Part shown: piece after piece, positions 1 through 64,000 of the stretch
Numbering within the stretch: position 1 is the stretch's first letter
How the letters are laid out: every line of letters begins with the position of its first letter
Assembly (NCBI GenBank): GCA_947628965.1
Contig: CANRBV010000001.1
Span: 41,225 to 105,224 of the forward strand
Length of the DNA stretch: 64,000 nt
Source of the DNA: an uncultured Bacilli bacterium
GTDB taxonomy: Bacteria; Bacillota_I; Bacilli_A; RF39; UBA660
Reading direction: 5' to 3'
Program-made: the position numbers and the translations under genes
Notes under the pieces: generated by a model
What the model saw: the letters and a program-made list of their open reading frames with translations, nothing else
What the model was told of the DNA's origin: nothing
Databases searched by the model: none

Positions 1-45
1 CTTTTTCGACTGTATCGGCTAAAGTAAGTATTTTTTCATTGGTAA

Positions 46-783
46 TCATTTTAAACCTCCATCTACGCGTATAATACTATCATTTACGTAACTCGCTTCA
101 TCACTCGCTAAAAATGCAACAACGTTTGCTATTTCTTCAGGTTCTCCGAAACGATTAAGTAAAATCTTTTCTTCCTCTTCTTTTATATAATCCACATCTA
201 AATCTTTATTCATCTCCGTATTTACCCAACCAGGAGCAATACTATTTACTCGAATAAAAGGAGCGTATTCCTTTGCTAAATTTTTTGTTAAAGAAATAAC
301 GCCTGCTTTAGAAGCATCATAGTCCAAACTATAAGGATACATAGTATCAATTCCATTTGTGGAAGAAATATTAATAATACAACCCTTTTTTTCTTTTACC
401 ATATATTTGGCAACCTCTCTTGAAACAAGAAAAGTTCCAATTAAGTTAACATCTAAAATACGTCTAAAATCAGCAACAGTTTTATCTTCTACTAAACTAT
501 CGATAGCAATTCCTGCATTATTCACCAAACAATTGATATGACCAAACTTTTCCATCGATGCATCCACCATCTTTTTTATTTCTTGTTCGTTTGAAATATC
601 AGCTTTGGCTAATAATACTTGAATCGAATAAGTTTTTTCTAGTTCTTCTTTTAATATACTTGCTCTATCAAAACTTTCTACATAATTAAGGATAATATTA
701 TAATTTAAGGAAGCCATTTTTTTGGCAATAGCGGCGCCAATTCCACGACTAGCTCCTGTAATCAAAACTACTTTTTTATCCAT
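46..783 (-). CDS. Short-chain dehydrogenase/reductase (3-oxoacyl-ACP reductase-like)
   Basis: N-terminal TGASRGIG Rossmann motif; NNAG and Y..xxxK catalytic region typical of classical SDRs. Confidence 0.85.
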   Translation of the reverse strand: MDKKVVLITGASRGIGAAIAKKMASLNYNIILNYVESFDRASILKEELEKTYSIQVLLAKADISNEQEIKKMVDASMEKFGHINCLVNNAGIAIDSLVEDKTVADFRRILDVNLIGTFLVSREVAKYMVKEKKGCIINISSTNGIDTMYPYSLDYDASKAGVISLTKNLAKEYAPFIRVNSIAPGWVNTEMNKDLDVDYIKEEEEKILLNRFGEPEEIANVVAFLASDEASYVNDSIIRVDGGLK

Positions 784-805
784 TTTGCCTCACCTAGAAT
801 TATCT

Positions 806-835
806 TACCATAAAAAAAGTAAGCTTGCCACTTAC
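806..835 (-). terminator. Putative rho-independent terminator after the 272-aa/87-aa gene pair
   Basis: Hairpin agtaag-cttgcca-cttact followed on the minus strand by a T-run. Confidence 0.3.
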
Positions 836-919
836 TTATTTATTTTGTAAGAACAATGTGGAATGTAAGATTATTATTTAATTTTTTTTCCTTCTCTATT
901 ATTTTAATTATCTATATGT

Positions 920-1183
920 TTACTTATTCGTATTGTGATAATAATTAAATTCTTGTAAATCCTTAGCAACATCATCTAAAGATTCATCCATTCCATTACT
1001 ATCTTCTAAAGCCTCATCAATTAAAAATAAAATTTCAGAGATAGTGGAACAATTGTGATAAGGAATATGATTTAAATCTAAAATATCTTTTTGATATTGT
1101 TTTATATATAACTGATCATTTATTTTCACTAAGTGATGATTATTAATTGTTTTTTCTATAAGTGAATCAATTTTTTTATTCAT
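920..1183 (-). CDS. Hypothetical protein (87 aa)
   Basis: ORF overlapping the upstream gene by 4 nt (translational coupling). Confidence 0.5.
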   Translation of the reverse strand: MNKKIDSLIEKTINNHHLVKINDQLYIKQYQKDILDLNHIPYHNCSTISEILFLIDEALEDSNGMDESLDDVAKDLQEFNYYHNTNK

Positions 1184-1998
1184 TTTTCATCCCCTATACT
1201 TTTATGTTTTAAAAATTCTATTTGAATTTCTTTTTTATCGATTTCGCTAGTGTATTTTTTTATAGTATAACTTATTTGATTATAACGATTATCTGGAATA
1301 GTATAAACAAAAATACATCTTACCTTTTTTAAAGTTTTACTTTTATATTTTTCACAAGAGTCTTGAAAATATTTAATTTGGTGTTTAATCTTGTTTAAAT
1401 CTGGTTCCTTAGAAATATATTTAATTTCAAAAAGAATATCTTCCTTTTTAGAGCTAGCAACGATATCAAAAGAAGTATCTATAGCTTTGACATTTTGATT
1501 AACTTGATAATATTTAGGCAACTTATTTTTTATACAAGTTGAACAATAATCTTCTATTAATAAAGAGTCAAAAATCTCTGCTTTGTTATCTTTGTCTATT
1601 TTATTTTCGTAATCTTTTGCTTGTTTTTTTACTATATCAGAAGTAGTCATTTTTTCTAAAGAAAATTTTTTCTCTTTTGTAGTTATAAACAATTGCTCAT
1701 CAATTTCCTTTTGTAAAACCCACCATTTATATGCTCCATAAATTATAAAGATGAAACCCAAAAAAAGAAAAATGAAAAAGAAATAAGGCATAAAATTGAA
1801 AAAGATTTGAACTAAATAATTTCTTTTTTCTAAAAAATAAAATGAATTTTCAGCTAAGTTTTGCATTTCTTCTTTCGTAAATAAAAATTGATTACTTATA
1901 TTTATTAAAGCGAAAAAACTTATGAATGGAACAGTAATTAAAACAATTCCTAATGAAATTAAAAATTTATAAAAACTATCATATTGTAATCTTTCCAT
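1180..1998 (-). CDS. Membrane-anchored protein with a possible PD-(D/E)xK nuclease-like C-terminal domain
   Basis: Two to three N-terminal hydrophobic helices; C-terminal 'D-IV...(18 aa)...E-I-K' arrangement reminiscent of PD-(D/E)xK/NERD nucleases. Inference only. Confidence 0.5.
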   Translation of the reverse strand: MERLQYDSFYKFLISLGIVLITVPFISFFALINISNQFLFTKEEMQNLAENSFYFLEKRNYLVQIFFNFMPYFFFIFLFLGFIFIIYGAYKWWVLQKEIDEQLFITTKEKKFSLEKMTTSDIVKKQAKDYENKIDKDNKAEIFDSLLIEDYCSTCIKNKLPKYYQVNQNVKAIDTSFDIVASSKKEDILFEIKYISKEPDLNKIKHQIKYFQDSCEKYKSKTLKKVRCIFVYTIPDNRYNQISYTIKKYTSEIDKKEIQIEFLKHKSIGDEK

Positions 1999-2054
1999 AC
2001 TACATTCCCTTATTTCCTAAAAAGAGTATACTACATCTATTATTTAAAAACAAT

Positions 2055-3488
2055 TTAATTTACATCATAAAAATTTTCCCAAGGATCTTTTCTTTTTAAT
2101 CTTTTTAAAGCCATCTCCATAGTAATTTCATCAGGATTTATTTTATCAAGTTCACTCCAACGAATGGGCATGGATACTCTAAGTTTTTTTCGTAATCGAA
2201 GTGAATATGGGGCTACACTCGTTGCACCTTTAGTATTTCTTATCCAATCAATAAAAATTTTTTCTTTTCGGTTTTCTTTTCTTATGTTGCTTGTATATTT
2301 TTCTGGCCATTTTGCTTCCATAAAATCAGCAATATTTTTGGCAAATTCTCGAAAATTTTTCCATGTTTTTAACTTTTTAGTTGGAATTACGACATGATAT
2401 CCTTTTCCTCCACTCGTTTTCAAAAAAGAAGTTAAATTTAATTCATCTAAAACACTTTTTAAATCTTTTACTCCTTCTCTTACTTTTTCTAAAGAAAGAT
2501 TTTCATCGGGATCTAAATCAAACACAAGACAATCTGGGGTATTTAAAGCATTTATTCGACTGCCCCAAACATGAAATTCAAAACTATTCATTTGTACTTC
2601 TGAAATAAGTCCAACAATATCTTTAAAATAATAATAATCTTCACGATTGCCTTTTTCGTTAGCTATACGTATCTTGCCAATTCCTCTATTTGAATTTTCC
2701 AAATGCTTTTTAAAAAATATTTCACCCTTTATTCCTTCTGGTGCTCGAATTACAGAAACAATTCTTTTTTCAATATAAGAAATCATTCTTTGCGAAACTT
2801 TTTTATAATAATTTACAATATCCATTTTTGTTACATTCGAATATATTTTTTTTGTAGGATTTGTTATAGTAATCCCCTCAACTATTCCATATTTTTTGGA
2901 ATTTTTCTTAAATTTTATTCCGTTTTCAATTTCTTTCATGGTTCTACCAGTTTTAATACTTGTATCATATTCTCCTATATTTTTATACATATATTCATTG
3001 TCCTTTTCTTTTATTAGTAGCCAATTGTCTTCTTTAAAATGCACAAGCATCCAACGCCCTTTTAAACGTTTTCCATGCAATACAAATTTTATGGAACCAT
3101 TTGTAAAATCATTTGTAAAATTTTCTAAAGGCTCCCAGTAGCCTTCATCCCAAATCATAACGGTTCCTCCTCCATATTCTTTTTTGGGAATTACTCCTTC
3201 AAAATGACGATAACTTAAAGGATGATCTTCTACATGAATTGCAAGGCGTTTTTCATTTGTATTATAAGATGGTCCCTTAGGAACAGCAAAGCTTATCAAA
3301 GTACCCTTCCATTCTAAACGTAAATCATAATGATCTTTACGAGCAAGGTGATGTTGTACGACAAAAACTAATTTTTTATGAGTTTTTGTTATTTTACCTA
3401 ATGGTTCATTTGTTTTTTTAAAATTCCTTTTTTCTTTATATTTTTTTAATTTATCCATAATAAAAAACCTCTTTAATAGTATTTTCAA
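2055..3488 (-). CDS. ligD: LigD-like NHEJ protein: 3'-phosphoesterase domain + polymerase/primase domain, no ligase domain
   Basis: N-terminal segment (VVQHHLARKDHYDLRLEW...) matches the LigD phosphoesterase domain; C-terminal about 300 aa match the LigD Pol (archaeo-eukaryotic primase-like) domain. Confidence 0.7.
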   Translation of the reverse strand: MKILLKRFFIMDKLKKYKEKRNFKKTNEPLGKITKTHKKLVFVVQHHLARKDHYDLRLEWKGTLISFAVPKGPSYNTNEKRLAIHVEDHPLSYRHFEGVIPKKEYGGGTVMIWDEGYWEPLENFTNDFTNGSIKFVLHGKRLKGRWMLVHFKEDNWLLIKEKDNEYMYKNIGEYDTSIKTGRTMKEIENGIKFKKNSKKYGIVEGITITNPTKKIYSNVTKMDIVNYYKKVSQRMISYIEKRIVSVIRAPEGIKGEIFFKKHLENSNRGIGKIRIANEKGNREDYYYFKDIVGLISEVQMNSFEFHVWGSRINALNTPDCLVFDLDPDENLSLEKVREGVKDLKSVLDELNLTSFLKTSGGKGYHVVIPTKKLKTWKNFREFAKNIADFMEAKWPEKYTSNIRKENRKEKIFIDWIRNTKGATSVAPYSLRLRKKLRVSMPIRWSELDKINPDEITMEMALKRLKRKDPWENFYDVN

Positions 3489-3509
3489 AGTCTATTTACT
3501 TTATAACCA

Positions 3510-4925
3510 CTAAAAAGGTTTTTTTAATTTATATATGCAATCTCTATCCACAATGACGGCGGGATATTTTTTAAAAAATGGTGGTATTTTTTCTAAAGTA
3601 GGGGTATCTGCATCTTCATAACGATCCAGCATTAAACAATTATCTCCCGTATTTCCTCCTAATAAATTATCGGTTGTATAATAACCTAAACGAGCTAGTT
3701 CTTCTTGTAAAAACGTTTCAATTTGTTTTTGGATTTCTAAAGAATATTCTCTTACAGAGTGGGTTAAATACTTTTGAACTTCAATACCTGCTAGAATTAT
3801 GCCATTTTCATCGCGAACAAAACATTCTTCCAAATTTTTTATAATAATATATAAATTTGGACAAAGGGGATCTTTTTCATAAGACCATTTTGTTCTACAT
3901 AATTTAAAGGCATAATCTCCTATTTGGTAACAAGTGCTACAGGATCCACTGCCAATGTATTTTGTATCACTTTTTTTACTTAAAGACAAGTATTTCGAAA
4001 CAAATTTTTGTAACGTTTTACCAAGACCGTAGGCAAACTCTCTTTCAAGAATGGAATGATTTTCTTTTGATGTAGCAAAGTAACGTAAAAATTGATAAAA
4101 TTGTTCTTTTAATTCTTGACTCAATTTTTCAGTATAATGTTCATAAATATAAAGTTGATATTTCGAAGAGGTTTTAAAATAGGTATCTATATCCCTTAAA
4201 AATTCTGGTTGAGAAGATTTACTTTTTAACAAACACTCTCCTAAATCATTTTCTTTATAATTTTCTAAAATAAATTTTTTTAATTTTAAAAATGTTTTGA
4301 AATCCTTTTTTTCATAAAAATGGTAAGCAAGCAAGGAAACCTCTTCTTGTGGCATTAAAAGATTACTTTGCATTTTTTGTTTTTGCGCACTGGTTAGATA
4401 TTTTAAAATGTCTTCATAAAAGAAAGAAACTTTTGCAAAATGGTTTTCCACAAGATAATTCATAAATTGCCCTCTTATTTTTAAATCTTCATGAACAGAT
4501 AATTGTTTTAAATAGTCTTGATTTTCTATAAAAGATGCAAAAAGAAAATCGAATAAAAGAATGGGTGCTGAATTAAAATATTTTATTATTTTTGGAAGGT
4601 TGTTGATAAGATATTCTTTACCCCAAGTAGTATGATAAAGCATATTTTTTATTTTTTCAGCATCAAAAAAGTTTGGGTTTTTGGCTTTTTTTAAAGTATC
4701 TAAAAATTCTTCTTGGTATTCTTCCATGTCATAAATAATTTGTAAGCAAAAAGAAGGATAAGATTTTTTTAATTTGGGTAAAAAACCTGAAACAATTTGT
4801 TTTCTTGTCGTAGTATTTTCTATATTACGAATGACTTGTGCAAGCAAATTAAGTTCTGTATCGGATAAATGATAAATAAAAGATACATTGCCTTTTTCTA
4901 ATTCTATAAGTGGATTTAATGACAT
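3510..4925 (-). CDS. Hypothetical protein (471 aa)
   Basis: Long ORF directly downstream of the LigD-like gene with 21-nt spacing; no recognised motif. Confidence 0.6.
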   Translation of the reverse strand: MSLNPLIELEKGNVSFIYHLSDTELNLLAQVIRNIENTTTRKQIVSGFLPKLKKSYPSFCLQIIYDMEEYQEEFLDTLKKAKNPNFFDAEKIKNMLYHTTWGKEYLINNLPKIIKYFNSAPILLFDFLFASFIENQDYLKQLSVHEDLKIRGQFMNYLVENHFAKVSFFYEDILKYLTSAQKQKMQSNLLMPQEEVSLLAYHFYEKKDFKTFLKLKKFILENYKENDLGECLLKSKSSQPEFLRDIDTYFKTSSKYQLYIYEHYTEKLSQELKEQFYQFLRYFATSKENHSILEREFAYGLGKTLQKFVSKYLSLSKKSDTKYIGSGSCSTCYQIGDYAFKLCRTKWSYEKDPLCPNLYIIIKNLEECFVRDENGIILAGIEVQKYLTHSVREYSLEIQKQIETFLQEELARLGYYTTDNLLGGNTGDNCLMLDRYEDADTPTLEKIPPFFKKYPAVIVDRDCIYKLKKPF

Positions 4926-5077
4926 AGTACCACACCCTTTTTAAGTAATTGTCTGCTATTATAACCAAAATAATTTTAAAAGTAAAGATGGAATTTACTA
5001 AAAATTGGCAGGTAATTTTAACATACATATGTTTGCTTTTTCTTAAAAACTGAGTATAATAAAAATGGTGATGCCAA

Positions 5078-6292
5078 ATGGAGTTAATTGAAAAATTAAA
5101 AATTCTAGCGGATAGCGCAAAATATGATGCCTCCTGTTCTTCTAGCGGAAGCCGAAACGAAAGTAAAAATGGCATAGGAGCAACGGCCTTTAGTGGAATC
5201 TGTCACTCTTTTGCAAGTGATGGAAGATGTATTTCTCTACTCAAAATTTTAATGACCAATAGTTGTATTTTTGATTGTAAATACTGTTTAAATCGTAGAA
5301 GCAATTCGATTAAGAGGGCCTTGTTTACTCCCGAGGAAATTTGTGAAATTACTTTAAATTTTTATCGACGCAATTATATAGAAGGTTTATTTTTAAGTTC
5401 AGGTATTCTAAAAAGTCCTGATTATACGATGGAACTTTTAATTAAAACGATTACTCTATTACGTAAAAAATATCATTTTGGTGGCTATATTCATTGCAAG
5501 GCTATACCTGGAGCAAGTGAAAAATTATTAAAGGAATTAGGTCGTTTGGTCGATCGCTTAAGTGCAAACATAGAGCTTCCTACAGAAAATGGTTTAAAGC
5601 TTTTGGCTCCTAATAAGGAAAGTAAAAAGATAGATAAAATTATGCAATATGTAAAAGAAAATCAAAGCAAACGATTTGTTCCAGCAGGACAAAGTACCCA
5701 AATGATTATTGGAGCAACGAAAGAAACAGATTTAGAAATCATGAATAAAAGTGCTGCAATGTATAAAAATTATCATTTAAAACGGGTCTTTTATTCAGCT
5801 TATATTGGAGTCAATCATGATTCTTTACTCCCTACGTTAGAAAATCCTCCCTTAAAACGGGAAAATCGTCTTTATCAAGCGGATTGGTTACTGCGCTATT
5901 ATCATTTTAAAGTAAATGATTTATTAAATGAAAATAATCCGAATTTCAACATTTTGGTTGACCCCAAGTGTGACTGGGCGCTTCGTCATTTAGATGAGTT
6001 TCCAAAAGAAATCAACGAGTGCTCCTATCAAGATTTATTAAAAATTCCTGGCATTGGCGTTACAAGTGCTAAACGTATTTTTTCTTCTCGTAAGGTATTT
6101 ACTCTTACTTTTGATGACTTAAAAAAAATGGGTGTTGTATTAAAAAGAAGCAAGTACTTTATAACTTGTAATCATAAATATTTATTAGACCCAAGTATGT
6201 ATCAAAAAAAGTTTATTGAATCCAATTTAATTTTAGAAGAAAAAACGCCTTTAAAAAAAGAGTATGAACAATTGAGGTTATTTAATGAATAA
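5078..6292 (+). CDS. Radical SAM protein, putative DNA modification/repair family
   Basis: CxxxCxxC radical-SAM cluster (CIFDCKYC); N-terminal Cys-rich block and overall layout typical of the radical-SAM DNA-repair family that pairs with DUF4130. Confidence 0.75.
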   Translation: MELIEKLKILADSAKYDASCSSSGSRNESKNGIGATAFSGICHSFASDGRCISLLKILMTNSCIFDCKYCLNRRSNSIKRALFTPEEICEITLNFYRRNYIEGLFLSSGILKSPDYTMELLIKTITLLRKKYHFGGYIHCKAIPGASEKLLKELGRLVDRLSANIELPTENGLKLLAPNKESKKIDKIMQYVKENQSKRFVPAGQSTQMIIGATKETDLEIMNKSAAMYKNYHLKRVFYSAYIGVNHDSLLPTLENPPLKRENRLYQADWLLRYYHFKVNDLLNENNPNFNILVDPKCDWALRHLDEFPKEINECSYQDLLKIPGIGVTSAKRIFSSRKVFTLTFDDLKKMGVVLKRSKYFITCNHKYLLDPSMYQKKFIESNLILEEKTPLKKEYEQLRLFNE

Positions 6293-7028
6293 CGTTTATA
6301 TTTATAATGATACATTTTTAAGTCTTTTAAATCTTATAGATTATTTAATTTTACATCATATAAAGCCTTATCAAATTAAAAATAGCCAATATCAAAGCAC
6401 TTTACTGGATAATGTTGTCCATCTTGCTATCGAAGAAAAAGATATTGCAGGTAAAATTGTTAGGGAAATGGGTTCTTATTCTTTACAACAAATGTATTAT
6501 GTTTTTCTATCGAATGTGGAAGCTAAAGAACTTATCTTATATTATTTTTACTTAAATGGGTTAAAATACTATAGGGACATTTTTAAATATCGCAATTTAA
6601 AATGCGTGGATAAAGTTTTAAAGATTGCAAAACTGGTTCAAAACGAGTGCCATAAATACAAAGGTTTTGTTCGATTTAAAGAGTTTAATAATCACGTTTT
6701 ATACGCTGAAATAGAACCTAGTAGTGATTGTTTAGAAATTCTTTCTATTCATTTTAAAAGGCGTTTAAAAAATGAGTATTGGATTATAAAAGATGTAAGA
6801 AGAAATCTATTAAGTCTGTATGATAAAAAGGAATTTCATATCGTAGATGGCACTACTTTTTCATTAGATAATATTTTGGAAAGCCGTGAAGAAGAAAAAA
6901 TAGAAAATTTATGGAAAGCTTTTTATCAAACGATTGGAATTAAGGAACGAAAGAACGATACTTGCCGTAGGAATTTTATGCCTAAAAAATATTGGAAATA
7001 TATGTTAGAGGTGAAAAGTGAATTATGA
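6285..7028 (+). CDS. DUF4130-type probable DNA metabolism protein (radical-SAM partner)
   Basis: 8-nt overlap with the upstream radical-SAM gene; size and conserved pairing. Confidence 0.6.
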   Translation: MNNVYIYNDTFLSLLNLIDYLILHHIKPYQIKNSQYQSTLLDNVVHLAIEEKDIAGKIVREMGSYSLQQMYYVFLSNVEAKELILYYFYLNGLKYYRDIFKYRNLKCVDKVLKIAKLVQNECHKYKGFVRFKEFNNHVLYAEIEPSSDCLEILSIHFKRRLKNEYWIIKDVRRNLLSLYDKKEFHIVDGTTFSLDNILESREEEKIENLWKAFYQTIGIKERKNDTCRRNFMPKKYWKYMLEVKSEL

Positions 7029-8539
7029 AAAAAGTAATAATGAAAGAAGAATTACAAGAAAAAATGCAAGAAAGTATTCATCTTTTATGTGGTATTGTAA
7101 AAGAGACTTTAGGGCCAAACGGAAAAAATGTTTTAATTGATCACTCCTTATTTTCTCCTTTTATTACAAATGATGGAGCAACAATTGCTAGAAATATTGA
7201 GTCGGAAGATGCTATTATCAATACGATATTAGAAATTGCCAAAGAGTCTTCTTTAAAAACCGATAGTAAAGTTGGGGATGGAACGACTACAACGCTAGTG
7301 TTACTAGAAAGTATTTTTGATCATGGGTTGGAACTTATAAAAAAGGGGATGCCTCCTATTCTTTTTAAAAAAAATTTAACTAAAAGTTTAGAAAAGGTTT
7401 TAAATTCTTTAGAAAAAGAAAAACATCTTCCTAAAAATAAGGAATATGAAAGCTTAAGTATTATTGCTGCCAACGAAGAGGAGCTTGGGAAATTTATAAA
7501 TCACGTTTATCAAAAAATTAAAACGAAAAATGGAATTGAAATTGTAGAAACGGACCAAAGCATCTTAAGTGTTCAATATGAAAATGGATATCAATTTCCC
7601 ATAGAACTTGGTAGTCCACTATTTTTAAAAGAGCAAGAGAAAATTTTTTTAGAAAATCCTGTATTTCTTTTTGTTGAAGAACAAAACTCTTCTTTAGAAG
7701 ATTATAGTATGTATTTAAATGCTGCTATGAAAAATAAATGGGATGTTGTTTTTATTGCTAAAAATTTTAATGATTCCTTTATCCAAGAATGTCTTTATTT
7801 AAATGATACGCAAACCATAAATTGCTTTTTGCTTAAAATTGGAGAGTATGGAATAAAAGAATCAATTATTTGGAAAGATATAAAATTTATAACGAGTCAA
7901 AAAAAGAATTGTAAGGGAATTACGTTAACAAAAGAAAAGGCCATTTTAAAATTTACAAATTCTTTAAAAACACAAGAATATTTAAAAACAATTGAGGAAG
8001 AACTAAAGAAAATAAAAGATGAATTTGATGAAGATTTTTTTAAAAAACGTATGGCCATGTTTTTAAATGGTTTGGCAACTATTGTTTTGGGTGCCCCAAC
8101 AAAAATTGAATGTCACGAGAAAAAAATGCGTCTTATCGACGCATTGTGTGCTTTAGAAAGTGCTAAAGACGGAGTTGTTACAGGTGGAGGTATTACGTTT
8201 TTAAAAATTGCAAATGAATTAGACATTAAAAATGAAACGGACCAAATTTTACAAGAAGCTTTGAAAATACCTTTTAAACAAATTCTTTTAAATTCGGGAC
8301 TTTCTTATGAAAAAATAAAAAAGACGATTGAAAAGGAAGAATATCATGCTGTTTTTAATGTTTCTAAAGATCGTTTTGAAAAAGTAAGCGACACACAAGT
8401 AATTGATTCTTATAACGTTTTAAAACAAACTTTAGAAAACGCTTGCTCCATTGCCATGATGTTACTTACAACCAGTAGTTTAGTAATCAATGAGCAAGAA
8501 AATAATTTAGGAAAAATAAACGATTATAATGAACTATAA
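7025..8539 (+). CDS. Divergent chaperonin (Cpn60/TCP-1 family), closer to group II/III than GroEL
   Basis: LGPNGKNVLID...ITNDGATIARNIE and GDGTTTTLVL ATP-binding motifs; VVTGGGITFL near the C-terminus; 504 aa; 4-nt overlap with the DUF4130 gene. Confidence 0.65.
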   Translation: MKKVIMKEELQEKMQESIHLLCGIVKETLGPNGKNVLIDHSLFSPFITNDGATIARNIESEDAIINTILEIAKESSLKTDSKVGDGTTTTLVLLESIFDHGLELIKKGMPPILFKKNLTKSLEKVLNSLEKEKHLPKNKEYESLSIIAANEEELGKFINHVYQKIKTKNGIEIVETDQSILSVQYENGYQFPIELGSPLFLKEQEKIFLENPVFLFVEEQNSSLEDYSMYLNAAMKNKWDVVFIAKNFNDSFIQECLYLNDTQTINCFLLKIGEYGIKESIIWKDIKFITSQKKNCKGITLTKEKAILKFTNSLKTQEYLKTIEEELKKIKDEFDEDFFKKRMAMFLNGLATIVLGAPTKIECHEKKMRLIDALCALESAKDGVVTGGGITFLKIANELDIKNETDQILQEALKIPFKQILLNSGLSYEKIKKTIEKEEYHAVFNVSKDRFEKVSDTQVIDSYNVLKQTLENACSIAMMLLTTSSLVINEQENNLGKINDYNEL

Positions 8540-8771
8540 ATAGACACAATTTTAATTAAAAATGTTTTATAGTTTTTTGCTTCTTTATACTTTTTTTATA
8601 TTCTTGTTTCTAAAAGATTCGTTTATTCCCAATACTTAATATTTACAATAATTCAGCTATCTTTAATTTAACAGACACTGTCTGGAATTTTGGATATTTA
8701 GCGTTTATCAAAATAATTTTTTAAAAAAACATATCTATTGGAATCATAGAGAAATATTTATCCAAAAAAAA

Positions 8772-8800
8772 GAATACCTGCGCGTATTCCTTTCTCTAGA
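8772..8800 (+). terminator. Putative terminator after the chaperonin-like operon
   Basis: gaatac-ctgcgc-gtattc hairpin followed by a T-rich tract. Confidence 0.3.
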
Positions 8801-8968
8801 TTGTTTTTTTAAATACCTGGTCGCATTTAAAAACAATTTATTAAAACATAACTTTTATTATGTCTTAATCATAAATGGGGCAAAATTCCAATAGGCATAA
8901 AACCTTTTTTATTTGCTCTCTTTTAATAACTTTATTTTATTAAAATTCCTTTTATTTGTCAATAAATT

Positions 8969-10663
<1,695 letters not shown>

Positions 10664-10780
10664 TTATATTAAAAATACTACTATATTTTTTTTAATATTT
10701 TCTCCTCTCACTACTTATTATATGCAAAAATATTTTTTTTTAATGATTAGCCCCAAAAAACTTAAAAAATAGAGAAGATA

Positions 10781-11371
10781 TTATCTTTTTAATAAATTAT
10801 AAAAACTATTTGGCTTTAAATTTAACATTTCTATTGCTTCTTTACTTTTTATTTTTTTATTTTTCCATAATTCTATAACATAATCATAATTACTTGGCTT
10901 TTCTATTTTTGGGCGACCAAATCTTATTCCTTTATTTTTTGCATTAGAAATTCCTTCCTTTTGCCTTTGCTTAATAAATGACCTTTCTTGCTCTGCGACA
11001 TAACTTAATATTTGCAATACTAAATCACTAATAAATGTGCCTAATAAATCTTTATTATTCCTTGTATCTAATAATGGCATATCTAAAACAACAATATCTG
11101 CTTTTATATTTTTTGTAATTTCTTTCCATTCTTCAATTATTGCATTATAATTTCTTCCTAATCTATCAATACTTTTAATTACTAATAAATCATTTTCCCT
11201 TAATATATTTTTTACTATGCTATATTGCTTTCTTTCAAAATCTTTTCCACTTTGCTTATCAATATAAATATCTCTCTCTTCTATGCCATATTCTTTAAAT
11301 GCTAAGATTTGCCTTTCTTCATTTTGCTCTTTGCTACTAACTCTACCATAGCCAAATACTTTATTTTTCAT
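10781..11371 (-). CDS. Small serine recombinase (resolvase/invertase) with C-terminal HTH
   Basis: GYGRVSSKEQNEERQ catalytic serine motif; about 190 aa. Confidence 0.85.
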   Translation of the reverse strand: MKNKVFGYGRVSSKEQNEERQILAFKEYGIEERDIYIDKQSGKDFERKQYSIVKNILRENDLLVIKSIDRLGRNYNAIIEEWKEITKNIKADIVVLDMPLLDTRNNKDLLGTFISDLVLQILSYVAEQERSFIKQRQKEGISNAKNKGIRFGRPKIEKPSNYDYVIELWKNKKIKSKEAIEMLNLKPNSFYNLLKR

Positions 11372-11378
11372 TTTATAC

Positions 11379-11639
11379 CTACTTTGCTAAAAAATTGCTT
11401 ATTTCTCTAAAGATTCTATCTATAATAACATCTTCAAATGTTCCTACTAATTCTACTATGATATTATTATCTTTTAATTCACCAATGAAGTTAGAACATG
11501 CTATTAAAAATGGAAATTCTTTTTTTCTTTCTTTTTCTTCTTCCAATGTATCCAAAATATTATCAACATAACCATCACAGACAAATGATAATATTTTTCT
11601 TAATTCATTTTCTCTCATTTTATGGCACCTCCTTACCAT
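11379..11639 (-). CDS. Hypothetical protein (86 aa)
   Basis: ORF 8 nt downstream of the resolvase gene's start, same strand. Confidence 0.45.
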   Translation of the reverse strand: MVRRCHKMRENELRKILSFVCDGYVDNILDTLEEEKERKKEFPFLIACSNFIGELKDNNIIVELVGTFEDVIIDRIFREISNFLAK

Positions 11640-11795
11640 AAAATATTATAGAAACATTCGTTCTATTTCTCAACCAATTTATTTAAAAATCTCAAAAAAA
11701 TTTATAAACATTTAAAAAATCAATTTTAAACTTTTATAAACATAAAAAAAGACTTAATCTTAATAAGAATTAAATCTTTATAAAATTACACTTTT

Positions 11796-12293
11796 TTAAA
11801 CACTATATAAATTCTTTATTTCTTCGCTTGGCAATACTAATGTAAAATCAATATCATAAATATTTATTAACTCATTTAATTTTTTAACAATTTCTTTTGC
11901 TATATCATTATGCTTATAACCATGTACCCCTGTCCCTATGCTAACACTAATAATACTTTTATAGCCATTATCTTTTGCTGATATAAATATTTTTTCATAA
12001 CTATTTAATAAATCTAATAGGGGAGAATTGCTTTCATAATATTTTGGAGAATATATATGCAAAATATCAATACCTAAATCAAAACCAGGACTATATCTAA
12101 TTTCATTAACTCTCATATTTTCTTTATAATTCTTTTTACAATAATCTTCTAACAATTCTTTATTTGCCTTTTTATATATTGCCCCACAAACACCACTACC
12201 ACATATCATATATTTATTATTACTATTAACTATTAAATCTTTATTTTCTAAATAATCAAATATATTGCCACTTATAACATTTAACTTACCCAT
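11796..12293 (-). CDS. Macro-domain protein (ADP-ribose binding / ADP-ribosyl hydrolase-like)
   Basis: ISGNIF...IVNSNN...GSGVCGAIYKKAG pattern corresponds to the macro-domain Gly-rich ADP-ribose pocket. Confidence 0.65.
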   Translation of the reverse strand: MGKLNVISGNIFDYLENKDLIVNSNNKYMICGSGVCGAIYKKANKELLEDYCKKNYKENMRVNEIRYSPGFDLGIDILHIYSPKYYESNSPLLDLLNSYEKIFISAKDNGYKSIISVSIGTGVHGYKHNDIAKEIVKKLNELINIYDIDFTLVLPSEEIKNLYSV

Positions 12294-12310
12294 TAGACCA
12301 CCTAAAATAT

Positions 12311-13216
12311 TTATTCAAATTTATTTAATATTTGCCCATTTCTATAATAATCTTTATCAGCATATCTAATGCATATTACATTATTATTGCTATCTAAATA
12401 AATAATAATATTATCAATATCATTACTTTTTATTCTATAACCTTTTGACCCATAACCCTCAAAACCATCTAAACTCTCGCTATCTGCTTTAATACTATCA
12501 AATTTATCAATACCTACTTTATTTAAAATATTATATATATTATCAGCTTGTTCTTCACTTATATTCATTTCGCTTTTTATTTTATTACTATAATCAATAT
12601 TTTTACCACTATTTAAAACAGCAATAACTAATATTATTATAACAAATATTATAATTCCTAAAAATACATAACCTAAAACATTTAGCCTTTTATATGCCTT
12701 TTCATTTATAATAATCTTACAATTAGGACATTTAATATCGCTAATACTTAATTCTTTGCCACACTTAGGACATTTTAAATCGCCTTTTGATAAATTAACA
12801 ACACTATTTAAACATTTAACAAACTTACTCCCAGAAAATGCACCATTTACATAAACACTAATAACTTTATCTTCGCCATTTTCTTTATAATTAACAATTA
12901 TATATTGCACATCTTCCTTTATTTGCTTTTTGCCCGTGCCACTTAAACCACCTAAAACTAAACCAACATTACCAAACAATAAACCACCAGCAACACCTCT
13001 GCCAATAGCACTTTTATTTTTTTCTACTATATGCTTATCACTAATAACCCCAGCATTAACAATATCTTTTAATGCTATTTCCTTAAATACTTGCCCTCTA
13101 ATATCGCAATATTTTAAATTATAATTAGTAATTTTTAATATGCAATTCGCATCTTCTCTAATTTCTAATCCCTCATAATGCTTTGCATTAACTTTTAATA
13201 TTTCTTTTTCTTTCAT
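12311..13216 (-). CDS. Hypothetical zinc-ribbon membrane protein
   Basis: Gly-rich segment; CPKCG...CPNCK zinc ribbon; single TM helix; C-terminal domain of about 90 aa. Confidence 0.55.
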   Translation of the reverse strand: MKEKEILKVNAKHYEGLEIREDANCILKITNYNLKYCDIRGQVFKEIALKDIVNAGVISDKHIVEKNKSAIGRGVAGGLLFGNVGLVLGGLSGTGKKQIKEDVQYIIVNYKENGEDKVISVYVNGAFSGSKFVKCLNSVVNLSKGDLKCPKCGKELSISDIKCPNCKIIINEKAYKRLNVLGYVFLGIIIFVIIILVIAVLNSGKNIDYSNKIKSEMNISEEQADNIYNILNKVGIDKFDSIKADSESLDGFEGYGSKGYRIKSNDIDNIIIYLDSNNNVICIRYADKDYYRNGQILNKFE

Positions 13217-13343
13217 TTTCTACACCTTTCTTTATAACTTTTCTATATCAATGCTTTACTTAGCAAATAGCCAATTTTTTGATAAATAATATATAACTAT
13301 ATTAAAATTATTAAATCTTTTAAAAACGAGCAATAAATAGAAA

Positions 13344-14135
13344 TTATAATTCACTCAATACTTTATTTATAAACTTTTCTTTATTTCTGCCAATACTAAT
13401 ATTATCTAAATAAAAATTCCCTGAACCTATTAACCAAAATATTTTATCTACTTTATAAGGACTTTCATTGACAGCATTAGCCATTTCTATAACTGCCTTA
13501 TATACAGAATAATCATTATTTTTACACAAATTAAAAGCAAAAAATATATCTTTAATATGAACATCTGCTTTTGGATATTCTTTAAAGCCTAATTCTTTTA
13601 AAAAATCACAAGCGAGAGGAAATCCTAAACCAATTATTTCTTTTTCTAATAACATAGGCAGAGCAGCAGAGGAAAGAGAATTATAACTAAACATTTTGAC
13701 AAACTTATCAAAATCTTTTTCACTTTTAAATTTTTCTACAAATTCACAAGCAGATATAACTGACTTAGCATATAATCTCCATAGATTATTTTTACTTTCT
13801 TTATTTTTAATTACAAAATTATTATCGAATTCTTTTAATAAACTATCAGCATTATAATTACTTAATATTTTTTTACTATCATAATGACATAGAATATTAT
13901 TGAATGCATCTTTTCTTTCTGCTTTTTCTAAGCCAATAACATTAGATGACATTTGCCTATTTTGCAATGATAATAATAATCTATATAAAATATCATTTTT
14001 GCTTTTAAAATTCTTTTTTACATTAAAATATATATTTATATCTTTTATTTCTCTAGGACATAATTCCATTAAAAACTTATAAGCACTATTATATATTTTC
14101 TTTAATTTAATATTCCTTGCTTCTATATCACTCAT
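13344..14135 (-). CDS. Hypothetical protein (about 263 aa; start taken at MSDIEARN with GAGGT RBS)
   Basis: ORF; internal ATG preceded by gaggt at 8-nt spacing. Confidence 0.5.
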   Translation of the reverse strand: MSDIEARNIKLKKIYNSAYKFLMELCPREIKDINIYFNVKKNFKSKNDILYRLLLSLQNRQMSSNVIGLEKAERKDAFNNILCHYDSKKILSNYNADSLLKEFDNNFVIKNKESKNNLWRLYAKSVISACEFVEKFKSEKDFDKFVKMFSYNSLSSAALPMLLEKEIIGLGFPLACDFLKELGFKEYPKADVHIKDIFFAFNLCKNNDYSVYKAVIEMANAVNESPYKVDKIFWLIGSGNFYLDNISIGRNKEKFINKVLSEL

Positions 14136-14257
14136 TTTAAGAACCTCGCTAAGAACATTATAACATAAAAATATATAATTTAACACATATTGATATAACT
14201 AATATTGCTATCACTGATTTCTAATAAATTTAAAATTATATATGAGAGGAGGACTAT

Positions 14258-14587
14258 ATGGAAAACAATTTAAAGAAAATAAGAAACAGCAAAAACTTAT
14301 TACAGACTAAAGTTGCTATGGATTTAAACATAACCCAAGAGACTATATCTTCTTATGAAACTGGTCGCGTTTTTCCAAGTTCTGATATGCTTATTAAAAT
14401 TGCTGATTATTATAATACATCTATTGATTATTTACTTTGCAGAACTAAATATGATATGCCTATTGATAATATTAAACCAAATAATATCTCAGATAATGAT
14501 TTTATTCTTTTAAATAAGATAAATAAATTATCTCCTATCAATAAATCAAAAGTTGAAAGTTACATTGATGGATTAAATGATAGATGA
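14258..14587 (+). CDS. XRE-family (Cro/CI-type) HTH transcriptional regulator
   Basis: LLQTKVAMDLNITQETISSYETG helix-turn-helix; GGAGG RBS upstream. Confidence 0.8.
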   Translation: MENNLKKIRNSKNLLQTKVAMDLNITQETISSYETGRVFPSSDMLIKIADYYNTSIDYLLCRTKYDMPIDNIKPNNISDNDFILLNKINKLSPINKSKVESYIDGLNDR

Positions 14588-14855
14588 TTATATATATATG
14601 AATTTAACTATTAAATCGCCTTAATTCCTTTAAAAATATAAAATTATAATTCTAATTCATATAAAGAATTCTTTATAATTTTATATTTTTTTTATATGAT
14701 TTTTATATTTCATTTTTTCTCTTTTTTATATAACTTTCTTAATTATTTTATATTATTTTTATATTATTCTTATAATACTTTTAATAATATAATAACTATA
14801 ACTATATAAAATAATTATATATTATATGATAGAACTTTTACGATTATTATTTTAT
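14588..14855. repeat. Very A/T-rich intergenic region with short direct repeats (ttttatattatt x2, tataat-type repeats); possible replication origin or regulatory region
   Basis: Direct repeats read in sequence between the convergent XRE and Rep genes. Confidence 0.3.
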
Positions 14856-15635
14856 CTAAATGCTTATATCTTCTTCAAATATTCTATTTCTTCTACTAAG
14901 ATTTTCCTGTACTTTATTATCTTCTAACTTTAATTCATAATTTTCTTTAATCTTGCTTATTCTTATTTTTCTCATAAACTCATTAGAATTTTTTTTATCT
15001 TGCTCTTTCGTTATTTCAAAATAGAAATTCTTTATTTCATAATATTTTTGCTCTAATGCTAATCTTCCTTTTTTACCATTTATGACAAATTGACTTATAT
15101 ATTTTACATAAGCATAATATAAATCTTTTAAACTATATCCCTTTGGAATTACATTTTCACTACAATAATTACAAAATAATACTTCTTCGCCCTGATTTAT
15201 AAAATATTCTGCTTTATTTATATTTGCATTTTTCTTATATATTTTTAGATTAGCATAATTTATTTTATCTCTTTTAATTTTATTCTTATACCAATTTTTA
15301 TCTATATAATTTTTTATTAAATCTCTAAACGCATAACTTGGAATCGATACCAATAAAATATGAATATGCCAATCTACATTTATAATATCTTCATTATCAA
15401 AACCTTTTAATACTTTTTTTGGGCGACCAACTTTTCCATTTTTTTCATAACAAACCCTCGTATTATTGCCTTTAACATTACTAATACAAATCATTGCCTC
15501 TGCTTCCCAATTTCTTTTTTTACAATTATATCTTATAAATTCAATTAAACTTTTAGCATGCTTTTTTGCTTCTTCCTTACTTTTAAATTTTATATTCAAA
15601 TCGAAAGTTGATAAACCTAATTTTTTCTTTGACAT
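14856..15635 (-). CDS. HUH-endonuclease superfamily rolling-circle replication initiator-like protein
   Basis: DWHIHILLV = HUH motif (H-hydrophobic-H-hydrophobic x3); downstream Tyr-containing segment; lies in the mobile element. Confidence 0.55.
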   Translation of the reverse strand: MSKKKLGLSTFDLNIKFKSKEEAKKHAKSLIEFIRYNCKKRNWEAEAMICISNVKGNNTRVCYEKNGKVGRPKKVLKGFDNEDIINVDWHIHILLVSIPSYAFRDLIKNYIDKNWYKNKIKRDKINYANLKIYKKNANINKAEYFINQGEEVLFCNYCSENVIPKGYSLKDLYYAYVKYISQFVINGKKGRLALEQKYYEIKNFYFEITKEQDKKNSNEFMRKIRISKIKENYELKLEDNKVQENLSRRNRIFEEDISI

Positions 15636-15640
15636 AATAA

Positions 15641-15931
15641 TTACCCCATATTCCTTATAGCATTTATCAATTTTTTTAACATGGGAGCATTTATTACGAT
15701 ATTTTTATTATATAAATACAAATTTAGATTATCATAGCATAGCAATACTAAATATATATCATTAACCTTAATAATAAATCTATGAGGCTCTATAAAATTA
15801 ACATTTGTTTTTTCAACTTTAAATATAAAACCATTTTTAAATTCTAATTTTACATTATTAAATACACATATATTATTTAACTTATTATAAATATTCTTAT
15901 TTAATGGCATAACTTCTTTACTAAATTTCAT
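15641..15931 (-). CDS. Hypothetical protein (96 aa)
   Basis: ORF immediately downstream of Rep. Confidence 0.4.
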   Translation of the reverse strand: MKFSKEVMPLNKNIYNKLNNICVFNNVKLEFKNGFIFKVEKTNVNFIEPHRFIIKVNDIYLVLLCYDNLNLYLYNKNIVINAPMLKKLINAIRNMG

Positions 15932-15956
15932 ACTATCAAACCTTTCTTTTTAATAA

Positions 15957-15990
15957 CAAAAAAACTAGGATTTCCTATTGAAATTCCTAG
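15957..15990 (-). terminator. Rho-independent terminator downstream of tRNA-His
   Basis: ctagga..tcctag hairpin followed by a 7-T run on the minus strand. Confidence 0.5.
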
Positions 15991-16034
15991 CCTTTGCTAT
16001 AATCAAAAACCTTAAAGGTTTGATTTCCCAAATA

Positions 16035-16111
16035 TGGGGCGAAATGTGGGGATCGAACCCACGCATACCGGAGCCACAATCCGGCGTGTTAACCACTTCA
16101 CCAATTCCGCC
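16035..16111 (-). tRNA. tRNA-His: tRNA-His (anticodon GUG) with encoded G-1 and 3' CCA
   Basis: Folded by hand: 8-bp acceptor stem including G-1:C73; anticodon loop TTGTGGC (GTG); T-arm GTGGG-TTCGATC-CCCAC; CCA encoded. Confidence 0.9.
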
Positions 16112-16136
16112 ATGACAGTAATAGAATAACAAATAA

Positions 16137-16397
16137 TTGAATAAATTTCAAGTCTATATTATAATGAAAAATAGAAAGTGGTGTGATACAATGCTAACTT
16201 TGGATATTATAACAACATTTGCAAGAGAACTTATGGAGTTTATTGATGATACAAAAATATTTATTGTTGATCTGTTTTCAAATATTCATCATTTTTTAAA
16301 TAAATTCATGGGAGATGAGGCTATAATTATGTTTGGTATTTTAATTGCTGCAATGATAGCCATATTTATATTCCGTTTAGTAATAAATAAGCGTTAA
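16137..16397 (+). CDS. Doubtful small membrane protein (track ORF starts at TTG; an ATG at 16191 would give 69 aa)
   Basis: C-terminal hydrophobic helix; weak RBS; only + strand ORF in this stretch. Confidence 0.3.
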   Translation: MNKFQVYIIMKNRKWCDTMLTLDIITTFARELMEFIDDTKIFIVDLFSNIHHFLNKFMGDEAIIMFGILIAAMIAIFIFRLVINKR

Positions 16398-16431
16398 AAA
16401 AAGAATAGTTTAAAAATGACTATTCTTTTTC
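16397..16431. terminator. Bidirectional hairpin terminator overlapping the stop codon of the minus-strand oxidoreductase gene
   Basis: 9-bp stem aagaatagt/actattctt with 9-nt loop, flanked by A-run/T-run. Confidence 0.5.
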
Positions 16432-17502
16432 AATGTATTCGTTTAAAGGTTTTACACGATATTTTAATTCTGGCATTTCGCTTGTTGGAACAAAACCACT
16501 GCGGGCATTGATAACATCGGGAATACGATTTACAATATCCGCACAAGTAAGTTCAACAGTAGCAGGTCTATTAATTATCATCGTGGTATTAGGTTCACCT
16601 TCGATTGTCCAGATATTAGCATCGTAATCATCTTCGCTATATACTTTACCGATGCATTCTGCTTCAATAGTTATTCCTTCTGTAGTTGTTGCAGTAACAA
16701 CAGCACTCATTCCTGTTGCGTCTCCTGCTTTTATAGTCATATCAAGAGTACTTGAATATATATCCTCCGTATGAGTTTGAGGTACACACTCTTGGCTAAT
16801 CTCTTTTAAATGTAAATCTAATTTATCAATTAACCATCCTGCAACATTCCACATATAGCTTGGAGAATATTCTCTACTATCAATTATTTTTTGTCTTTCT
16901 TCCTTACTCATACGATCATTTGTAGCAACGGTTTTATCGAATTCTTCTAAGGAAAGTCCAGTGCCATGCGCTTTAGCTAGGGCAAGTCCATAATCTTCAA
17001 CATTATAAGAACTACTTCCTTTAATTTTGGTAATCTTATGAGTTGAAGCAGCTAAATTACTAATTAGATTTCCCCAGAAAATATCTTGGTAACCACAACC
17101 CGTAATCGTTACTCCTCCTGCTTTGGCAAGACTATCCAATTCTTTATACAAAGTAGGATTGGAATTACTTGCATAAAAAGCTTCTTCACAAGTGGTTACA
17201 ACATTCACATGACATTTAGCACAAGTGCGCAAAACATCTCCTAAATCATTTAATAAGCTCATTGTTGTAACAATGGCAATATCAGGTTTTATTTCACTCA
17301 ATCTTGTTTCTAAAGAAGAAATATCTTCTACTAAAACATTTTTCTTACCACATTCCATAACTTCTCCGATGTCTCTACCGATTATATCTTTTGCTACATC
17401 AAAAGCAAGAACAATTTCTCCTCCTTTTTCATAAACATAGCGCATTGTATATTTGCTCATCTTTCCACAACCTATTTGAGCAACTTTTACTTTTCTTTCC
17501 AT
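16420..17502 (-). CDS. NAD(P)-dependent DapB-like oxidoreductase (2,4-diaminopentanoate dehydrogenase-like)
   Basis: N-terminal VAQIGCGKMSK dinucleotide-binding motif; about 360 aa, typical of the DapB-like ornithine-fermentation dehydrogenases. Confidence 0.55.
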   Translation of the reverse strand: MERKVKVAQIGCGKMSKYTMRYVYEKGGEIVLAFDVAKDIIGRDIGEVMECGKKNVLVEDISSLETRLSEIKPDIAIVTTMSLLNDLGDVLRTCAKCHVNVVTTCEEAFYASNSNPTLYKELDSLAKAGGVTITGCGYQDIFWGNLISNLAASTHKITKIKGSSSYNVEDYGLALAKAHGTGLSLEEFDKTVATNDRMSKEERQKIIDSREYSPSYMWNVAGWLIDKLDLHLKEISQECVPQTHTEDIYSSTLDMTIKAGDATGMSAVVTATTTEGITIEAECIGKVYSEDDYDANIWTIEGEPNTTMIINRPATVELTCADIVNRIPDVINARSGFVPTSEMPELKYRVKPLNEYIEKE

Positions 17503-17522
17503 TTTTATTCTTCCTTTCTTTA

Positions 17523-18467
17523 TTAATTTTTATCTTCCAAATTAACATTTTCTTCCTTAATCAAATCAGCAAATTCGACTTTAAAACGTTCGATTTCTTT
17601 TACTTTTGCATCCTCATATATATTCTTTGCATTACAAATAGCTTTATACACATGTTTTATTTTTACTTCACTTTCATTATCGAATAGAGCATAAGAAAAA
17701 GCATTTGCAAGAATAGTTAAACAAATATCAGGATATCTTGCTGCTACTTCATACACTCTTTTATATTCATCTGTCATTTCTACAATAAAAGTCATAATTT
17801 TTTCTTTAATAAAATCTGTATAATTAAGTTTTACACCAATTTGTTTTTCTAACTTAGGATACGTTCCCATTAAAATTTTTACAGTCGTCGGTTTATCCGT
17901 TTCCAAAACATCAACTTTTTGAAATCTTCTTAAGAAAGCACGATCACGTAAAATATATTGTTCATACTCTTCCGTTGTTGTTGCCCCCACCATTTTAATA
18001 GCTCCTCGGTCAAGTCCAGATTTTAACATATTTGCAAAATCAATTCCGCCATTTTCACTATTATTTTTATTTACTAAAACATGTGTTTCATCAATAAACA
18101 ATATAGTTTTTTCTTTTTGATCTAACTCTTTTACAAGTAAATCAATCCGATTTTCCACTTGACCTTCACTTACACTGGAACCAAGTAAACTTGTAATATT
18201 GATTTTAATAAGTTCCCACCCTTTTAAGGCGTCAGGGACTAAGTTTCTTTGAATTCGATAGGCAAGTCCTTCCACAATGGCTGTTTTACCTATACCAGGC
18301 TTTCCAACCAATAGAGCACTTTTTTCTGGAGTAAGCAATATTAAAATACACTCTTTGATTTCTTCATCACGAGCAATTGCTGGATCGGTGATAAACTCTT
18401 TTTTAGTAAAATTTTCACCATAACGTTCTAGCATACTTATCTTTTCTTGGTTCATAGTATCCTCCAA
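17523..18467 (-). CDS. Stand-alone Clp/Hsp100 D1-like AAA+ ATPase
   Basis: [21 protein letters not shown] Walker A identical in pattern to ClpA/ClpB D1; Walker B ILFIDETH. Confidence 0.7.
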
Positions 18468-18521
18468 TACTATTTTATCATAATCAAAAAAGAAGATACA
18501 AAAATTTGAACTTCTTTTTTC

Positions 18522-19889
18522 CTACTTGACACAATTTACGCTTTTAGCATATTCATTTCGATATTCTAATAGTTTTTCTTTTACTTTAGAATTAGCATAA
18601 ACTTTTATTTCTACATCATCCATACTGTTTGCAACAATGGTTTTCTTTTTTAAATTGGTAATCATATCTTCAAAAAATTTTTTATAGTCTAGATTATATG
18701 TAGCATAACGTAATCTTAAAATGTGATATTTCCCTGTTTCTTCTATAGTTGGTTTTATTTCTACTGTACTATATTTATCATTATAGGAATAAACAACTTT
18801 AATTTGATTATCTAGATTATCGTCCACTAAAATATTTTTAGCAGGTATAGCTGTACTCACAACAAAGTTGGGAAGAAAATCATAGTAAAATTCTTCTTCG
18901 GCATTCTTTTGTTCATAAATGACTTGCGTAGATGCAAATTCAATCGTACAAATTCCACAACCAATTCCGAGTATAAGGAAACAACTTAAGGAAACAATTA
19001 ACAAAACATTAATTCTATTTTTACGATTAAAGATAAAGTTAAAGACAAAAATAAAGATGAAAATACCTAATAGTAATAAAGAAATAAAGATTAGATAAAG
19101 TCCAAAATAAGTGACACCTTTGAAGAGTAAATAGGTAGATACGCCTACAATGCAAGACATTCCTACTAAAAAGAAAGCCCCACCAATTAAAATTAAGAAT
19201 AAAATTCCTTTTACAAAAAATATTCCAATACGAATTAATACATTAAAGAAATTTTCAAAGAAAGAAGAATCAGGTTCATTACTTCTTGGTTCTTTTTTTA
19301 TTTTTACAGAACTTTTTCTTTTTTCATTTACTATAATACTACAATCTTCCTTTAAAAAACAACTTTGGAAAAGTTTTACAAAAAACAATACCGCAAAAAG
19401 AAAATATGCCATTTCTAAAATAAAATTCCAAAGGTTATAAAATAAATGATAAATTGCATAATGAGAGTTGATTACTGTTAAAATATTGTTTCCAACATCT
19501 GCTATAAAAACAAATGGAATTTTACATAAACCTGTTAAAAGAATGATAAAGAAAAGTTCAATCATAAACTTCATAATATCTCGAAAACTTTTATGAGCAA
19601 AAATATTACACGTATATTCAAACATTTTTACGAATATATCAACAAAGTTATTAAAAAAATCTTCTTTTTGGTTTTCTTTTTTATTTGTTTTTATTTTATA
19701 AGCACTTAGTAAATCACTAGCCAGTTCCTCAATATTTCCCATTGATTTTACGGCTTCCACTTCCGTACAACCATCACTCATTTTTTCTTCTATGTAACCT
19801 TCATATTCGTTTAAGATATCTAAAATTTCACTTTCTTCTAAAATGGATAATTTTTTTCTTAACGTTTCTAAAAATTTTTCTTTATTCAT
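18522..19889 (-). CDS. DUF1700/HAAS-domain polytopic membrane protein (PadR-associated sensor)
   Basis: N-terminal LETLRKKLSILEESEILDILNEYEGYIEE signature; multiple TM helices; overlaps the PadR gene. Confidence 0.7.
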   Translation of the reverse strand: MNKEKFLETLRKKLSILEESEILDILNEYEGYIEEKMSDGCTEVEAVKSMGNIEELASDLLSAYKIKTNKKENQKEDFFNNFVDIFVKMFEYTCNIFAHKSFRDIMKFMIELFFIILLTGLCKIPFVFIADVGNNILTVINSHYAIYHLFYNLWNFILEMAYFLFAVLFFVKLFQSCFLKEDCSIIVNEKRKSSVKIKKEPRSNEPDSSFFENFFNVLIRIGIFFVKGILFLILIGGAFFLVGMSCIVGVSTYLLFKGVTYFGLYLIFISLLLLGIFIFIFVFNFIFNRKNRINVLLIVSLSCFLILGIGCGICTIEFASTQVIYEQKNAEEEFYYDFLPNFVVSTAIPAKNILVDDNLDNQIKVVYSYNDKYSTVEIKPTIEETGKYHILRLRYATYNLDYKKFFEDMITNLKKKTIVANSMDDVEIKVYANSKVKEKLLEYRNEYAKSVNCVK

Positions 19890-20214
19890 TTTTTTCCCTA
19901 CCTTCTATAAAAGAATTCACACTACTTGCAAAACGCGTCCATTCCTTTTTTTGTTCTTTGGTGTATTTCTTTCCTAATGCTGTTATATGGTAATACTTTC
20001 TTATTGGTCCTTCACTTGATTCTTCTAAATACGTTTCAAAATAGCCCTCATTGGTAAGTCGTTTTAGTATCGGGTAGATTGTTCCTTCATTAACATCGAC
20101 AATTTTACTTACCTCTTCTACTAGTTCATAGCCATATTTGTCTTTTTTTTCAACAATTAGTAAAACCAATAACTCCAATACCCCCTTTTTAAATTGTGTA
20201 TTTATCGTAACCAC
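19882..20214 (-). CDS. PadR-family transcriptional regulator
   Basis: GYELVEEV...GTIYPILKRLTNEGY winged-helix signature. Confidence 0.85.
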   Translation of the reverse strand: MVTINTQFKKGVLELLVLLIVEKKDKYGYELVEEVSKIVDVNEGTIYPILKRLTNEGYFETYLEESSEGPIRKYYHITALGKKYTKEQKKEWTRFASSVNSFIEGREKNE

Positions 20215-20280
20215 CTCATTATTTAATCTTACAATAGGTACTTGGTATTGTCAAGTACTAAATAAAAACTAATAATTGGT

Positions 20281-22560
20281 TTATCGTAAAGCCTCTACGG
20301 GATCTTTCTTACTTGCTAATTTGGCAGGAATCATTCCTCCAATTAAAGTAAGTCCTACGCTAGAAAGTATTAAAATAAGAGCGTGCAAAGGATTTAACAA
20401 AGCAATATTTTTTAATTTTGTTAAATGATAAAAAATGGAATTTATCGGTATTAAAAGTAATTTAGTTATTAAAATTCCTAAAATACCCGAAGAAAACCCA
20501 ATTAAAAAGGCTTCTGCGTTAAAAACTCTGGCTATATCTTTTTTTCTTGCTCCTAAACTTTTTAAAATGCCAATTTCATTGGTTCTTTCCAAAACCGAAA
20601 TGTACATGATAATACTGATCATAATGGAAGAAACAAATAAACTAATAGCACTAAATGCCACTAAAACAATCGTTATTGCATTCATAATATTTTGCAAGAC
20701 CGAAGATAGTGCTTTAGCTTCATCCTTATAAATAATTTGGTTTTCACTCTTCTTTCCATCGTTATAACGATCTAAATAATTCACTATTTTTTCTTTTGAT
20801 GTAAAATCTTTTGGATAGATTTGAATTGTATGTGGAATGGATTCATCCCCTAGAAAAGCTAAAGTTTGTTTTTTTAAAATTTGCCCTTCTTCATTTGCAA
20901 TATTGTAAGTTTCTCCTGTTAAAACGTTATACTCTTTGTTTTGTTGGTCTTTTACAATAGCAGAGTCTTTATTCTTAAGCATGATATAAAATGGTAAATC
21001 ATTCATATAGTAAAGTCCTGCCGTATCTACATAATCTTTATATTCTTCTTTTAAACGAATAATTCCTACCACTTTTAATGTAAGTGTATCTTTATTATCA
21101 TAAAGAGAATCTAAATTAGGATTGATTCTATAAAAGTCGCCATCTTTTTGATAATATTGATCATTAAATACTAGTTTTAAAGTACTTTCTAATATATGTT
21201 CAAAAGATATGGTTTCTTCAGACCCTAATCCTAAAGCATGGATTATATCTTCTTGAACCTGATTTTTGCTATCAACAACCAAAAGAAGTTCATCTTTTAC
21301 TTTGGCCATACGTCCTGCTAATATATCATATTTTTCACTTAAAAAACCTTCATTTTCTTCTTTTAAACTTTTAGGAAAACTTTCTAGAATGCTCGCATCA
21401 ATCGGTATTACTTTATCATCTATTTTATTAATTACATTTAATCTTGTATAATAAGAATAACTAATACCACTTATTATGGTCGGATTTATTTTTTCAAGGT
21501 ATGTTAAAAATTCTTTGTTTATATGATTTTGTTCCTTTATTACTTCTTTTGGTTTTTCTTTTTTTATTGCATAATCAATAGTTGGATACTCTTCAAACTC
21601 TTGAGTAGTTTCTTCTTGGCTCGATCTTGCCTCTATTTGATTTTGAATCACAATTGGCATTGCAGCCATTGTATTTTGTTCCAATACTTTTAGTTGACGA
21701 TTAAACCCATTTGATAGACTTAGGATTAAAGCAATTCCAATAATCCCAATACTGGAGGCAAAACTTATGGCAAAGGTTCGACCTTTTTTGGTTCGAATAT
21801 TATGAAAACTCAAATAAAGAGCTGATAAAAAATTCATTGAAGTTTTTTTAAATTTATCTTTTTTTGGTTCTTCTTCTAATTCTAATACTGGATTTGAATC
21901 ACTTATAATTTTTCCATCACACATCCTAATTACCCGCGTTGCATAATTCTGAGCTAGCTCTTTATTATGCGTAACCATAATCACTAACTTGTCCTTTGCA
22001 ATTTCCTTTATAAGGTTCATAATTTGAATTGAAGTTGTGGTATCTAAAGCCCCTGTCGGCTCATCAGCCAAAATAATGTCAGGATTACATACAAGTGCTC
22101 TTGCAATAGCTACTCTTTGCATTTGTCCTCCAGATAATTCTTTTGGTTTTTTGTGTATGTGTTCTTTTAAGCCAACTTTTTCTAACATTTCTTTTGCTAC
22201 ATGTCTTCTTTTTTTAAAAGAAATTCCTCTTAAAGCCAATCCCATTTCTACATTGTTTAAAATACTTATATGGTGAATTAAATGATAACTTTGAAAAATA
22301 AAACCAATGCAATGATTTCGATAAGAATCCCAATCACAAGTTTTAAATTTTTTAGTAGACTTATTATGAATAAGTAAATCTCCTGTATCGTAGTGATCTA
22401 ATCCGCCAATTATATTTAAAAGGGTTGTTTTGCCACTTCCACTTGGTCCTAATATTGCAACAAATTCATGACTTCGAAATTTTAATTGAACATTCTTTAA
22501 TGCAACTTGTTTAAAATTTCCTGTTTTATAACTCTTCGTAATATTTTTTAATTCTAACAT
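20281..22560 (-). CDS. Fused ABC transporter ATP-binding/permease protein (MacB/FtsX-like)
   Basis: Walker A GPSGSGKTT; LSGGQ signature; Walker B ILADEPT; C-terminal FtsX-type permease helices. Confidence 0.9.
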   Translation of the reverse strand: MLELKNITKSYKTGNFKQVALKNVQLKFRSHEFVAILGPSGSGKTTLLNIIGGLDHYDTGDLLIHNKSTKKFKTCDWDSYRNHCIGFIFQSYHLIHHISILNNVEMGLALRGISFKKRRHVAKEMLEKVGLKEHIHKKPKELSGGQMQRVAIARALVCNPDIILADEPTGALDTTTSIQIMNLIKEIAKDKLVIMVTHNKELAQNYATRVIRMCDGKIISDSNPVLELEEEPKKDKFKKTSMNFLSALYLSFHNIRTKKGRTFAISFASSIGIIGIALILSLSNGFNRQLKVLEQNTMAAMPIVIQNQIEARSSQEETTQEFEEYPTIDYAIKKEKPKEVIKEQNHINKEFLTYLEKINPTIISGISYSYYTRLNVINKIDDKVIPIDASILESFPKSLKEENEGFLSEKYDILAGRMAKVKDELLLVVDSKNQVQEDIIHALGLGSEETISFEHILESTLKLVFNDQYYQKDGDFYRINPNLDSLYDNKDTLTLKVVGIIRLKEEYKDYVDTAGLYYMNDLPFYIMLKNKDSAIVKDQQNKEYNVLTGETYNIANEEGQILKKQTLAFLGDESIPHTIQIYPKDFTSKEKIVNYLDRYNDGKKSENQIIYKDEAKALSSVLQNIMNAITIVLVAFSAISLFVSSIMISIIMYISVLERTNEIGILKSLGARKKDIARVFNAEAFLIGFSSGILGILITKLLLIPINSIFYHLTKLKNIALLNPLHALILILSSVGLTLIGGMIPAKLASKKDPVEALR

Positions 22561-22740
22561 ATTTTCTCCTTATCTAAAAATATTTTTACTACATTAAAAC
22601 ATCTTTTTCTCTTTCTTTAAAAGGCACAATAACAGAAAAAAAGAGAAAAAGCAAATACCCAATTTGTTCAAAATAGGCACAAAAAAAGCAAATTCTTTGT
22701 AGAATTAATCTAATTCCTTAGAGAATTTGCTTAAAATAAG

Positions 22741-23640
22741 TTAAATTTTATTTTTTTTCTTCTTTTTAATAAGAAAATATCCACCAAGCACAAGAAGCAA
22801 AGCAACAGCAAAACTAATTAAAATGTATTTTAAATTAAAAGTTTTTGTTTCTTCTTGTTCATTTTCTTCAAGGATTTCATTTTTTTCATCTGTTTTGTTT
22901 TCTACTTCATCTTCTTTACTTACATCTGTTTCGTTTGTATTTGCATCATTATTTATAGTATTGTTGTTTTCAGTAGTAGTATTAGAACTTGCATTATTAT
23001 TAGTAGTAGTAGTACTTGTATTCTTATTCGTAGTACTCGTATTTTTATTTTCTTCTTTTTCTTTATCTTGTTCTTTATTTTTATCGGTACTAGAAGACTC
23101 CTCTTTAGAAGAAGTATCTTCCTCTTGGTTTTCACTACTATTTATTTTATAAGTAAAGTTGTTTTTTTCAACTTCAGGAGTAATTTCATGAGACTTCCAA
23201 GCATTATCTAATGTTGTTAAAGACCCACATTGAATCGTATAGGAGATATCTTTTTTACTAGAAGTATCAAATAGAATATTTCCTAGTACTAAATCTTTAT
23301 CGATATTTAATAAATTGTGACTTGTTCCTACGCCACCTGTTACTACAACAATATTTAATTCTTTTGTTTTATCATCATAAGAAGTTTTTGTAGTAAAATT
23401 ACTACTTGTTAGTTTGCTATCTAAATTCATTTTTTGAAAGTTGATATTTCCATCTACTTTTAACGTAATATCAAGTCCTCCAATAAAACCATCTTCAAAA
23501 TGTAAAACGGATTTTATATTTCCATTACCCTCTTCGTGAAAAGTTAACTTTGTTGCAGCGTTTACAGAAGAAAGAGAAAGAAATAAACTGAGTACCAAAG
23601 TGGTAACAATTTTTATAAATGTTCTTTTCATTCTCTTCAC
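22741..23640 (-). CDS. Secreted membrane-anchored surface protein: N-terminal beta-rich (possibly cohesin-like) module, S/T/N/E-rich linker, C-terminal TM anchor
   Basis: Signal peptide; about 150-aa beta-strand-type segment; low-complexity linker; C-terminal hydrophobic helix + KKKKKNKI tail; 4-nt overlap with the giant upstream gene. Confidence 0.6.
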   Translation of the reverse strand: MKRMKRTFIKIVTTLVLSLFLSLSSVNAATKLTFHEEGNGNIKSVLHFEDGFIGGLDITLKVDGNINFQKMNLDSKLTSSNFTTKTSYDDKTKELNIVVVTGGVGTSHNLLNIDKDLVLGNILFDTSSKKDISYTIQCGSLTTLDNAWKSHEITPEVEKNNFTYKINSSENQEEDTSSKEESSSTDKNKEQDKEKEENKNTSTTNKNTSTTTTNNNASSNTTTENNNTINNDANTNETDVSKEDEVENKTDEKNEILEENEQEETKTFNLKYILISFAVALLLVLGGYFLIKKKKKNKI

Positions 23641-26600
23641 CTCTTATTACTAATTTCCATTTGTTTTAACTTACTATATTCTTTTAAATCCTTTAGAACA
23701 ATTGATGTACTTGTTAATCGTTGTCCTTCATGCGTAATAGCATCATTTACACGATATAGATAAGCTCGAATACTGGTGCTAGACTTTCTCATTTTTTCGT
23801 ATTCTTCTTTACTCATAACATATAGCCACGTTCCATTTGCAACATCATAAACCGTATGATCACTATTTAATTCAGCAAAGATTAATTGATATCCGCCATA
23901 GACTTTTGCCTCATCATTACTATCTGCAATTAATACTGTATTAAACGCAGGGTTACCACGATAAGAACCTTCTATAACAACAGATCCAGCTGTAATTTTA
24001 CCATCTGGGTCGTTTTCACAACCACTTTCTAAATAACAATAATCACTTGTTAATACACCAATATTTGTAATATCGACATTATCTCCTGGAGGAGCAATCA
24101 CATCAATTTCTGCACCAGATAAAACATTATTACCATCAGATTCAATCTTAATATAATTTATATCATTATAAGTCCATAATTGACTTTCACTATCAGTATT
24201 TTGTCCCATGAAGTAAATGATTTCTTCTGGTTTTTCGCTTGTTAAAGTAAACGTACCTTTTCTTGCAAGATGCCAATCATTATCATTTCCTGTAGAACTT
24301 ACATATACTTTATATTTAGTAATTGTATTTTCATCTAGTTTATCATTTTCTACTAAGGCATGATACTTAATACCACTTACAGACATTCTATTATTTAAAT
24401 TTAATAAAACATAAGCATTTCCATTATCCACTGTAATACTTGGTTTATCACTGGTTTGATTTAAAGTTTTTACTTTTTCTGTGCCTTTAAATCCTGTTTC
24501 AATTTTACCATCAATTAAGTTGTTTACTTTTAATGTAGCATAATCCATTTCTTCGTTTTCATTATCGACAATTTCATTTGCTTCTTTTACATTTGAAGTA
24601 ATACTAAAGGCATCCTTTTTAACACTACCATCATGACTTATTTTTACTTCTTCTAAAGTAACTTCATTCGTTTTATGTAAATAATAATCATAAGCAACCA
24701 CACTATATGTATAAGCTCTATTATTTTCCGCTCCAACGTTGTCAACAAATTCATTCGTACCCTTTTCAACAAAGCCAATAGAAACACCATTACGAAGAAT
24801 TTCATAACCTAAAATCTTATCGTTGTCTTTATTAACATTAAACTCTAAAGTAACACGTTTATTTTGACTATCAGCATCTCTAATAGAAGATTCTAAAATA
24901 TTGGCACCTTCATTAATTCCAACACTTTGACGCAAAGCAAAACGTCTTGCTTGATCATTTAAGTAGTAAATCGCTCTTTTTTCTTTTGCATAGTTTAATT
25001 CTTGTAATTCTTCTTTTAAAGAGCTAGATGCTTTTAATCCCCAAATTTCAAAAAAGTTCGTTAAGTCTTTCTTGACAGCCATACAAGCATAAAGAATAGT
25101 TAAATCGTCTCTAGAATAATTTTTGGTATTCTTATATGTACGAGCAATTTTATTTATTTTTGCGTAAATTGAATTTTGATCTTCAAATGTTTTTTCATTA
25201 TCATAAGCAAGATGTAATTGCCAGTACATTCCTAACTGAACAAAAACATTTTGAGCTCTTCCCGTTGTATGGGAAGTTACTTTTTCATAAATTTTATCAT
25301 AACCATTGTTTTCTAAACGGGAAGGATCACTATCATTGCTTGTTTGAGCAAGCAAAGAATAAATATTATTCGTTACTTCTGCAAAAACAGTATCTTTTAA
25401 ATTGATTTGATGTCCAACTTCATGACTAATACCCCATCCAAAATAACCTGTTTTGGTATTACTATTGCGACTGGCTTGAACAAGGCCTGCAATTGAACCA
25501 TATTCAATGCCTATATGGTAACCTCCAGCATACATAAAAGCTCCATCAAACATTTGCATATAACGAACATTAATTCTCGCTTTTGGCATTTTATCCGTTT
25601 TTTCTGTTTGGTCTGTATCACTAAATCCTTTTTGACGATAGAATAGTTCCATCATTTCATCGAAGGCTTCCATAGATTCATATAAACGATTTGTTTTTTC
25701 TTCAATGGTTTTTTTATTTGATTTTAAAGCATCTTCTACAGCTACACTGGAAACGGACAACAAACCGTATTTTGTTACAATTTCTGTAGAGCCTAAAACA
25801 CTTTTTTGTTTATCAAAGCTTTTTCCGATAGATGCATAAGCACTTTCTAAAGTACTATTGTAATTTTCTAATTCTTTAATATATTTTTTTATTGCTGCTT
25901 TTTTATCTGTCTCATTTTCCAATAAGGTTGTATCAACCATTGGAATTTTAGTTCCTCCACTTACACGCACTTTTATTGGATTAGTAGTACTAGGTGTACT
26001 TGTATAGCGAATATAAACGCTTCCACCACGTTCATCAGTAGAAGAACCAATTTGTGGAACTGTAATAATATTTAAACCCTTATGTAAACTTTCCGTTGTA
26101 TAAGCTTTATTCCATTCACTTGCTTCAGCATGGTATTGAGTAAATATCACTTGGGCATTAATTGCCCCATTACTTCCAACATAAACATTGATTGTCTCTC
26201 CAGGTCTAGCAACAATTCCTAAAGGTTGATAATCACTAATCGTCATTGCAAATTTAACATGACCATTATACGAATTGGAAATGTTTGGATTTAGAGTAAT
26301 AACATCATCAATATGTTCATCATTTAATATTTTCTCCGCATAATCCAAATCTGCAAGTACGCTATCTTTATAAGGAGAATACTCTCCATTATCTTGTTCA
26401 TTTGCTCTTTTTCTTAATTCATTAATTTGCTTTTGATCTACGCCCTCTGCTAGGACAAGACGAAGATCGTCTGTAAATAAGGCAGCAACATCGTCCACTA
26501 ATGAATCGTAATGATAAAATTTTACTTCATCAATTTTAATATCACGAACATTTCCAGCAACAGTTAATCCAAATGCTACCGCTTTAGCAGTAATTGGATT

Positions 26601-28808
26601 TTCTAATTTTAATACATAGTATTTACGTCCCTTTTCATCTTGTTTTGAAAGAAGGGTTCCTTTTACTTCTTTACGCTCTGTATTGTCATAAATCTCTTGG
26701 TTAGACTCCCAATAATGCAATTTAACATCATTGCTATTTGGTCCACCAGATTTTAAAGAAGCCGCATAATTATCTGGAACTGTTAAGACAAATTCATCCA
26801 TTTGATAGGCATTATCTAAAACAATCACTGGGGTTCCTAAGTTGTAAGCACCATTTGCTGAAATTTGCCAATCATTATGATACCAATAAGTGTCATAATG
26901 GTCATCAACAATCGCAAATTTATTATCATTCGTCATGGTTCCCGTATGATAGAATACGTTTTCAATATGATCAGTTTTCTTATTTTTTTGATCATAACCA
27001 CTATTAATTAATTTATATTTTGGTACAATTGCAGCACCTGCTTCTTTCGTAGTTGCTTTTACTAAAGTATAACTATCACTTTCTCCTAAGTCATTTACTC
27101 CAAGTACATAAGCTTCATATTCAGTATCAGCTTTTAACCCACGTACAGAATAACTATTTGTCGAAATAGATTCTACAACAGAATAAACAGCCGTTCCAAC
27201 TTCACGATAATATAATTTATAAGATTTGGTATCGTCCATTTTTTTCCAACTAAAGTCTATTCCTCCATAGGTAGGAGTTGCAACCACCATATCTACTTTT
27301 GGTGGTTTTCTTGTTGCTTGTGGAGTTCCTTCGTGAGCATCACTCCAACCACTACGCCATTCTTGATTTACAGATTGAACGTATATATAATATGTTTCAT
27401 AATTTTTTAAATCTTCAATTGTAAAGGTTGTAAAAGTAGTTTGGAAAATAACTCCACTTTCCATTTTAGGCCCTACAATCTTAATTTCATAACCTGTTAC
27501 ATTTGGTACATCGTGAAAAGTAATAGTTAGTTGTTCACTTTTTGTATCATCAACATGAATATTTTGAGGAACATAAAATCCATCTGGTTCTTTTGTTTTT
27601 GTTTTAACATTATTTAAAAATTCTACTTTTGCTATATCTGCTAAAGTATTTGAAGAAGTTTCGGTAATTATAATAGTTACTTTTTTAACAGCAACTTGTT
27701 TTCCTAAGTCTACTTTAATTGTCCCTTCACTTGCTTCGTCTGTAAATAAATGTACTTCATTTAAACCTTGTAAAGTATCATCTACTTCATATTCAAGAGT
27801 TTCATTATCCTCTGTTAAAACGAGTAATTTCATTTTTTTAGGAATATTTTCTTCTCCTATTCCAATTCTAATTTCACTCATTTCAACAGTTTCACTATTA
27901 GAATTTTTTCCTAAATCAAGTGCAAACTCAATTGGATTATCTATAGAAATAGCTTCTTCATTTGCAGATTTTAAAGTTACAATTCCTGTATCACTAAATA
28001 AATCACTTAAATTACTTTCCTCACTAATTGTTGTTCCATTTGCTACTTCTAAAGACACATTTTCATTATTCATGATAAGACTTGTATTTTCAATTTTAGC
28101 ACTTTCTTTTTTAGAATTTAAAATTGCTGTTATGTAATTTAAATCTGCAATATCAACAACTCCATCTAAATTTAGATCATTTTTCGTGTCATTATTTTTA
28201 ATAGATTCCATTAAAATCTCTTCATCTTTTTTATTTACTTGATTGTCTTGATTTACATCACCAATTTCAAACATTCCAGCTTCATTAGATAAACTTATTC
28301 TTTTAGAAAAATCATCTAAAGTAACATCTACGCTATAGGTTACAAAATGGTTCCCGCTAAGTTCTAAAGTATACTTTCCTGTATTTAGTGAATATAAATT
28401 CATACTATAGTAAACTATATTTTCACTAGTAACGTCTCCTGATAAAACAAAACCATTCGTATTTCGTTTTGTAATTAAAGAACGGATAGTTTGTGTACCT
28501 AATTTAATAGAAGTTTCTAAAATACCATCTTTAGCGTTTTTCATTTCATTTAATGAAATAGAGGCTTTGTTATTATTTTCATCAATAATGGATAAAGCAA
28601 TATTTGTTTCTTCTCTATTTCGAAAAGGAAGAGCTAAATGAAGTTCTACTTCTATATTCCCTTTTTCTTGTATATCTCCTAAAGCAATACTACGAGTTTC
28701 TTCCCTTGTTTCCATTGCCAAAACAATTAAAGGTGAAAAATTATAAAAAAGCATTGCCCATATTAATAAGATTGATACTAGTTTATTTAAAATTTTCATA
28801 CTAACCAC
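23637..28808 (-). CDS. Giant secreted multidomain protein (1723 aa) with dockerin-like Ca-binding repeats, FN3-like modules and an M60-like/enhancin-type HExxH zinc-peptidase domain
   Basis: Signal peptide; GDVNQDNQVN...DLNLDGVVDIADL dockerin repeats; GWGISHEVGHQ zinc-binding motif. Confidence 0.7.
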   Translation of the reverse strand: MVSMKILNKLVSILLIWAMLFYNFSPLIVLAMETREETRSIALGDIQEKGNIEVELHLALPFRNREETNIALSIIDENNNKASISLNEMKNAKDGILETSIKLGTQTIRSLITKRNTNGFVLSGDVTSENIVYYSMNLYSLNTGKYTLELSGNHFVTYSVDVTLDDFSKRISLSNEAGMFEIGDVNQDNQVNKKDEEILMESIKNNDTKNDLNLDGVVDIADLNYITAILNSKKESAKIENTSLIMNNENVSLEVANGTTISEESNLSDLFSDTGIVTLKSANEEAISIDNPIEFALDLGKNSNSETVEMSEIRIGIGEENIPKKMKLLVLTEDNETLEYEVDDTLQGLNEVHLFTDEASEGTIKVDLGKQVAVKKVTIIITETSSNTLADIAKVEFLNNVKTKTKEPDGFYVPQNIHVDDTKSEQLTITFHDVPNVTGYEIKIVGPKMESGVIFQTTFTTFTIEDLKNYETYYIYVQSVNQEWRSGWSDAHEGTPQATRKPPKVDMVVATPTYGGIDFSWKKMDDTKSYKLYYREVGTAVYSVVESISTNSYSVRGLKADTEYEAYVLGVNDLGESDSYTLVKATTKEAGAAIVPKYKLINSGYDQKNKKTDHIENVFYHTGTMTNDNKFAIVDDHYDTYWYHNDWQISANGAYNLGTPVIVLDNAYQMDEFVLTVPDNYAASLKSGGPNSNDVKLHYWESNQEIYDNTERKEVKGTLLSKQDEKGRKYYVLKLENPITAKAVAFGLTVAGNVRDIKIDEVKFYHYDSLVDDVAALFTDDLRLVLAEGVDQKQINELRKRANEQDNGEYSPYKDSVLADLDYAEKILNDEHIDDVITLNPNISNSYNGHVKFAMTISDYQPLGIVARPGETINVYVGSNGAINAQVIFTQYHAEASEWNKAYTTESLHKGLNIITVPQIGSSTDERGGSVYIRYTSTPSTTNPIKVRVSGGTKIPMVDTTLLENETDKKAAIKKYIKELENYNSTLESAYASIGKSFDKQKSVLGSTEIVTKYGLLSVSSVAVEDALKSNKKTIEEKTNRLYESMEAFDEMMELFYRQKGFSDTDQTEKTDKMPKARINVRYMQMFDGAFMYAGGYHIGIEYGSIAGLVQASRNSNTKTGYFGWGISHEVGHQINLKDTVFAEVTNNIYSLLAQTSNDSDPSRLENNGYDKIYEKVTSHTTGRAQNVFVQLGMYWQLHLAYDNEKTFEDQNSIYAKINKIARTYKNTKNYSRDDLTILYACMAVKKDLTNFFEIWGLKASSSLKEELQELNYAKEKRAIYYLNDQARRFALRQSVGINEGANILESSIRDADSQNKRVTLEFNVNKDNDKILGYEILRNGVSIGFVEKGTNEFVDNVGAENNRAYTYSVVAYDYYLHKTNEVTLEEVKISHDGSVKKDAFSITSNVKEANEIVDNENEEMDYATLKVNNLIDGKIETGFKGTEKVKTLNQTSDKPSITVDNGNAYVLLNLNNRMSVSGIKYHALVENDKLDENTITKYKVYVSSTGNDNDWHLARKGTFTLTSEKPEEIIYFMGQNTDSESQLWTYNDINYIKIESDGNNVLSGAEIDVIAPPGDNVDITNIGVLTSDYCYLESGCENDPDGKITAGSVVIEGSYRGNPAFNTVLIADSNDEAKVYGGYQLIFAELNSDHTVYDVANGTWLYVMSKEEYEKMRKSSTSIRAYLYRVNDAITHEGQRLTSTSIVLKDLKEYSKLKQMEISNKR

Positions 28809-28877
28809 CTGTTAATATTATATAGTATGACCTAAATTCTGACAATAGACTTTTAAACTTTATGAAAAATTTTTTTA

Positions 28878-31163
28878 TTATCGATTTTTTTCTTTATATG
28901 ATATATCTCGTTTAATGGAATATAATTTTATTAATTGTTCATAACTTATTTGTATTACTTTTCCACCTTTAGGATTTATCTTATTTCCGAAAACAATCCA
29001 AATAACATCCATAGGAATATCAGGCATACTTGCTATTCCATCAGTAAATATTATTTTATTTTCAACTCTTTTAGTAAATGCGCGAACAGCTACATTAAAG
29101 TCAGTTCCACCATTTCCTTCAAGTCCTTCAAATCCCATATTTTCAATATCTGCTTCAGTTCTTATTTCGTGAAAGCCATAAAATTTCGTATCAAAACAGC
29201 CAACTTTTATCTTTGAGTACGGTAAGATATTTAAACATTCTCTTAAAAAATTTTTTAGCAATCTTTCATTTACAGAACCGCTTGTATCCAATAAAATTTC
29301 TGTTTCTGCCTTTGGTTGTTCTTCTAAATTAGCATGTATAACGTCGTCTTCAATATAGGCATTTTTATAAGACCAATCAACATCGTATTGAATTGGTTCT
29401 TTTAATATATATCTCCAATCTATTATCGGTTTAGATTTTCCTATATCATTTATGATTCTCTGTTCGCTATTAGTAGATGTTCCAGCTTCCATTGCTTCTT
29501 GAGATACAGTTTCTATTGCTTGTTGAGATAAAACTTGCTTTAATTCTTCTAATTCTTTTCTCTTTTCTTCTAAATTTTTTTTAAAAGCGCTTTTCTCGCC
29601 CATTTTACTAATTTTGCCTATCTCTTGTTGTAATCTTTTTTCTTGTTGATTTTGTTCTTCCATTTGTTGCTCATCATCTTGAAATTCTTTTTTATCTTTT
29701 GATTCAGCTTCTTTTAGTTTTTTTACTGCATCTTTCCACATACTATGAGTATCATGACCTACATCATCATTTTGTTCTTCAGAAGGAATTGATTCTGATG
29801 AAGAAGTTCCTTGCCCTTGTGATTGATTTTCATTTTGATTTTGAGATTCATCTAAAGAACTTTGGGATTGATCTTGTGATCTTTGTTCAGATGTGCCCTG
29901 TTGATTTTGTGATGAACTTGTTTGTTCCTCACTTTTCTCTTCATTTTGTTCATTAGATTGAGATTCTTTTTTATTTTTTGATACAGCTTCTTTTAATTTT
30001 TTTACTGCATCTTTCCACATACTATGAGTATCATGACTTACATTATCATTTTGTTCTTCAGAAGGAATTGATTCTGATGAAGAAGTTCCTTGCCCTTGTG
30101 ATTGATTTTCATTTTGATTTTGAGATTCATCTAAAGAACTTTGGGATTGATCTTGTGATCTTTGTTCAGATGTGCCCTGTTGATTTTGTGATGAACTTGT
30201 TTGTTCCTCACTTTTCTCTTCATTTTGTTCATTAGATTGAGATTCTTTTTTATTTTTTGATACAGCTTCTTTTAATTTTTTTACTGCATCTTTCCACATA
30301 CTATGAGTATCATGACTTACATTATCATTTTGTTCTTCAGAAGGAATTGATTCTGATGAAGAAGTTCCTTGCCCTTGACCTTGTTGTCCTTGTTTAGAAG
30401 ATGATGAACTTTGTTGATTTTGTTGTGAATTGGATTGTTCTTGATTTTGTTCTTCATTTTGAGTTTCAGAATTTTGCCCTTGTGATTGATTTTCGTTTTG
30501 TTTTTGAGAACCTTTTGAAGAACTTTGCCCTTGACCTTGTTGCCCTTGTTTAGAAGATGATGAACTTTGTTGATTTTGTTGTGAATTGGATTGTTCTTGA
30601 TTTTGTTCTTCATTTTGAGTTTCAGAATTTTGCCCTTGTGATTGATTTTCGTTTTGTTTTTGAGAATCTTTTGAAGAATTTTGCCCTTGATCTTGTTGTC
30701 CTTGTTCAGAAGATGATGAACTTTGTTGATTTTGTTGATTACCTTGACCATTTTGTCTTTTACTTTGTTGCTTTTCTTTAAGTAATTTATCATAAAACTC
30801 TTCTGCATCGTAATTTATTGCTTCTGCAATATCTACTACACCATCAACAAGTTTCAACCCATCTCGTTTTAAAAATTGATTTATTACACCATCTGTTGCT
30901 ATATTCCAAACATAAGGATCTTTATTTTCACTTCTTCTTATATGATCAAACGCTATATGGCATACCTCATGAGCAAATATAAAAATTTGTTCATCTGTGT
31001 TAAGATTTTTTAAAAATTCTAGATTATAAAATATCGTTTGTCCATCAGTACATGCAGTTGATATTTTTTTATTCTCTCTATAGTTTACATTTGCAACTAC
31101 ACTCCCAAAGAAAGGGTATTTTACAAGCATTTTTCTTTTTACAGATTCAATATTAAAGTCCAT
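28878..31163 (-). CDS. HExxH metallopeptidase-like N-domain + long Q/S/N/E-rich repeat region + C-terminal vWA domain (COG3864/DUF2201-like, MoxR partner)
   Basis: FIFAHEVCHIAFDH (HExxH); C-terminal LLDTSGS MIDAS (DxSxS) motif; sits with a MoxR-like AAA ATPase. Confidence 0.7.
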   Translation of the reverse strand: MDFNIESVKRKMLVKYPFFGSVVANVNYRENKKISTACTDGQTIFYNLEFLKNLNTDEQIFIFAHEVCHIAFDHIRRSENKDPYVWNIATDGVINQFLKRDGLKLVDGVVDIAEAINYDAEEFYDKLLKEKQQSKRQNGQGNQQNQQSSSSSEQGQQDQGQNSSKDSQKQNENQSQGQNSETQNEEQNQEQSNSQQNQQSSSSSKQGQQGQGQSSSKGSQKQNENQSQGQNSETQNEEQNQEQSNSQQNQQSSSSSKQGQQGQGQGTSSSESIPSEEQNDNVSHDTHSMWKDAVKKLKEAVSKNKKESQSNEQNEEKSEEQTSSSQNQQGTSEQRSQDQSQSSLDESQNQNENQSQGQGTSSSESIPSEEQNDNVSHDTHSMWKDAVKKLKEAVSKNKKESQSNEQNEEKSEEQTSSSQNQQGTSEQRSQDQSQSSLDESQNQNENQSQGQGTSSSESIPSEEQNDDVGHDTHSMWKDAVKKLKEAESKDKKEFQDDEQQMEEQNQQEKRLQQEIGKISKMGEKSAFKKNLEEKRKELEELKQVLSQQAIETVSQEAMEAGTSTNSEQRIINDIGKSKPIIDWRYILKEPIQYDVDWSYKNAYIEDDVIHANLEEQPKAETEILLDTSGSVNERLLKNFLRECLNILPYSKIKVGCFDTKFYGFHEIRTEADIENMGFEGLEGNGGTDFNVAVRAFTKRVENKIIFTDGIASMPDIPMDVIWIVFGNKINPKGGKVIQISYEQLIKLYSIKRDISYKEKNR
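29690..30790. repeat. Intragenic near-identical tandem repeats: 3 x 279 nt (about 29690-30370) and about 2.7 x 156 nt (about 30370-30790)
   Basis: Read in the DNA (gatacagcttcttttaatttttttactgcatctttccacatactatgag... at 29701/29980/30259; ccttgaccttgttg[t/c]ccttgtttagaag at 30373/30529/30685). Identical antisense ORFs offset by 279 nt in the track. Confidence 0.9.
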
Positions 31164-31173
31164 AATTTATTCC

Positions 31174-31569
31174 TCAAATATGAGCAACTAATGAATAAAT
31201 TTCTTCATTAATTGTTTCTTTATTTATATTTGTAGCTGTTAAAATGATTCTTGTGTTTTCTGGTATTTTAAATGTGGACACTTGTCTATACTCTAATAAT
31301 TCTTTAAATTTTAATTGCTCTTCTTTAGAGATACTATCAATATCTTTTATAACTATTATTTTAGCTTCATTTGTATTAGTTAAATCATAATACCATTTAG
31401 GAGCTAGGAAATCTACTCCCTCATAATAACCATTCAATTCTTTTGTTTCACAATTTGCTGGTATTATTACAGATTTTGGAATACTGATATTAGATGCAAA
31501 ATCAATAAGAATAGGAGCAACATTAATTGAAAGATAACTGTTTAACATATTCATTTTATCATTATTCAT
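31174..31569 (-). CDS. Hypothetical 131-aa protein, middle gene of the ATPase/vWA operon
   Basis: 4-nt overlap with the upstream ATPase gene; 10-nt gap to the vWA gene. Confidence 0.55.
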   Translation of the reverse strand: MNNDKMNMLNSYLSINVAPILIDFASNISIPKSVIIPANCETKELNGYYEGVDFLAPKWYYDLTNTNEAKIIVIKDIDSISKEEQLKFKELLEYRQVSTFKIPENTRIILTATNINKETINEEIYSLVAHI

Positions 31570-33494
31570 TTTTTTCTACCTCCCGCAGCAAGTCTGGCTT
31601 CAGCAATTAATTCTAGTCTAGATTCATCACCATGTGACCATAACGAATCAAATATTGCCCCAAACTCCGCTCCTAGACTTATTACGAAACTTCTTACTTT
31701 TGCCATATTTTTTTCGTCAACTTGAGAAAGACCCATTGTCGTAGCATATCTGGAGGCAGTATTTAATGATTGTATGTCTAGTCCACTATAGGTTCCATTT
31801 ATTACATCATTTAACGTTATAACTGGTTGATTGCAGAACTCTAAAAATTCTCTAGTTATATCTTCTCCCACTAAAGCTCTTAACATTCCTGGGCTTCCAG
31901 TAGCGTAAAGCATTTTAGAAGCCATTTCCCATTTTCTAGGATCAGCATTTGGCTTTACACCATTATATTGACTTCTTAATACTGCACCTTTTCTATAAGC
32001 TATATAGGAATAAATTGCAGGATGAATATTATGTTCACTTGCCCATTTTAACCATCCATCCGTTGTTGTTCTGATATATACATGTGCAAATCTATTAAAT
32101 AATGGTTCGGCTAATTGATTTGCTGATAAGGAATCTTTCATCTCATTACCAGCAGCAACTATTCTTGCATTATCTGGTAGTTGCCATATTCCATTTACTT
32201 CTCTATCCAAAATAATGTTAAAAGCTATTCCTTGAATACTAGGCAAAGCATTTGTTATCTCATCAAAGAAAACGATATGTAATTTATCAGGTTCTGCCTC
32301 ACATTTAGCTTCTAATTTTTTTAACCATGTAGGTTTTATATCAATCATTTCACCTTTTTCAGAATTATAAGCACTTTTTCCATTTAAACTTTCAGGTGTT
32401 GCATTTCTTAAATATATAATGACACAATCAGGGTCAATTTGTTTTACTCTTGCGCTTTTTCCTTCACTTGAAGCACCATGTAAAAATACAGGCACTCTAC
32501 TTGCAATTGCACCTTTAATAATTTCTTCTTCACTGACTTGTCCAAAATTAAATCCATAGGGATTGTTTTTTTCACTTCTTTCTGAATATTGATAAGAAGT
32601 ATTTTTTACTTTTTCAATTTCTTTTTGGTGCTGATTAGAAGTTTTGCCAGAATTTGCTTGTATCACTTTAGTTTTACTTGATACTATATCTCTTACAAAA
32701 TAAGTATTTAAAAAATCATACATATCTGTGCTGGTCCAATCAGAATCAGAATAAAAATAACCATCTTTATTAAATCTTATTCCCGATGCAATTATATTTT
32801 TGCTTAACATAACCTTTTTAAAATTATCAACATACCATTTAAGTGGAGATACCTCTATCCAAACAATATCTCCATTTTTATATTGTTCTCCATTTGAAAG
32901 TAAAGAAACACGTGGATTTCTATTATACACTCTTACATATTTTCTTCCATTATATTCAAATTCCTCATTTTTCATTGGGTAAAATCTTGTCAGTTTATCA
33001 TCGCATTTGATGGAATCCGTTGTATATGTTTTTCCAGTTTTTTTTAATATTGTACCAGATTGATATGCTTGTTCCAAATCATATTCCATAGATGAACTAA
33101 CGACATATTGTGGATATTCTCCATACTCTATTTCTACAAACCTATGTGGTAGTATTCTCGTTATTCCATTTGAAGAGTTAGATTGGTGAACGTCTAATAT
33201 AGTTGGGCGAACTCCATTTGTCCTAGTTCCAGCAGAAAATTTACTGATAGAACCATTTATATCAACAGCAAGTGGATTTCCTTGTCCATCAGAGCTCATT
33301 AAATTGTAATTACCTGTGTGCCCTTTTAAAGAATTATCATAATTTACATAAACATCTTCAGAAACGAAACCTCCTAATAATATAGCAAAATCTGTTATTG
33401 CACACTTTGCACCCATATTTTTTTTAATCATTCCATTAAAATCATAAATTTGTTCTGCATTAAGTAATGTAATTTCACCACTACCAAAATTCAT
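31566..33494 (-). CDS. MoxR-like AAA ATPase with an uncharacterised ~320-aa N-terminal domain
   Basis: Walker A GASSEGKS; Walker B IVFFDEITNA; AAGNE sensor region; no recognisable motif in the N-terminal half. Confidence 0.65.
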   Translation of the reverse strand: MNFGSGEITLLNAEQIYDFNGMIKKNMGAKCAITDFAILLGGFVSEDVYVNYDNSLKGHTGNYNLMSSDGQGNPLAVDINGSISKFSAGTRTNGVRPTILDVHQSNSSNGITRILPHRFVEIEYGEYPQYVVSSSMEYDLEQAYQSGTILKKTGKTYTTDSIKCDDKLTRFYPMKNEEFEYNGRKYVRVYNRNPRVSLLSNGEQYKNGDIVWIEVSPLKWYVDNFKKVMLSKNIIASGIRFNKDGYFYSDSDWTSTDMYDFLNTYFVRDIVSSKTKVIQANSGKTSNQHQKEIEKVKNTSYQYSERSEKNNPYGFNFGQVSEEEIIKGAIASRVPVFLHGASSEGKSARVKQIDPDCVIIYLRNATPESLNGKSAYNSEKGEMIDIKPTWLKKLEAKCEAEPDKLHIVFFDEITNALPSIQGIAFNIILDREVNGIWQLPDNARIVAAGNEMKDSLSANQLAEPLFNRFAHVYIRTTTDGWLKWASEHNIHPAIYSYIAYRKGAVLRSQYNGVKPNADPRKWEMASKMLYATGSPGMLRALVGEDITREFLEFCNQPVITLNDVINGTYSGLDIQSLNTASRYATTMGLSQVDEKNMAKVRSFVISLGAEFGAIFDSLWSHGDESRLELIAEARLAAGGRKK

Positions 33495-33804
33495 ATTTCA
33501 CCTCGTTCGCATATCATTTACATATATTTTACCATAAAATATTTAATAATAATATGTCAAAAAGTATAGTTTACAAAAATAAAGTAAAATATAGGAAATA
33601 AAATTAAAATTGACTTGATTTATGATTTTTTTGTTCTTCTTTATTTTTGAATAAAACTAAAATCTCGTTAATAACTATATTTTTATTGTGTAAATTTCAA
33701 ATTCTGTATCATTCTATTTATGATGTTACTAAAAAATACACAAAAAAATGTTATATCGGTATTTATTGATATAACATTTTAAGTGTTTAGTTTAAAGCAT
33801 TCTA

Positions 33805-36177
33805 TTATTTATCTCTTAATTTTGCTTTAAATGTTTCTTCTACTTTTTTTATTATTGCATTAAAAACTTCCATTACTTCTTCTTCTTGTAAAGTTCTTGT
33901 TTCATCTTTAAAGGTTAATTTATAAGCAATAGATTTTTTACCCTTTTCTATTTCAGGATATAAATCAAATACTTCACAAGTTGATAATATTCTTTTTCCC
34001 GTGTGAACAATTTCTTTTTTAATGCTTTCACTATCAATTTCGTTCGCTACAATAAAAGCTACATCTTTTACAATTTCTGGATATTTATTTGCTTCTTTAT
34101 ATTTTATAGGTTTAATACTTGCTTGATCTAAAATATTCATAGAAAGTTCACAAACAAAAAGTTCTTCTTTTAAAATATTTGGGTGTATTTTACCAATAAT
34201 ACCTACTCTTTTCTTATCTAGATAAATACTTGCACTAACTCCTGGATGTAAGGAATCTATTTCTTCACTTACAAAAGAAAAACGATTTTTAAAACCTAAG
34301 TAGGTAAGTAAGTTTTCAACTATTCCTTTTAATAAATAAAAGTCTGCTTTAATATTTATTCTTTGCCATTCATTTGTTAGATAGTTTCCTTTCATTAAAA
34401 TTGCTATTTTTGTTGTTTCATTAAAATCTTTATCATAAGTTTTAGCAATTTCATAAATATTGACATCCTTAACGTTTCTCTTTTTATTATATTCGTAGGT
34501 ATTTAATAAAGAGGGTAAAATGCTTGTACGAATAATACTTTTATCAACACTCATTGCATTTGGTAAAGTAATTGGTTCTTTTTGATCATAACAAAATAAT
34601 TTAGCCATTTCAGGACTAATTAAGGTATATGTTTTTACTTCGTTTAAACCAAGTGTTCTTAAACGTTTAGAAATTTCTTTTCGTATTTTAACATCTCCAA
34701 CATATTCTCCCATTCTAGTACTGGCAGTAGGCAAAGTAGAAATTAAGTTATGATAACCATAAAGTCTTCCAATTTCTTCAGCAATGTCGTTTACATTTGC
34801 ATCAATATCTAATCTCCTACTTGGAATTGTTACCATAAATACATCTTTTTCTAAAGTATAAGGAAAACCTAAACGATCCAATTCTTTTTCCATATCTTTT
34901 GTTTCAATAACTATACCAAGCATTTTATTTACATCTTCGGCTTTAAAATTAACTATTTTTGGTGTTTTATCGATTACATCATGTTTTACAGTATCCTTTA
35001 GTATAGTTGCATTAGCGTATTTTTCAAGTAAATGACAAGCTCGGTTAATAGCCATATTTGTATACTCATAACTTAAACCTTTTCCATAGCGAATAGATGC
35101 TTCGCTTTTTAAATTCAAATGACTTGCTGTATTTCGAATAGAAACAGCATCAAAAATTGCACTTTCTATTAAGATTGTTTTCGTATTTTCATCAACTTCA
35201 GTATTTTCTCCCCCCATAACTCCAGCGATACAAACTGGTTTATCGCCATCGGTAATTACAATATCGCTTGATTTTAAAGTTCTCTTTTTACCATCCAAAG
35301 TAACAATTTGTTCGTTTTCCTTAGCATCACGTACTAAAATATGATCTTTTAATTTCTCCTTATCAAAAAAATGAAGAGGTTGTCCAAATTCAAGCATAAC
35401 ATAGTTAGAAATATCAACAACATTATTAATTGGGCGCATTCCAGCAGCAGTAAGTCTTTTTTTAATAAATTCTGGACTTTCTTTAATTTCAACATTTGTT
35501 ACCATTTTGGCAAGATAATAAGGGCATTTTTTAGTTTCGACTTCTAATTTAAAATGATTTTTTATAGAATCACTATTTTCTTTATATTCTAGATTTGGTA
35601 ATGTTACTTTTTTATTTAGAATAGAAGCAATTTCATATGCGAAACCAATATGATAAAAACAATCATTATTACGATGTTTATGAATATCTAGTTCATACAA
35701 AGTATCATCATAACCTAAATATTTTAGTGCATCTACACCAACTGATGCTTTATTATCAACTTCATAAATTCCTTTTTGATAATTTTCTTCTGTTTTTTCT
35801 TCTAGTCCTAATTCAAATAAAGCGCAAAGCATACCATTGGATTCTACCCCACGAATTGTACTCTTTTTTATTTCAAAATCTCCAGGAAGTATTGCTCCTG
35901 GCAAAGCAACAATCACTTTTAAACCTGCTTTTACATTTGGGGCTCCACATACAATTTGGTAAGTCTCTTTTTCATTTACTTTTACTTGGCAAATATGCAA
36001 ATGGTCGCTATCTGGATGCGGTAGACATTCTAAAACTTCTCCAATTACTAAATGATCAATATGGTTCGTTATTACTTTTTCTACATTAATTCCAGCTTTC
36101 GTAATTTTTACTGCTAATTCTTTTAAATCCTCATCTTTAATATCTACATAATCACTTACCCACTCTAAACTAATCAT
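33805..36177 (-). CDS. pheT: Phenylalanine--tRNA ligase beta subunit
   Basis: MISLEWVSDYVD N-terminus; tRNA-binding, B3/4, B5 and FDX-ACB layout; follows pheS. Confidence 0.9.
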   Translation of the reverse strand: MISLEWVSDYVDIKDEDLKELAVKITKAGINVEKVITNHIDHLVIGEVLECLPHPDSDHLHICQVKVNEKETYQIVCGAPNVKAGLKVIVALPGAILPGDFEIKKSTIRGVESNGMLCALFELGLEEKTEENYQKGIYEVDNKASVGVDALKYLGYDDTLYELDIHKHRNNDCFYHIGFAYEIASILNKKVTLPNLEYKENSDSIKNHFKLEVETKKCPYYLAKMVTNVEIKESPEFIKKRLTAAGMRPINNVVDISNYVMLEFGQPLHFFDKEKLKDHILVRDAKENEQIVTLDGKKRTLKSSDIVITDGDKPVCIAGVMGGENTEVDENTKTILIESAIFDAVSIRNTASHLNLKSEASIRYGKGLSYEYTNMAINRACHLLEKYANATILKDTVKHDVIDKTPKIVNFKAEDVNKMLGIVIETKDMEKELDRLGFPYTLEKDVFMVTIPSRRLDIDANVNDIAEEIGRLYGYHNLISTLPTASTRMGEYVGDVKIRKEISKRLRTLGLNEVKTYTLISPEMAKLFCYDQKEPITLPNAMSVDKSIIRTSILPSLLNTYEYNKKRNVKDVNIYEIAKTYDKDFNETTKIAILMKGNYLTNEWQRINIKADFYLLKGIVENLLTYLGFKNRFSFVSEEIDSLHPGVSASIYLDKKRVGIIGKIHPNILKEELFVCELSMNILDQASIKPIKYKEANKYPEIVKDVAFIVANEIDSESIKKEIVHTGKRILSTCEVFDLYPEIEKGKKSIAYKLTFKDETRTLQEEEVMEVFNAIIKKVEETFKAKLRDK

Positions 36178-37222
36178 TATTTTTCTCCCTTCTATCAAAA
36201 TCTCTTATTTCTCTTAAATCAGTTTGATAAAATGTGCGAATATCACTAATGCCATATTTAAGCATTGCAAGTCGTTCTGCTCCAAAACCAAATGCAAAAC
36301 CACTCCATATATTTGGATCATAGCCACAATTTTTCAAAACATTAGGATGTACAATTCCAGCACCACTTACTGTAATCCATCCTGTATTTTTACATAAAGA
36401 ACAACCTTTTCCTTTGCAAGCAAAGCAAGAAATATCTGTTTCTACAGAAGGCTCGGTAAATTGGTAATAACTTGGTCTAAAGCGAACTTCACAACTTGAA
36501 CCAAATAATTTTTTAAAAATAGCATCCATTGTACCTTTTAAATCTGAAAGACTAACATTTTTATCGACAAGCAAACCTTCAATTTGCATAAATTGATGCG
36601 AATGGGTTGCATCATCATCATCTCTACGATACGTTTTTCCAGGGCAAATCATACGAATTGGCTTATCTCCACCCGCTTTAAGCATGGTTCTTGCTTGCAC
36701 TGGAGAAGTTTGACTACGCAACAAAATTTCTTCTTCTTTTATATAAAATGTATCTTGAGCATCTCTTGCAGGATGACCCTTTGGTATATTTAACAATTCA
36801 AAATTAAAACGATCTTCCTCTATTTCTGGTCCATCCACTACATCATAGCCCATAGACATACAAATATTTTCTATTTCTTCAATAATGTGTTCTAAGATAT
36901 TAGGTGCACCTAAAGGTATCTTTACTCCTGGTAAAGTAATATCAATTTTTTCCTTTTCCAACTTTTCTTTAATTTCTAAATCCTCATAATACCTTATTTT
37001 TTCTTCAATTTGAGAAGTAATTTCATTTTTTAAATCATTTAATATTTTTCCAAATTCTCTTTTCTCTTCATTATTTAATTCTTTTAAATGCATTGTTAAT
37101 TCATTAATAGGGCCTTTTTTTCCTAAATATAAAATTTTTAACTCATTCACTTCTTTTAAATTTGTTGCTTTTTCAATATTTGTTAAAGCTTGTTCTTTTA
37201 ATTTTTTTACTTTTTCATTCAT
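36170..37222 (-). CDS. pheS: Phenylalanine--tRNA ligase alpha subunit
   Basis: Class II aaRS motifs (HPARD, FRPSYYQFTEPS, GFAFGFGAERLAML); start set at MNEKVKK with GGAGG RBS. The longer track ORF runs through the leader terminator. Confidence 0.9.
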   Translation of the reverse strand: MNEKVKKLKEQALTNIEKATNLKEVNELKILYLGKKGPINELTMHLKELNNEEKREFGKILNDLKNEITSQIEEKIRYYEDLEIKEKLEKEKIDITLPGVKIPLGAPNILEHIIEEIENICMSMGYDVVDGPEIEEDRFNFELLNIPKGHPARDAQDTFYIKEEEILLRSQTSPVQARTMLKAGGDKPIRMICPGKTYRRDDDDATHSHQFMQIEGLLVDKNVSLSDLKGTMDAIFKKLFGSSCEVRFRPSYYQFTEPSVETDISCFACKGKGCSLCKNTGWITVSGAGIVHPNVLKNCGYDPNIWSGFAFGFGAERLAMLKYGISDIRTFYQTDLREIRDFDRREKNND

Positions 37223-37239
37223 TTTTTCTTCCTCCTTAA

Positions 37240-37480
37240 AATTAAAAAAGCCCCTTACAAATGTAAGGGACGAAATATAATCCGCGGTACCACCCAAATT
37301 CTAGAAATTTTCTAGCACTTATTTTAGATTTAACGCATCTGTACGATAAAATTAAAGCAAGTGAATTTCGCATTTATTCTTTATCTTTAGATAGTTTCAG
37401 CGTACCCTATCTAATCTCTGTTTGAAGATAGAATAAATCTACTTAAAATTGCTCTCAAACATTTTATTGAGTTTATTATA
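37240..37480 (-). promoter_or_regulatory. T-box riboswitch leader of pheST with intrinsic terminator (37244-37269)
   Basis: T-box conserved sequence AAUUUGGGUGGUACCGCGG on the minus strand (37282-37300); followed by cccuuaca-uuu-uguaaggg hairpin + U-run; ends immediately 5' of pheS. Confidence 0.8.
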
Positions 37481-37510
37481 GCACATAAATTTCATTTAAG
37501 TACAATCTTT

Positions 37511-38638
37511 TTATGCTATTTCTATATTATTTAAATTAATATTATTAAAATTATCAATTTGAAAAGAGGCATTCTTTACAATTTGGTTATATCCACTTTT
37601 CATAATTTCATCGGTTAGACCAAATACTTGAGCAAAGGATAAATATCTATCCCATAGAATTACTTCTTCAGGATTTTTATCTACAAAATTACCAAAATCC
37701 GAAAGAAAATTTTTAAATGAAATTAATTTTTGTAATTCTTCTACTCCTTTATTGGTTCTTAATAAGTGATTATTTAAAGCTTCATAATAAGAACTATTTT
37801 TTACATTTTTTCCTATTTTAATAACACTTTTAATTATATACAATACATAAAAAGGTATGAATAATAAGACATAGGCTAGTATAAACGCTAGTAAGGCGTT
37901 TAAAAAACCAGATCCAAACCCAAATAGTGTTGCTATAGCAATACTGGTAATTAAATGAGCTTTTCTCATTTTTTTTAGTTCCGCCATATTATCAAAATTA
38001 CTTTTCTTTTTTTCTTCATCTTGATGATAATAAAGATTTAGCTTTTTCCCATCTTCTAAGCAATACTTAAACCATTCTTTATAATTAATATTTTTTAAAT
38101 TGTTTGTTTGTACTAAATTCAAAATATACTTTTCGTTATCGAGTAAGTGTTCATCCGCTGGTTTTAATATTTTAATAAAGTATTTATCCATTTCTTTGTT
38201 TAATGAAAGATACTTTTTGGCACATAAATCAAGTACAACAGCTATAATATCTTTTTCATTTTCAATTTTAGAATCAAACAAAAGTGAGGTTACACCAATA
38301 CCATAATTATTTGGTAATTCTCTATAATAAATATAGGGATTTGTTTTTTTAATTGCTTTATTTTCTTTATAAATAAACCTTTTGCCTTTTATTTTTCCTA
38401 ATGTGCTTCCTATAATTGTTGAAATGTAGAAAAATAAAATAAAGCTTAACAGAAATAAAACTAGAGCTTTGGTTGATGTTGTTTGAAAAAAACCAGTTTG
38501 AGTTAAAGGCGCTTTATACACTTTTATTATTCCATAGCTAAGACCCGCAATAAATATAATATTTAATAGTAATAAGATTAGCCAAACCACTAGGGGATAT
38601 TTTTGTTTAGTTTTGTATTGTGTTTCATCACTTTTCAT
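37511..38638 (-). CDS. Polytopic membrane protein, function unknown
   Basis: Several hydrophobic helices at both ends with a soluble central region. Confidence 0.6.
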   Translation of the reverse strand: MKSDETQYKTKQKYPLVVWLILLLLNIIFIAGLSYGIIKVYKAPLTQTGFFQTTSTKALVLFLLSFILFFYISTIIGSTLGKIKGKRFIYKENKAIKKTNPYIYYRELPNNYGIGVTSLLFDSKIENEKDIIAVVLDLCAKKYLSLNKEMDKYFIKILKPADEHLLDNEKYILNLVQTNNLKNINYKEWFKYCLEDGKKLNLYYHQDEEKKKSNFDNMAELKKMRKAHLITSIAIATLFGFGSGFLNALLAFILAYVLLFIPFYVLYIIKSVIKIGKNVKNSSYYEALNNHLLRTNKGVEELQKLISFKNFLSDFGNFVDKNPEEVILWDRYLSFAQVFGLTDEIMKSGYNQIVKNASFQIDNFNNINLNNIEIA

Positions 38639-38779
38639 ATTTCTTTCCTTTCAACTAGAAACGTAAATTCCTTACTTTTTCTAATTTTATTATAGCATTG
38701 ATTATAGAAATTAGGAAAAAAATTTATTTTTTCAAGGCATTATCAATATTTTAGATATATATTAGTAATATTATTTCAA

Positions 38780-39805
38780 TTATTTTAATTTTATAATTGA
38801 ATTTAAGTAATAACGGTCATCTACTTTTTTAAATTGGTATTGATAACGATTTAATTTTTTAGCATTAGCACTTAAATCATTTTCATTTACATTTGTAACA
38901 GTAGGTTCAAATAAATTATCAAATGTATAAAAAGCGCTTTCACTAGCATTATAAAGTGTTGCATATGTTATCATATATAAAACATTGCCATCTTCATATA
39001 TATCATCTATTTCTTCAATTATTTTATTGGTTGCTGTACTACACTTATTATTATCTGCTGTAAATTTATCTTTTTCTTGATTATATTTAAAGTTTAAACA
39101 CTTATAAGTAAAATTCACAGGATTATAATAAGTCGTAGAGCCAAATAAATTTTCAAAAGCTTCTTTTAAAACACTTCCTTCAACCGTAATACTTACGGAA
39201 TTTGTCTTAATATTTTTAGAACTTACTTGATGATAAGCTAAATTTAATAGCACACTTGATTTCATTTCGCTAATCTCTCTATCCGTACTATATAAATAAT
39301 ATGCACTTACTTGATCGGCATTTAATGAAAGTTTGGCGTTATCTAGTAAATAGCCATAATTTTCGATATACCATTTTTTATCTTTAATCACTTCATCTTC
39401 TTTAGATGGTGTATCTAAAGTTTCTTTTTCTCCTGTTGTATTTACTCCACAAGTTCCATTTTTTTCACATTCTGATTTCATAAAATCAAAGTAGCGGGCA
39501 TCAAATAAACAATAGCCAAAATAAACAATGACCGCAATTAAACCTAAAATAAGTACATTTCTTTTAAAAATAGAAGCATTCTTATTTCTTAAAATGCGTT
39601 TTTCTTCCTCATCAATTCGATCTTGAAACTCATTATTCACATCTTCCAGTAATTCCTCTTTTAATTCTTCTTTATATTCTTTTGTAGAGTTTATAATACT
39701 TGCTTTAACTTCCTTTTCAACTTCTTCTAAGACTTTGTCTTTCATATTATCAAGAATTTCTCTTTTTAAGTCCTCTTCTTTTCTAGAGTTTTCTTCTTTA
39801 GACAT
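38780..39805 (-). CDS. Hypothetical membrane-anchored protein with acidic coiled-coil N-terminus
   Basis: Charged N-terminal about 70 aa, one TM helix, extracellular Cys-containing domain. Confidence 0.55.
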   Translation of the reverse strand: MSKEENSRKEEDLKREILDNMKDKVLEEVEKEVKASIINSTKEYKEELKEELLEDVNNEFQDRIDEEEKRILRNKNASIFKRNVLILGLIAVIVYFGYCLFDARYFDFMKSECEKNGTCGVNTTGEKETLDTPSKEDEVIKDKKWYIENYGYLLDNAKLSLNADQVSAYYLYSTDREISEMKSSVLLNLAYHQVSSKNIKTNSVSITVEGSVLKEAFENLFGSTTYYNPVNFTYKCLNFKYNQEKDKFTADNNKCSTATNKIIEEIDDIYEDGNVLYMITYATLYNASESAFYTFDNLFEPTVTNVNENDLSANAKKLNRYQYQFKKVDDRYYLNSIIKLK

Positions 39806-39875
39806 ACAAGTCCCCCTCTTTCATGCCTGCTATTATAACATAAAATCAAAAAAAAAGCACTTTTTTTGTACTTTT

Positions 39876-40262
39876 TTATAAATGGTGGCTTTGATTTCTT
39901 TCTTCACTACGTTTTAAAATTCCATAATATATTTTATCATAAGCTTCTACATTCGCTTTATAAGCCATAATAGCGCTATTGTAATCATTAAAATCTACAG
40001 CATATCCAATATTATTACGAACATATTGGGGTGCCATACCAATCAAAGATGTAACACCAACATCTTCTGCTTTTCGATATAAATCTAGAATTTCATCTAC
40101 TACCATATTTTCATCCACATTATCAGTGCATTTTGCCATTTTAGATGCAGCAGTAATCATAGCAGCAAGAACTTGAGGCTCATCTAAGTTACTCTTATTT
40201 ATAACAAATTGTTTTTCTAAATTATTTTTTAATAAAGCATCTCTTAAATCTAAATCATTCAT
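39876..40262 (-). CDS. Hypothetical protein (128 aa)
   Basis: ORF with plausible spacing. Confidence 0.5.
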   Translation of the reverse strand: MNDLDLRDALLKNNLEKQFVINKSNLDEPQVLAAMITAASKMAKCTDNVDENMVVDEILDLYRKAEDVGVTSLIGMAPQYVRNNIGYAVDFNDYNSAIMAYKANVEAYDKIYYGILKRSEERNQSHHL

Positions 40263-40362
40263 TTGATTTCCTCCTAACTATAAGAATAACATAAAAAGCA
40301 AAAAAATTATATTTTTCTAATAAATTTTTGTCAATAAAAAGTAAAAAAGCACAATGTGCTTT

Positions 40363-40902
40363 TTAGTAATTTTCAGCTTTTAATTCCATAAAACTTTGTG
40401 GATGTTTACAAACTGGGCAAACAACTGGAGCTTTTTCACCAACAGTAATATGGCCACAATTTCTACAAATCCAAACTTTTTCTTCACCTTTTTGGAATAC
40501 TAAATTATCTTCAATATTTCCAACAAGTTTCATATATCTTTCTTCGTGATGACGTTCTATTTCACCAACCATTTCAAAAAGAGTAGCAATTTCATTAAAT
40601 CCTTCTTCACGAGCTGTTGCCGCAAATTCTTTGTACATTTCAGTCCATTCGTAATTTTCACCATTCGCTGCATCTTTTAAATTTGTTAAAGTATCAGGAA
40701 TATCACCATCGTTTAATGCTTTAAACCATAATTTGGCATGTTCTTTTTCATTATTAGCTGTCTCTTCAAAAATAGCAGCAATTTGTTCATAACCATCTTT
40801 TTTGGCTTTAGAAGCATAATAGGTATATTTATTTCTTGCTTGACTTTCTCCAGCAAAAGCCGCCATTAAATTGCTTTCTGTTTTACTTCCTTTTAATTCC
40901 AT
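40363..40902 (-). CDS. rbr: Rubrerythrin
   Basis: Ferritin-like di-iron E..H motifs ([17 protein letters not shown]); C-terminal rubredoxin-like CRNCG...CPVCK. Confidence 0.9.
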
Positions 40903-41009
40903 ATTTATTATCTCACTTTCTTTAAATATTATAGCGATTTCTAGTTTTAAAGTAAAGTATTTATTAAAAAAAGCAACTTTTAAATTTATAAAAGTATGCT
41001 TTTTAAAAA

Positions 41010-42758
41010 CTATTTATCTGAAGTTTCTAGATCTTCCTTAGGAATTTCTTCTATAATTGGTTCATCATATTCCCCAATTACAAACGGATTATCTTCTATC
41101 ACTTCTGCATCTGAATTGTTTTCATAATTTTCTATAGTCTCTTCAGTAGGAAGCTCATTTATAACTTCTTCTGGTTCAAGTGGTTCTTCTACGATAGGAG
41201 AATCAACATAACTTGTTGCCTCATCCATTAAAGAATTGGTAATATCCATTGTTCCTAGTTGAACTTCAATTTCATCGTAAATTTCATTTGGTGTTTGATT
41301 ATATTTTTGACGATGTTTAATATTTTTAACTGCTGTATCTAAATCCTTTAATTTTTGCTTATCATTTTCAATCGCCAAAACATCTTTAGCTTTGCTTGCA
41401 TTTTCGAGTAAATATTCCATTCTACGAATTTCTTGTTTATGATTATCTATTTCTAATTCATAATTTTTAATGTACTCATTTTCAAGAACATAAGCCTTAT
41501 TTACTAGTTCTTTTTGATTTTCTTTATATTGGTCAATTATTTTAACAATATCTTCTAACTCTTTTTGTTTTCTTTCGTAAGCAGCAATTAAAATGGCTCT
41601 TCTTTTAGGCGTTTTATCTTCATTTTCTGTTTCTATAATTTCTTTATATTCAGAAAGTTCTTTTTTTAATTGTTCATAAACTTCCATAGTATGTGCTAAA
41701 TGAAAAGTTAAATCTTTAAATTTTTTAGTATCAATTAAATTAATCTCTTCTCTTGCATCCTTTATTTTTTCTTCTAAATCTTTTATTAATTCATTTAAAT
41801 AAGAAATTCTTTCCTCAATAATTTCAGTATCTCCACTAGAATAATTTTTGGTATCAATTAAAGATGCAAATTCATCTCTAGCAGTAGTTGCAGATTCTTC
41901 TTCTTCTTGAAGCATAGCTGTAAGTTCATTGCTACTTGGAATATCCATATAAGGTTTAGATTTTACAATAGTTACTAATTCTTGCAATTTGGTAAGGGCA
42001 TTACTTTTTTCATCATGAATAATAAATTCTTTAGCATCGTTTGCTAGAATAGCTGGATCTGTAATAATTTCTAATCGTCTTTTTTCTAGATTTGAAATAT
42101 GTTTTTGCAACTCTTGCATTTTTTTATCATCTTGTTCTTTTAATTCTTCATCAATATAAGAGTTTTGGGTTTCTAAATTTCTTTTTGTTTCTTCCAAACG
42201 ATCTTTATCGCTTTCTAAATTACAATTTAGTTTTTCCATGGCAATATTTAATTCATTTAATTTATCTAAAGTTTTATTTTCTTGAATAACAAAATCACTT
42301 AAGTTACTTTCAAGTTCTTTTATTTTTTCTCTTTCTTCTTTTAAAACATTTTCATAGTATTCTTTAGTTGATGCATCACGAATAGTCAAAAGTCGTTTAT
42401 TTAGTTCATCTATATATTCTTTACTTTTTCTAATATCATTTTGAAAGTCAATGATTCTATTGTGTAAATTCGTTTCCTCTTCCACCACAATATCTATTTC
42501 TTTTTGGAGTTTTTTAATAGCTTTTTCTTGTTTTTTAATTTTTGCTTCAAGACTAACCTTAATATTTTCATCTACTTGCTTTTCACTAATTTTAAAATAT
42601 TTATCTTCTCTTGATTCACGCAAAGATACAAGTTCATCTTTTAACTCGTCAATTTCATTTTCTACTTCTTTTAATTCTGCTCTCAAAGTATCGACACTAG
42701 CAGTAGATTCTGCCATTTCTACTAAAAGATCAATCTTTTTTAATAATCCTGTTTGCAT
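41010..42758 (-). CDS. Long coiled-coil protein with acidic C-terminal tail
   Basis: Heptad-like E/K/L-rich sequence throughout; DE-rich C-terminus. Confidence 0.6.
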
Positions 42759-42864
42759 ACTAAAGCACTCCCTTTATTCTTTTACTATTAACATAGTACC
42801 ATAAACAAAATCAATTTGCAAGAATTTAAAACATCATTAATAAAAAGAACAAAAGAATAAAATT

Positions 42865-43584
42865 TTATTCTTTGCTATCAACATTATGATATATATTTGT
42901 TACATCTTCTATTTCATCTAAAATATGCATTAATTTTTCAAAATCTGCCATTTCTTCTTGATTTAGTGTAACTTTATCTTTAGGATAGTAACCCGTTTCA
43001 TCCACAAGGTAATCAATATTGGCATTCATTTGTTCAAGGCTGTCTTTTAATTTATGTTGTATATTAGGATTTACTGTAATTGTAATAATTCCTTCTTCCG
43101 ATTCAAAATCAATAATGTCTATCCCTTGTTCCAAAAGTGTATTAAATATTTCTTCCTCTTTATCACTTTTAAATCGAACTAAAGTTAAATAATCATAGTT
43201 ATAGGAAACAGAGTTAGTAACACCTAAACTTTTATGAACCTTATTAAAAGCTGCTCTAACATCTGCAACTGTACGATTAACATTATCCGTCATTGTTTTT
43301 ATTATTAAAGTTGATGCCCCAGGACCAAATCCTTCATAAAAAATCGTTTGATAGTCTTCTGCACTTGCACCTTTTGCTTTTTCTATAGCACGATTTATAA
43401 CATCACTTGGTATTTGCTCTTTTTTAGCTTTTTCTATCAATCTTCTTAAATTTAAATTCCCATCAGGGTCTGTTCCCCCATTTTTGGCTGTTTGATAAAT
43501 TTCTTTAGCAAAGCTTGAATAAATTTTAGCCTTTTGTGCTCCAGTTTTAGCTTTGCTTGCTGCTATACTAGGAAATCTTCCCAT
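42865..43584 (-). CDS. yebC: YebC/PmpR-family DNA-binding regulatory protein
   Basis: MGRFPSIAASKAKTGAQKAKIYS...LIREI-like N-terminus typical of YebC; GAGGGA RBS before the internal ATG. Confidence 0.85.
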   Translation of the reverse strand: MGRFPSIAASKAKTGAQKAKIYSSFAKEIYQTAKNGGTDPDGNLNLRRLIEKAKKEQIPSDVINRAIEKAKGASAEDYQTIFYEGFGPGASTLIIKTMTDNVNRTVADVRAAFNKVHKSLGVTNSVSYNYDYLTLVRFKSDKEEEIFNTLLEQGIDIIDFESEEGIITITVNPNIQHKLKDSLEQMNANIDYLVDETGYYPKDKVTLNQEEMADFEKLMHILDEIEDVTNIYHNVDSKE

Positions 43585-43614
43585 TTTTTCATCCCTCACT
43601 TTTTCTTTATCATA

Positions 43615-44664
43615 TCATAAAAATTTTAATTGTGTTAAAAATTTATAAACAAAATGATTTATTTCTTTTTCTTTTTGAAGTTTTTTTAGCATAATATATG
43701 GATGATATATTTTATAATAATTTATATTTTTATTTTTCATCCAATATTCCATAGCCATTAAAACTACTTCTTTATTTGTCTTAGCATGAAAAAAACCTTT
43801 CAATCTTTTTAATTCATGTTTATTTATTTTGCGAGTCAATAAATTATAAAAACATTTTGGTATTCTTTTAAAGCAATAATACTTTCCATCATATTTTTTA
43901 ATTACTCGCAATGTATCATAATAACCCATTTTAATATTTTCAATTAGGGTTTTTGTATCAAAAATTAAAACTCCCCCTAAACTTCTTTTAGGAGTTATTT
44001 TAATAATTTCAACTTCTTTTAATGGTTTTCTACTGAAGTTAATAATTGGATTTAATTCAACAACATATATTTTTTTGCAGCCTTTTTCAATTAACATATT
44101 GAGAGGTGTGTTGTCATAAAATCCACCATCTATATAATAATGATCATCTACCTTTTTTTCTAAATGAAAAATTGGTAAATAACAACTTGCTAAAATGTAA
44201 TCTTTGATTTTTTCTTTTATCATATCTTTTTTAAAAATATACAAAGGTTTAAAATCTTTTAAGCGTACGGTACAAATACCAAAATCCATTTTATTTTTTA
44301 ATAGGGTATCTTCATCTAAATATGTATCCAATATTTTTTCTAAACCGTCGATAGCAATTCCTTTAGATTTTAATATATGAATAAAATTTTTAAAGCCTAA
44401 TTTAATATAATCAAAATCAAATTCTTTCTCTATTTTTTTACGAATATATTCTTTATCAAAATTAAGTAATTCCCCAATGGAAACATGGCACCAAAAATCC
44501 AAAAGTTCTTTTTCCTTTCCGCTTGCGATCAACGCTCCATTAAAAGCTCCAATTGATGTGCCTACCACTGCATTAAATTTTATGTGAGCCTTTTTAAAAG
44601 CATAATATGCTCCAATTTGATATGCTCCTCTGGCTCCTCCTCCTTGCAATGCAAGTCCAATCAT
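43615..44664 (-). CDS. Patatin-like phospholipase
   Basis: GGGARG oxyanion motif and GTSIG nucleophile elbow. Confidence 0.85.
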
Positions 44665-44677
44665 ACTTTCACTTCCT

Positions 44678-45445
44678 TTATAATAATGTCAAAAAAATAG
44701 CTAAAACAAAACCTAAAGTTAACCCCCATTTCATTTCTTTTTTACCTATATTTTTTTTAACTTCAGGTAATAATTCGCACAGACTAATGTAGATAAGCAT
44801 TCCTAATGTAACGCAAAGTAATATTCCTTCAATATATTGATTTAATTCTTTTCCAAATAAAAACAAAGAAAATGCTCCAATAAAACTTGAGAGAATTAAT
44901 AGTCCATAAACAAGAACTTTAGTAAACTTATTTTCTTTTTTAAAAGAAAAACTAATAAAAATTTCAATTCCTAAAGGTAAATTGTGACAACCTACTGATA
45001 AAGCCATTAAAAGTCCTGTCTTTAAATCATTTAATCCTGTAATATAAATCGATATTCCTTCTAAAAGATTATGAATTATCAAAGAAATTGCCGTAATAAA
45101 TCCAATATGATAGAAATGATTTTTATGTTCTAATACATTATCATTTTTTTCATGATGCTCATGGGTATGTTCGGGAACAAAAAAATCTAAAATCTTTAAT
45201 AATAGAAAGCCTAAAAGCGTAAATAATAGAATTACAATACTATAGCGTATATCTTCCATAGGATTTAAAATATCTATAATTTCTGGAAATAAGTCCATTA
45301 GTATAAGAAAAAAAATAATAATTAAAGTAAAACTAGTAGTAAAGTGGATAAGTTTTTCTTTATTTTTAAAAAATCTTGGTATAACCATTCCTATTAGAAA
45401 AAAAAGACCAACAACCATTGTTAATACGAGTGCTGTATATTTCAT
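44678..45445 (-). CDS. ZIP-family (ZupT-like) metal transporter
   Basis: His-rich loop HTHEHHEKN; conserved HNLPEG-like HNLPLG motif; about 8 TM helices. Confidence 0.8.
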
Positions 45446-45525
45446 ATTCTCACCCTTTGTGTATCATTATAACACCTTTAAAAAAAAAGAAATAGTATTT
45501 TTATACTATTGTACATTTTGATAAA

Positions 45526-45936
45526 GATATTCGAAATGATATAAAGTTTTGATTTGGATATTCGAATTAAATAAAACCCATATATATCCTTATGTTACAA
45601 TAATTTTTGTCTAGAAAATTATGAATGGAGGTATATATATGGGGCGTAATTATTAATCGTTTAAATAATTATCCTAGACCAAAAAAGAATTTTAAAACAC
45701 CTTTACAACTTTTAGAAGAAGAACTTGGAGATTACATTTTAGATTTATTAGATTTACATCATATACCTATTGATAAACTTAATATGAAAGATATGATAAT
45801 AAAAAATCAAGAGCGAACTATGTGAGTTTATCTTGACTCTTGATTTTTTATTTCATATTTTTATCATTATTTTTCCAATAAAGTTTATCTTTATTGGTTA
45901 CTAGTTATTTAAACTCGAATATTCATTTCGAATATC
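45526..45936. mobile_element. Internally deleted IS30-family-like remnant (miniature element) bounded by inverted repeats
   Basis: GATATTCGAAATGAT (45526-45540) and its reverse complement ttcatttcgaatatc (45922-45936, 14/15). Inner partial copies gatattcgaatt / ctcgaatattc. Encloses a transposase C-terminal fragment. Confidence 0.55.
45625..45825 (+). pseudogene. C-terminal fragment of an IS30-family-like transposase
   Basis: INRLNNYPRPKKNFKTPLQLLEE resembles the conserved LNNRPRK.LG.KTP..V C-terminus of IS30-type transposases; only 66 aa, no DDE region. Confidence 0.5.
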
Positions 45937-45962
45937 CTCTCCAAAATTCACCTATTTTTATA

Positions 45963-46652
45963 CTATCCTTCTACACTTTCTTTTTGTAAAGCAGATACAG
46001 GTACGGCTTCTAAATATAAACGACCACTAAAACTTCCTTCTGTTAATTCAAGTTGGTTCTTATCTGGATCATTTAATAAATATAAGCGAAATACTAACGT
46101 TACAGTCTGTTGTTTTTCTAAAGGTATTGGAGTACTATTTAAAGTAATATCGTTTATTTTAATGACAGCTCTTGTCTCATCTGTCACTTCTGTTGTAGTT
46201 TCTGTAGCTGTACCACTTTTTTGGGTAACATTTTCAAAAGTTCCTTTAGCAATTTCAGTTAATTTTTCTTCTGTATCAAGACTCTCTTTTTTTAACAATT
46301 CCCAATGAAAATAATTTGATTTTAAATTTTTTGATATTTCAGCATCTTTCAAATAAACTGTAAATTTTCCATCTACATTGGATGTTTCCTTACTTGTTAC
46401 AGTAAAAGTCAAACTATTTGCTCTCTCAGCCACTTCATTTTCATTAATTAATATCATTTTTTCATTTTGTATAGCATTAACTGTATCTAATGAGCTATCC
46501 ACTTCAAAAATTCCTGATGTAGCAGTTGTTATACTTGGTTCTTTAAAAGTCGATTGAAAATAAGCATATGTAGAACTAAATGCTAAAACAATTAAAGATA
46601 TTACTAAAAGCATTACTTTAGCAAATTGTCTTTTGTTTTGCTTTTCTATCAT
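45963..46652 (-). CDS. Secreted protein with SipW-cognate (TasA/camelysin-type) signal peptide
   Basis: N-terminal KRQFAKVMLLVISLIVLAFSSTYAYFQS matches the ...TYAYF signal-peptide class. Confidence 0.55.
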   Translation of the reverse strand: MIEKQNKRQFAKVMLLVISLIVLAFSSTYAYFQSTFKEPSITTATSGIFEVDSSLDTVNAIQNEKMILINENEVAERANSLTFTVTSKETSNVDGKFTVYLKDAEISKNLKSNYFHWELLKKESLDTEEKLTEIAKGTFENVTQKSGTATETTTEVTDETRAVIKINDITLNSTPIPLEKQQTVTLVFRLYLLNDPDKNQLELTEGSFSGRLYLEAVPVSALQKESVEG

Positions 46653-46799
46653 TTATTATCACCTATCTTTTTTTATTATACTAAATTAAAAAAATTTATA
46701 CAATCTTTTTATAACTCTTTCTTCTAATATTTTGCCATAATATTTACTATTTGACATTTAAAATGTTAATTTTAGAATTCTAATTGCTATTTCCATTTA

Positions 46800-47363
46800 T
46801 TAAGATAGCTGTTTAAAAATATATATATTTTGCAACGAATCATCTTTTTTATCACAAGTAATTAACGTTAAATTAGTTTGATTTTTTTCTCTTCGGATAG
46901 AAATTTGACCATCTTTTTTTTCACTATAAATATAAAGAAGTTGATAGGTATATTGAATATCATTAAAGTAAACATACGCAATATCGCCTTTTTCTAATTT
47001 ATAAAGGTTTTTAAAATACGCTATTTTGCTTGTTCCACTGTGACTAGCTAATATAAGATTTCCGCATTTAACATCTGGCATGGTTGAAGTTTCAATAACT
47101 TGAATATTTTGATTTACATTATTTTTAGGATTTCCATAAGCATAAAAACCTTTTTTTAGTTTGATTTTAGGGATTTCTATTACTGCAATATAATTATTTT
47201 TAGTTAGAACTGTTTTGTCTGTAGAAAGAAAATTGTTTATTCTTTTTTCTTCTTTTTGGTCTTCAAAATAATACGTAAAAGAAATAGCCAAAAATAGAAA
47301 AAGAAATAAAAGACACAAAACCTTGATAAAAAGCTTTTTTCTTTTCACCATTTTTTTCTCCAA
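46800..47363 (-). CDS. Sortase-family transpeptidase
   Basis: N-terminal TM anchor; LILASH (His) and TLITCD (TLxTC catalytic Cys) motifs. Confidence 0.8.
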   Translation of the reverse strand: MEKKMVKRKKLFIKVLCLLFLFLFLAISFTYYFEDQKEEKRINNFLSTDKTVLTKNNYIAVIEIPKIKLKKGFYAYGNPKNNVNQNIQVIETSTMPDVKCGNLILASHSGTSKIAYFKNLYKLEKGDIAYVYFNDIQYTYQLLYIYSEKKDGQISIRREKNQTNLTLITCDKKDDSLQNIYIFKQLS

Positions 47364-49393
47364 ACTAAATTAAATAAGAAAAGAAATAAAAAATAAGATT
47401 TTATATTTAAATTCTTTTTCGTTTCAGGAACTTCAACAATTTTTTCATTTTCCATAGAAATTGTCACTATTTCATGATCATTTTGAATAGAAAAATATAA
47501 TCTATCTGAAAATAATTTATATCCTTCTAATGCTTTTTTTTCTATTATATAATAATTTCCATAAGGAAGATTTTCTAAGATAATTTTACCTTCTTCATTT
47601 GTTTTTCCCTGATAGATACATTCGTCGTTTTCATTATAAATTTCAAAAAGAACGTCAGGCAAAAATTTTCCTGTTTCAATATCTGTTTTTATAAATTCTA
47701 ACGTTCCTCTATAAGGTTCATTTAAAAGTTCCATTTCCACTATAGAATCCGTATTTTCATCTACAATAAAATTTATATCTTCTATAAAGCGATAGCCAAC
47801 TATTCCACTTTGTTGTTTTATAATGTATTCTCCATAAGGTAAAGTGGTAGTGGCAAAACCATTTTCTAAAGTTTCTAATTGATCAACTACTTTTAAGCTC
47901 TTCTTATCTAAAATGATAAATTTTGCTCCTTTTTCTGCTTTAACTGTATTAAAATACAAAAAATTCTTTTTAATTAATAATTTTGTTTTAATAATATGAT
48001 CAAAAACTTTTATTTCCAATGTATCTTCCGCATTATCCTTTGTGATAGAAAAAGAATATTTCTTTGGATCCAATTGGTATCCTTTAGGAGCCACAATTTC
48101 TTGTAAATAATAATCTCCTAATAATAAATTTTTTTTCGATATTGCACTACAATTATCTTGAATTTCTAGTTTTTCTAAAAGAGTTCCCTCTTTAGTATAA
48201 AGACCATATTTTGCTCCCTTTAAAGAGGCATAAGAATTTACTGGAGTACAGGCGTTTGTTTCAGCATCATATTTTATTAATTTTATTTGTCCTAAATACA
48301 TTTTATCATATACAATCATTTCTTTGGTTGGAGCATCCATACTTAATTCAAAAGAATAAGTATTGGTATCTAATTCATAGTTTAAACCTGGTTGATATTC
48401 TTGCACATAATATTTTCCTAACTCTAAATCTTCAATAGTAGCCGTACAATCCTCTTCTATAATTAAATCTTTTATAAACGTTTTGTCTTCCTTATAAAGT
48501 TTATAAATACTTCCCTTTAGTGAACCGTTTTCCTTGGCTTGACAACTTTTATTATCTTGATCGTATTTTTTTAAAACGAGACGTCCACTTATAACTTCAA
48601 AATTTACACTTGTTTTTAAAGATTCAATATTTCCTGGAGTCATTAAATTTTGACCATTATCTGAATGATAAACAACAAAATTCCCATCATAATTATCAGT
48701 ACTTTTTTCTAATGTTACTTTTCCATTTTGTTTGGAAGTAGGTGTAACAATTAAATGCCCATTAGTAGTTTGATAAGTGCAAGCATTACATTCTATTACT
48801 TCAAAACCATTCAGTTTTCCAAAATCATAAGATTGTTGATAGGCAATTTTAGGATTTGTGGAAGTAAAGCTTGGCATTTCTAAATATTCATTAACCAAAT
48901 CTTCTAAATCATCCATTTTTTCTTTTATTTCACTTGGAATTTTAATTTTTTCTTTAGGTTTGTTATAGGCTTTAGTAAAATCAAAATCACTCCCTAGTGC
49001 TTTCCATATCATTGCTTGAGTGGCTACAATCCATTCATCCCCCGTATGCTTTTTATATCCATATCCAAAATAGGCATATAAAGATATTAAATTTAATTCT
49101 TCTTCACTTAAAGAGACTTTTTTAGCCATTTCTTTTAAAGAAAGATCTTTATACCCTTTATAATTTTCTGTTGAAAAAGAAACCCCAGGTTCAATGCAAT
49201 AGGATACTTCATCATCTCCTTTTCTAGTAAAGCGTTCAAAATTACCATAATGGCCATTACTATCGACATAGCTATAACTTCCAATAAAAGTTCTTTTAAA
49301 ACTGTCCGTTGTTGTCTTTGCAAAAACTTGAGTTTGAAAACTTAAGAAAACAAAGAAAACGAGATACAACATTTTTTTTAATTTAAAAAACAT
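47345..49393 (-). CDS. Cell-wall-anchored adhesin: N-terminal thioester-type domain followed by CnaB/SpaA-like isopeptide domains and a C-terminal sorting signal
   Basis: Signal peptide; YCIEPG Cys motif and VATQAMIWKAL (TQxxIW) motif; repeated GS(I/L)YKLYKED-type prealbumin-like modules; C-terminal VPETKK + hydrophobic stretch + RKKW. Confidence 0.65.
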   Translation of the reverse strand: MFFKLKKMLYLVFFVFLSFQTQVFAKTTTDSFKRTFIGSYSYVDSNGHYGNFERFTRKGDDEVSYCIEPGVSFSTENYKGYKDLSLKEMAKKVSLSEEELNLISLYAYFGYGYKKHTGDEWIVATQAMIWKALGSDFDFTKAYNKPKEKIKIPSEIKEKMDDLEDLVNEYLEMPSFTSTNPKIAYQQSYDFGKLNGFEVIECNACTYQTTNGHLIVTPTSKQNGKVTLEKSTDNYDGNFVVYHSDNGQNLMTPGNIESLKTSVNFEVISGRLVLKKYDQDNKSCQAKENGSLKGSIYKLYKEDKTFIKDLIIEEDCTATIEDLELGKYYVQEYQPGLNYELDTNTYSFELSMDAPTKEMIVYDKMYLGQIKLIKYDAETNACTPVNSYASLKGAKYGLYTKEGTLLEKLEIQDNCSAISKKNLLLGDYYLQEIVAPKGYQLDPKKYSFSITKDNAEDTLEIKVFDHIIKTKLLIKKNFLYFNTVKAEKGAKFIILDKKSLKVVDQLETLENGFATTTLPYGEYIIKQQSGIVGYRFIEDINFIVDENTDSIVEMELLNEPYRGTLEFIKTDIETGKFLPDVLFEIYNENDECIYQGKTNEEGKIILENLPYGNYYIIEKKALEGYKLFSDRLYFSIQNDHEIVTISMENEKIVEVPETKKNLNIKSYFLFLFLFNLVWRKKW

Positions 49394-49617
49394 ATTTCAT
49401 TTCTCCTTTCACCCATATATATACACTCTAAATTTGTAATTTCCTTTTTTTTCTTAAACATTTTTGACTTTTTCTTTAATTTTTATAAAAATAATGTCAG
49501 TTTTTACACTATTTTGGATGAAAAATATTTGAAAAAGTGGAAAGGAAAAAGGCTTAATATTAATATGTGAAAGGTAAACTTTAGATTAGCTAAAAAGACA
49601 TAAAAAAATTTTAAAGA

Positions 49618-50274
49618 TTAATTTCCTTTTAAAATTGGATATTTATTATATAAAAAGGTATCGTTAAATTTTTGATCATAGTATTCACCTAATTTTGTAA
49701 TAGGTGGTTTCCCTTCCTGTCTTTTGATCATTCGAAAAAAAACGCTATAAGATAAAGACATATCAAAAAGAAAAAAGAGAAAAAGAAATATAGTTATTAT
49801 TTTTCCAATAGTTATTGGGATTTTTTCTATTAAATTGGAAAGAATCGGATAAAGAATTTTTAGCTCAAGTGTTCCTAAAAGACCCCAAATAAGCATTATA
49901 GGAATAGTCGTTTTTCCGCCTATATTTAAAAAAAGATTGGAGTAATCCCAAAACTTAATATGACAAATATTTTCTGCCAAGACTCCTGCAATAAATTCAA
50001 AAATTCCTCCTATAAAACAGGCATAAAAAAACGTTCTAAAAATACTTCTCTGATTATTTTTTGGCCCCAATAAAATTAAAAACAAAACCATTCCAAATCC
50101 ATATAATGTGCTGAATGGTCCAATAAGTAAATCATGTCTACTAGTTAAGCAATCATGTTTAATAAACCATTGGATTTCTTCAAAATAACTTCCAAAAAGG
50201 CTTCCAAAAACAAAAAAAAGAAAGATTTTATAAAAACAAAGTCCTTTAGCAAATCTATTTTCTTTCATAAACAA
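49618..50274 (-). CDS. Polytopic membrane protein, unknown function
   Basis: Five or six hydrophobic helices. Confidence 0.6.
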   Translation of the reverse strand: MFMKENRFAKGLCFYKIFLFFVFGSLFGSYFEEIQWFIKHDCLTSRHDLLIGPFSTLYGFGMVLFLILLGPKNNQRSIFRTFFYACFIGGIFEFIAGVLAENICHIKFWDYSNLFLNIGGKTTIPIMLIWGLLGTLELKILYPILSNLIEKIPITIGKIITIFLFLFFLFDMSLSYSVFFRMIKRQEGKPPITKLGEYYDQKFNDTFLYNKYPILKGN

Positions 50275-50436
50275 TCACACTCACTATTAGTGTGACACAA
50301 ATCCTTTATTTTACACGCTTTTTAAGAATTTAAATTTTGATTAAATGATAAAATCCTAATCGAGTATAATTCTCAACTAGGATTTTGTTAAATTCATTTT
50401 TATAAAGCCTCAAGTTAAATCAATATTTACCACATT

Positions 50437-50661
50437 CTACTTTTCTGCTTCAAATTCCAATTCTGCTAATTGTTTTTTAACTTTTTCTTTTAATTGGGGG
50501 GTTAATTCACAATTTAATGTTATTTCTACTTTTCCTGTTTTATGATTTGCCTTTACATTTTTTATTTCTTCTATAGGCATTAGAGCATTAAAAATACGTT
50601 TTTCGCAACCACCACAATGCATTCCAATTACTTGAAATTCCCAACTTTTCAATTTGTTCAC
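50437..50661 (-). CDS. Heavy-metal-associated (CopZ-like) metallochaperone
   Basis: MHCGGCEKRI = MxCxxC metal-binding motif; 74 aa. Confidence 0.8.
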   Translation of the reverse strand: MNKLKSWEFQVIGMHCGGCEKRIFNALMPIEEIKNVKANHKTGKVEITLNCELTPQLKEKVKKQLAELEFEAEK

Positions 50662-50698
50662 CTCATTTTTATTATGACATTTTCTATTTAAAAATTTT

Positions 50699-51991
50699 TT
50701 AAGATAAAGTAACCGTTATCTCTTTTTCCGTATAAGAACGTCCCTTTATATAGCTTACGGTTAATTTTACTTTATCGCCTTTTTTAAGTTCGTATAAAAC
50801 ATTTTGAATATCACTTAAGCTTTTTACATCATTACCATTTATTTTAGTAATAATATTACCTATTTCCAAATCAGATTTATCTGCAGAACTTCCAGATACA
50901 ATCTTAGAAATATAAAATCCTCTTGGCATATTATAAGCTTCACTATAATCTTCTGTAACGATGTATCCTTCTATTCCAAGTGTTACACTTGTATCCTCTT
51001 CTCCATTCATAAGAGAAGTTATTAAATCACTTATATCGGAGATTGGTATGGCAAAACCCATTCCTTCAATGCTTGCAGAAGTACTGGTTGCAGAAGAAGA
51101 ATATTTAGCAGAATTAATTCCTATTACTTCTCCTCTACTATTTAGAAGGGCTCCTCCACTATTTCCACCATTGATCGCCGCATCGATTTGAATCATTTTA
51201 TTTGTATAATTATCAATCGATACTTCACGATTTAAGGCACTCACAACTCCAGTAGTAACGGATTGCCCATAACCTAGAGCATTCCCAATCGCAATAATTC
51301 CATTTCCAACTTTTAATTCATCAGAATTTCCTATTGTAGCAATTTTAATTGTTGCTAAAGTCTCTGCATCAATTTTACTTAACGGAATTGAAATAATGGC
51401 AATATCTTTTCTTTCAGAAGTTCCAACAATTTTGGCATCATAACTCTTTTCATTAATAAATTGTACAGACAATTCGCTTGCTCCATCTACAACATGGTTG
51501 TTGGTTAGTATCATAAGATCATTACTTGATTTACTAATAATAATTCCTGAACCTGCTCCTTCTGAATATTGGTCTTTTCCAAAAAAACTTGGCCCAAAAA
51601 ATCCAGAAGAAATAAGAGTTTTACTTGTAATAGCCACAATAGATGGCATAACATTTTGAACGACATTTGAAACATCCGTTACATAAACTCCTTCTATCGC
51701 ACTATCACTTGTATCCGTATATTTTAATTCAATTTTTTCATTGTTGTTTTCCTCTACATAGGAATTTAATTTTGGAATAACTCCATAAACAATAAAGAAT
51801 AAAACTCCAAAAAAGATAAGTACAATAGCAATAACGACAATTAAAGAGATAATCTTTTTATGTTCTCTTCGTTCTAAAAGAACTTTCGAAGAATCTCCAG
51901 ACTCTTTACTTTCCACTTTTATCACTTCTGGAATTTCTATATTCTCTGTAACATTTTTTGTTTCTTCCTCATTTTTATTTTCTTTAGACAT
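50699..51991 (-). CDS. htrA: HtrA/DegP-family serine protease with PDZ domain, membrane-anchored
   Basis: TM anchor; TNNHVV (His), GNSGGAL (Ser) catalytic motifs; C-terminal PDZ. Confidence 0.9.
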   Translation of the reverse strand: MSKENKNEEETKNVTENIEIPEVIKVESKESGDSSKVLLERREHKKIISLIVVIAIVLIFFGVLFFIVYGVIPKLNSYVEENNNEKIELKYTDTSDSAIEGVYVTDVSNVVQNVMPSIVAITSKTLISSGFFGPSFFGKDQYSEGAGSGIIISKSSNDLMILTNNHVVDGASELSVQFINEKSYDAKIVGTSERKDIAIISIPLSKIDAETLATIKIATIGNSDELKVGNGIIAIGNALGYGQSVTTGVVSALNREVSIDNYTNKMIQIDAAINGGNSGGALLNSRGEVIGINSAKYSSSATSTSASIEGMGFAIPISDISDLITSLMNGEEDTSVTLGIEGYIVTEDYSEAYNMPRGFYISKIVSGSSADKSDLEIGNIITKINGNDVKSLSDIQNVLYELKKGDKVKLTVSYIKGRSYTEKEITVTLS

Positions 51992-52100
51992 ATTATCACC
52001 TCAAAAATTTTTTATATTATTCCTTTCATAAAATCATTTTAAAAAGAAAAGATTAAAAGAACATTAAAAAGCAAAAATTATTTTAAAAAAATGTCAATTT

Positions 52101-52604
52101 TTAATATCCATGGTCCACATGAACCCATGTCCCATCTTTTTTTACGATGATCCAATTAAAATTTGTATACGTATCTCCTCTATTTAAAGAACCATCTCCA
52201 CCTAAAAAGCCAACATCAAAATTAGAAGTAAACACAATAACGTCTTCTACCCCATTTCGGGTGGCAAAATCGGTGTAATCTTGATTTTTTTCATCTCCAA
52301 CATAAGAAATTTCTTTTAAGACACAACCATTAAAATTCGTTTTAAAATAATTTAAAGCAATTTTTAAAGCATCTTCTAATTCTTCTTTAGAATATTGGGT
52401 AGAAGCAACTTCTTTTACAACGACTTTGGATACATCTCCCCGACGCATTTGAAATCCTTGATAAACAAAAACGAGAGCAAGTCCTAAAAGAAGAAGGCCA
52501 ATAAATAGAAAAATAAACTTCTTTTTCAAGACGACCACCACTTCCTTTATGATTATTATTTTAGCACAAAGACTATGTGCAAGCAAGATATGACTCATTT
52601 CCAT
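52101..52604 (-). CDS. Hypothetical membrane-anchored protein
   Basis: ORF; N-terminal hydrophobic helix; true start likely internal. Confidence 0.45.
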   Translation of the reverse strand: MEMSHILLAHSLCAKIIIIKEVVVVLKKKFIFLFIGLLLLGLALVFVYQGFQMRRGDVSKVVVKEVASTQYSKEELEDALKIALNYFKTNFNGCVLKEISYVGDEKNQDYTDFATRNGVEDVIVFTSNFDVGFLGGDGSLNRGDTYTNFNWIIVKKDGTWVHVDHGY

Positions 52605-52666
52605 AAAAAGACAAAAAACGCCAATAAAAACAACTATCTAAAATATGAAGAGTTGTTTTTTATACT

Positions 52667-53065
52667 TTATTGTGGGGCCAAAAATGAAAAGAAAGGAATG
52701 TTTCGTAAGACTCCATAAATAAGAAAAAGGATAATTAAACCATACCATAAAAATGGTTCAAATTTACTTAATTTTGATTTTTGCTTTTTTTGCTTTGCAA
52801 TAAAAAGATCTATATAATATAGAGCAAAAAAAGGCAAACTAATAAATAAAAGAGGATTGGCATGAAACGCTTTTACAAAACGGCCATGCAATAGATGTAA
52901 AAGCATTCTAGTAACTCCACACCCTGGACAATATAGATGCGTAAAATAATGAATTGGACATGGTATAAAAATAGAAAAATGTTCTCCTATTAATAAATAA
53001 CTAATAAGTAATATTAATAAAAGAACATATTTTTCTATTTTCCATTTTTTAATTTTGAGCAGCAT
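52667..53065 (-). CDS. DUF2752-family membrane protein
   Basis: CPGCGVTR motif characteristic of DUF2752. Confidence 0.65.
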   Translation of the reverse strand: MLLKIKKWKIEKYVLLLILLISYLLIGEHFSIFIPCPIHYFTHLYCPGCGVTRMLLHLLHGRFVKAFHANPLLFISLPFFALYYIDLFIAKQKKQKSKLSKFEPFLWYGLIILFLIYGVLRNIPFFSFLAPQ

Positions 53066-53411
53066 TATTTACATCTGCAATATTATTTAACTCATTTTGA
53101 ATTAAACAATAATTTACTATACCTAAGCCAAATATTTGTAAGATTAAAAACAAAATGGAATTATCTTCGGCTGGTAAATTATTTTTACTTTTCGCTTGCA
53201 TTAAAGCTTTGCCCATCAAATAAGCCCAGTAAAAGCCATAAATACCGCATGTAATTAAAGTAAGTAAAAAAGCCATTCCTCCTGATAATCTTGTATCTTC
53301 ACTAACAACTCTTGTATCATCGGTTATCGAAATAAACCAAAAAATTCCATAAATTCCACAAGTGAAAATACTTAACAAAATGCAAGTAACAATATTTCTT
53401 TTTTGAATCAT
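53049..53411 (-). CDS. DUF4234-family membrane protein
   Basis: Repeated CGIYG(I/F)(F/Y)W hairpin-helix motif; overlaps the DUF2752 gene. Confidence 0.6.
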   Translation of the reverse strand: MIQKRNIVTCILLSIFTCGIYGIFWFISITDDTRVVSEDTRLSGGMAFLLTLITCGIYGFYWAYLMGKALMQAKSKNNLPAEDNSILFLILQIFGLGIVNYCLIQNELNNIADVNNAAQN

Positions 53412-53489
53412 TTTTTATACTCCTCTCTTTTCTTTACTATAACAAATTTAAAACAAGAATTCTACATTTTTAGGCAAAATGTACATTAT

Positions 53490-53813
53490 TTAAGGATTTT
53501 CTACATTTATTTCCATTTTATATTTCTTTAAATCGACTTTATAATCACAAACAAGAATTCCGTCTTTTTCTAATTTAACTTTTTGAGCCTCTATCCCACC
53601 AAAAGCAAAATGTTTCGATAAATTCCCTTTACTATCTACCACTTTATAACAAGGATATTTCACCTCATCTGGATTATGATTGAGAATATTTCCGACAACT
53701 CTTGCCAAATGTTTATTTCCTAAATATTCCCCAATTTGTCCATAAGTAACCACTTTACCTTTAGGAATTGTTTCTAAAAAGGCATATACTTTTTCTTTCA
53801 TAATTTTCTCCAT
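53490..53813 (-). CDS. MGMT-family protein (alkyltransferase DNA-binding domain only)
   Basis: VVTYGQIGEYLG...ARVVGNIL...YPCYKVV resembles the C-terminal HTH/PCHR region of O6-alkylguanine transferases; 107 aa. Confidence 0.7.
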   Translation of the reverse strand: MEKIMKEKVYAFLETIPKGKVVTYGQIGEYLGNKHLARVVGNILNHNPDEVKYPCYKVVDSKGNLSKHFAFGGIEAQKVKLEKDGILVCDYKVDLKKYKMEINVENP

Positions 53814-53897
53814 GATTTAGTTCCGTTATAACCCCCCCTTCTATTAAAAATAATATATCGCGCTAACAATTGTTTCGTAACAATAATTTTAAATTTT

Positions 53898-54530
53898 TTA
53901 AAATTCCTTTTTACTAAATATTTTTGCAGAAATCCTATAAGAACCATAAACCATTACAACACTTATAATGATTAACACAATAAACCAATAATTCTCTAGG
54001 AAAGACAAAGTTTTGCCAATCACAGATAAATCAACATATCTTGAAAGAAAACCACCAAGAATTACTACCCCAAAGACAATAAGAAATATACCAATTCTTG
54101 CTTTTTCAACCCCAAATTTATAAATAATCGGATACATAAAAGTTAAAACAAGTAAAGTTCCAAATATAGTTCCAAGCATTGTGACTAAGATTTGCTCATA
54201 GTTAATCGTTTTTGTTCTTGCATAAGAAATCAGAAAAGCCATAAGAAGAGTTATAAAAGCAACAGAAAGAATCATGAAAATTGTCGCGATATATTTTGCT
54301 TTCACACTATTTTTTCTTCCATTCGGTAAAGTTATCGAATAAGCATCCCAATTATTATAATGATCATAACTGAATGTTGAAATCATAATCATGACACTCA
54401 TAAAGGGCAAGATAAAAGAAATATCCATTTCTTCTAAAAGACCCATCACCACATAGACAACTAGCAATATTCCCATTAATTTAAAATTACTTTTAATCAT
54501 GGCTAAATCTTTTTTAATAAATCCTATCAT
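53898..54530 (-). CDS. ABC-2-type exporter permease
   Basis: Six hydrophobic helices; 4-nt overlap with the ATPase gene. Confidence 0.65.
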   Translation of the reverse strand: MIGFIKKDLAMIKSNFKLMGILLVVYVVMGLLEEMDISFILPFMSVMIMISTFSYDHYNNWDAYSITLPNGRKNSVKAKYIATIFMILSVAFITLLMAFLISYARTKTINYEQILVTMLGTIFGTLLVLTFMYPIIYKFGVEKARIGIFLIVFGVVILGGFLSRYVDLSVIGKTLSFLENYWFIVLIIISVVMVYGSYRISAKIFSKKEF

Positions 54531-55387
54531 TCTTCTTCCCCCTTAATCATGATTACCATTAAATCATCTAACGTAATCTTATCAACAACTGCAATATCGT
54601 ATTTTGCTTTAAAAGCGCCCTTATCTTCCACAAGAACTTCATATGCATACTTTAACTTTCGATACTTAAGATAATCTTTTTTATCGATAGTTTGAAATTC
54701 TTTCTCCGTACATTTAACAATTCCATATTTTTCTAATAACTCATTGGTCGTTTTCACTAAAAGAATCTCTCCATCGTTAATAAAAGTAATATAATCCGCA
54801 ATGTGTTCTAAATCTGCTGTAATATGACTAGAAAGTAGGATAGAACAATTTTCTTTTTCTAAAACACTTTGAAAAATTTCTAATACCTCTGCTCGAGCAA
54901 CTGGGTCTAATCCTGAGGTGGGTTCGTCAAGAAGCAGAAGTTTTGGATGATGCGCTAAAGCTGTAATAATTTCTAATTTCTTACGCATTCCTTTTGAAAA
55001 AGTTTTAATAGGTTTATTGGGTAACAAAGAAAATTCTATTAAATAATTATAAAAGAGTTTGCTATCCCAATTTTTATAAATTCCTTGCATCGCACTATTA
55101 ATATCGTTAGGAGTCAGAATCTCAGGAAAAAACATATCGTCTAAAACAACACCAATATCTTCTTTTATTTTTTTATCATATGTGCGATTATCAAGGCCAA
55201 AAATTTTAATCTCTCCACTATAAGACTTGATAATATCAAGTATCGCTTTTATCGTGGTTGTCTTTCCTGCTCCATTTTCTCCAATAAAACCCATAATCAT
55301 ACCTTCTGGCAAACTAAAACTAATATTCTTTAAAGCAAAATTATCATATTTCATACTTAAGTTTTTAACTTCCAAAACATTTTCCAT
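54527..55387 (-). CDS. ABC transporter ATP-binding protein
   Basis: Walker A GENGAGKTT; signature FSKGMRKKL; Walker B LLLDEPTSGLD. Confidence 0.9.
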   Translation of the reverse strand: MENVLEVKNLSMKYDNFALKNISFSLPEGMIMGFIGENGAGKTTTIKAILDIIKSYSGEIKIFGLDNRTYDKKIKEDIGVVLDDMFFPEILTPNDINSAMQGIYKNWDSKLFYNYLIEFSLLPNKPIKTFSKGMRKKLEIITALAHHPKLLLLDEPTSGLDPVARAEVLEIFQSVLEKENCSILLSSHITADLEHIADYITFINDGEILLVKTTNELLEKYGIVKCTEKEFQTIDKKDYLKYRKLKYAYEVLVEDKGAFKAKYDIAVVDKITLDDLMVIMIKGEEE

Positions 55388-55767
55388 TATTCTTTATCCT
55401 CCTCATACAATAGGTCCAACATTTCCTTTAAGGTTTTCTTTTTGATACTATTCATTTTAGCAATACCGATGGCTTTATCCATTAGTTCTTCGATTCTATT
55501 TAATTGTTCTTCTAGCGCAACCTCTTTATTAATTTTCGCAACATAAAATCCTTTTGATGGAACATTTTTTACATAACCTTCTTTTACCAATTCTTCATAA
55601 GCATTTTTAGTAGTTATTACACTACATCTTAAATCCTTAGCTAACGTTCTTATCGAAGGTAATAACGCATTTTCTTTCAGTTCATTCGAAACTATTTTTA
55701 CTTTTATTTGTTCTTTAATCTGTTCATAAATAGGAACCCCACTTGAATTACTAATGATAATTTCCAT
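55387..55767 (-). CDS. GntR-family transcriptional regulator (start at MEIII with AGAGG RBS)
   Basis: IPIYEQIKEQI...LPSIRTLAKDL...TTKNAYEEL winged-HTH signature. Confidence 0.8.
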   Translation of the reverse strand: MEIIISNSSGVPIYEQIKEQIKVKIVSNELKENALLPSIRTLAKDLRCSVITTKNAYEELVKEGYVKNVPSKGFYVAKINKEVALEEQLNRIEELMDKAIGIAKMNSIKKKTLKEMLDLLYEEDKE

Positions 55768-55872
55768 AATTCGCCTCTTTTGTATATATGCATTATATAC
55801 AGAATATACACAGATGTCAAGACATAGAAAAAAGACTACCATGCTTCTGGTAATCTTCTATCAAAGTATACT

Positions 55873-57024
55873 TTAAGATATAAAAATTTCTGTAAAAGTT
55901 TGCTCTACAAAATCATTATCATTCATTTTAACTTCGACATACTGATTAAAATTATCTTGATTGATGCCATCAAGAACGATTTTCTTAAAATGAGGATAGC
56001 ACTCCTCGATTTGGCCTCGATTCACTGTATAGGTATTGCCACTAAAGTTAAACGTAAGTTTTTGAACATTTTCGATTAAGACAAACAAAGACACAGCGTT
56101 GTATAAAAGAGATTTTTCCAAATATTGATTTTCATTTATATACCAATCAGTGATATGATAGTCAATCGTTAGTACTAAATTTACCGAATCAATTTCTAAA
56201 ACATAACCATATTCTGATAGAGGTAAATGGTCAACTAAAAGACTTGTATTACTATTATTTCCTATATATGGATTTTGAAATGGCAAGATACTTTCTATTC
56301 CAGATTTATCTCGATTAAATGGAGTTATGGGGACAGTATCTTCCGTATACTCTTTTTTAACATCAATAATATAATACTCATTTTTAGTATTCCGATTAAT
56401 TCGATAGACATTACATAAAGGGGTTTTATAAAGAATCATATCTTCGGTTGTTTGAATAAGATAAGAAAATCTAGGTGCTACTTTGTTTAAAATGACATTT
56501 GAAAAATCAAGAAGAAGTAAAAATAGAAATCCTATCATAAAATAAGATATGCCTAAAAAACACTTTCTTAAAATGGTTCTATCTCTTTTTATATTGACAA
56601 AGCCAAACGTAGATAGAAGTAAACCCATTATAGAATGAATAGAACCCCAACTACTATCCGTCGGATAAATGGTAAAGGCCATAAAAACCAAACCTAAACC
56701 AAAAAACAGAATCATTTCATAAATAACTTTATTTTTTTCTAATACTTTTTTATTAGAATAATCGATAGTATCCAAAATATTTTCTTCTAACTTTTTTTGA
56801 TAGTTTTCCTGCTTAATTTTTTCTCCACTTAATAAATCGTTCACAGTAATTTTTAAAATTTCGCACAACTCCATCATAATAGAAGCATCTGGAAGTCCTT
56901 TACCACATTCCCATTTGCTAACCGCTTTAGACGTAATTCCTAATTTCTCTGCCAGTTGCTCTTGCGTTAAATTTTGCTCTTTTCGAACACTTGCAATAAA
57001 CTTACCAATCTTTTCTTGGTCCAT
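55873..57024 (-). CDS. XRE-family HTH regulator fused to a transmembrane and C-terminal sensor-like region
   Basis: QEQLAEKLGITSKAVSKWE HTH; central TM helices; AAGGAG RBS before MDQEK. Confidence 0.75.
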   Translation of the reverse strand: MDQEKIGKFIASVRKEQNLTQEQLAEKLGITSKAVSKWECGKGLPDASIMMELCEILKITVNDLLSGEKIKQENYQKKLEENILDTIDYSNKKVLEKNKVIYEMILFFGLGLVFMAFTIYPTDSSWGSIHSIMGLLLSTFGFVNIKRDRTILRKCFLGISYFMIGFLFLLLLDFSNVILNKVAPRFSYLIQTTEDMILYKTPLCNVYRINRNTKNEYYIIDVKKEYTEDTVPITPFNRDKSGIESILPFQNPYIGNNSNTSLLVDHLPLSEYGYVLEIDSVNLVLTIDYHITDWYINENQYLEKSLLYNAVSLFVLIENVQKLTFNFSGNTYTVNRGQIEECYPHFKKIVLDGINQDNFNQYVEVKMNDNDFVEQTFTEIFIS

Positions 57025-57092
57025 ATTTCTTGCTCCTTTCAAAAACAACTATAGAATAGGAATGCAATTTTTAACACCTACTAGTAGTAGAG

Positions 57093-57968
57093 TTACTCTT
57101 TTTCCATCCTATTATAAAGTGTTACGGCTTGTCTGCCTAAAGAATCGTAACTGGCTTCAAGTATTTTTTTATCTACTTTAGTCACTTCTTCTTCTTTTAA
57201 AGGATCCGCAATATAATAAAAATCTTTGTCATATCCAACTAAAACAACAGCATGAGTTTTATTTGAATAGGTATAGATTTTGGTTTTATCATAACTATAC
57301 CATTGCGCGAAATCCGTTTCCTCACTGTAATCATTCGTAATCCATATGACAACTGGATAATCATAGAATAATTCCTTTATAGGTTTTTGATTTAGATTTT
57401 GGACATAAAGATAATTCATTTTTTTATCAAAAAGAATGCGATTTAAAGTATTTTCAATAACGGGCTCATAACAACCCCAGCCATTTTCTTTACTAGCTGG
57501 GTCTCCAGCATAGAAAAGTGAAGGATCTGGCCCAAAACGAGAACCATCCTTACTATAAATTTCCTTGGTTGGTAAATAATCTTCGATAAATTCTTTTAAA
57601 GTAATTTTAACACCAAAATAATTTAAAAGCATTGTAGCACTAGCAGCTTCACAACCGTTGGGGTAATCAGGAAGTTGATTTATTTTTGGCACATTTGTAA
57701 GAACATGAGTATCCTCAGTATCCCTATCTATTTCATATAGGTTAATGGCTATTCCAGGAAGGTCTGCTGCATATTCAACAACTTTTCTTTCATTATCTTT
57801 TGTATTTTTCGTAATAATAATTTGATTTAAAAGATAATCATCCAATAAAGAATAAACAATAGAATTTTTAACGCGTCTATTTACTCGAATTAAATAGACA
57901 TTGCCTAATAAAGATGCACATAAAAGAATAGCAAAGACACCTATTAATAAAGATTTACCTTTTTTCAT
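57093..57968 (-). CDS. Peptidase C39-like (BtrH/C39_2-type) secreted cysteine peptidase-like protein
   Basis: Signal/anchor; YPNGCEAASATMLLNYFG catalytic-Cys motif. Confidence 0.6.
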   Translation of the reverse strand: MKKGKSLLIGVFAILLCASLLGNVYLIRVNRRVKNSIVYSLLDDYLLNQIIITKNTKDNERKVVEYAADLPGIAINLYEIDRDTEDTHVLTNVPKINQLPDYPNGCEAASATMLLNYFGVKITLKEFIEDYLPTKEIYSKDGSRFGPDPSLFYAGDPASKENGWGCYEPVIENTLNRILFDKKMNYLYVQNLNQKPIKELFYDYPVVIWITNDYSEETDFAQWYSYDKTKIYTYSNKTHAVVLVGYDKDFYYIADPLKEEEVTKVDKKILEASYDSLGRQAVTLYNRMEKE

Positions 57969-58063
57969 AAATACACTTCATTTCTTTTCTGTTTCTAAAA
58001 ATAAGTATAACATAAAAAGCAAACTCCATACAGTGTTTGCTTCTAAATGACAATAGACTTTAT

Positions 58064-58603
58064 TTATTTTCTTTTAAATAGAAATTTAAAAGTTTGTCTA
58101 ACAAAAGGTTGAATAAAAAATAATTGAGAGAAATATGCAAATGGAAAATTAAAACAAATTAGTTTTAACCAATTGGCTAGTAAAGTCCATAGATTAAATC
58201 CCATATAATAAGGATAGTATAACCATGCAGCTATAAAACTCATGACTGGAACCATAATTCCAACCGTCGCACATATTACCGCAGTTTCAAAATGAACGGG
58301 ATTTGTTTTTTTCATATCAAAATTTTTGCAAGCCATTTTAAAAGAAAAAGGTTGCCCAATCAGCATTTCGGCTAGATATGCAAAACAAAATTCAACTAAA
58401 ACAACCACCCATATTGGTAAATAACGACCGAACATATAAACACCACCAAGAGTATTTATAGATTTTATGACACTATTTGCCCCCGTTAAAGTCATAAGTG
58501 TTGCACCATTTATTACATATAAACTATAAAAAACATATGCATGCACAGTAATAATCACAGTAATGAAAGCAAATAAGGCTCTTTCTTTTTTATTTGTAGG
58601 CAT
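58064..58603 (-). CDS. Polytopic membrane protein, unknown
   Basis: Four or five hydrophobic helices. Confidence 0.55.
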   Translation of the reverse strand: MPTNKKERALFAFITVIITVHAYVFYSLYVINGATLMTLTGANSVIKSINTLGGVYMFGRYLPIWVVVLVEFCFAYLAEMLIGQPFSFKMACKNFDMKKTNPVHFETAVICATVGIMVPVMSFIAAWLYYPYYMGFNLWTLLANWLKLICFNFPFAYFSQLFFIQPFVRQTFKFLFKRK

Positions 58604-58794
58604 TAAACTTCACCTCCTTTTTTGCAATAAAAAACACATATAGAACTATTCACATCTTTCTAAATACATCTCTGTAATCAGATTTATGTGCTTAGCACTA
58701 CATGTGTCAAATGTATTACTTCTTAAGTTTAACACATTTTTTTAATTTTTAAAATTATAAAATAACTTGAATTTAGATATTCAACTAGCCTATA

Positions 58795-59742
58795 TTATTG
58801 TATTCTCTTTAACTTATCTAAATTAAATTTACGAATTAATCTTACACCTTCTTCTGAATTACCCATTGATTGTATTTGTTTAAATGCTTGTTCATATTTA
58901 GGAATTTGATTTTCTTGAAAATACAATTGCTCATCATACATATTTAATATAAAATCAAACCATTTATTTAACATATAATTATTATCATCTTGTAAATTAA
59001 AATGAATACGATCGATTATATCCACATAGCGGTATTTATTAAGAGCTATATTTTGAGAAATATTAATAGGTGATACTTTTAAATTTGTTCCATATATTTT
59101 ATTGATTCTACTTGTAAAAGCAATATTTTGAATAATTCTGGCTGTTCTACCATTGCCATCTTCAAAAGGATGAATTCGTACGAATAATAAATGGGCTAAA
59201 GCACTTTTTAAAAAAGGATTATTATAAAGATCCGTTATACTACTATATTTATAAAATTGAATATAATCTGTCATAAATGCTTTAACATCGTTAGCTTCTG
59301 GAGCATACCAATAAACTTGATAGCCATCTTCAAAACTAGCCCCAACATTTACTGATGTTTTTCGATAATCATAGGATACGTTAAGATTTCCCTTTTCACA
59401 AACAAAACGATGAATATCTTTAATTCTTTCATGACTTATAGATAATTTATCAAAAAATAAAGTATTATCAACAGCGTAAGTCTCATGTGAATTTTTATTT
59501 TCTAAAAGGGAGGATTGTTTTAATTCTTTACTAGCTAAATCTAATAAATATAAGACAATAGAATAATTATCTGCATTGCAATAGTTAAATAATGTGTTAA
59601 GATATTTTTCAAAATTTAATCCAGTTTCTTCCATATGATATAAAACATTATCATTCAGTTTTATTTTAGAAACAAATTCAAGTACATTAAAATATTGAAC
59701 TCTTTCTTCGTTAATCCAATCTTTATTCGCCATTTCTTTCAT
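58795..59742 (-). CDS. Fic/Doc-family protein
   Basis: Canonical HPFEDGNGRTARI (HPFx[DE]GNGR) Fic motif. Confidence 0.85.
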   Translation of the reverse strand: MKEMANKDWINEERVQYFNVLEFVSKIKLNDNVLYHMEETGLNFEKYLNTLFNYCNADNYSIVLYLLDLASKELKQSSLLENKNSHETYAVDNTLFFDKLSISHERIKDIHRFVCEKGNLNVSYDYRKTSVNVGASFEDGYQVYWYAPEANDVKAFMTDYIQFYKYSSITDLYNNPFLKSALAHLLFVRIHPFEDGNGRTARIIQNIAFTSRINKIYGTNLKVSPINISQNIALNKYRYVDIIDRIHFNLQDDNNYMLNKWFDFILNMYDEQLYFQENQIPKYEQAFKQIQSMGNSEEGVRLIRKFNLDKLKRIQ

Positions 59743-59818
59743 AAAATCCCCTTCTTTTAGCGTTTATCCTAACATTTTTTGACATTTTAGTCAACCAAAT
59801 TATTTGTTCTCTTTAACT

Positions 59819-60289
59819 TTATAAAAACGACTCAACAATATACAATCTATTTTCTTTCCAATTCCAAATAACAACAATTTCACTAGAATCATAATGGCTA
59901 TTATACCAAAACTTGCAGTCAGAATAATTGGGATAGTTTTCTTTGGAAACTTTAATTTTGCTTAACCAATTATTGACACTTTCACGATAAGAAGAATAAT
60001 ATATCGTTTCTTTTTCTTCAGTAGTCCAATCAAATAATTTCTTTATTTCATTTTCATTTTCCTCTTTATAGGAAAAAATATGATATCGAATTCCATCTCC
60101 ATGAAAACTTTGACCTTCACGAGCATTAAATATTTCTTTAACCAAAGTTTTTGGCAACTTGATATCCCAATTTACTTTCAAAACATTTGAATAATTCGAT
60201 AGGTTATTATATGCAATTAACCCTAACAAACTAAATACAATAATTATAGCAATTACCATTAAAACTAATACTATCTTCTTTTTCTTCAT
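59819..60289 (-). CDS. Hypothetical membrane-anchored protein
   Basis: N-terminal KKKK + TM helix. Confidence 0.5.
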   Translation of the reverse strand: MKKKKIVLVLMVIAIIIVFSLLGLIAYNNLSNYSNVLKVNWDIKLPKTLVKEIFNAREGQSFHGDGIRYHIFSYKEENENEIKKLFDWTTEEKETIYYSSYRESVNNWLSKIKVSKENYPNYSDCKFWYNSHYDSSEIVVIWNWKENRLYIVESFL

Positions 60290-60341
60290 ATTAAATTTTT
60301 CTCCTTTTTCTATGAAAAAGCAAACTTTATACCTCTAAGTC

Positions 60342-60560
60342 TTACTTTTTATTTTTCTTTCTTTCAGCAATACTACACTGAGCAAAAATTATGCAAAATA
60401 CACTTGGTATAACGGCATAACCAGCATTAACTTCTCCCTTATTTAGAAATACATACCCTGCTCCAATTAAGGTCAGTATAAAAAATACAAACGTTGCTAT
60501 ATTAAATATTTTTTCTTTTTTCATTAGAACCTCCATTTTAAAACGAATCTTGAATATCAA
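60342..60560 (-). CDS. Small two-helix membrane protein (low confidence)
   Basis: 72-aa ORF with two hydrophobic segments. Confidence 0.35.
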   Translation of the reverse strand: MIFKIRFKMEVLMKKEKIFNIATFVFFILTLIGAGYVFLNKGEVNAGYAVIPSVFCIIFAQCSIAERKKNKK

Positions 60561-61164
60561 GCCCTAGCAAACTGGCAAGTAAAGCCGCTTGGTAAGTCGT
60601 TACAATTAGCCCTTTCATATCTTCTATTTTAACAACTATTCCTGAAATATCACAGGTTCTAAAATCTACTTTGTCTAACTTTGTTTCACAAAAATCTGAT
60701 TTCACAAGCTTACAATTTGTAAATGCCACCTTATTTATTTTTTTCATGCGAATAAAATTGCTTTCACTTAGATCACAATCCAAAAACTCTACTTTATTTA
60801 AAATACTTTCGGAAAAATTACTATACTTAAGTGTGCATTCTTTAAAGGAAACTTCTTCCAAATGAGAATCGTTCATATTTGCTCCAATAAATTTTGAATG
60901 GATATAAGTATTTCCTTTGTTTATAAATTTGGAATGACTAGAATTAGAAAAATCGCAAGTAATAAAGGTGCATTGTTCAAAATACAGATTGGAAAAATCG
61001 CAGTTAGAAAAATCAATATTTTTAAAAGTGCATTTTAAATAATCTCCATCGGTTTCTTTAAAAACACTATTTTCAAAAGTTTCATTTTTATATTTCATAG
61101 ATATTCCTTCTTCCCTAAGTATTGTCTCGATATCGTACGTATTTTTCGATTGCGTTATATACAT
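60538..61164 (-). CDS. Pentapeptide-repeat protein (Qnr/McbG-like); true start possibly at MKYKNE (61098)
   Basis: Tandem A(D/N)LxF-type pentapeptides: CTFKNIDFSNCDFSNLYFEQCTFITCDFSNS ... Confidence 0.7.
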   Translation of the reverse strand: MYITQSKNTYDIETILREEGISMKYKNETFENSVFKETDGDYLKCTFKNIDFSNCDFSNLYFEQCTFITCDFSNSSHSKFINKGNTYIHSKFIGANMNDSHLEEVSFKECTLKYSNFSESILNKVEFLDCDLSESNFIRMKKINKVAFTNCKLVKSDFCETKLDKVDFRTCDISGIVVKIEDMKGLIVTTYQAALLASLLGLDIQDSF

Positions 61165-61561
61165 CGTTGCTTACTCGATAAATGCCATTATAAGGTTGTT
61201 CAATAAAGTATTTATTATTTTTGCTATATACAAATAATGTAAAGTTTTCATTATCTAGAACATTAAAATCTACTTTGATTTCATTTAAAACATTTATAGG
61301 AGAATCTTGGAAACTTTCTTTTTTAGTTATTCTTTTTGTTCCTTTTAAAGTATCTACGATTTTTTGCATTTCTTCTATATCACTTACTACGGCAGTTTCT
61401 TTTCCTTCCTGAGTTAATGAAATACTTTCTAACTTTTCTAATTGTGGCAAATGAAGCGAATATGTTCTTCGATTTTTAAAGGAATAGATTATACCTCCTA
61501 TAATTCCAATCATCACAAGTATAAAGATTAGTATAAAAAATACATTTTTATTTTTTTTCAT
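61115..61561 (-). CDS. Hypothetical membrane-anchored protein
   Basis: N-terminal TM helix; ORF. Confidence 0.5.
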   Translation of the reverse strand: MKKNKNVFFILIFILVMIGIIGGIIYSFKNRRTYSLHLPQLEKLESISLTQEGKETAVVSDIEEMQKIVDTLKGTKRITKKESFQDSPINVLNEIKVDFNVLDNENFTLFVYSKNNKYFIEQPYNGIYRVSNDVYNAIEKYVRYRDNT

Positions 61562-62007
61562 TTCCTACCTCCGTTTTTTTTCTTCTTTTTTAAAAAAGTC
61601 GCTTTAAAAAAGGGAATAGTTGCTAACAAAAATATGCCAATAACGATAAAAAGAGAATAGATTTTGTTTAGAATAGCAAAGTAGATTGAATAGAGTAAAA
61701 ATCCAAAAACATAAACAAAAAAACTAATACGAAATATATATTTAAAAACACGTGCTACCCTATTCTTATTAAATAGCAAAAAAATATTTTCCCAAAATAT
61801 GGCAAAGGAACAGACCCAAAAAGGACTAATGACAATCTTACCAAAAAATTCATTTTTGAAAAACGCCCAAGTAAGAAACAAACATGCTACAAACGATACT
61901 AGGATTTGTCTAATCGTATAAATATGTCTCATTTTTTCCTCCTTTAGTTCTTTATTATTATAGCAAAAAAGCAAACTTGTTGATAGTTTGCTCTCTAAAC
62001 TAAACAT
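61558..62007 (-). CDS. Polytopic membrane protein, unknown
   Basis: Three or four hydrophobic helices; overlaps neighbours. Confidence 0.5.
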   Translation of the reverse strand: MFSLESKLSTSLLFCYNNKELKEEKMRHIYTIRQILVSFVACLFLTWAFFKNEFFGKIVISPFWVCSFAIFWENIFLLFNKNRVARVFKYIFRISFFVYVFGFLLYSIYFAILNKIYSLFIVIGIFLLATIPFFKATFLKKKKKNGGRK

Positions 62008-63191
62008 TATTTTTTTATTAAAATATCAGGATAATCACTTGCTACTTTTTCGGCGGAAATATATTTCTTTTCTAAAGCACTTTGTAAAGACATTATTTGA
62101 TTGTTAATTAGAAAAAGAATCCTTATGTCGCTTACATTAGCACTTTTTATATAATAACGATTTTGGTTTTCTTGATAAAGGAATTGTAAATTATCTGTTT
62201 CTTCTTCTCGAAAATCTATAAGAGTATAAAAGGTAAAATCTGTTTCTTCTTCAATCAATTTTTTGAAATCAAAACCATTAGTAACGTGAAAATAGCAACC
62301 TGTTTCATTGGTACCAATTCGATTACCATCATTCCAAACATAAAGTGTATCTAATAAATGATTTTCGCTATCATAAAGAAGAAAAGTAAAACGATAATTA
62401 TCTGCAAGACAAACATCTCCATATCGTTTACCGCTTGCTATCGCTTCTTGAATTTCTTGAATTTTAGAAGTATCTGTTATCGCTCCTATTTCCGTACCAT
62501 CCGTTTGAATAATTATTTTTTTCGTTTCCTTTAATTTTTCAGGGATAGAAGAAGGGATTTCAGTTTCTTTAAGAGAAGGATTTTTCTTAGTACACATTTT
62601 TAATATATTTGAAAAAGAAACATCAAGATTGGAGTTATGAACATAAAGTATAGGTCCAGATGGAATCATATACGTTTGATACGTACCATATTGATTATAA
62701 AAATACGCATCAATTTCTTTGGTAATGTTATTTTCATAAATTCCATCTTTTGGATAAACAAGCATATATCGATTTGCAGCATGTAAACTAGCATAGGCTC
62801 CTTTATAATAAAGAATTTGATCTGTACCATTTTTCTTAATTTCACTTAAGGGGATTTCAATTAAGTCATCCTTTTCGGTAACTAAATAGCCTCCTAATGC
62901 ACTTTCTAAACATTTAAAATATTCTTCATCATACTCTTTTTCTGATTCTAATTCTTTTAGAGGACAAGTATATTTAGCACTTTTAAACAAGGTCTTTTCT
63001 TCATGATTTGCACAATAAAAATGATTTACAAAAAAACCTTTATCAATATAATCTGTTCCTCCTCCATCTAAGTTTAAACGTACTTTGAATAACGGACTAT
63101 GATTTAGTAACTTTGCTTGCAAAGTATCTAGAACAATAATACTAACGATAACTCCTAAAACAATAAAAATAATTTTGAATTCTTTTTTCAT
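62007..63191 (-). CDS. Hypothetical membrane-anchored/extracytoplasmic protein
   Basis: N-terminal TM helix; 394-aa ORF. Confidence 0.55.
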   Translation of the reverse strand: MKKEFKIIFIVLGVIVSIIVLDTLQAKLLNHSPLFKVRLNLDGGGTDYIDKGFFVNHFYCANHEEKTLFKSAKYTCPLKELESEKEYDEEYFKCLESALGGYLVTEKDDLIEIPLSEIKKNGTDQILYYKGAYASLHAANRYMLVYPKDGIYENNITKEIDAYFYNQYGTYQTYMIPSGPILYVHNSNLDVSFSNILKMCTKKNPSLKETEIPSSIPEKLKETKKIIIQTDGTEIGAITDTSKIQEIQEAIASGKRYGDVCLADNYRFTFLLYDSENHLLDTLYVWNDGNRIGTNETGCYFHVTNGFDFKKLIEEETDFTFYTLIDFREEETDNLQFLYQENQNRYYIKSANVSDIRILFLINNQIMSLQSALEKKYISAEKVASDYPDILIKK

Positions 63192-63308
63192 AAATTCTCC
63201 TCTTAAAACTATATTTTCTTACTAACTGTAAAAATTATATCTTTGTTTATAGTGTCAGTTTTTGAGTTATTTAATATATCCCTTTGTTAAATCACACTTC
63301 ACCATATA

Positions 63309-63839
63309 TTATCTTTTTATACCTTCATTGGTTTTTAAAGTAATATCATTAGTCCATTCTTTCGTTGCAACATATATAGGATCTAAATTAGGATTATACC
63401 TATTTTCTTCTTTATAACCAATTTCACTCGAAAAATCTTCGTCTATAATTAACATTAAAGTTGTATCGATAATTTTGCCATTAGAACTAATCCATGTATG
63501 ACTGCCATCAATACAATTAGGAGTATTTCTTAAAATTGGCAATATTCCACCACATATAAAGCAATGATTCAGTGAATAACTCAATTGTTTAGAAGCCACT
63601 GTACAATATCCTAAATTAGCACCATCCATAAATACATCTTCAAAGCTATTAATTCTTCTAATATTTTGATTTCTTATTTTATCCCATAATTCTGCACTAA
63701 ATTTAGTAATTTTTCCTTCACGAATTCCTTTTTTTATTATATTTGCAAATTCTTCATTCGTTTTTAGTACATTTTTTAATGTATCGTAACATTTATAATT
63801 GGTTTTATCTTCATCAATAATATAGTTTAGAATATCCAT
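63309..63839 (-). CDS. Hypothetical protein (176 aa)
   Basis: ORF. Confidence 0.5.
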   Translation of the reverse strand: MDILNYIIDEDKTNYKCYDTLKNVLKTNEEFANIIKKGIREGKITKFSAELWDKIRNQNIRRINSFEDVFMDGANLGYCTVASKQLSYSLNHCFICGGILPILRNTPNCIDGSHTWISSNGKIIDTTLMLIIDEDFSSEIGYKEENRYNPNLDPIYVATKEWTNDITLKTNEGIKR

Positions 63840-64000
63840 AAATTTTCCTTTCTAATTACATTTAATAATTTCAAATTTTTATTAACTTTTTTCACTCTAA
63901 TATACTTTAATACAAACTGAATAGTTTCGACAGGTATTATGACAGTTTATAACTTGCTTCGTATGATGTTTGTCAGTTTAACTCTCGTTCTACCTTTTTC

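Follow-up and report, generated by a model that had tools for sequence, protein, structure and literature searches.

A divergent chaperonin gene forms the third member of a presumed operon with a radical-SAM (rSAM) gene and a DUF4130 gene in an uncultured Bacilli bacterium. On balance, we think it probable that this operon is damage-inducible and that the chaperonin paralog serves the rSAM/DUF4130 complex as a dedicated partner which does not depend on GroES. The invariant linkage of the three genes, together with an apparent DNA-damage switch, suggests that this copy of GroEL probably serves only the rSAM/DUF4130 enzyme.

Organisation of the locus

The window, i.e. the whole stretch of 64,000 nucleotides that was analysed, contains the following features in and around the operon:

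2055-3488, minus strand: LigD-like protein with 3'-phosphoesterase and primase-polymerase domains, without a ligase domain
3510-4925, minus strand: 471-aa protein, function unassigned, divergent to the operon and sharing the operator-containing intergenic region with it
5000-5010, plus strand: conserved A-rich/TTNCCA motif AAAAATTGGCA, lying some 10-12 nt before the operator
5021-5036, no strand: palindromic candidate operator ACATACATATGTTTGC of the LexA/Cheo-box type
5032-5037: -35 hexamer TTTGCT, overlapped by the right arm of the operator
5055-5060, plus strand: -10 hexamer TATAAT, 17 nt 3' of TTTGCT, read from the sequence
5067-5072: Shine-Dalgarno sequence GGTGAT of the rSAM gene, read from the sequence
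5078-6292, plus strand: rSAM "DNA modification/repair" protein, 404 aa, TIGR03916, with CX3CX2C at C63/C67/C70 and a C-terminal helix-hairpin-helix
6285-7028, plus strand: DUF4130/TIGR03915 partner protein, 247 aa, standalone, without a UDG domain
7025-8539, plus strand: divergent group I chaperonin paralog with Cpn60 fold, 504 aa
8760-8801, no strand: G+C-containing hairpin in the intergenic region 3' of the chaperonin gene

The three open reading frames that an earlier note on this DNA had described are present as given there. The rSAM and DUF4130 genes overlap by 8 nt, the DUF4130 and chaperonin genes by 4 nt (ATGA), the third product is a Cpn60-family protein of 504 aa, and the motifs CIFDCKYC, GDGTTTTLVL, ITNDGATIARNIE and GGGITFL are all found. 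Both the DUF4130 and the chaperonin gene have their own GAGGT(G) Shine-Dalgarno sequence, located inside the preceding gene. From the gene overlaps we infer that the three genes would be co-transcribed and translationally coupled. The hairpin at 8760-8801 has the score of a terminator on the minus strand, for the recombinase gene, and may likewise mark the end of the operon.

Conservation of the gene linkage

The chaperonin family is carried by 269 species-level genomes, 80 of which were examined for their gene neighbourhood. The DUF4130 gene lies directly 5' of the chaperonin gene in all 80, and is itself preceded by the rSAM gene wherever the contig reaches that far. At the junction of the DUF4130 and chaperonin genes the overlap is 4 nt in 56 of 79 loci, and a positive gap occurs in none. 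The same arrangement is found in family members with 35-64% identity from independent collections, while the flanking genes differ among loci; the hosts are all uncultured gut "Bacilli/Tenericutes" MAGs. The three-gene arrangement is far beyond chance. Its recurrence in other genomes, which the earlier note had left to be checked, is evident, and a trivial rearrangement unique to one strain is excluded because the arrangement is present in 80/80 genomes, including the most distant members (35% identity). It speaks against the proposed dedicated role that in many other bacteria the rSAM/DUF4130 pair operates with no chaperonin of its own. The publications on the module that we consulted do not mention a chaperonin-fold third gene.

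The rSAM and DUF4130 proteins

The naming of the first two products as an rSAM/DUF4130 pair is borne out by HMM searches, in which both of the adjacent genes score above curated cutoffs. The rSAM protein reaches 612.6 bits with TIGR03916 (cutoff 343.5) and also matches PF04055, and HHH/HHH_3 at residues 311-340. Its motif cysteines are almost fully conserved (C63 and C67 in 71 of 72 sequences, C70 in 72 of 72), and C20, C42, C51, C89 and C364 are further near-invariant cysteines. The DUF4130 protein matches PF13566 (E = 4.6e-43) and TIGR03915 (202.5 bits, cutoff 112.25). A domain HMM search detected no family-4 uracil-DNA glycosylase (UDG) domain in the window's DUF4130 protein, and the lengths of DUF4130 proteins in the clade have a median of 248 aa and a maximum of 256 aa.

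The two proteins are a little-understood DNA-repair pair. In gene order, overlap and full HMM scores they correspond to the SOS-linked rSAM + DUF4130(-UDG) module (TIGR03916/TIGR03915; COG4277 with COG1573), whose rSAM family is COG4277 in the nomenclature of PMC8565304. An AlphaFold 3 heterodimer has been reported for a homologous pair, which predicts binding between DUF4130 and its rSAM partner (bioRxiv 10.64898/2026.08.19.745780). The present operon differs from that module in its standalone DUF4130 protein, the UDG fusion being frequent, but not universal, elsewhere, and in the third, chaperonin-fold gene that is joined to it.

Promoter and operator

The operator of the family has the consensus C-RAAC-ANNT-GTTY-G and overlaps the -35 element. 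An exact RAAC-N4-GTTY is located 42-46 nt 5' of the rSAM ATG in 54 of 70 loci, compared to a background frequency of 0.092 per kb, and apart from the operator at 5021-5036 no site in the 64-kb window reaches 13 bits. Measured against the Cheo-box reference for Gram-positive LexA (CGAACRNRYGTTYC, or GAAC-N4-GTTC), the window's own box, ATAC-ATAT-GTTT, differs from GAAC in the first two letters of its left arm. The other promoter elements are likewise widespread in the family: 75 of 77 upstream regions have a TATAAT-like -10 element and all 77 have GGTG, and a motif AAAAATT(A/G/T)(C/G)CA recurs in most of 71 distinct upstream regions. A UP-element-like role of the A-rich/TTNCCA motif is possible.

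Control by LexA has been reported for the rSAM/DUF4130(-UDG) module of Bacteroidetes, Verrucomicrobia and Alphaproteobacteria (PMC8565304), and in Clostridium acetobutylicum for CAC3343-3344 (PMC3828012). The upstream LexA-type box is thus a further likeness to the known module, and we regard LexA as the candidate repressor because of the motif similarity and the precedent in other phyla. Neither lexA nor recA occurs in the window or in the related loci analysed, and no lexA with the same box was found there. Other box-bearing genes that were seen encode an SNF2 helicase, MgsA/RarA and a Bro-N protein.

Sequence, structure and relationships of the chaperonin

The 504-aa protein is a genuine but very divergent group I chaperonin. 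It matches PF00118 (Cpn60_TCP1) with E = 5.2e-43 and 147.9 bits (cutoff 34.3), but scores under the cutoff of every NCBIfam GroEL model (352-1041); the best of these, NF009487, gives 281 bits vs a cutoff of 352, and TIGR02348 gives 264 bits vs 582. Its relatives bear the NCBI label "hypothetical protein". Membership in the chlamydial variants is ruled out by scores of 70 bits (NF038370) and 49 bits (NF038369), the cutoffs being 600. The divergence that the earlier note had read from the sequence is confirmed: identity to the GroELs of E. coli, B. subtilis and M. tuberculosis is about 28%, whereas those three share 60-63% with each other, and in a phylogeny with canonical GroELs the family forms a single, monophyletic clade on a long stem, which is not the ordinary GroEL phylogeny that the earlier note had named among its refuting findings. 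A group II or group III chaperonin is ruled out likewise, since thermosome/CCT models match far more weakly and only the N-terminal 130 residues (37-65 bits, vs 281 bits over the full length for the GroEL model). A sequence search of the PDB agrees, with about 1e-54 for GroEL vs E of about 1e-17 or weaker for thermosome and group III chains. With a mean pairwise identity of 47.5% in the clade, compared to 54.8% for DUF4130 and 74.5% for rSAM, the chaperonin evolves faster than both of its operon partners.

An AlphaFold (AF2) model of the chaperonin has a pLDDT of 89.7 and aligns in Foldseek with GroES-bound GroEL/Hsp60 subunits at TM 0.84-0.86 and an rmsd of 3.5-4 Å. In the predicted model, the three-domain GroEL fold (equatorial, intermediate and apical) is retained in full. 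We scored the residues of the ATP site (E. coli numbering: T30-P33, D52, GDGTTT 86-91, D398, G414-G416 and D495) throughout the family. The seven main ATP-binding and hydrolysis residues that were checked do not vary among the family sequences, the positions that are identical in 81 of 81 being T30, L31, D52, D87, T89, T90, D398, G416 and D495; elsewhere in the site P33 is conserved in 80 of 81 and T91 in 78 of 81, and G415 is variable. The invariant catalytic residues predict an ATPase that is active and under selection.

The apical domain is the domain in which the family stands most apart. It is only 18% identical to that of canonical GroELs, which share 63-67% among themselves, and is about 27 aa shorter. 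A search with the apical domain only retrieved 41 representatives among 1.84 billion proteins, and the sole proteins outside the family with a detectably similar apical domain are encoded on contigs of crAss-like phages. Among the residues of apical helices H and I with which GroEL binds the mobile loop of GroES, L234 is replaced by S or A and V264 by S, while L237 is kept. The R197-E386 salt bridge is not retained in the family, and the inter-ring contacts A109, E434, R452, E461, S463 and V464 are unconserved and variable within it; the predicted model includes, at the N- and the C-terminus, the beta-strands of the intra-ring sheet. Some of the apical hydrophobic residues with which GroEL binds general substrates (Y203, F204, L237, L259 and V263) are retained, which is compatible with a broader binding of clients. 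The GGM tail is missing, and in its place the family has a tail LVINE[YH]xNNLNKxN[ED]Y[NT]E[LIMW] conserved in both length and sequence. This C-terminal peptide is disordered in the model, ends with [DE]-Y-x-[EN]-hydrophobic and looks like a docking motif.

Proposed role of the chaperonin paralog

We propose that a LexA-type repressor would hold the operon off until DNA damage. Upon induction, the basic, nucleic-acid-binding rSAM (Fe-S) and DUF4130 proteins would be produced along with the acidic chaperonin, the latter in roughly equal molar amounts, and would form a heterodimer, as predicted for the homologous pair. The chaperonin paralog, distinct from the cell's general chaperonin and working without GroES, would act as an ATP-driven folding, assembly or holding partner dedicated to the rSAM/DUF4130 complex, which it may contact through its family-specific apical surface, the conserved C-terminal peptide, or both. 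In this scheme we infer the formation of rings, the binding of LexA and the contact between chaperonin and client. Chaperonin dependence has parallels elsewhere: TIM-barrel-like proteins are over-represented among the obligate clients of GroEL, and the function of UmuC in E. coli SOS mutagenesis needs GroEL.

The earlier note had left the choice between a client-specific chaperone and a repurposed ATPase scaffold. The computed isoelectric points bear on this (about 9.2-9.4 for rSAM, about 9.0 for DUF4130 and about 5.2 for the chaperonin): because the chaperonin is acidic and its partners are basic, a protein-directed chaperone or partner is favoured and a DNA-binding scaffold is disfavoured. 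It is rather unlikely that the GroEL-derived ATPase is instead a working subunit of the repair machine, i.e. an ATP-driven ring or scaffold and not a folding helper, which might for example remodel damaged nucleoprotein or a protein-DNA adduct, strip protein off damaged DNA, or gate, load or recycle the rSAM/DUF4130 enzyme. Gene overlaps that imply near-stoichiometric synthesis would suit such a subunit, as would the family-specific apical domain, the invariant catalytic residues and the disordered peptide resembling a docking motif. However, an acidic protein, which GroEL is as well, is unlikely to bind DNA directly, and the predicted fold and conformation are those of a standard chaperonin subunit; the present data do not separate this reading from that of a dedicated chaperone. 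To our knowledge, no chaperonin acts as a stoichiometric enzyme subunit, and if this one did, a chaperonin fold would be performing DNA repair instead of protein folding.

We consider it improbable that the protein is simply the housekeeping chaperonin of the clade, which in a fast-evolving lineage with reduced genomes would have lost its dependence on GroES and come to lie behind the rSAM/DUF4130 genes by chance. Neither a second GroEL nor a GroES turned up in the window or among 1.36 Mb from related loci, a sample of about 1% of those genomes. A search for GroES-like ORFs gave none in the window and none in the first 87 related loci retrieved, while as a positive control the same query detected GroES in 14 viral loci. 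Some family members have the JGI label "chaperonin GroEL", and the ATPase site is retained, as are several of the residues that bind general substrates. Moreover, Tenericutes or Mycoplasma is the label of some relatives, and loss of groESL is known from these groups. Yet an identity of 28% to canonical GroELs is far outside the known range of housekeeping chaperonins, and the protein combines its divergent apical domain with the fastest evolution in the operon. The organisms also possess genes for sporulation and for wall-anchored proteins, and so the hosts are not minimal mollicutes. An SOS-like, repressor-type palindrome would be an odd control for an essential chaperone, and CIRCE or CtsR half-sites are absent from all 77 upstream regions. 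Finally, a shared function is suggested by the strict linkage, with overlapping frames, of this gene to two DNA-repair genes, which is found in all of the 80 species while the background varies. If canonical groES-groEL were absent from these organisms, the chaperonin might serve general folding too.

Comparison with other chaperonins

With canonical GroEL/GroES the paralog shares PF00118, the three-domain fold (TM 0.86), the main residues of the nucleotide site, the acidic pI and the predicted beta-strands of the ring interface. It differs in its low identity, its shorter apical domain, the replacement of L234 and V264 and the missing GGM tail, and also in its setting, an SOS-type operon without an adjacent groES and without CIRCE. 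Specialised GroEL paralogs are known from Chlamydia (GroEL2/GroEL3), mycobacteria (GroEL1), Myxococcus (GroEL2) and rhizobia (nif-linked groESL), where an extra copy is devoted to one particular pathway or regulated together with it, in some cases without a GroES partner. Unlike these, the present gene belongs, by translational fusion, to the operon that encodes its presumed clients, and its divergence far exceeds that of the mycobacterial, myxococcal and rhizobial paralogs.

The chaperonins of the phages EL (gp146, PDB 6tmt) and OBP (gp246, PDB 6hdd) are likewise divergent and of group I type, work without a co-chaperonin and have few clients. The similarity to them is low, however (E = 2e-17 and 7e-14, vs about 1e-54 to cellular GroEL), and the present family is chromosomal and absent from IMG/VR. 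A functional likeness is found in UmuC and GroEL of E. coli, where a protein of the DNA-damage response needs a chaperonin for its activity. There, UmuC is served by the general GroESL, which is outside the SOS regulon, whereas here a private paralog is apparently itself under a damage-inducible promoter.

Neighbouring genes

It is very improbable that the operon travels as cargo on a mobile element, or serves in anti-phage defence, instead of being a chromosomal repair module: directly 3' of it the window has a low-GC insert and two genes for serine recombinases, and the only similar apical domains outside the family are those of the crAss-like phage contigs, but six proteins (the three operon proteins and neighbours) gave 0 matches to PADLOC defence-system HMMs, 2.9 million IMG/VR contigs contain 0 family members (their matches being GroELs at 24-31% identity, none beside rSAM/DUF4130), recombinases occur in only 5 of 81 neighbourhoods, the window's recombinase element is missing from other loci, and its chromosomal flank (DAP_DH_C, AAA, HAAS, ABC/FtsX) is syntenic with the related locus L007, which lacks the insert.

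The 471-aa protein encoded on the other side of the operon has no match in Pfam, NCBIfam or PADLOC, and with homologs in 4 of 80 loci only it is not conserved in the clade. Since its gene is located between the LigD-like gene and the operon, the LigD-like gene is not directly adjacent, and the DNA-repair neighbourhood that the earlier note had drawn is looser than described there. The LigD-like gene itself is real and recurrent: 26-28 of 81 loci have it at a distance of no more than about 8-10 kb, 5' or 3' of the operon and on either strand, and it is a loosely linked neighbour outside the operon.

Gene content of the operon

Three overlapping open reading frames, assigned by HMM, lie at exactly the coordinates that the earlier note had given:

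5078-6292, + strand: radical-SAM (rSAM) protein, TIGR03916, 404 aa
6285-7028, + strand: DUF4130 protein, TIGR03915, 247 aa
7025-8539, + strand: chaperonin with a Cpn60 fold, 504 aa

Their overlaps are likewise as described there, with 8 nt shared between the rSAM and DUF4130 genes and 4 nt (ATGA) between the DUF4130 and chaperonin genes. The GAGGT(G) ribosome-binding site of each downstream gene sits within the gene before it. In HMM searches the rSAM protein reaches 612.6 bits against TIGR03916 (cutoff 343.5) and displays a CX3CX2C motif and a C-terminal helix-hairpin-helix, and the DUF4130 protein reaches 202.5 bits against TIGR03915 (cutoff 112) and contains no uracil-DNA-glycosylase domain. 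Both are typical representatives of a module that is known but uncharacterised. An Rfam scan detected no riboswitch or leader 5' of the operon, and a single tRNA was its sole match in the window.

A LigD-like gene is indeed present near the operon, but it is not adjacent as previously described, because another gene lies between:

2055-3488, - strand: LigD-like gene with 3'-phosphoesterase and primase-polymerase (PE/Pol) domains, without a ligase domain
3510-4925, - strand: gene of a 471-aa protein, divergent from the intergenic region that bears the operator

No Ku or ligase gene was found beside the LigD PE/Pol gene in the window or in the 3 kb past its start, and these 3 kb contain nothing relevant to the question of a canonical groESL. 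The 471-aa protein has no match in Pfam, NCBIfam or PADLOC, and homologs occur in only 4 of 80 related loci. In two closer relatives (loci L001 and L009) a 548-aa protein of no assigned function and a 77-aa XRE-type HTH gene are found directly upstream of the operator instead.

Conservation of the gene linkage

In a search of 5.8 billion protein clusters with the chaperonin as query, the family members among the matches listed are ~500-528 aa long (mostly 515-517 aa) and 41-64% identical to it; one relative outside this range is near-identical (98%). All named members derive from "Bacilli bacterium" MAGs; two with NCBI names are labelled "hypothetical protein" and one with a JGI name "chaperonin GroEL". 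The operon of rSAM, DUF4130 and Cpn60 genes was recovered in all three relatives of 64%, 47% and 42% identity, each with different flanks. Scanning one genome per GTDB species for the family-specific peptides PFITNDG[VA]T and GDGTTTTLV revealed a relative in at least 269 species-level genomes, and the family comprises about 41 clusters at 50% identity. The best 80 of these 269 are all uncultured gut MAGs of rabbit, mouse or Hadza human origin. Their labels are, with few exceptions, Bacilli, Tenericutes, Mycoplasma sp., Erysipelotrichaceae, Firmicutes or Bacillota, and Muribaculaceae in three cases.

The gene-neighbourhood check that the earlier note had called for bears out the recurrence of the three-gene arrangement. 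Among the best 80 of 269 genomes, the DUF4130 gene is immediately 5' of the chaperonin gene in 80/80, with the rSAM gene ahead of it in every locus whose contig extends that far. The same operon also surrounds the two most divergent full-length members found (35% identity). At the DUF4130-chaperonin junction the frames overlap by 4 nt in 56 of 79 loci and a positive gap occurs in none, while the rSAM-DUF4130 junction measures -16, -8, -4, -1 or 0 nt in all loci except one. The linkage is conserved and no local accident.

When the neighbouring ORFs of all 81 loci (the window and 80 species-level genomes) were clustered without preselection, only two other neighbours recurred: the LigD PE/Pol gene, in 26-28 of the 81, and, in 16 of them, a short-chain dehydrogenase. 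The rest were variable. The LigD PE/Pol gene occurs on either side and either strand, within about 8-10 kb of the operon. In the window these two genes are found at 2055-3488 and 46-783, and their position and orientation vary in related loci.

A remodelled group I chaperonin

By its fold and ATP site, the third protein belongs to the group I chaperonins. It matches Cpn60_TCP1 with E = 5e-43, and its closest solved structures are group I chaperonins of many phyla, all scoring alike (E about 1e-53 to 1e-55). Matches to thermosome/CCT, the group III protein of Carboxydothermus and phage chaperonins are far weaker. A confident AlphaFold2 model (pLDDT 89.7), computed from an alignment of the family, displays an intact chaperonin fold, with TM scores of 0.84-0.86 against GroES-bound (cis) GroEL/Hsp60 subunits. 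The ATPase site is intact as well: T30, L31, D52, D87, T89, T90, D398, G416 and D495 (E. coli GroEL numbering) are invariant in 81/81 family sequences, P33 is kept in 80/81 and T91 in 78/81, and G415 is variable. Since the main nucleotide-site residues are kept across the family, the chaperonin very probably retains ATPase activity and is subject to purifying selection. Of the hinge glycines, G192 and G410 show no variation and G375 occurs in 72/81.

Its description as divergent in the earlier note holds, as the protein is only about 28% identical to the GroELs of E. coli, B. subtilis and M. tuberculosis, which are 60-63% identical among themselves, and the family forms a clade of its own on a long stem in a neighbour-joining tree. 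Divergence is greatest in the first intermediate segment (16% identity to canonical GroEL) and the apical domain (18%), compared with 63-67% between canonical GroEL apical domains across phyla. Among family members, pairwise identity averages 65% in the N-terminal equatorial part and 37% in the apical domain, which has about 27 residues fewer than its E. coli counterpart. A search of 1.84 billion representative proteins with this domain alone yielded 41 matches, two of them phage proteins and the rest family members. The chaperonin is also the fastest-evolving of the three proteins (mean pairwise identity 47.5%, against 54.8% for DUF4130 and 74.5% for rSAM).

The surface for clients and co-chaperonin is remodelled. 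Among the GroES and substrate contacts, L234 is replaced by Ser/Ala, V264 by Ser and Y199 by Leu, while the positions of Y203, F204, L237, L259 and V263 remain hydrophobic; the residues of the R197-E386 salt bridge are not conserved. The chaperonin further differs from canonical GroEL in lacking the conserved inter-ring contact residues, in scoring at most 281 bits against curated GroEL models, under all equivalog cutoffs (352-1041), and in its C-terminus, where the GGM repeats are replaced by another tail:

8489-8536, residues 489-504: LVINE[YH]xNNLNKxN[ED]Y[NT]E[LIMW]-COOH

This tail is conserved in length, disorder is predicted for its last 12 residues (493-504), and its acidic-aromatic-hydrophobic end looks like a docking peptide. 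A GroES partner, another trait of canonical GroEL, was not found nearby: GroES of E. coli and of B. subtilis, as tblastn queries, had no match in the window or the first 87 loci retrieved, and we reject a co-chaperonin there; as positive control, the same queries matched in 14 viral loci. By HMM the protein is likewise no member of the chlamydial variant GroEL families.

Promoter architecture and regulation

The 160 nt 5' of the rSAM gene cannot be aligned between species except for a fixed architecture, in which an A-rich/TTNCCA motif is followed by a palindrome C-RAAC-ANNT-GTTY-G, a TATAAT -10, a GGTGAT Shine-Dalgarno and the ATG. In the window the central elements are:

5021-5036: operator ACATACATATGTTTGC, its right arm overlapping the -35 hexamer TTTGCT
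5055-5060: -10 TATAAT, 17 nt downstream of TTTGCT

A TATAAT-like -10 is present in 75 of 77 upstream regions and a GGTGAT-type (GGTG) Shine-Dalgarno in all 77. Exact RAAC-N4-GTTY occurs 42-46 nt before the rSAM ATG in 54/70 species, against a background of 0.092 sites per kb (116 in 1.26 Mb); the operators themselves make up about half of that background. From its position, a repressor bound to the operator would block the promoter. The LexA (Cheo) box of Gram-positive bacteria is CGAACRNRYGTTYC, and we take the operator motif to be its low-GC form. Elsewhere, LexA has been inferred to control the rSAM/DUF4130 pair, namely in Bacteroidetes, Verrucomicrobia and Alphaproteobacteria (PMC8565304) and for CAC3343-3344 of Clostridium acetobutylicum (PMC3828012). 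Because neither lexA nor recA was found in the window or the related loci examined, we can only infer the identity of the repressor. We reject heat-shock regulation, as the window has no CIRCE and none of the 77 upstream regions contains a CIRCE or CtsR half-site.

The operator matrix found few further sites in 1.36 Mb of related loci. The annotated ones (locus L031, 5295; L053, 3362; L027, 6498; L068, 1178) precede genes of an SNF2-family helicase (1044 aa, two species), of MgsA/RarA, an AAA+ ATPase, and of a Bro-N protein, which are possible further members of the regulon. The MgsA/RarA gene lies just 3' of the chaperonin gene and is convergent with it, on the other strand. In most species the motif AAAAATT(A/G/T)(C/G)CA (window 5000-5010) lies about 10-12 nt 5' of the operator, and it is kept even in locus L174, whose palindrome differs. 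It is too distant to be the -35 of the TATAAT, and its role may be that of an UP element or of a second site for protein binding.

Possible function of the chaperonin

Pathway-dedicated GroEL paralogs are kept by several bacteria, and phage chaperonins function without GroES. The obligate GroEL clientele is dominated by TIM-barrel-type proteins, and UmuC activity in E. coli requires GroEL. We lean towards the interpretation that the operon is damage-inducible and its chaperonin a dedicated, GroES-independent factor for the rSAM and DUF4130 proteins. Expression would be repressed until DNA damage, whereupon the Fe-S radical-SAM enzyme and DUF4130 would be made along with the acidic paralog, which may fold, assemble or hold both in an ATP-dependent manner without GroES. 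A recent preprint (10.64898/2026.08.19.745780) predicts that the two partners associate as a tight heterodimer and handle nucleic acid in single-stranded form.

Alternatively, the chaperonin may be an integral, ATP-driven subunit of a repair machine. The conserved C-terminal peptide and the stoichiometric coupling are in favour of this, but the median pI of 5.2, compared with 9.0 and 9.4 for the basic operon partners, argues against direct DNA binding, and we regard such a role as rather doubtful. The acidic pI weakens the idea of a DNA-binding scaffold, too.

A housekeeping chaperonin of a reduced-genome lineage appears still less probable. It would agree with the lack of groES and of a second groEL in the about 1% of each genome examined, but is at odds with the extreme divergence and fast, apical-focused evolution of the protein, with a repressor-type promoter without CIRCE and with the strict coupling to two repair genes. 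Moreover, the hosts carry sporulation genes (locus L082) and wall-anchored SpaA/TED proteins and are therefore not minimal mollicutes. That the operon is cargo of a mobile element or a defence system is hardly credible, given that none of its proteins matches PADLOC, the family is absent from the 2.9 million viral contigs of IMG/VR, and the recombinase element of the window is an insertion lacking in the syntenic locus L007.

None of the relevant papers found by full-text search on DUF4130, COG4277, TIGR03916 and GroEL paralogs with radical SAM mentions a chaperonin in connection with the module. Because the module is known and the fold and ATP site are those of group I, we class the operon as a new form of known kinds: its third gene adds a chaperonin paralog, probably dedicated to one pathway, to the SOS-linked rSAM/DUF4130 module and so extends it. 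The association was previously unremarked and is robust, and, with the function proposed here, gives a concrete experimental handle on two questions. First, the rSAM/DUF4130 pair is widespread and repeatedly predicted to be SOS-regulated, with no known substrate or chemistry; its obligatory coupling to a private chaperonin in this clade suggests that the enzyme may be difficult to fold or to assemble, may be toxic, or may require an ATP-driven partner, and the operon provides a defined three-protein set for co-expression. Second, if the dedicated role is true, this would be an unusually clean natural case of a group I chaperonin restricted to one client system, in which the remodelled apical domain, the absence of GroES and the new C-terminal peptide may separate the GroEL features for client specificity from those for general folding. 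There is also an annotation gap, as the family is without a curated model and its members are either called 'hypothetical protein' or, misleadingly, 'chaperonin GroEL'.

A probable mobile element, possible phage relatives and hosts

Between the operon and the tRNA (16038-16110, - strand) lies an insert of 20-24% GC (8969-~16000), containing:

8969-10663 and 10781-11371: serine recombinases
11796-12293: Macro-domain protein
12311-13216: PH/glycine-zipper protein
14258-14587: XRE-type HTH protein

The chromosomal genes past it (DAP_DH_C, AAA, HAAS, ABC/FtsX) are syntenic with locus L007, where the insert is missing, so that it is probably an integrated mobile element.

A phage or mobile origin of the operon was rejected, since the GroELs in IMG/VR are only 24-31% identical to the chaperonin, none has rSAM/DUF4130 neighbours, and the recombinase element is local and absent from syntenic loci. 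The proteins P0195 and P0190 (loci L172, 2346-3800; L173, 2201-3655; L175, 1413-2849), of 478-484 aa, about 26% identity and without GDGTTT, are the sole non-family proteins with a similar apical domain among the 1.84 billion representatives. P0195 shares its contigs with genes for a crAss-like capsid and a YunG-like phage protein; the genes around P0190 are arranged similarly, with no phage domain recorded. The resemblance is a hint that the family and chaperonin-like proteins of phages are linked in evolution.

Further observations concern the hosts:

23637-28808: M60-like peptidase/fn3 protein, 1723 aa
47345-49393: SpaA/thioester-domain surface protein
Locus L082 of a related genome, 1092-3892: sporulation cluster with spoIIAA, a sigF-like gene and spoVAC/D/E (translations read by eye)

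Based on these surface proteins and the sporulation cluster, the MAGs labelled 'Tenericutes/Mycoplasma' appear to represent Bacilli with about 27% GC that have a cell wall and form spores.

What the first reader, a model, noticed from the sequence alone, without database searches (positions are those of the whole stretch)
7025..8539. Bacterial group-II/III-like chaperonin paralog with no adjacent co-chaperonin
- The sequence is closer to thermosome/CCT-type signatures (ITNDG.TI, GDGTTT..VL, built-in lid expected) than to GroEL (ITKDGVSVA).
- It is shorter (504 aa) than either.
- No GroES-like ORF flanks it.
- Group II/III chaperonins are rare in bacteria; a new occurrence with a specific operon context is worth documenting.
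Basis: inference. Interest (0 to 1): 0.55.

Follow-up and report, generated by a model that had tools for sequence, protein, structure and literature searches.

The report
GroEL paralog inside SOS repair operon
This gene is not an archaeal-type chaperonin but a diverged, GroES-less copy of the bacterial GroEL folding machine; in hundreds of uncultured gut bacteria it is always joined in one probably damage-inducible operon with an uncharacterised radical-SAM DNA-repair enzyme pair, which suggests a private chaperone for that repair system.

Summary
The ORF at 7025-8539 (+) is real, intact (504 aa) and under purifying selection. The motifs, the short length and the absence of groES are all confirmed. 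The group II/III reading is wrong. GroEL HMMs match full length at 264-281 bits against about 65 bits for thermosome/CCT, which match the N-terminal segment only. PDB sequence and Foldseek searches return only group I chaperonins. The apical domain is shorter than GroEL's, with no lid insertion.

What is really there is the third gene of a translationally coupled operon: radical-SAM TIGR03916 (5078-6292), then DUF4130/TIGR03915 (6285-7028), then the GroEL-like gene. A LexA/Cheo-box-like palindrome lies over the promoter. This triad is present in every one of 87 related loci examined. 269 species-level genomes, all uncultured gut Bacilli MAGs, carry a relative of the chaperonin. The triad persists down to 32-35% identity, including members that still pass GroEL subfamily cut-offs.

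Outside this lineage the rSAM-DUF4130 pair occurs without a chaperonin. ATPase and hinge residues are invariant, whereas the GGM tail, the R197-E386 bridge and the inter-ring contacts are lost.

Best reading: a GroES-independent GroEL paralog dedicated to the repair module. No such link was found in the searched literature. Whether these genomes also keep housekeeping groESL is unresolved.

The parts
5022..5035 (.). Palindromic operator CATACATATGTTTG, a LexA/Cheo-box-like motif with family consensus C-R-A-A-C-A-W-W-T-G-T-T-T-G, lying over the -35 region of the operon promoter
   Evidence: Found with at least 8 of 10 specified positions in 70 of 72 distinct upstream regions, always starting 55-59 nt before the rSAM ATG. 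Only one other strong hit occurs in 1.1 Mb of related loci. That LexA binds it is inferred from its resemblance to the B. subtilis LexA box (own knowledge) and from published SOS control of the homologous operon (PMC8565304).
5055..5060 (+). TATAAT -10 hexamer, followed by the GGTGA ribosome-binding site at 5067-5071
   Evidence: Read from the sequence. TATAAT-like hexamers and GGTGA sit at the same relative positions in nearly all related upstream regions. The generic promoter scan did not list this promoter, because the -35 region is occupied by the operator and fails its hexamer criterion.
5078..6292 (+). [quoted passage not shown]
   Evidence: NCBIfam TIGR03916 scores 612.6 bits against a cut-off of 343.5. 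Pfam finds Radical_SAM plus HHH. It is 70-89% identical across the lineage.
6285..7028 (+). Gene 2: DUF4130 / TIGR03915 putative DNA repair protein, 247 aa; it overlaps gene 1 by 8 nt
   Evidence: Pfam DUF4130 scores 147 bits. TIGR03915 scores 202.5 bits against a cut-off of 112.25. AlphaFold 3 predicts a confident heterodimer of the homologous pair in a Lachnospiraceae genome (bioRxiv 10.64898/2026.08.19.745780).
7025..8539 (+). Gene 3 (the finding): diverged group I chaperonin (GroEL) paralog, 504 aa; its ATG overlaps the gene 2 stop (ATGA)
   Evidence: Supported. The gene 2 stop overlaps the gene 3 start in 84 of 85 loci, as ATGA in 57 of them.
8760..8801 (.). G+C-rich hairpin with flanking T/A runs, a candidate bidirectional terminator between the operon and the convergent recombinase gene
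   Evidence: The terminator scan lists it on the - strand. Its role for the + strand operon is inferred.

Best explanation
The gene encodes a GroEL-derived (group I) chaperonin paralog that has become the third, translationally coupled component of a radical-SAM (TIGR03916) / DUF4130 (TIGR03915) putative DNA-repair module. The three genes are transcribed from one promoter whose -35 region is covered by a LexA-type operator, so they are probably made together after DNA damage. The protein keeps the full GroEL ATPase and hinge machinery and the N- and C-terminal strands that build a ring. It has lost the features tied to GroES-dependent, double-ring, general-purpose folding. It most likely works as a GroES-independent, ATP-driven, client-dedicated chaperone that folds, assembles or stabilises the Fe-S radical-SAM enzyme and/or its DUF4130 partner as they are synthesised. 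Shown: group I affinity, operon linkage and its conservation, residue conservation and losses, purifying selection, the conserved operator. Inferred: LexA as the regulator, ring formation, GroES independence, and the identity of the client.
For: Group I identity:
- GroEL HMMs score 264-281 bits over the full length.
- PDB GroEL chains score ~185 bits.
- The AF2 model (pLDDT 88.7) matches GroEL subunits at TM 0.84-0.86, and all top-50 matches are group I.

Operon linkage:
- DUF4130 abuts the gene in 87/87 loci, and rSAM precedes it wherever upstream sequence exists, 81/87.
- These three are the only universally conserved genes across 82 loci.
- Stop/start overlap occurs in 84/85 loci.
- The linkage persists in members at 32-40% identity: P0174, P0175, P0187 and P0246 follow an overlapping DUF4130 gene, and P0150 follows an overlapping upstream ORF truncated by the contig end.
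- P0175 still passes GroEL subfamily cut-offs at 461 and 458 bits. This gives a graded series from near-canonical GroEL to the window form.

Lineage-specific addition:
- Pusillibacter and Parabacteroides have only rSAM + TIGR03915.

Functional ATPase:
- The equivalents of GroEL D52, D87-G-T-T-T, D398, G414/G416, N479 and D495, and hinge glycines G192/G375, are invariant in 31/31 sequences; hinge G410 is Gly in 30/31.

Loss of GroES/double-ring features:
- No groES in the window or loci.
- No GGM tail.
- R197/E386 is replaced.
- Inter-ring contact positions are unconserved.
- L234 and V264 are Ser in most members.

Selection:
- dN/dS is 0.07-0.26, and the apical domain is still constrained at 0.18.

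Regulation:
- The operator is present in 70/72 promoters at a fixed position.
- The homologous COG4277 operon is SOS-regulated in other phyla (PMC8565304).

Precedent:
- GroE binds and stabilises the SOS polymerase subunit UmuC (PMC6590174).
Against: - No direct evidence of a chaperone-client relation. Co-operonic, stoichiometric coupling fits a structural subunit at least as well as a catalytic chaperone.
- A GroEL ring without a lid cannot encapsulate a client, so the canonical folding mechanism cannot simply be assumed.
- The rSAM-DUF4130 pair functions without such a partner in most bacteria.
- No lexA or recA gene was found in the fetched loci to confirm that the palindrome is a LexA site. 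The few other genes carrying the motif are not typical SOS genes.
- Oligomeric state was not tested.
- Whether the same genomes carry housekeeping groESL is unknown (one search failed).
Confidence: 0.55

Rival explanations
1. The GroEL-derived protein is a working subunit of the repair machine rather than a folding helper. It would be an ATP-driven ring or scaffold that holds the rSAM-DUF4130 heterodimer, for instance to shield its oxygen-labile cluster, gate access to DNA, or remodel or extract damaged DNA-protein complexes.
For: - Invariant translational coupling to DUF4130 and universal co-occurrence are typical of subunits of one complex.
- The apical domain and DUF4130 are both the fast-evolving parts: apical 0.38 mean pairwise identity against 0.58 equatorial, and DUF4130 49-72% identity against rSAM 70-89%.
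- A conserved, disordered C-terminal motif K-x-N-[E/D]-Y-x-E-[L/I] replaces the GGM tail and looks like a docking peptide.
Against: - There is no known precedent for a chaperonin as a stoichiometric DNA-repair subunit.
- The two-gene module works without it elsewhere.
- No added interaction domain is seen in the in-clade rSAM or DUF4130 proteins, whose lengths are similar to those outside the clade.
- No complex prediction could be run here.
Confidence: 0.22
2. It is simply the organism's only (housekeeping) chaperonin, which happens to sit downstream of the repair genes in a lineage that lost canonical groESL, as many Mollicutes-like Bacilli have.
For: - No groES or groEL in the 64-kb window or in 1.1 Mb of related loci.
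- Submitters label many host MAGs Tenericutes or Mycoplasma sp..
- Less derived clade members still pass GroEL subfamily cut-offs.
- Presence of canonical groESL in the same genomes could not be tested.
Against: - Housekeeping GroEL is among the most conserved bacterial proteins, whereas this one evolves faster than its rSAM neighbour: 38-64% against 70-89% identity, and dN/dS 2-3 times higher.
- It lacks a GroES partner, the GGM tail, the R197-E386 bridge and conserved ring-ring contacts.
- It is overlapped with DUF4130 and sits behind a repressor-type operator, an odd arrangement for an essential constitutive gene.
- NCBI annotates members as hypothetical proteins.
Confidence: 0.12
3. One reading: a group II/III (thermosome-like, built-in lid) chaperonin in a bacterium.
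For: The TNDGATI motif (Asn at GroEL K51) is typical of thermosome/CCT (own knowledge) and is present. There is no co-chaperonin gene.
Against: - Thermosome/CCT HMMs score 37-65 bits on the N-terminal ~130 residues only, against cut-offs of 400-800.
- The group III structure 5x9u scores 66 bits against GroEL at 185.
- Foldseek top-50 matches are all group I. In BFVD the viral group II-like proteins score E ~1e-15 against ~1e-34 for viral GroELs.
- The apical domain has a deletion, not a lid insertion.
- K51N is common in other group I representatives.
Confidence: 0.01
4. A phage- or mobile-element-derived GroEL-like gene brought in with the adjacent serine-recombinase island.
For: A large serine recombinase and a resolvase lie immediately downstream (8969-11371) in a low-GC stretch. 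Phage-encoded co-chaperonin-independent GroELs exist (PDB 6tmt, 6hdd).
Against: - The island is absent from the 80 other genomes (one weak partial recombinase match, 26% identity in L047), while the triad is always present.
- No family member occurs in IMG/VR; the best hits are 24-31% identity ordinary GroELs.
- Phage chaperonins score 54-66 bits and 16-22% identity in BFVD.
- PADLOC finds no hit.
Confidence: 0.02

Closest known systems
Canonical GroEL/GroES (group I chaperonin; TIGR02348)
   Same: Three-domain fold, full-length homology (27% identity to E. coli GroEL), invariant ATP-binding and hydrolysis residues and hinge glycines, and the KxxG[FY]G apical motif.
   Different: - Below the curated GroEL cut-offs: 264 against 582 bits for the equivalog model.
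- No groES partner.
- No GGM tail; it ends in N-E-Y-x-E-L instead.
- R197-E386 bridge lost.
- Ring-ring contacts unconserved.
- Deletions of 18 and 7 residues.
- Embedded in a DNA-repair operon behind a LexA-like box rather than the usual heat-shock-controlled groESL operon (own knowledge).
Cyanobacterial monocistronic GroEL2 (PMC5381637)
   Same: A GroEL paralog encoded without groES. It is neofunctionalised, is reported not to interact with co-chaperonins, and has its own regulation.
   Different: GroEL2 is monocistronic and linked to light or photosynthesis stress. The present family is translationally coupled to specific enzymes and belongs to a different lineage.
Chlamydial variant GroEL2/GroEL3 (NF038370, NF038369)
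   Same: Diverged extra GroEL copies lacking an adjacent groES.
   Different: Not members: 70 and 49 bits against cut-offs of 600. The context is different.
Phage-encoded co-chaperonin-independent GroEL-like proteins (phage EL gp146, PDB 6tmt; OBP, 6hdd)
   Same: Group I-derived and thought to work without GroES.
   Different: Only 54-66 bits of similarity. The present family is chromosomal and absent from IMG/VR.
Group III chaperonin of Carboxydothermus hydrogenoformans (PDB 5x9u/5x9v)
   Same: A bacterial chaperonin without a separate co-chaperonin.
   Different: That protein is thermosome-like with a built-in lid. Similarity here is 66 bits over two partial stretches, and no lid is present.
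SOS-regulated radical-SAM (COG4277/TIGR03916) module with DUF4130 and/or a UDG partner
   Same: Genes 1 and 2 are clear members of this uncharacterised putative repair system. The literature reports LexA control of the COG1573-COG4277 operon in Verrucomicrobia, Alphaproteobacteria and Bacteroidetes (PMC8565304). PMC3765255 links DUF4130 to SplB-like rSAM and UDG proteins.
   Different: No published description of the module includes a chaperonin. Here a GroEL paralog is an obligatory third gene.
GroE dependence of UmuC/Pol V in E. coli (Donnelly and Walker 1992, cited in PMC6590174)
   Same: A group I chaperonin is needed to stabilise an SOS-induced DNA-damage-tolerance protein.
   Different: In E. 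coli the general housekeeping GroESL does this in trans. Here a dedicated paralog is hard-wired into the client's operon.

Membership tests
Group II chaperonin (thermosome/CCT) | Full-length match to thermosome/CCT family models above their cut-offs | tested here: not met
   The best match is thermosome_beta at 65 bits on residues 17-149 (cut-off 400). CCT subunit models score 37-64 bits.
Group II chaperonin (thermosome/CCT) | Helical protrusion (built-in lid) inserted in the apical domain | tested here: not met
   The apical domain is about 163 residues against 186 in GroEL, with an 18-residue deletion and no insertion. The AF2 secondary structure shows only GroEL-type elements.
Group II chaperonin (thermosome/CCT) | Nearest solved structures are thermosomes/CCT | tested here: not met
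   All 50 best Foldseek PDB hits are GroEL/Hsp60.
Group III chaperonin (Carboxydothermus type) | Close sequence relation to the type protein (PDB 5x9u) | tested here: not met
   66 bits in two partial stretches, against ~185 bits full length for GroEL.
Group III chaperonin (Carboxydothermus type) | Location in a dnaK/grpE/dnaJ heat-shock operon (own knowledge of Techtmann and Robb 2010) | tested here: not met
   The neighbours are rSAM, DUF4130, LigD-like and recombinase genes. The Pfam-scanned ORFs of the window include no Hsp70, GrpE or DnaJ.
Canonical GroEL (group I, TIGR02348 equivalog) | Score above the curated GroEL cut-offs | tested here: not met
   TIGR02348 scores 263.8 bits against 582.1. 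The best subfamily model, NF009487, scores 281.2 against 352. The less derived clade member P0175 passes NF000592 (461 against 397) and NF009487 (458 against 352).
Canonical GroEL (group I, TIGR02348 equivalog) | Conserved ATP-binding and hydrolysis residues and hinge glycines | tested here: met
   The equivalents of T30, G32, P33, D52, G53, D87, G88, T89, T90, D398, G414, G416, N479, D495, G192 and G375 are invariant in 31/31 sequences; G410 is Gly in 30/31. K51 is Asn throughout.
Canonical GroEL (group I, TIGR02348 equivalog) | Adjacent groES co-chaperonin gene | tested here: not met
   No GroES-like ORF in the window at E up to 10, nor in 87 loci at E up to 1e-5.
Canonical GroEL (group I, TIGR02348 equivalog) | Hydrophobic GroES/substrate-binding residues of apical helices H and I (Y199, Y203, F204, L234, L237, L259, V263, V264) | tested here: inconclusive
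   Six positions remain hydrophobic in most members. L234 is Ser in 23/31 and V264 is Ser in 24/31.
Canonical GroEL (group I, TIGR02348 equivalog) | C-terminal Gly-Gly-Met repeat tail | tested here: not met
   The tail is ...NNLGKINDYNEL. The clade shares K-x-N-[E/D]-Y-x-E-[L/I] at the C-terminus.
Canonical GroEL (group I, TIGR02348 equivalog) | Conserved inter-ring contacts (K105, A109, E434, R452, E461, S463, V464) and the R197-E386 allosteric bridge | tested here: not met
   These positions vary even within the family. The region of E434 carries a 7-residue deletion. R197 becomes T/I/S/V and E386 becomes K.
Canonical GroEL (group I, TIGR02348 equivalog) | Heptameric ring / tetradecamer assembly | not testable with these tools
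   Only monomer prediction was available. The N- and C-terminal beta strands that build the ring are conserved.
rSAM TIGR03916 / TIGR03915 (DUF4130) putative DNA repair module | Adjacent genes matching both family models above cut-off | tested here: met
   TIGR03916 scores 612.6 against 343.5, and TIGR03915 scores 202.5 against 112.25. The two genes overlap by 8 nt.
rSAM TIGR03916 / TIGR03915 (DUF4130) putative DNA repair module | SOS (LexA) regulation, as reported for the homologous operon in other phyla | tested here: inconclusive
   A conserved Cheo-box-like palindrome is present in 70/72 promoters. No lexA or recA gene with the same box was available to confirm it.
Known anti-phage defence systems (PADLOC) | Match of any operon protein to a defence-system model | tested here: not met
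   No hits for the three operon proteins or six neighbouring ORFs.

The most novel reading that the evidence does not exclude
A chaperonin has been repurposed as an integral, ATP-driven component of a DNA-repair machine. The GroEL-derived ring would dock the radical-SAM/DUF4130 heterodimer, possibly through its conserved C-terminal N-E-Y-x-E-L tail and its fast-evolving apical domain. It would use ATP-driven domain movements to shield the Fe-S enzyme or to deliver it to, or remodel, damaged DNA or DNA-protein adducts. That would be a non-folding job for a group I chaperonin.
Probability: 0.2. Interest if true: 0.85.

Novelty: new variant of a known kind. Interest (0 to 1): 0.6.

Why it matters
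- Specialised GroEL paralogs are known, but their clients are usually unknown. Here the genome names the likely client: a translationally coupled radical-SAM/DUF4130 pair.
- This gives a tractable system for asking how a group I chaperonin works without GroES and how client specificity evolves. A graded series from near-canonical to strongly derived members is available.
- It adds a new, testable handle on the widespread but uncharacterised SOS-linked rSAM-DUF4130 repair module.
- The family is currently annotated as 'hypothetical protein' in public MAGs, so it is invisible to annotation-based surveys.
- If the same genomes lack groESL, it would also bear on chaperonin loss and replacement in reduced-genome Bacilli.

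Tried and rejected
1. **Same-genome groESL.** I tried to find the lineage's housekeeping GroEL by querying with P0184, the most canonical near hit, and looking for hits on the same long contigs or WGS projects. P0184 proved an orphan nearest to Bacteroidota GroELs, so the question stays open.
2. **LexA confirmation.** I looked for lexA or recA genes in the window and in more than 90 fetched loci to confirm the operator as a LexA box. None was found.
3. **Other genes with the motif.** I scanned 1.1 Mb of loci with a weight matrix. Apart from the triad promoter there were only a few weaker sites, upstream of MgsA/RarA, a Bro-N protein and housekeeping genes. This is not informative.
4. **Defence system.** PADLOC found nothing.
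5. **Phage origin.** No family member in IMG/VR, and BFVD similarity is low.
6. **Island boundaries.** A search for att-like direct repeats around the recombinase island gave only AT-rich chance matches.
7. **Literature.** TIGR03916 returned 0 papers. 'GroEL paralog' plus 'radical SAM' returned 0. RF39 plus GroEL returned one irrelevant paper.
8. **Phylogeny.** A full maximum-likelihood tree with group II/III references was not possible because no reference sequences were retrievable. Curated HMM scores, PDB sequence and structure searches and a neighbour-joining tree of group I representatives served instead.
10. **Promoter scan.** The generic promoter scan does not list the operon promoter, because its -35 region is replaced by the operator.
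Full report
**Observation.** The ORF at 7025-8539 (+) is real. It starts with ATG, encodes 504 aa and has no interruptions. It is 27% identical to E. coli GroEL over 521 columns. No other GroEL-like or GroES-like sequence occurs anywhere in the 64-kb window. The window has about 27% G+C.

**Which chaperonin group.** The group II/III reading fails every test I could run.
- NCBIfam GroEL models align residues 2-494 end to end at 264-281 bits. Thermosome and CCT models reach 37-65 bits, and only on residues ~17-150, the shared equatorial ATP-binding segment.
- Against all PDB sequences, GroELs give ~185 bits over the full length. The Carboxydothermus group III chaperonin (5x9u) gives 66 bits in two pieces, thermosomes/CCT give 45-65 bits, and phage chaperonins give 54-66 bits.
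- An AlphaFold2 model built on a 31-sequence family alignment (pLDDT 88.7, pTM 0.81) has only group I chaperonins among its 50 best Foldseek PDB hits. TM-scores are 0.84-0.86 to GroES-bound cis-ring subunits and about 0.60 to apo GroEL.
- In BFVD, viral GroELs score E ~1e-34 and viral thermosome/CCT-like proteins ~1e-15.
- There is no lid. Relative to GroEL the apical domain carries an 18-residue deletion (GroEL ~300-317) rather than an insertion.
- The 'ITNDG' motif (Asn at GroEL K51) also occurs in many otherwise GroEL-like representatives, so it is not diagnostic of group II.

The protein is equally not an ordinary GroEL. It falls below every curated GroEL cut-off, and NCBI annotates family members as 'hypothetical protein'.

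**What is actually there: an operon.**
- The gene's ATG overlaps (ATGA) the stop of a DUF4130/TIGR03915 gene (6285-7028).
- That gene overlaps by 8 nt a radical-SAM/HhH gene, TIGR03916 (5078-6292), which scores 612.6 bits against a cut-off of 343.5.
- This pair is a widespread but uncharacterised putative DNA repair or modification module. Earlier work links DUF4130 to SplB-like radical-SAM and UDG proteins (PMC3765255). A recent AF3 study predicts a confident rSAM-DUF4130 heterodimer (bioRxiv 10.64898/2026.08.19.745780).
- Neither those papers nor further literature searches mention a chaperonin partner.

**Conservation of the linkage.**
- A scan of one genome per species found relatives in 269 genomes. 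All are uncultured gut MAGs from rabbit, mouse and human, labelled Bacilli, Tenericutes, Mycoplasma sp. or Erysipelotrichaceae. The closest, at 98% identity, is a rabbit-gut Bacilli MAG.
- In all 87 loci examined, DUF4130 lies directly upstream. The rSAM gene precedes it in the 81 loci where upstream sequence exists; the other 6 are cut by contig ends.
- ORF clustering across 82 non-redundant loci shows that only these three genes are universal (82, 79 and 75 loci). The next most frequent neighbour is a LigD-like PE+Pol repair gene, in 25 loci.
- The DUF4130 stop overlaps the chaperonin start in 84 of 85 loci, as ATGA in 57.
- An exhaustive HMMER search of 1.84 billion representatives shows the family grading from 455 to ~250 bits before ordinary GroELs appear at ~200 bits.
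- Context look-ups of the most distant family-like proteins found the same arrangement each time. P0174 (35% identity), P0175 (40%), P0187 (32%) and P0246 (34%) follow an overlapping DUF4130 gene. P0150 (37%) follows an overlapping upstream ORF that the contig end truncates.
- P0175 still scores 461 bits against a GroEL subfamily model, above its cut-off. It and P0246 lack the apical deletion.
- The window protein is therefore a derived member of a broad clade of operon-embedded GroEL paralogs with a graded series of divergence.
- Outside the lineage, the rSAM protein (50-54% identity) and TIGR03915 occur as a two-gene unit with no chaperonin, for example in Pusillibacter and Parabacteroides. 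The chaperonin is a lineage-specific addition.

**Regulation.**
- 70 of 72 distinct upstream regions carry C-R-A-A-C-A-W-W-T-G-T-T-T-G, starting 55-59 nt before the rSAM ATG. It lies over the -35 region of a TATAAT promoter followed by a GGTGA ribosome-binding site. In the window the sequence is CATACATATGTTTG at 5022-5035.
- At a strict threshold only one other site occurs in 1.1 Mb of loci.
- The motif matches 12 of 14 positions of the B. subtilis LexA (Cheo) box CGAACATATGTTCG (own knowledge), with a symmetric G-to-A and C-to-T change.
- SOS control of the homologous COG4277-containing operon is reported in Verrucomicrobia, Alphaproteobacteria and Bacteroidetes (PMC8565304).
- I could not confirm the regulator. 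No lexA or recA gene lies in the fetched loci, and the few other motif-bearing genes are uninformative. SOS control is a well-supported inference, not a demonstration.

**What the protein keeps and what it has lost** (alignment to E. coli GroEL).
- Kept: all ATP-binding and catalytic residues, namely D52, D87-G-T-T-T, D398, G414/G416, N479 and D495. Hinge glycines G192 and G375 are invariant and G410 nearly so. The terminal beta strands that build the ring and the apical KxxG[FY]G motif are also kept.
- Lost or changed:
  - the GGM tail, replaced by a disordered tail ending in the conserved motif K-x-N-[E/D]-Y-x-E-[L/I] (Tyr at -4 in 52 of 80 distinct tails, Glu at -2 in 52 of 80, a terminal L/I/V/F/M in 66 of 80);
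  - the R197-E386 inter-subunit bridge;
  - the ring-ring contact residues, which vary within the family, with a 7-residue deletion at GroEL 428-434;
  - two GroES-groove residues, L234 and V264, which are Ser in most members.
- Rates of change: the apical domain is the least conserved, at 0.38 mean pairwise identity against 0.58 for the equatorial domain. All domains are nevertheless under purifying selection, with pooled dN/dS of 0.12, 0.18 and 0.18. Whole-gene dN/dS is 0.07-0.26, similar to DUF4130 and 2-3 times that of the rSAM gene.

**Interpretation.**
- The most economical reading is a GroES-independent, ATP-driven GroEL paralog dedicated to the rSAM-DUF4130 module and produced with it, probably after DNA damage. 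It would assist folding, assembly or stabilisation of the Fe-S enzyme complex.
- Two precedents support this. E. coli GroE binds and stabilises the SOS protein UmuC (PMC6590174). Cyanobacterial monocistronic GroEL2 is a neofunctionalised paralog that does not bind co-chaperonins (PMC5381637).
- From general knowledge, TIM-barrel-type enzymes are over-represented among obligate GroEL clients. This fits but was not tested here.
- The main rival is that the ring is a working subunit of the repair complex rather than a folding helper. Strict stoichiometric coupling, the docking-peptide-like tail and the co-variable apical domain and DUF4130 fit this reading at least as well.
- A third rival is that it is the lineage's only chaperonin. 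I could not exclude this, because same-genome groESL could not be checked. Its rapid evolution, its lost GroES features and its operator-controlled, overlapped position argue against it.
- Phage or mobile-element origin is disfavoured. The downstream recombinase island is strain-specific, the family is absent from IMG/VR, and PADLOC finds nothing.

**Verdict.** The finding is a new variant of a known kind: a client-linked, co-chaperonin-less group I chaperonin paralog, widespread in uncultured gut Bacilli and unnamed in public annotation.

Noticed in passing
window 8969-16110: A strain-specific, low-GC (0.20-0.24) island lies immediately downstream of the chaperonin gene. It carries a large serine recombinase (8969-10663, -), a resolvase (10781-11371, -), a Macro-domain protein (11796-12293, -), a Zn-ribbon protein (12311-13216, -), an HTH_3 regulator (14258-14587, +) and several ORFs without family hits. 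It ends at tRNA-His (16035-16110, -). It is absent from 80 related genomes. In 7 of those, the homologue of the window gene at 16420-17502 sits 2-7 kb after the triad. No convincing att repeats were found.
   Followed up: partly
window 2055-3488 (-): A LigD-like protein with 3'-phosphoesterase and primase-polymerase domains but no ligase domain. A homologue lies near the triad in 25-27 of the related loci, so a second repair gene is loosely associated. In the near-identical strain L008 (triad 98-99% identical) this gene is only 78% identical, which suggests allelic replacement.
   Followed up: partly
window 3510-4925 (-): A 471-aa ORF with no Pfam, NCBIfam or PADLOC hit. It is transcribed divergently from the rSAM operon, so the LexA-like box lies in the shared 152-bp intergenic region. 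Homologues occur in only 3 related loci.
   Followed up: partly
window 4000-8600 versus the rest: The three-gene operon is essentially the only + strand gene block in a window otherwise encoded almost wholly on the - strand. GC skew flips to positive only across 4-8 kb. It may therefore be head-on to replication in this strain. Orientation relative to neighbours differs in other genomes.
   Followed up: no
window 8494-8536 (protein residues 491-504) and homologues: The disordered C-terminal tail (pLDDT below 50) ends in a clade-wide motif K-x-N-[E/D]-Y-x-E-[L/I]-COOH in place of GroEL's GGM repeats. It is a possible docking peptide.
   Followed up: partly
L171 1075-2721; L177 1214-1636: Distant triad-bearing genomes have sporulation or germination genes next to the operon (GPR peptidase A25, SpoIIP, a SleB-like Hydrolase_2 protein). 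At least part of this 'Tenericutes/Mycoplasma'-labelled lineage therefore looks like spore-forming Firmicutes.
   Followed up: no
L052, L056, L057, L077 at about 5998-6027: In one sub-lineage the promoter carries two tandem copies of the LexA-like palindrome, 16 nt apart.
   Followed up: no
window 23637-28808 (-) and 47345-49393 (-): Large surface-protein genes: a 1723-aa Peptidase_M60 (enhancin-like) plus fn3 protein, and a 682-aa SpaA-repeat pilin-like protein with a thioester domain. These are consistent with a mucosa-associated Gram-positive gut organism.
   Followed up: no

Follow-up and report, generated by a model that had tools for sequence, protein, structure and literature searches.

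Genes and ends of the island

Three open reading frames, all on the minus strand, lie at positions 11796-12293, 12311-13216 and 13344-14186 of the window, by which I mean the whole stretch of 64,000 nt of DNA that was analysed. An earlier note had described them as a macro-domain gene with two neighbours, carried as cargo by a mobile element. They are real genes rather than chance reading frames, finding 297, 81 and 556 homologue matches, respectively, and all three fall within an island that spans positions 8876 to 16034 (7,159 bp). The features of the island and its insertion site are, in order:

8876-8886, no strand: distal direct repeat, TGGGGCAAAAT (from the stop in homology and junction sequences)
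8969-10663, minus: large serine recombinase, the island integrase (Pfam Resolvase 3.9e-36, Recombinase 1.6e-19; phrog_95 integrase 3.4e-97)
10781-11371, minus: small serine recombinase of the resolvase/invertase type, 196 aa (Pfam Resolvase 1.5e-25)
11379-11639, minus: small conserved backbone ORF, 86 aa (79 aa as called elsewhere), with homologues 52-57% identical at the same position in related islands
11640-11795: slot B, empty here, with defence cargo in relatives
11645-11673, minus: promoter-like site TTGAGA-17-TATAAT (11/12, a consensus match only) ahead of the recombinase unit
11796-12293, minus: macro-domain protein, 165 aa, of MacroD/alphavirus type by its motifs, the constant island gene
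12311-13216, minus: cargo cassette 2 (o301), PH_gly_zipper (PF27000), zinc ribbon, TM helix and C-terminal domain, 301 aa
13344-14135, minus: cargo cassette 1 (o280), HhH-GPD DNA-glycosylase-like protein, 263 aa (the ORF extends to GTG at 14186)
14258-14587, plus: XRE/RstR-type repressor, divergent from the slot A-macro transcription unit (Pfam HTH_3 9.3e-14; NCBIfam phage_RstR 4.8e-18)
14650-14782, no strand: AT-rich direct repeats of 66 nt, two copies, 76%, perhaps iterons or an operator
14856-15635, minus: conserved backbone ORF, 259 aa, with the motif DWHIHILL (HUH-like), 42-57% identical in related islands
15641-15931, minus: conserved backbone ORF, 96 aa, also conserved in related islands
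16035-16110, minus: tRNA-His (GTG), with the proximal direct repeat, also the attachment core, at its 3' end (16035-16045)

The junction sequences place the insertion site at the 3' end of tRNA-His. An 11-nt direct repeat, TGGGGC[A/G]AAAT, flanks the island, the proximal copy being the end of the tRNA gene itself and the distal copy matching it at 10 of 11 positions, and homology to five independent copies of the island breaks off at 8874-8876. The island recurs, nearly identical, in at least four other chromosomal contexts: in different assemblies, an island 99-100% identical to this one adjoins genes for Cpn60, HD/GreA with CotJB/LigD, Polysacc_deac, or ABC/GntR, and at three of these contexts the insertion site is again tRNA-His. 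With a recombinase gene at its terminus, ends defined by repeats, and the same element at different genomic sites, this is an integrative island, one of a compact and actively moving family in gut Bacillota. The mobile setting claimed for the three genes is confirmed and sharpened by these observations. None of the three has a close match in sequenced phages or plasmids that would point to such an origin: the macro protein finds one 30% match in phages and matches below 35% in plasmids, and the 263-aa and 301-aa proteins find none in phages.

The macro gene lies, as had been said, between the resolvase (the small serine recombinase, 80-90% identical across related islands) and the two larger ORFs, except that the 86-aa ORF, which matches no family in Pfam, PADLOC, NCBIfam or PHROGs, intervenes before the resolvase. 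The length of the third product, formerly given as 263-280 aa, can be narrowed to 263 aa, the likely start being the ATG at 14135, which has GAGG 9 nt upstream and is also the start called in public assemblies. The macro gene is preceded by a gap of 17 nt that includes a ribosome binding site, and a hairpin with a T-run lies 3' of it, followed by a strong promoter-like site. For these reasons I take slot A (the position ahead of the macro gene, occupied here by o280 and o301) to form one transcription unit with the macro gene.

The macro-domain protein and its two neighbours

The identification of the 165-aa product as a macro domain is secure. It matches Pfam PF01661 with an E-value of 4.9e-15 (55.9 bits against a cut-off of 22), residues 22-133 aligning to profile positions 1-116 of 118, and it finds 39 PDB macrodomains at E-values up to 0.01, which places it within the superfamily. 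The closest solved structure is the MacroD-type macrodomain of Oceanobacillus (5lcc, E 3.8e-8). Judged by its motif GSGVCGAIYKK (which continues to KKAN, not KKAG as earlier quoted), the protein is of the MacroD/alphavirus type. Across 120 homologues the motifs NSxN...GSGVCGAIYK and SVSxGTGxHGYKH are conserved, and they agree with those of the nsP3 macrodomains of alphaviruses.

A comparison of catalytic residues with those of MacroD and DarG, suggested by the earlier note, gives a divided answer. Set against the MacroD motif Nx6GG[VLI]D plus G[VIA][YF]G, the protein retains the catalytic Asn (N26) and the glycine loops that bind ADP-ribose, but it has Cys36 in place of the Asp, as do alphavirus nsP3 macrodomains, and His in place of the usual aromatic residue of G-x-[YF]-G. 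Alphavirus macrodomains with Cys at this position are active. Because the binding loops and N26 are kept and the Cys is that of nsP3, the role as a hydrolase in conflict, possibly in anti-defence, that had been proposed for the protein is plausible. Because of the His and Cys substitutions, it could instead be a binder.

The narrower proposal, a DarG-like antitoxin, fares badly. The NCBIfam DarG model (NF048014) gives 13.7 bits against a cut-off of 250, as compared to about 47 bits for MacroD-type models, the DarG C-terminal domain is absent from a protein of 165 aa, and searches with Pfam, PADLOC and NCBIfam found no DUF4433/DarT-like gene in the island. PADLOC does return a weak DarG match (E 0.0023), but identity with DarG is ruled out by the scores, the missing domain and the missing neighbour.

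The protein encoded farther from the macro gene, o280, is modelled by AF2 (pLDDT 94.5) with the fold of an HhH-GPD DNA glycosylase. Every interpretable top Foldseek match of the model is a DNA glycosylase (MjOgg, Tm1821, EndoIII, Mag1/2, AGOG and MutY; top entries 3knt, 3fhf, 3n0u, 4unf, 1orp and 4hsb), and 40 of 43 family members match Pfam Ogg-HhH. In the family profile, GLGxxLAxxFLKxxG...D lines up with Ogg2 structures over the GxG...D motif, within which the hairpin glycines (G169 and G171) and the catalytic Asp (D191) are invariant. The two-lobed helical fold, the GxG hairpin and an Asp about 20 residues downstream are those of the HhH-GPD superfamily. The lyase Lys is another matter: GIGYKEA of MjOgg aligns to GLGFPLA in o280, and the consensus of the family at that position is Ala. 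A bifunctional glycosylase-lyase of the Ogg2/EndoIII kind is ruled out by this lack of a catalytic Lys in the second HhH helix and, since the catalytic Asp is present, I infer a monofunctional glycosylase-like enzyme.

The o280 family is large (about 800 clusters at 50% identity, with E-values up to 1e-10) and extends over bacteria and archaea. The Pfam copy searched has no model dedicated to it, and no PADLOC model matches o280. Its members outside the islands have as neighbours the genes of MmeI, McrBC, ResIII, Eco57I and HsdR and, in unrelated genomes, ARH-type ADP-ribosylglycohydrolases. Members are found in non-defence contexts as well, for example beside TIM/PGK or NUDIX genes, and o280 could be a repair enzyme instead of an anti-phage effector. 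The only domain fusion in the family, to DUF1653, is uninformative. A search of a viral fold library returned weak glycosylase-like matches only (E 0.016 or worse). Kinship to HPF1, whose Pfam model matches 7 of the 43 members weakly and below threshold, was considered and rejected, finding no support from PDB sequence search, Foldseek, phmmer or the literature.

In the nearer neighbour, o301, the order of parts is PH_gly_zipper domain (PH-like), zinc ribbon, TM helix and, last, a small C-terminal domain; its AF2 model has a pLDDT of 73. No PADLOC model matches it. The gene comes and goes among close relatives: relative to one locus (L002) it is an exact insertion or deletion of the size of the ORF, in another (L107) it is frameshifted, and in a third (L001) it has been deleted, leaving a remnant of 74 nt.

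The suggestion that one of the two neighbours might be the cognate ADP-ribosyltransferase (ART) is not borne out. An ART fold is ruled out for o280 by the search of its profile against PDB, the AF2 model and Foldseek, and for o301 by domain content, model and Foldseek, and neither protein yielded an ART match in Pfam, NCBIfam or PADLOC.

Constant and variable genes among related islands

I compared the island with about 35 distinct related variants. The macro gene is present in all of them, at 62-100% identity, a universality biased by sampling, since the islands were found mostly through the macro gene, o280, o301, or a near-identical resolvase or xre gene. The genes flanking it, in slot A ahead and in slot B behind, are non-homologous and interchangeable from one related island to the next. 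In slot A one finds o280, o301, a 214-aa protein, or products of 188, 172 or 204+260 aa, either one alone or several stacked. Some relatives have nothing in slot B, and in others it holds unrelated genes: the Gabija pair GajA (1.9e-84) and GajB (6.5e-36), a defence-associated reverse transcriptase (RT_UG13b, 4.7e-127), a PifA-like KAP NTPase (4.2e-39), PDC-S49 (1.6e-50), or a DUF4145/HEPN-like protein. Since the flanks are conserved, the genes between them vary, and recognised defence systems are among those genes, this is a hotspot of defence cargo, in agreement with the link drawn between small serine recombinases, as markers of defence loci, and defence genes in Bacillota (PMC13552941).

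The macro gene is thus part of the island backbone and the two neighbours are swappable cargo cassettes. The earlier description of all three genes as cargo therefore stands for the neighbours and not for the macro gene. A fixed module of three genes is ruled out by the comparison: with a macro gene that stays constant between changing slots A and B, the three genes do not make up a dedicated toxin/antitoxin unit. In complete loci, all the same, the macro gene is never found without at least one slot A gene and, given this constant company and co-transcription, it may be functionally linked to slot A.

These observations bear on the idea that the macro protein serves, in the manner of DarG, as antitoxin or reversal enzyme for an ADP-ribosyltransferase toxin encoded next to it. 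That the macro gene is on a mobile element and in one transcription unit with its neighbours is what would be expected of such a pair. A constant macro gene with interchangeable neighbours, neither having the fold of a transferase, is not, and I consider the toxin/antitoxin model largely refuted and highly improbable.

A second alternative is metabolic. The top family matches of the macro protein are O-acetyl-ADP-ribose deacetylase equivalogs (E 1e-12) and, in PDB, YmdB/MacroD structures, as would be the case if it were a housekeeping enzyme, either such a deacetylase or an ADP-ribose-1''-phosphate phosphatase, that hitch-hikes on the island. The equivalog scores, however, are far under their cut-offs (47 bits against 200-290), and the island has no sirtuin or tRNA-splicing gene. 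The strict conservation of the gene as an anchor between defence slots across diverged islands, and the recovery of this macro subfamily essentially only in these islands, argue for a role related to the island and make a housekeeping function very unlikely.

The backbone position of the gene would also suit a factor that protects the DNA of the island, by removing ADP-ribose that DarT-like or CmdT-like defences of the host would add to single-stranded island DNA or RNA during replication or transfer. Such use of orphan DarG-like or NADAR enzymes is known from phages (PMC11825919, PMC13309987, PMC11481870), and the motif of the 259-aa backbone protein, which may, read by eye, be of the HUH kind, hints at single-stranded DNA intermediates. 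Against this, the 259-aa protein has no matches in Pfam, PHROGs, NCBIfam, PADLOC, PDB or plasmids, so that the HUH reading has no support from any database searched, and close relatives of the macro protein were found in no sequenced phage or plasmid. Furthermore, it is the DarG/TARG1 class that cleaves thymidine-linked ADP-ribose (PMC9411070), whereas this macro domain is of the MacroD/viral type. I regard anti-defence on behalf of the island's own DNA as unlikely.

The final alternative joins the macro protein to o280. Here a glycosylase of the o280 type and an ADP-ribose or sugar hydrolase of unrelated fold (macro in these islands, ARH elsewhere, within MmeI or McrBC loci) would jointly process DNA bases decorated with ADP-ribose or sugar: by analogy with Brig3-BapA, the hydrolase might trim the adduct and the HhH-GPD protein excise the base, or the two might offer alternative routes of repair. 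In the eight closest genome loci the macro gene follows o280, immediately in seven (with a gap of 3 nt in L004) and after one 94-aa ORF in L008, and the pair persists at two loci (L001 and L004) downstream of which no recombinase genes were detected. Unrelated members of the o280 family adjoin ARH (PF03747) at four loci (L021, L026, L034 and L040), the gap being 4-20 nt at three of these, and a NUDIX gene is the neighbour at others (L134-136). There is also the weak HPF1 match to consider, and a precedent for the logic of a glycosylase with a decoration-removing hydrolase (PMC13160076). On the other hand, islands without o280, whose cargo is the 214-aa protein, o301, the 188-aa protein or something else, keep the macro gene just as constantly, o301 separates o280 from the macro gene in the window itself, ARH is found at only 4 of 72 non-island loci (two of the four being near-duplicates), and the HPF1 matches are below threshold and seen by neither Foldseek nor phmmer. 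At the Brig3 locus the adjacent ARH-like ORF3 is dispensable and BapA is encoded by a different ORF, which rules out BapA as the ARH-like protein (PMC13160076). Joint processing by the two enzymes is quite unlikely on balance; if true, it would give Brig3-BapA a counterpart of the HhH-GPD type, or DNA ADP-ribosylation a base-excision route.

Proposed roles and known systems

The reading I favour, and hold to be somewhat more probable than its negation, is that the three genes are the repressor-proximal transcription unit of a tRNA-His island, composed of two slot A cassettes that encode candidate anti-phage effectors and a backbone macro gene that encodes an orphan eraser. It is built on the folds, the ends and mobility of the island, its pattern of constant and variable genes, and the defence systems found in slot B of relatives; the enzymatic activities and targets in what follows are all predictions. 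The large serine recombinase would mobilise the 7.2-kb integrative island into the 3' end of tRNA-His. Within it, o280 and o301 are exchangeable accessory cassettes in slot A, with the macro gene between slots A and B. The cargo proteins are probably anti-phage effectors, each of which would stand alone: o280 would flip out and excise a base, probably a modified one, from invading DNA, leaving abasic sites, and o301, at the membrane, may be a factor in abortive infection or exclusion. DNA glycosylases are an established mechanism of defence, as in Brig1-3 (PMC13160076). The macro protein, predicted to be an active mono-ADP-ribosylhydrolase and lacking a cognate transferase in the island, is most likely an orphan eraser that protects the host or the island, and would remove ADP-ribose set on their targets by ADP-ribosyltransferases or toxins of phages or rival elements. 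There is precedent for protection by orphan ADP-ribose hydrolases (PMC11825919, PMC13309987, PMC11481870, PMC11833690), and the idea of host erasers that undo phage ARTs has been raised (PMC12421852).

What is gained is first of all the removal of a tempting but wrong annotation, that of a macro antitoxin beside a hidden ART toxin. In its place is the testable picture of a family of islands, in gut Bacillota, that keep one macro gene fixed and reshuffle the defence genes on either side of it, together with two candidate anti-phage genes, one for an HhH-GPD glycosylase-like protein and one for a PH-glycine-zipper membrane protein. The target of the macro eraser would reveal the ADP-ribosylating weapons that these bacteria face, and the two slots are a place to seek new defence genes in poorly studied gut Bacilli.

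The likeness to known systems is only partial in each case. The macro protein matches over the full length of the fold the MacroD-type and alphavirus nsP3 macrodomains (OiMacroD 5lcc, E. coli YmdB, human MacroD2, and nsP3 of CHIKV, BFV and EEEV), sharing with them the catalytic Asn and both phosphate-binding loops and, with BFV and EEEV, a nearly identical motif GxGVCGAIY[KR]K. It differs in being a stand-alone bacterial protein of 165 aa on a chromosomal island, with Cys for Asp (like the alphaviruses), His for the aromatic residue and scores under every NCBIfam equivalog cut-off. DarTG and the orphan anti-DarT enzymes of phages, DarG-like or NADAR, are likewise ADP-ribose hydrolases on mobile elements in conflict, with the same logic of an orphan eraser (PMC11825919, PMC13309987, PMC11481870), but the macro protein of the island is of a different class, without a DarT partner or a DarG C-terminal domain.

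Similarly, o280 has the fold of the Ogg2, AGOG, EndoIII and Mag glycosylases, with the GxG hairpin and the Asp 20 residues downstream at identical spacing, yet it is only about 15% identical to them, has Pro (or Ala) where Ogg2 has the lyase Lys, and belongs to a family of variable and defence regions rather than core repair loci. Like Brig1, Brig2 and Brig3, the last with BapA (PMC13160076), it is a glycosylase-fold protein of defence islands and mobile cargo, proposed to excise phage-specific bases and perhaps partnered by a hydrolase; the Brig enzymes belong to the uracil-DNA-glycosylase superfamily, however, whereas o280 is HhH-GPD.

In the literature examined I found no description of this island family. 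The closest architectures are the RADS defence loci with small serine recombinases (PMC13552941), the P2/P4 hotspots and Tn4451-type elements, which resemble the island as small elements with large and small serine recombinases and with slots, beside the small recombinase, that hold Gabija, defence reverse transcriptases and KAP NTPases. The present island is set apart from them by the macro gene as a fixed anchor between two slots, by a serine recombinase that targets tRNA-His, and by its backbone proteins of 259, 96 and 86 aa.

The island and its genes

The three minus-strand ORFs of the earlier note, a macro-domain gene and two neighbours, are present as it described them, in DNA of low GC content (about 27%) whose nearest public relatives are uncultured Bacilli genomes from rabbit-gut metagenome assemblies. 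Conserved homologues number from tens to hundreds for each of the three. I will refer to the neighbours as o301 and o280, and to loci compared from related genomes by L-numbers.

11796-12293, minus strand: macro gene, 165 aa
12311-13216, minus strand: o301, 301 aa
13344-14186, minus strand: o280, 263/280 aa, likely start at the ATG at 14135

The ends of the island carrying these genes were set by comparison with independent assemblies having an identical resolvase or xre gene. Against these assemblies, homology breaks off at 8874-8876 on one side and at the 3' end of tRNA-His on the other, and an 11-nt direct repeat lies at the ends (TGGGGCAAAAT at 8876-8886 and TGGGGCGAAAT at 16035-16045, the latter copy being the 3' end of tRNA-His). 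The island therefore occupies 8876-16034 (7,159 bp). The genes beside it vary from one assembly to another (Cpn60; HD/GreA with CotJB/LigD; Polysacc_deac; ABC/GntR) while the island itself is 99-100% identical, so it moves. Three of these sites are at tRNA-His and one is not. The near-identical copy at this non-tRNA site (L110:2074-2200) has a core, TCGCTCCA, that resembles the tRNA-His 3' end, TCGCCCCA, which suggests that what the recombinase recognises is a short core and that secondary sites are open to it.

In the island's own orientation, the order is tRNA-His; genes for proteins of 96 and 259 aa, both forward; xre, reversed; o280, o301, the macro gene, an 86-aa ORF and the small resolvase, all forward; the large serine recombinase; and the repeat. 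Judged from consensus matches and the sequence itself, the macro gene appears to close a transcription unit diverging from xre, since 17 nt with the ribosome-binding site AGGTGG separate it from o301, a hairpin rich in AT and a T-run lie 3' of it, and downstream of the hairpin a strong promoter-like site (TTGAGA-17-TATAAT) stands ahead of the 86-aa, resolvase and integrase genes.

The stretch from the end of xre to the 259-aa gene contains a pair of AT-rich direct repeats (14650-14782; 66 nt each, 76% identical), which could serve the island as iterons, origin or operator sites. The conserved 259-aa backbone protein (14856-15635) has an HUH-like motif, DWHIHILL, which reads DWHLHLII in L002. 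Such a motif would be in keeping with a rolling-circle Rep or a relaxase, but searches of Pfam, PHROG, NCBIfam, PDB and plasmids gave no match supporting either. Flanking the island is a gene (7025-8539) for a 504-aa Cpn60_TCP1-type (thermosome/CCT-like) chaperonin, a type unusual for Bacilli; the pair of ORFs ahead of it (5078-6292 and 6285-7028) overlap each other, and the group may be an operon.

A constant macro gene between variable slots

The macro gene is found in all of the approximately 35 distinct island variants tabulated (identity 62-100%), and what varies is the content of a slot on either side. Slot A, from xre to the macro gene, holds o280, o301, a 214-aa protein, or proteins of 188, 172 or 204+260 aa, alone or, when stacked, arranged as 214 aa, o280, o301. 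In the eight closest genome loci an o280 homologue precedes the macro gene without o301 between them, directly in seven and with one 94-aa ORF intervening in L008, and in many other islands o301 is followed directly by the macro gene. The three genes are not a conserved unit, and the toxin/antitoxin module once proposed for them is not supported.

The behaviour of o301 is that of a cassette, because it is an ORF-sized insertion or deletion relative to L002 and is decaying in two sister copies: in L107 (6166-7061) it is frameshifted and split into 82 + 222 aa, and L001 keeps just 74 nt from inside it (1891-1964), together with an intact o280 and macro gene but no longer any recombinase genes.

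Slot B, from the macro gene to the 86-aa gene, is empty in the window. In relatives it is empty or contains unrelated genes, which are recognised defence systems.

Contents of slot B in related islands, with match values
GajA, 1.9e-84, with GajB, 6.5e-36
RT_UG13b, a defence-associated reverse transcriptase, 4.7e-127
PifA-like KAP NTPase, 4.2e-39
PDC-S49, 1.6e-50
DUF4145/HEPN-like

In L086, a sister island, the UG13b-type reverse transcriptase of slot B is followed by a 631-aa protein (7918-9813) made up of treble-clef zinc-finger repeats, seven of DUF4379 (E 6.6e-109), which matched none of the PADLOC defence models and may be the enzyme's partner.

The best-supported reading is a small serine-recombinase element, in which interchangeable accessory genes, many of them for defence, are arranged around a fixed macro gene.

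The neighbours of the macro gene

The o301 protein consists, in order, of a PF27000 PH_gly_zipper domain, a zinc ribbon, one TM helix and a small C-terminal domain, and its model (pLDDT 73) matches solely PH/PTB domains. Carried as cargo, it is a candidate for an exclusion or abortive-infection factor that acts at the membrane.

The o280 family has no Pfam model of its own, and 40 of 43 sampled members give weak Ogg-HhH matches. Over the helix-hairpin-helix and catalytic Asp, a profile of the family aligns with archaeal Ogg2 structures (3fhf and 3knt); G169, G171 and D191 never vary and keep the canonical spacing of 20 residues, and Pro or Ala stands where Ogg2 has its lyase Lys. AlphaFold2 gave a model with pLDDT 94.5 from 43 sequences, and with it Foldseek retrieved from the PDB essentially nothing other than HhH-GPD glycosylases (MjOgg, Tm1821, EndoIII, Mag1/2, AGOG, MutY, OGG1). 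In bacteria and archaea together the family makes up about 800 clusters (50% identity; E up to 1e-10), and outside the islands it adjoins MmeI, McrBC, ResIII, Eco57I and HsdR genes. I consider o280 a candidate defence DNA glycosylase, cargo in this island. The suggestion that one neighbour could be the cognate ADP-ribosyltransferase is not supported: the folds are HhH-GPD and PH/PTB-like, and ART, DarT and toxin models found no match in either protein.

Three kinds of hydrolase, unrelated in fold, occur beside genes of the o280 family. In the island clade the neighbour is the macro gene, in L134-136 a NUDIX gene, and in four MmeI or McrBC restriction loci an ARH gene (PF03747), which in three of the four lies 4-20 nt away.

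L021:7327-8723; L026:7986-9735; L034:7986-9735; L040:7974-10706: o280-family gene with ARH
L126:5402-6828; L009:79-1409; L005-L007 around 7173-8783: o280 homologue with 200-214-aa protein

These adjacencies might mean that the glycosylase-like family is functionally coupled to removal of ADP-ribose or sugar adducts, but the macro gene is equally constant in islands without o280, and the ARH-like ORF adjoining brig3 was dispensable in the published case, so that I regard such coupling as improbable. The 200-214-aa protein, with a PD-(D/E)xK-like motif by eye, is encoded directly 5' of o280 homologues in the islands as well as in an unrelated setting associated with IS21, and the pair may be a two-gene unit. 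Weak Pfam matches to HPF1 (histone PARylation factor 1) in 7 of 43 family members (best E 4.7e-4, below the gathering score) were not reproduced by PDB sequence or fold searches.

The macro protein and known systems

The macro protein matches PF01661 (E 4.9e-15), and its best solved relative is OiMacroD (5lcc, E 3.8e-8). It retains the catalytic Asn (N26) and the phosphate-binding loops (GSGV and SVSIGTGVHG), but the MacroD Asp has become Cys36, the following His Tyr40, and the usual aromatic residue of the second motif His. The motifs are kept in 120 homologues. Alphavirus macrodomains with Cys at the MacroD Asp position are active mono-ADP-ribosylhydrolases, and hydrolase activity is therefore plausible here by analogy. 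Its GSGVCGAIYKK is almost identical to the nsP3 macrodomains of BFV (GAGVCGAIYRK) and EEEV (sequences from PMC12421852).

DarG models scored far below cut-off, and no close relatives were found in sequenced phages and plasmids. Most simply, the macro protein works without a transferase partner, as an orphan eraser of ADP-ribose placed by transferases of phages or rival elements; of the earlier note's proposal, the mobile setting and a possible counter-defence aspect survive. Precedents come from phages, with their orphan DarG-like and NADAR enzymes, and from the immunity to RhsP2 that PARG confers (PMC11825919, PMC13309987, PMC11481870, PMC11833690), and the idea that host macrodomains might undo an ART anti-CRISPR has been raised (PMC12421852).

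The structural and architectural conclusions I hold with considerable confidence, the roles assigned to the proteins tentatively. What emerges is an island for defence cargo in which, unusually, a macro gene is the fixed anchor; its two candidate defence genes, o280 and o301, are uncharacterised. In Bacillota, small serine recombinases like the one here are markers of defence loci, those with KAP NTPases among them (PMC13552941), and base excision as a defence is established for Brig1-3 (PMC13160076), although their fold differs from that of o280.

Follow-up and report, generated by a model that had tools for sequence, protein, structure and literature searches.

A two-gene unit that is likely to display a mucinase on the cell surface was found on the minus strand of the 64-kb stretch of gut-bacterial DNA analysed here (the window). 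The first gene encodes a giant, dockerin-bearing peptidase of the M60 kind, and the second encodes a small protein with a predicted cohesin-like domain and a membrane anchor. Such a surface-display cassette, in which the peptidase would be tethered by a dedicated one-to-one cohesin-dockerin pair, had been proposed by a first-pass annotation of the same DNA. The proposal gains support from the domain identities, the predicted folds, the conserved synteny, and the swapping of anchors among relatives, and each of the checks suggested with it that could be computed spoke for it. The pair recurs in many gut Firmicutes, and it probably keeps the protease on the cell surface.

Layout of the locus

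Both ORFs were found where the first-pass annotation had placed them, at 23637..28808 (1723 aa from GTG) and at 22741..23640 (299 aa from GTG) on the minus strand. The true starts are probably ATG codons located 9 nt within each ORF. The GTG listed as the start of the giant ORF sits within a Shine-Dalgarno sequence, and the Shine-Dalgarno sequence of the small gene overlaps the stop codon of the giant gene (Table 1). Lengths of 1720 and 296 aa are also given by independent gene calls and by database proteins (for the giant, P0003 with 1720 aa). With the internal ATG starts, the 4-nt overlap that had been claimed is probably a 5-nt gap, and the tight packing is retained. Just upstream of the giant gene there is a tentative promoter-like site, which would imply a very short leader; promoter-like sites in the region showed no enrichment over shuffled sequences.

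Table 1. Positions of the two genes and their features in the window
Feature	Position	Strand	Basis or remark
Promoter-like site TTGTCA-17-TATAAT, 11/12 matches	28817..28845	(-)	Consensus scan only; tentative
Shine-Dalgarno AGGTGG of giant gene	28805..28810	(-)	5 nt before probable ATG; read from sequence
Giant gene	23637..28799	(-)	1720 aa from probable ATG 28799; ORF reaches GTG 28808 (1723 aa)
Predicted Sec signal peptide, giant protein, MKILNKLVSILLIWAMLFYNFSPLIVLA	28716..28799	(-)	N-terminal hydrophobic peak; cleavage site inferred by eye
N-terminal module, ~140 aa, between signal peptide and dockerin	28293..28715	(-)	Without assigned function
Internal dockerin, aa 182-233 (1723-aa numbering)	28110..28265	(-)	Pfam Dockerin_1, family profile, AF2 model, fold matches
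Ca loop 1 of dockerin, aa 184-195	28224-28259	(-)	Helix after loop
Ca loop 2 of dockerin, aa 211-222	28143-28178	(-)	Helix after loop
Two fibronectin type III modules, ~aa 408-597	27018..27587	(-)	Pfam fn3 E 4.4e-12, two stretches; FN3 matches in PDB
M60-like_N domain, aa 848-950	25959..26267	(-)	Pfam PF17291, 25.1 bits vs cut-off 23
Peptidase_M60 catalytic domain, aa 1042-1257	25038..25685	(-)	Pfam PF13402, E 1.3e-19, 71.2 bits vs cut-off 25.8
Zinc-binding motif HEVGH, aa 1129-1133	25410..25424	(-)	Read from sequence
Third zinc ligand candidate Glu1144	25377-25379	(-)	Read from sequence; 10 residues beyond second His (HEVGH-X10-E intact)
Shine-Dalgarno GAGGTG of small gene	23638..23643	(-)	Overlaps TGA stop of giant gene (23637-23639); read from sequence
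Small gene, cohesin-like membrane anchor	22741..23631	(-)	296 aa from probable ATG 23631; ORF reaches GTG 23640 (299 aa)
Predicted signal peptide, small protein, MKRTFIKIVTTLVLSLFLSLSSVNA	23557..23631	(-)	Hydrophobic peak; cleavage site by eye
Predicted cohesin-like beta-sandwich domain, 142 aa, aa 26-167 of 296-aa protein	23131..23556	(-)	AF2 and Foldseek
Low-complexity E/N/T/S/K-rich stalk, ~100 aa	22828..23130	(-)	Composition
C-terminal membrane helix and tail	22744..22827	(-)	Predicted helix YILISFAVALLLVLGGYFLI at 22768-22827, then basic tail KKKKKNKI

The giant protein is an M60 peptidase with an internal dockerin

Judged from its sequence, the giant protein is a secreted, dockerin-bearing Peptidase_M60 protein. 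Residues 832-1383 align with the Clostridium perfringens O-glycopeptidases ZmpB (5kdn, E 2.6e-26) and ZmpC (6xsz, E 6.1e-26), which are its nearest solved relatives. The zinc-peptidase motif, already assigned to the M60 type in the first-pass annotation, lies in the catalytic domain given in Table 1. The FN3-like repeats noted earlier were recovered as two Pfam fn3 stretches. F5/8-type-C (CBM32-like) modules are present in relatives, while the window's giant protein gave no significant match to them. The predicted signal peptide and the two dockerin-type segments are both present, but they do not follow each other directly as had been described; a module of ~140 aa lies between them. This module had no significant match in Pfam, and a faint PF28033 match was found in some homologues.

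The protein carries two 12-residue Ca-loop motifs, DVNQDNQVNKKD and DLNLDGVVDIAD, with a spacing of 27 residues. By profile and by predicted fold, this loop pair is a dockerin. The window segment alone is a borderline match to Pfam Dockerin_1 (profile positions 2-56 of 57, E 1.1e-4, 22.8 bits versus a cut-off of 22.9), whereas the family is clearly of dockerin type: a profile of 42 dockerin segments matches solved dockerins at E 2.5e-9 to 1e-5, among them that of C. perfringens NagH (2jnk/2ozn, E 5.8e-6), and EF-hand proteins rank far behind. The AF2 model shows a loop-helix-loop-helix arrangement with two helices (core pLDDT ~90). Its seven best fold matches are dockerins, the first being that of C. 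perfringens NagH (2ozn_B, rmsd 1.9 A, 30% identity). The double loop D-x-N-x-D-x3-D/N-x2-D is found at the same N-proximal position in ~100 of 115 homologues (100% down to 32% identity). The window dockerin is internal and, with 27 residues between its loops, unusually compact.

The small protein has a predicted cohesin-like domain

The layout first described for the small protein, namely a signal peptide, a ~150-aa module, an S/T/N/E-rich stalk, and a C-terminal TM segment, agrees with its composition and with its N-terminal and C-terminal hydrophobic peaks, the latter at aa 263-272 in 19-residue windows. In the stalk region (104 aa), E and N make up 20% each, T 18%, and S and K 12% each, and DNA tandem repeats lie at 22974-23085 inside its coding part. 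An LPXTG motif is absent from the C-terminus, where the NCBIfam LPXTG_anchor model stayed below its cut-off (13.4 versus 15.9) and covered the helix and tail only. The database-family matches of the small protein were low-complexity noise only.

For the N-domain of the small protein, a cohesin-like beta-sandwich is predicted with high confidence. The AF2 model of the 142-aa domain, computed from a 45-sequence alignment, has a pLDDT of 95.4 and a pTM of 0.88. Every one of the 30 best matches in a Foldseek search against the PDB was a cohesin (probability 1.00, E from 1e-6 to 6e-5), with types I, II, and III all represented. Cohesins made up ~44 of the top 50 matches, and the remainder, from rank 31, were YcnI and one CLIPPER adhesin domain. 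These matches are of moderate quality, with TM 0.55-0.67, rmsd 4-5 A, and 9-19% identity, and the likeness may result from convergence on the jelly-roll sandwich. Thus, the earlier assignment of a cohesin-like N-domain stands at the level of the predicted fold but not at that of sequence: Pfam gave no match for any of the 45 family members, none of the PDB sequences was matched by the family profile at E<=10, and the hhalign probability was 0.5% when the comparison was made with a shallow cohesin profile built from three C. thermocellum sequences. Conservation within the family is highest in two loops (residues 20-26 and 73-87), not in the strands of the classical dockerin-binding sheet. A search of 1.84 billion proteins, with the window's domain as the founding member of the aligned family, yielded 74 representatives at 50% clustering, and those examined share the architecture of the small protein.

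The gene pair is conserved while its anchor is exchanged

Is this pairing found in other genomes? In 20 of 20 distinct loci examined, which range over rabbit-gut Bacilli, Clostridium botulinum, C. ihumii, Clostridioides, Enterocloster, and Ruminococcus, the gene directly downstream of the dockerin-bearing M60 gene encodes a signal peptide and a cohesin-like domain; the match to this domain is only marginal in the Ruminococcus locus (L014). The pairing persists down to 32% identity of the peptidase. In the reverse test, two divergent cohesin-like members (24% and 32% identical) were each found 1-3 nt downstream of an M60 gene. Since the flanking genes are not conserved, the M60 gene and the cohesin-like gene form a syntenic unit of their own. 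In six-frame HMM searches of the loci (DNA up to 10 kb on either side), a single dockerin and a single cohesin-like domain were found in each locus. The 64-kb window likewise contains exactly one of each. A dockerin with DLNLD goes with the cohesin-like loop TTGGxGxxHNLLN in 13 loci, and a dockerin with DLNRD goes with a shortened loop in 6 loci. This covariation follows clade boundaries, so shared ancestry could account for it.

Several types of anchor follow the cohesin-like domain. Rabbit-gut Bacilli and Erysipelotrichaceae have a stalk and a membrane helix, Ruminococcus has LPQTGN with an adjoining sortase gene, C. botulinum and Enterocloster have choline-binding repeats, and Clostridioides and C. 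ihumii have three CW_binding_2 modules. Such a pattern, in which the N-domain is kept and the wall or membrane anchor is exchanged, is characteristic of anchoring scaffoldins.

Proposed mechanism and alternatives

The product of the first gene would be a secreted zinc metallopeptidase of ~190 kDa, multimodular and of the M60 O-glycopeptidase (mucinase) type, with one compact dockerin near its N-terminus in which a helix would follow each of two Ca2+-binding loops. The second gene, 5 nt downstream and probably co-translated, would yield a type I membrane protein in which a signal peptide is followed by a single, divergent domain of cohesin fold, a stalk, a C-terminal membrane helix, and a basic cytoplasmic tail. 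The hydrophilic stalk of ~100 residues would be long enough to span the wall zone. Once the proteins are exported, a one-to-one, Ca2+-dependent complex would form between the peptidase's dockerin and the cohesin-like domain. The mucinase would thus be kept at the cell surface, where O-glycosylated host proteins, presumably including mucin, would be cut beside the cell.

Alternatively, the small protein may be a co-expressed surface protein that has a cohesin-like fold but does not bind the dockerin. It might be a mucin or host adhesin, or an anchored inhibitor, immunity factor, or maturation factor binding the catalytic domain or another domain of the peptidase. This is rather unlikely. All of the 30 best structural matches are cohesins, though non-cohesin sandwiches appear from rank 31, the sequence of the N-domain carries no cohesin signal, and the loops are better conserved than the canonical binding sheet. 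The strict synteny would suit any obligate partner, not just a dockerin receptor. However, the dockerin is the one module of the giant protein that keeps a fixed position across the family down to 32% identity, and cohesin binding is its only well-established role. Furthermore, the anchors swap while the N-domain stays, as in anchoring scaffoldins, whereas in an adhesin the binding domain should be the part that varies.

It is quite improbable that the dockerin serves another receptor elsewhere in the genome (a canonical cohesin, a multi-cohesin scaffoldin, or a wall polymer) or acts as an intramolecular Ca2+-dependent structural module, with the neighbouring gene separate in function. An internal dockerin is atypical of docking modules, and dockerin enzymes of C. 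perfringens and of Limousia mucinolysomes bind cohesins from other loci, according to PMC12997984. In the 20 loci, however, one dockerin and one cohesin-like domain adjoin across families and anchor types, and the two change together between clades. The window has no further dockerin-like or cohesin-like-family module, a count that covers 64 kb of its own genome. Finally, an artefact or chance adjacency of generic EF-hand-like Ca loops and an unrelated low-complexity membrane protein, as the 0.1-bit shortfall of the window dockerin in Pfam and the noise-only family matches of the small protein might suggest, is effectively refuted by the synteny in 20 loci to 32% peptidase identity and by the dockerin profile matches well ahead of EF-hand proteins, and the confident model and the 74 representatives of the cohesin-like family, alike in architecture where examined, also argue against it.

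Comparison with known systems

A close precedent for the tethered-mucinase reading is given by OlpA and OlpC of Clostridium thermocellum, anchoring proteins whose single type I cohesin binds the dockerins of enzymes directly on the cell surface. As in OlpA and OlpC (PDB 3UL4, 4DH2), there is one cohesin per anchor protein with the surface anchor at the other end, and the enzyme would likewise be docked directly and one-to-one, without a multi-cohesin scaffoldin. In the fold search with the N-domain, both structures ranked among the best matches (4dh2_A, TM 0.67; 3ul4_A, TM 0.63). In contrast, OlpA and OlpC have SLH modules and canonical, Pfam-detectable cohesins, while the present domain is undetectable as a cohesin by sequence and is followed by a membrane helix (in relatives, by LPXTG, choline-binding repeats, or CW_binding_2). 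Their cargo consists of plant cell-wall enzymes that have C-terminal dockerins and are encoded at other places in the genome, whereas here an M60 peptidase with an internal dockerin is encoded by the adjacent gene.

The catalytic core is homologous to ZmpB/ZmpC (PDB 5KDN, 6XSZ) and the M60-like/PF13402 family, which are similarly large and multimodular with FN3 modules. Co-occurrence of M60-like with Dockerin type 1 was noted in 2 proteins by Nakjang et al. 2012 (PMC3267712). No cohesin partner or anchoring gene for M60 peptidases was described in the literature searched.

In C. perfringens, the dockerin of the NagH mu-toxin is bound to the X82 cohesin of NagJ (PDB 2OZN; Adams et al. 2008, reference 78 of PMC12997984). 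This is also a gut Clostridium cohesin-dockerin pair acting on host glycoconjugates rather than cellulose, with a single cohesin per partner, and the window dockerin finds its best structural match in that of NagH. However, the C. perfringens partners are both glycoside hydrolases paired enzyme to enzyme (PMC12997984). Unlike in the unit proposed here, neither partner serves as a dedicated anchor, nor do the genes lie side by side, and no M60 peptidase has been reported for the C. perfringens cohesin-dockerin toxin network.

The mucinolysome of Limousia (Acutalibacteraceae) is described in PMC12997984 (Gut Microbes 2026; preprint PMC12632915) as a cellulosome-like mucin-degrading complex. It resembles the system proposed here in that mucin-degrading enzymes of animal gut bacteria, including dockerin-bearing peptidases, are assembled by cohesin-dockerin interaction on a sortase wall-anchored scaffoldin; the term M60 is absent from that paper. 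According to the same source, the complex has 3-6 scaffoldins, which carry as many as 12 canonical cohesins, and its dockerin-bearing glycoside hydrolases number up to 22. In contrast, the system found here has one enzyme and one Pfam-undetected cohesin-like domain, paired at the operon level, and its taxonomic range is much wider.

Gene layout and start codons

The G+C content of the window is about 27%, and nearly every gene lies on the minus strand. Both ORFs were found where the first-pass annotation had placed them, at 23637..28808 for the giant protein (1723 aa from GTG) and at 22741..23640 for the small protein (299 aa from GTG). Read from these GTG codons, the two ORFs have the tetranucleotide GTGA in common. 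The GTG codons are probably not the true start codons. In the giant gene, the GTG sits within the Shine-Dalgarno sequence AGGTGG, and an ATG lies 5 nt past it, at 28799. In the small gene, the Shine-Dalgarno sequence GAGGTG overlaps with the TGA stop codon of the giant gene, and an ATG follows 6 nt on, at 23631. The database copies of the two proteins are 1720 aa and 296 aa in length, and on three metagenome contigs, gene calls made independently begin the small gene 5 nt past the stop codon of the giant gene. Thus, the 4-nt overlap proposed earlier is confined to the ORF level, while the probable ATG starts leave a spacing of 5 nt. The packing of the two genes is tight, and they are probably co-translated. 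The positions of the features are collected in the table below.

Positions of the domains of the giant protein, of the genes around the cassette and of the partner genes of related loci
Feature	Position	Strand	Evidence or remark
Dockerin	giant protein aa 182-233; window 28110-28265	minus	after a ~140-aa module without family assignment
M60-like_N	giant protein aa 848-950		Pfam, 25.1 (cut-off 23)
Peptidase_M60 (PF13402)	giant protein aa 1042-1257		Pfam, 71.2 bits (cut-off 25.8), E 1.3e-19
Zinc motif HEVGH	giant protein aa 1129-1133; Glu1144 ten residues on (X10)		read from the sequence
fn3, two modules	giant protein		Pfam
HAAS-domain protein	window 18522..19889	minus	downstream of the cassette
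PadR regulator	window 19882..20214	minus	downstream of the cassette
MacB-like fused ABC_tran+FtsX transporter	window 20281..22560	minus	downstream of the cassette
DUF2201_N metallopeptidase-like + VWA-like DUF2201 gene	window 28878..31163	minus	interrupted by a long Q/S/N/E-rich insert
pheT	window 33805..36198	minus	phenylalanyl-tRNA synthetase, just upstream
pheS	window 36170..37297	minus	phenylalanyl-tRNA synthetase, just upstream
C. botulinum partner	18 nt downstream		A1 domain (E 1.5e-16), then choline-binding repeats
Clostridioides species partner	next gene		A1 domain (E 7.6e-8), then three CW_binding_2 modules
C. ihumii partner	next gene		A1 domain (E 7e-22), Bact_surface_Ig-like module, CW_binding_2
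Ruminococcus MAG partner	region 14879-16658 of L014		~230-aa Thr-rich repeat stalk, LPQTGN + hydrophobic tail
Enterocloster partner			choline-binding repeats

The giant protein is a dockerin-bearing M60 peptidase

The giant protein begins with a hydrophobic, signal-peptide-like segment. Its assignment as an M60/enhancin-type zinc peptidase was borne out by the Pfam Peptidase_M60 match, by the HEVGH motif with its Glu and by homology to ZmpB and ZmpC. The M60 zinc motif was reportedly defined by Nakjang and colleagues in 2012 as HEXXHX(8,28)E, with the Glu 8-28 residues past HEXXH, and the HEVGH-X10-E of the giant protein fits this pattern. Among solved structures, the closest relatives of the giant protein are ZmpB (5kdn, E 2.6e-26) and ZmpC (6xsz, E 6.1e-26), both O-glycopeptidases of C. 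perfringens, followed by further M60 glycopeptidases, BcM60C among them. The giant protein is thus a member of the M60 (M60-like/enhancin O-glycopeptidase) family, and its predicted activity is O-glycan-dependent cleavage of mucin-type glycoproteins. The FN3-like repeats seen earlier correspond to two fn3 modules in Pfam.

The first-pass annotation described a signal peptide followed by two dockerin-type segments. The dockerin is present, but a ~140-aa module lies between it and the signal peptide. It consists of two tandem 12-residue EF-hand-like Ca2+ loops, DVNQDNQVNKKD and DLNLDGVVDIAD, with Asp or Asn at positions 1, 3, 5, 9, and 12, and the Ca-ligand columns are invariant across 42 homologues. 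Taken alone, the window segment scores 22.8 bits against Pfam Dockerin_1, whose cut-off is 22.9 (E 1.1e-4, profile positions 2-56 of 57). Many homologues have a precomputed PF00404 match, and the double Ca loop occurs at the same position in about 100 of the 115 relatives of full length, whose identity ranges from 100% down to 32%. With a profile of 42 dockerin segments, solved dockerins, including that of C. perfringens NagH, were found with E-values from 2.5e-9 to 1e-5 and ranked above EF-hand proteins. The AF2 model has a loop-helix-loop-helix arrangement with helices 22-33 and 49-60 directly past the loops (core pLDDT ~90). In a Foldseek search with this model, the best seven matches are all dockerins, the top one being the NagH dockerin (2ozn_B, rmsd 1.9 Å, probability 0.98); the small size of the domain makes for weak E-values (0.7-3). 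Thus, the identity of the dockerin, borderline by the Pfam score, is settled by the homologues, the family profile and the predicted fold. Repeat 2 is better conserved than repeat 1 (mean column identity 0.85 versus 0.64 for the loop and 0.66 versus 0.41 for the helix), and this hints that binding occurs in one asymmetric mode.

The N-domain of the small protein has a predicted cohesin-like fold

The small protein is composed of a signal-peptide-like N-terminus, a 142-aa domain (the N-domain), a 104-aa E/N/T/S/K stretch, a hydrophobic helix and the tail KKKKKNKI. The signal peptide, the S/T/N/E-rich stalk and the C-terminal TM anchor proposed earlier can all be seen as sequence features. In the stalk-coding DNA (window 22974-23085), there are short imperfect tandem repeats with periods of 27, 21, and 18. 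LPXTG-type sortase anchoring of this protein is not supported: the LPXTG motif is absent from the window protein, and the NCBIfam LPXTG_anchor match, which covers the helix and the tail only, is below the cut-off (13.4 versus 15.9). Other Pfam and NCBIfam matches of the small protein (PFF1_TM, CD1107-like, MutL, and others) were discarded as low-complexity noise.

Is the N-domain cohesin-like, as the first-pass annotation guessed? The N-domain has no match in Pfam, NCBIfam or the PDB sequences (phmmer included). A word-indexed homologue search returned near-identical copies of the small protein only, and one fragment when the family alignment was used, while 74 relatives of the N-domain emerged when 1.84 billion representatives were searched exhaustively. 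Leaving aside two giant repeat proteins and a small number of fragments, these relatives are 207-373 aa in length, and all five that were inspected in full length have the architecture of the window protein. The family alignment A1 was made from 45 of the 74. Pfam Cohesin (PF00963) matched neither the window domain nor any of the 45 family members at E<=10, the A1 profile had zero matches among the PDB sequences by hmmsearch at E<=10, and hhalign of A1 against a shallow C. thermocellum cohesin profile (three sequences) gave a probability of 0.5%.

The AF2 model built from A1 is very confident (pLDDT 95.4, pTM 0.88). It is all-beta; DSSP assigns 11 strand segments and a single short helix. When this model was compared with the PDB by Foldseek, each of the top 30 matches was a type I, II, or III cohesin (probability 1.00, E 1e-6 to 6e-5, TM 0.55-0.67), and cohesins made up about 44 of the 50 best matches. 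On this predicted structure, the N-domain probably fits the nine-stranded, ~140-residue jelly-roll beta-sandwich of cohesins. Thus, the cohesin-like guess is upheld for the predicted fold, whereas membership in a cohesin sequence family is not, since Pfam, the PDB profile search and hhalign were negative.

The best-conserved parts of A1 are two loops, residues 20-26 (FEDGFIG) and 73-87 (TGGVGTSHNLLN), and not the strands of the sheets. This pattern in the alignment cautions against taking the canonical cohesin interface for granted. Two database proteins, P0182 (2351 aa) and P0188 (2404 aa), were considered as multi-cohesin scaffoldins and rejected. Both are repetitive surface proteins, each matching the N-domain in seven weak stretches at marginal E-values (~1e-5 to 1e-4), and they appear to be unrelated arrays of repeated beta-sandwiches.

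The two genes are paired across genomes

I scanned one genome per species for relatives of the giant protein and found 15 loci, with identities from 87% to 32%. Some are located in MAGs of uncultured rabbit-gut Bacilli, the others in an Erysipelotrichaceae MAG, in a Ruminococcus MAG and in Enterocloster alcoholdehydrogenati. In all 15 loci, the product of the gene that follows downstream starts with a signal peptide and an N-terminal domain and continues into a surface-anchoring region. The match of the A1 profile to the partner domain is strong in 13 of these loci, weak in Enterocloster and marginal in Ruminococcus. In the Ruminococcus locus (L014), a sortase gene of its own directly follows the partner gene (Pfam Sortase, E 4e-26), which makes a three-gene version of the cassette. 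In the reverse direction, two divergent A1 members were picked blind to their context, and the gene of each proved to follow an M60 gene at a distance of 1-3 nt.

When all loci were searched in six frames with HMMs, each had exactly one dockerin, in the M60 protein, and a single A1 domain, encoded by the next gene; the 64-kb window likewise has one of each and no more. This one-to-one synteny of the dockerin and the cohesin-like domain holds in 20 of 20 loci. The genes flanking the cassette differ between loci, and thus the M60 gene and the partner gene form the conserved unit. A multi-enzyme cellulosome or mucinolysome would have several such modules; what was found in the DNA of each locus and in the 64-kb window is a single cohesin-like domain per partner and a single dockerin. 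The partners have the attributes of non-catalytic anchoring proteins, namely a membrane helix in the window protein and LPQTGN with a sortase, choline-binding repeats or CW_binding_2 modules in its relatives. The partner proteins examined range from 259 to 373 aa in total on a constant ~140-aa N-domain, and this spread suggests that the stalk grows and shrinks through repeat slippage.

The sequences of the two domains also vary together. Among 19 loci, a dockerin with DLNLD in loop 2 goes with TTGGxGxxHNLLN in the cohesin-like domain, and one with DLNRD goes with a shortened loop. Since this covariation tracks phylogeny, it is consistent with co-evolution but is no proof of it. Binding of the dockerin by the N-domain has indirect support from the one-to-one synteny and from this clade-level covariation. 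The conserved A1 loops, the conserved dockerin repeat 2 and the tracking of DLNxD with loop length may be the sign of a non-canonical, single-mode interface. The dockerin-cohesin contact may be centred on the loops, with clade-specific specificities of a DLNLD type and a DLNRD type.

Genomic neighbourhood

A mobile-element origin in the window was dismissed; with pheS and pheT just upstream, the flanks are chromosomal and the cassette lies in an ordinary chromosomal context, not on a phage or plasmid. Between these genes and the cassette is a three-gene group (window 28878-33494, minus strand), in which the DUF2201 gene is followed by a 131-aa gene and then by a gene for a weakly AAA_5-like ATPase. 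The insert of the DUF2201 gene is built from tandem repeats that are near-perfect at the DNA level (279 bp x2.5 at 98% identity, 29679-30377; 156 bp x2.4 at 97%, 30369-30737). The genes of this group have no homologue in the 87%-related locus (L011), and thus the region is variable. Downstream, the transporter, PadR and HAAS genes look like an efflux or sensing module under PadR control, and elsewhere this group adjoins the cassette in the closest relative only.

There are hints that the cassette may sometimes lie at the edge of an integrated element. L002 and L004 are two loci of rabbit-gut MAGs. In both, a gene for a large serine recombinase (Resolvase + Recombinase + Zn_ribbon_recom) lies downstream of the partner gene at a distance of about 1 kb, at 17279-18919 and 17265-18884, respectively.

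Proposed mechanism and significance

The evidence fits best with a minimal anchoring system, and I consider this tethering model likely. The dockerin of the exported peptidase would attach to the one cohesin-like domain of the partner. The partner in turn would be fixed to the membrane in this bacterium and, in other lineages, to the wall, and its hydrophilic stalk would keep the cohesin-like domain clear of the membrane. A constant binding domain joined to an anchor that matches the envelope chemistry of each lineage is hard to explain unless the N-domain holds the product of the neighbouring gene. The first-pass interpretation of the two genes as a tethering unit is supported in this sense; I infer the dockerin-cohesin contact itself, its Ca2+ dependence, the membrane topology and the mucin substrate.

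I also lean slightly towards a broader reading, in which the N-domain is the founder of a cohesin family that is cryptic at the sequence level and has so far escaped recognition, and operon-encoded 1:1 pairs with an internal compact dockerin tether giant M60 mucinases on many gut and pathogenic Firmicutes. The carriers under this same joint claim would be C. botulinum, C. ihumii, Clostridioides spp., Enterocloster, Ruminococcus, Erysipelotrichaceae and the rabbit-gut Bacilli.

If the pair binds, it would explain how the widespread, very large M60 O-glycopeptidases are retained on the surface of gut commensals and clostridial pathogens, with a bearing on the erosion of the mucus barrier and on who benefits from the freed glycopeptides. 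Cohesin-dockerin systems would then extend well past the reach of Pfam-based surveys, and censuses of cellulosome-, amylosome-, and mucinolysome-like systems would undercount, since sequence profiles miss this cohesin-like family. The partners would represent a natural experiment in which one docking domain is combined with four anchoring solutions. They would also provide a set of small, orthogonal dockerin-cohesin pairs of possible use in designer surface display.

Comparison with known systems

A literature search found no earlier report of a cohesin partner or an anchoring gene for M60 peptidases. Dockerin type 1 is listed in two M60-like proteins in the domain co-occurrence table of Nakjang et al. 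2012 (PMC3267712). The recently proposed Limousia mucinolysome combines dockerin-bearing peptidases with a sortase-anchored scaffoldin, and the paper makes no mention of M60 (PMC12997984). This mucinolysome and the non-cellulosomal cohesin-dockerin toxin complexes of C. perfringens are the nearest biological analogues of the cassette. The nearest functional analogues are OlpA and OlpC, the single-cohesin anchoring proteins of C. thermocellum, both of which are among the top fold matches of the N-domain. The cassette differs from the known systems in that it is one-to-one and operon-encoded, in that its cohesin-fold family is beyond sequence-profile detection, in its internal and compact dockerin, and in its four kinds of anchor. 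It is a broadly distributed extension of cohesin-dockerin biology to mucinases rather than a new principle.
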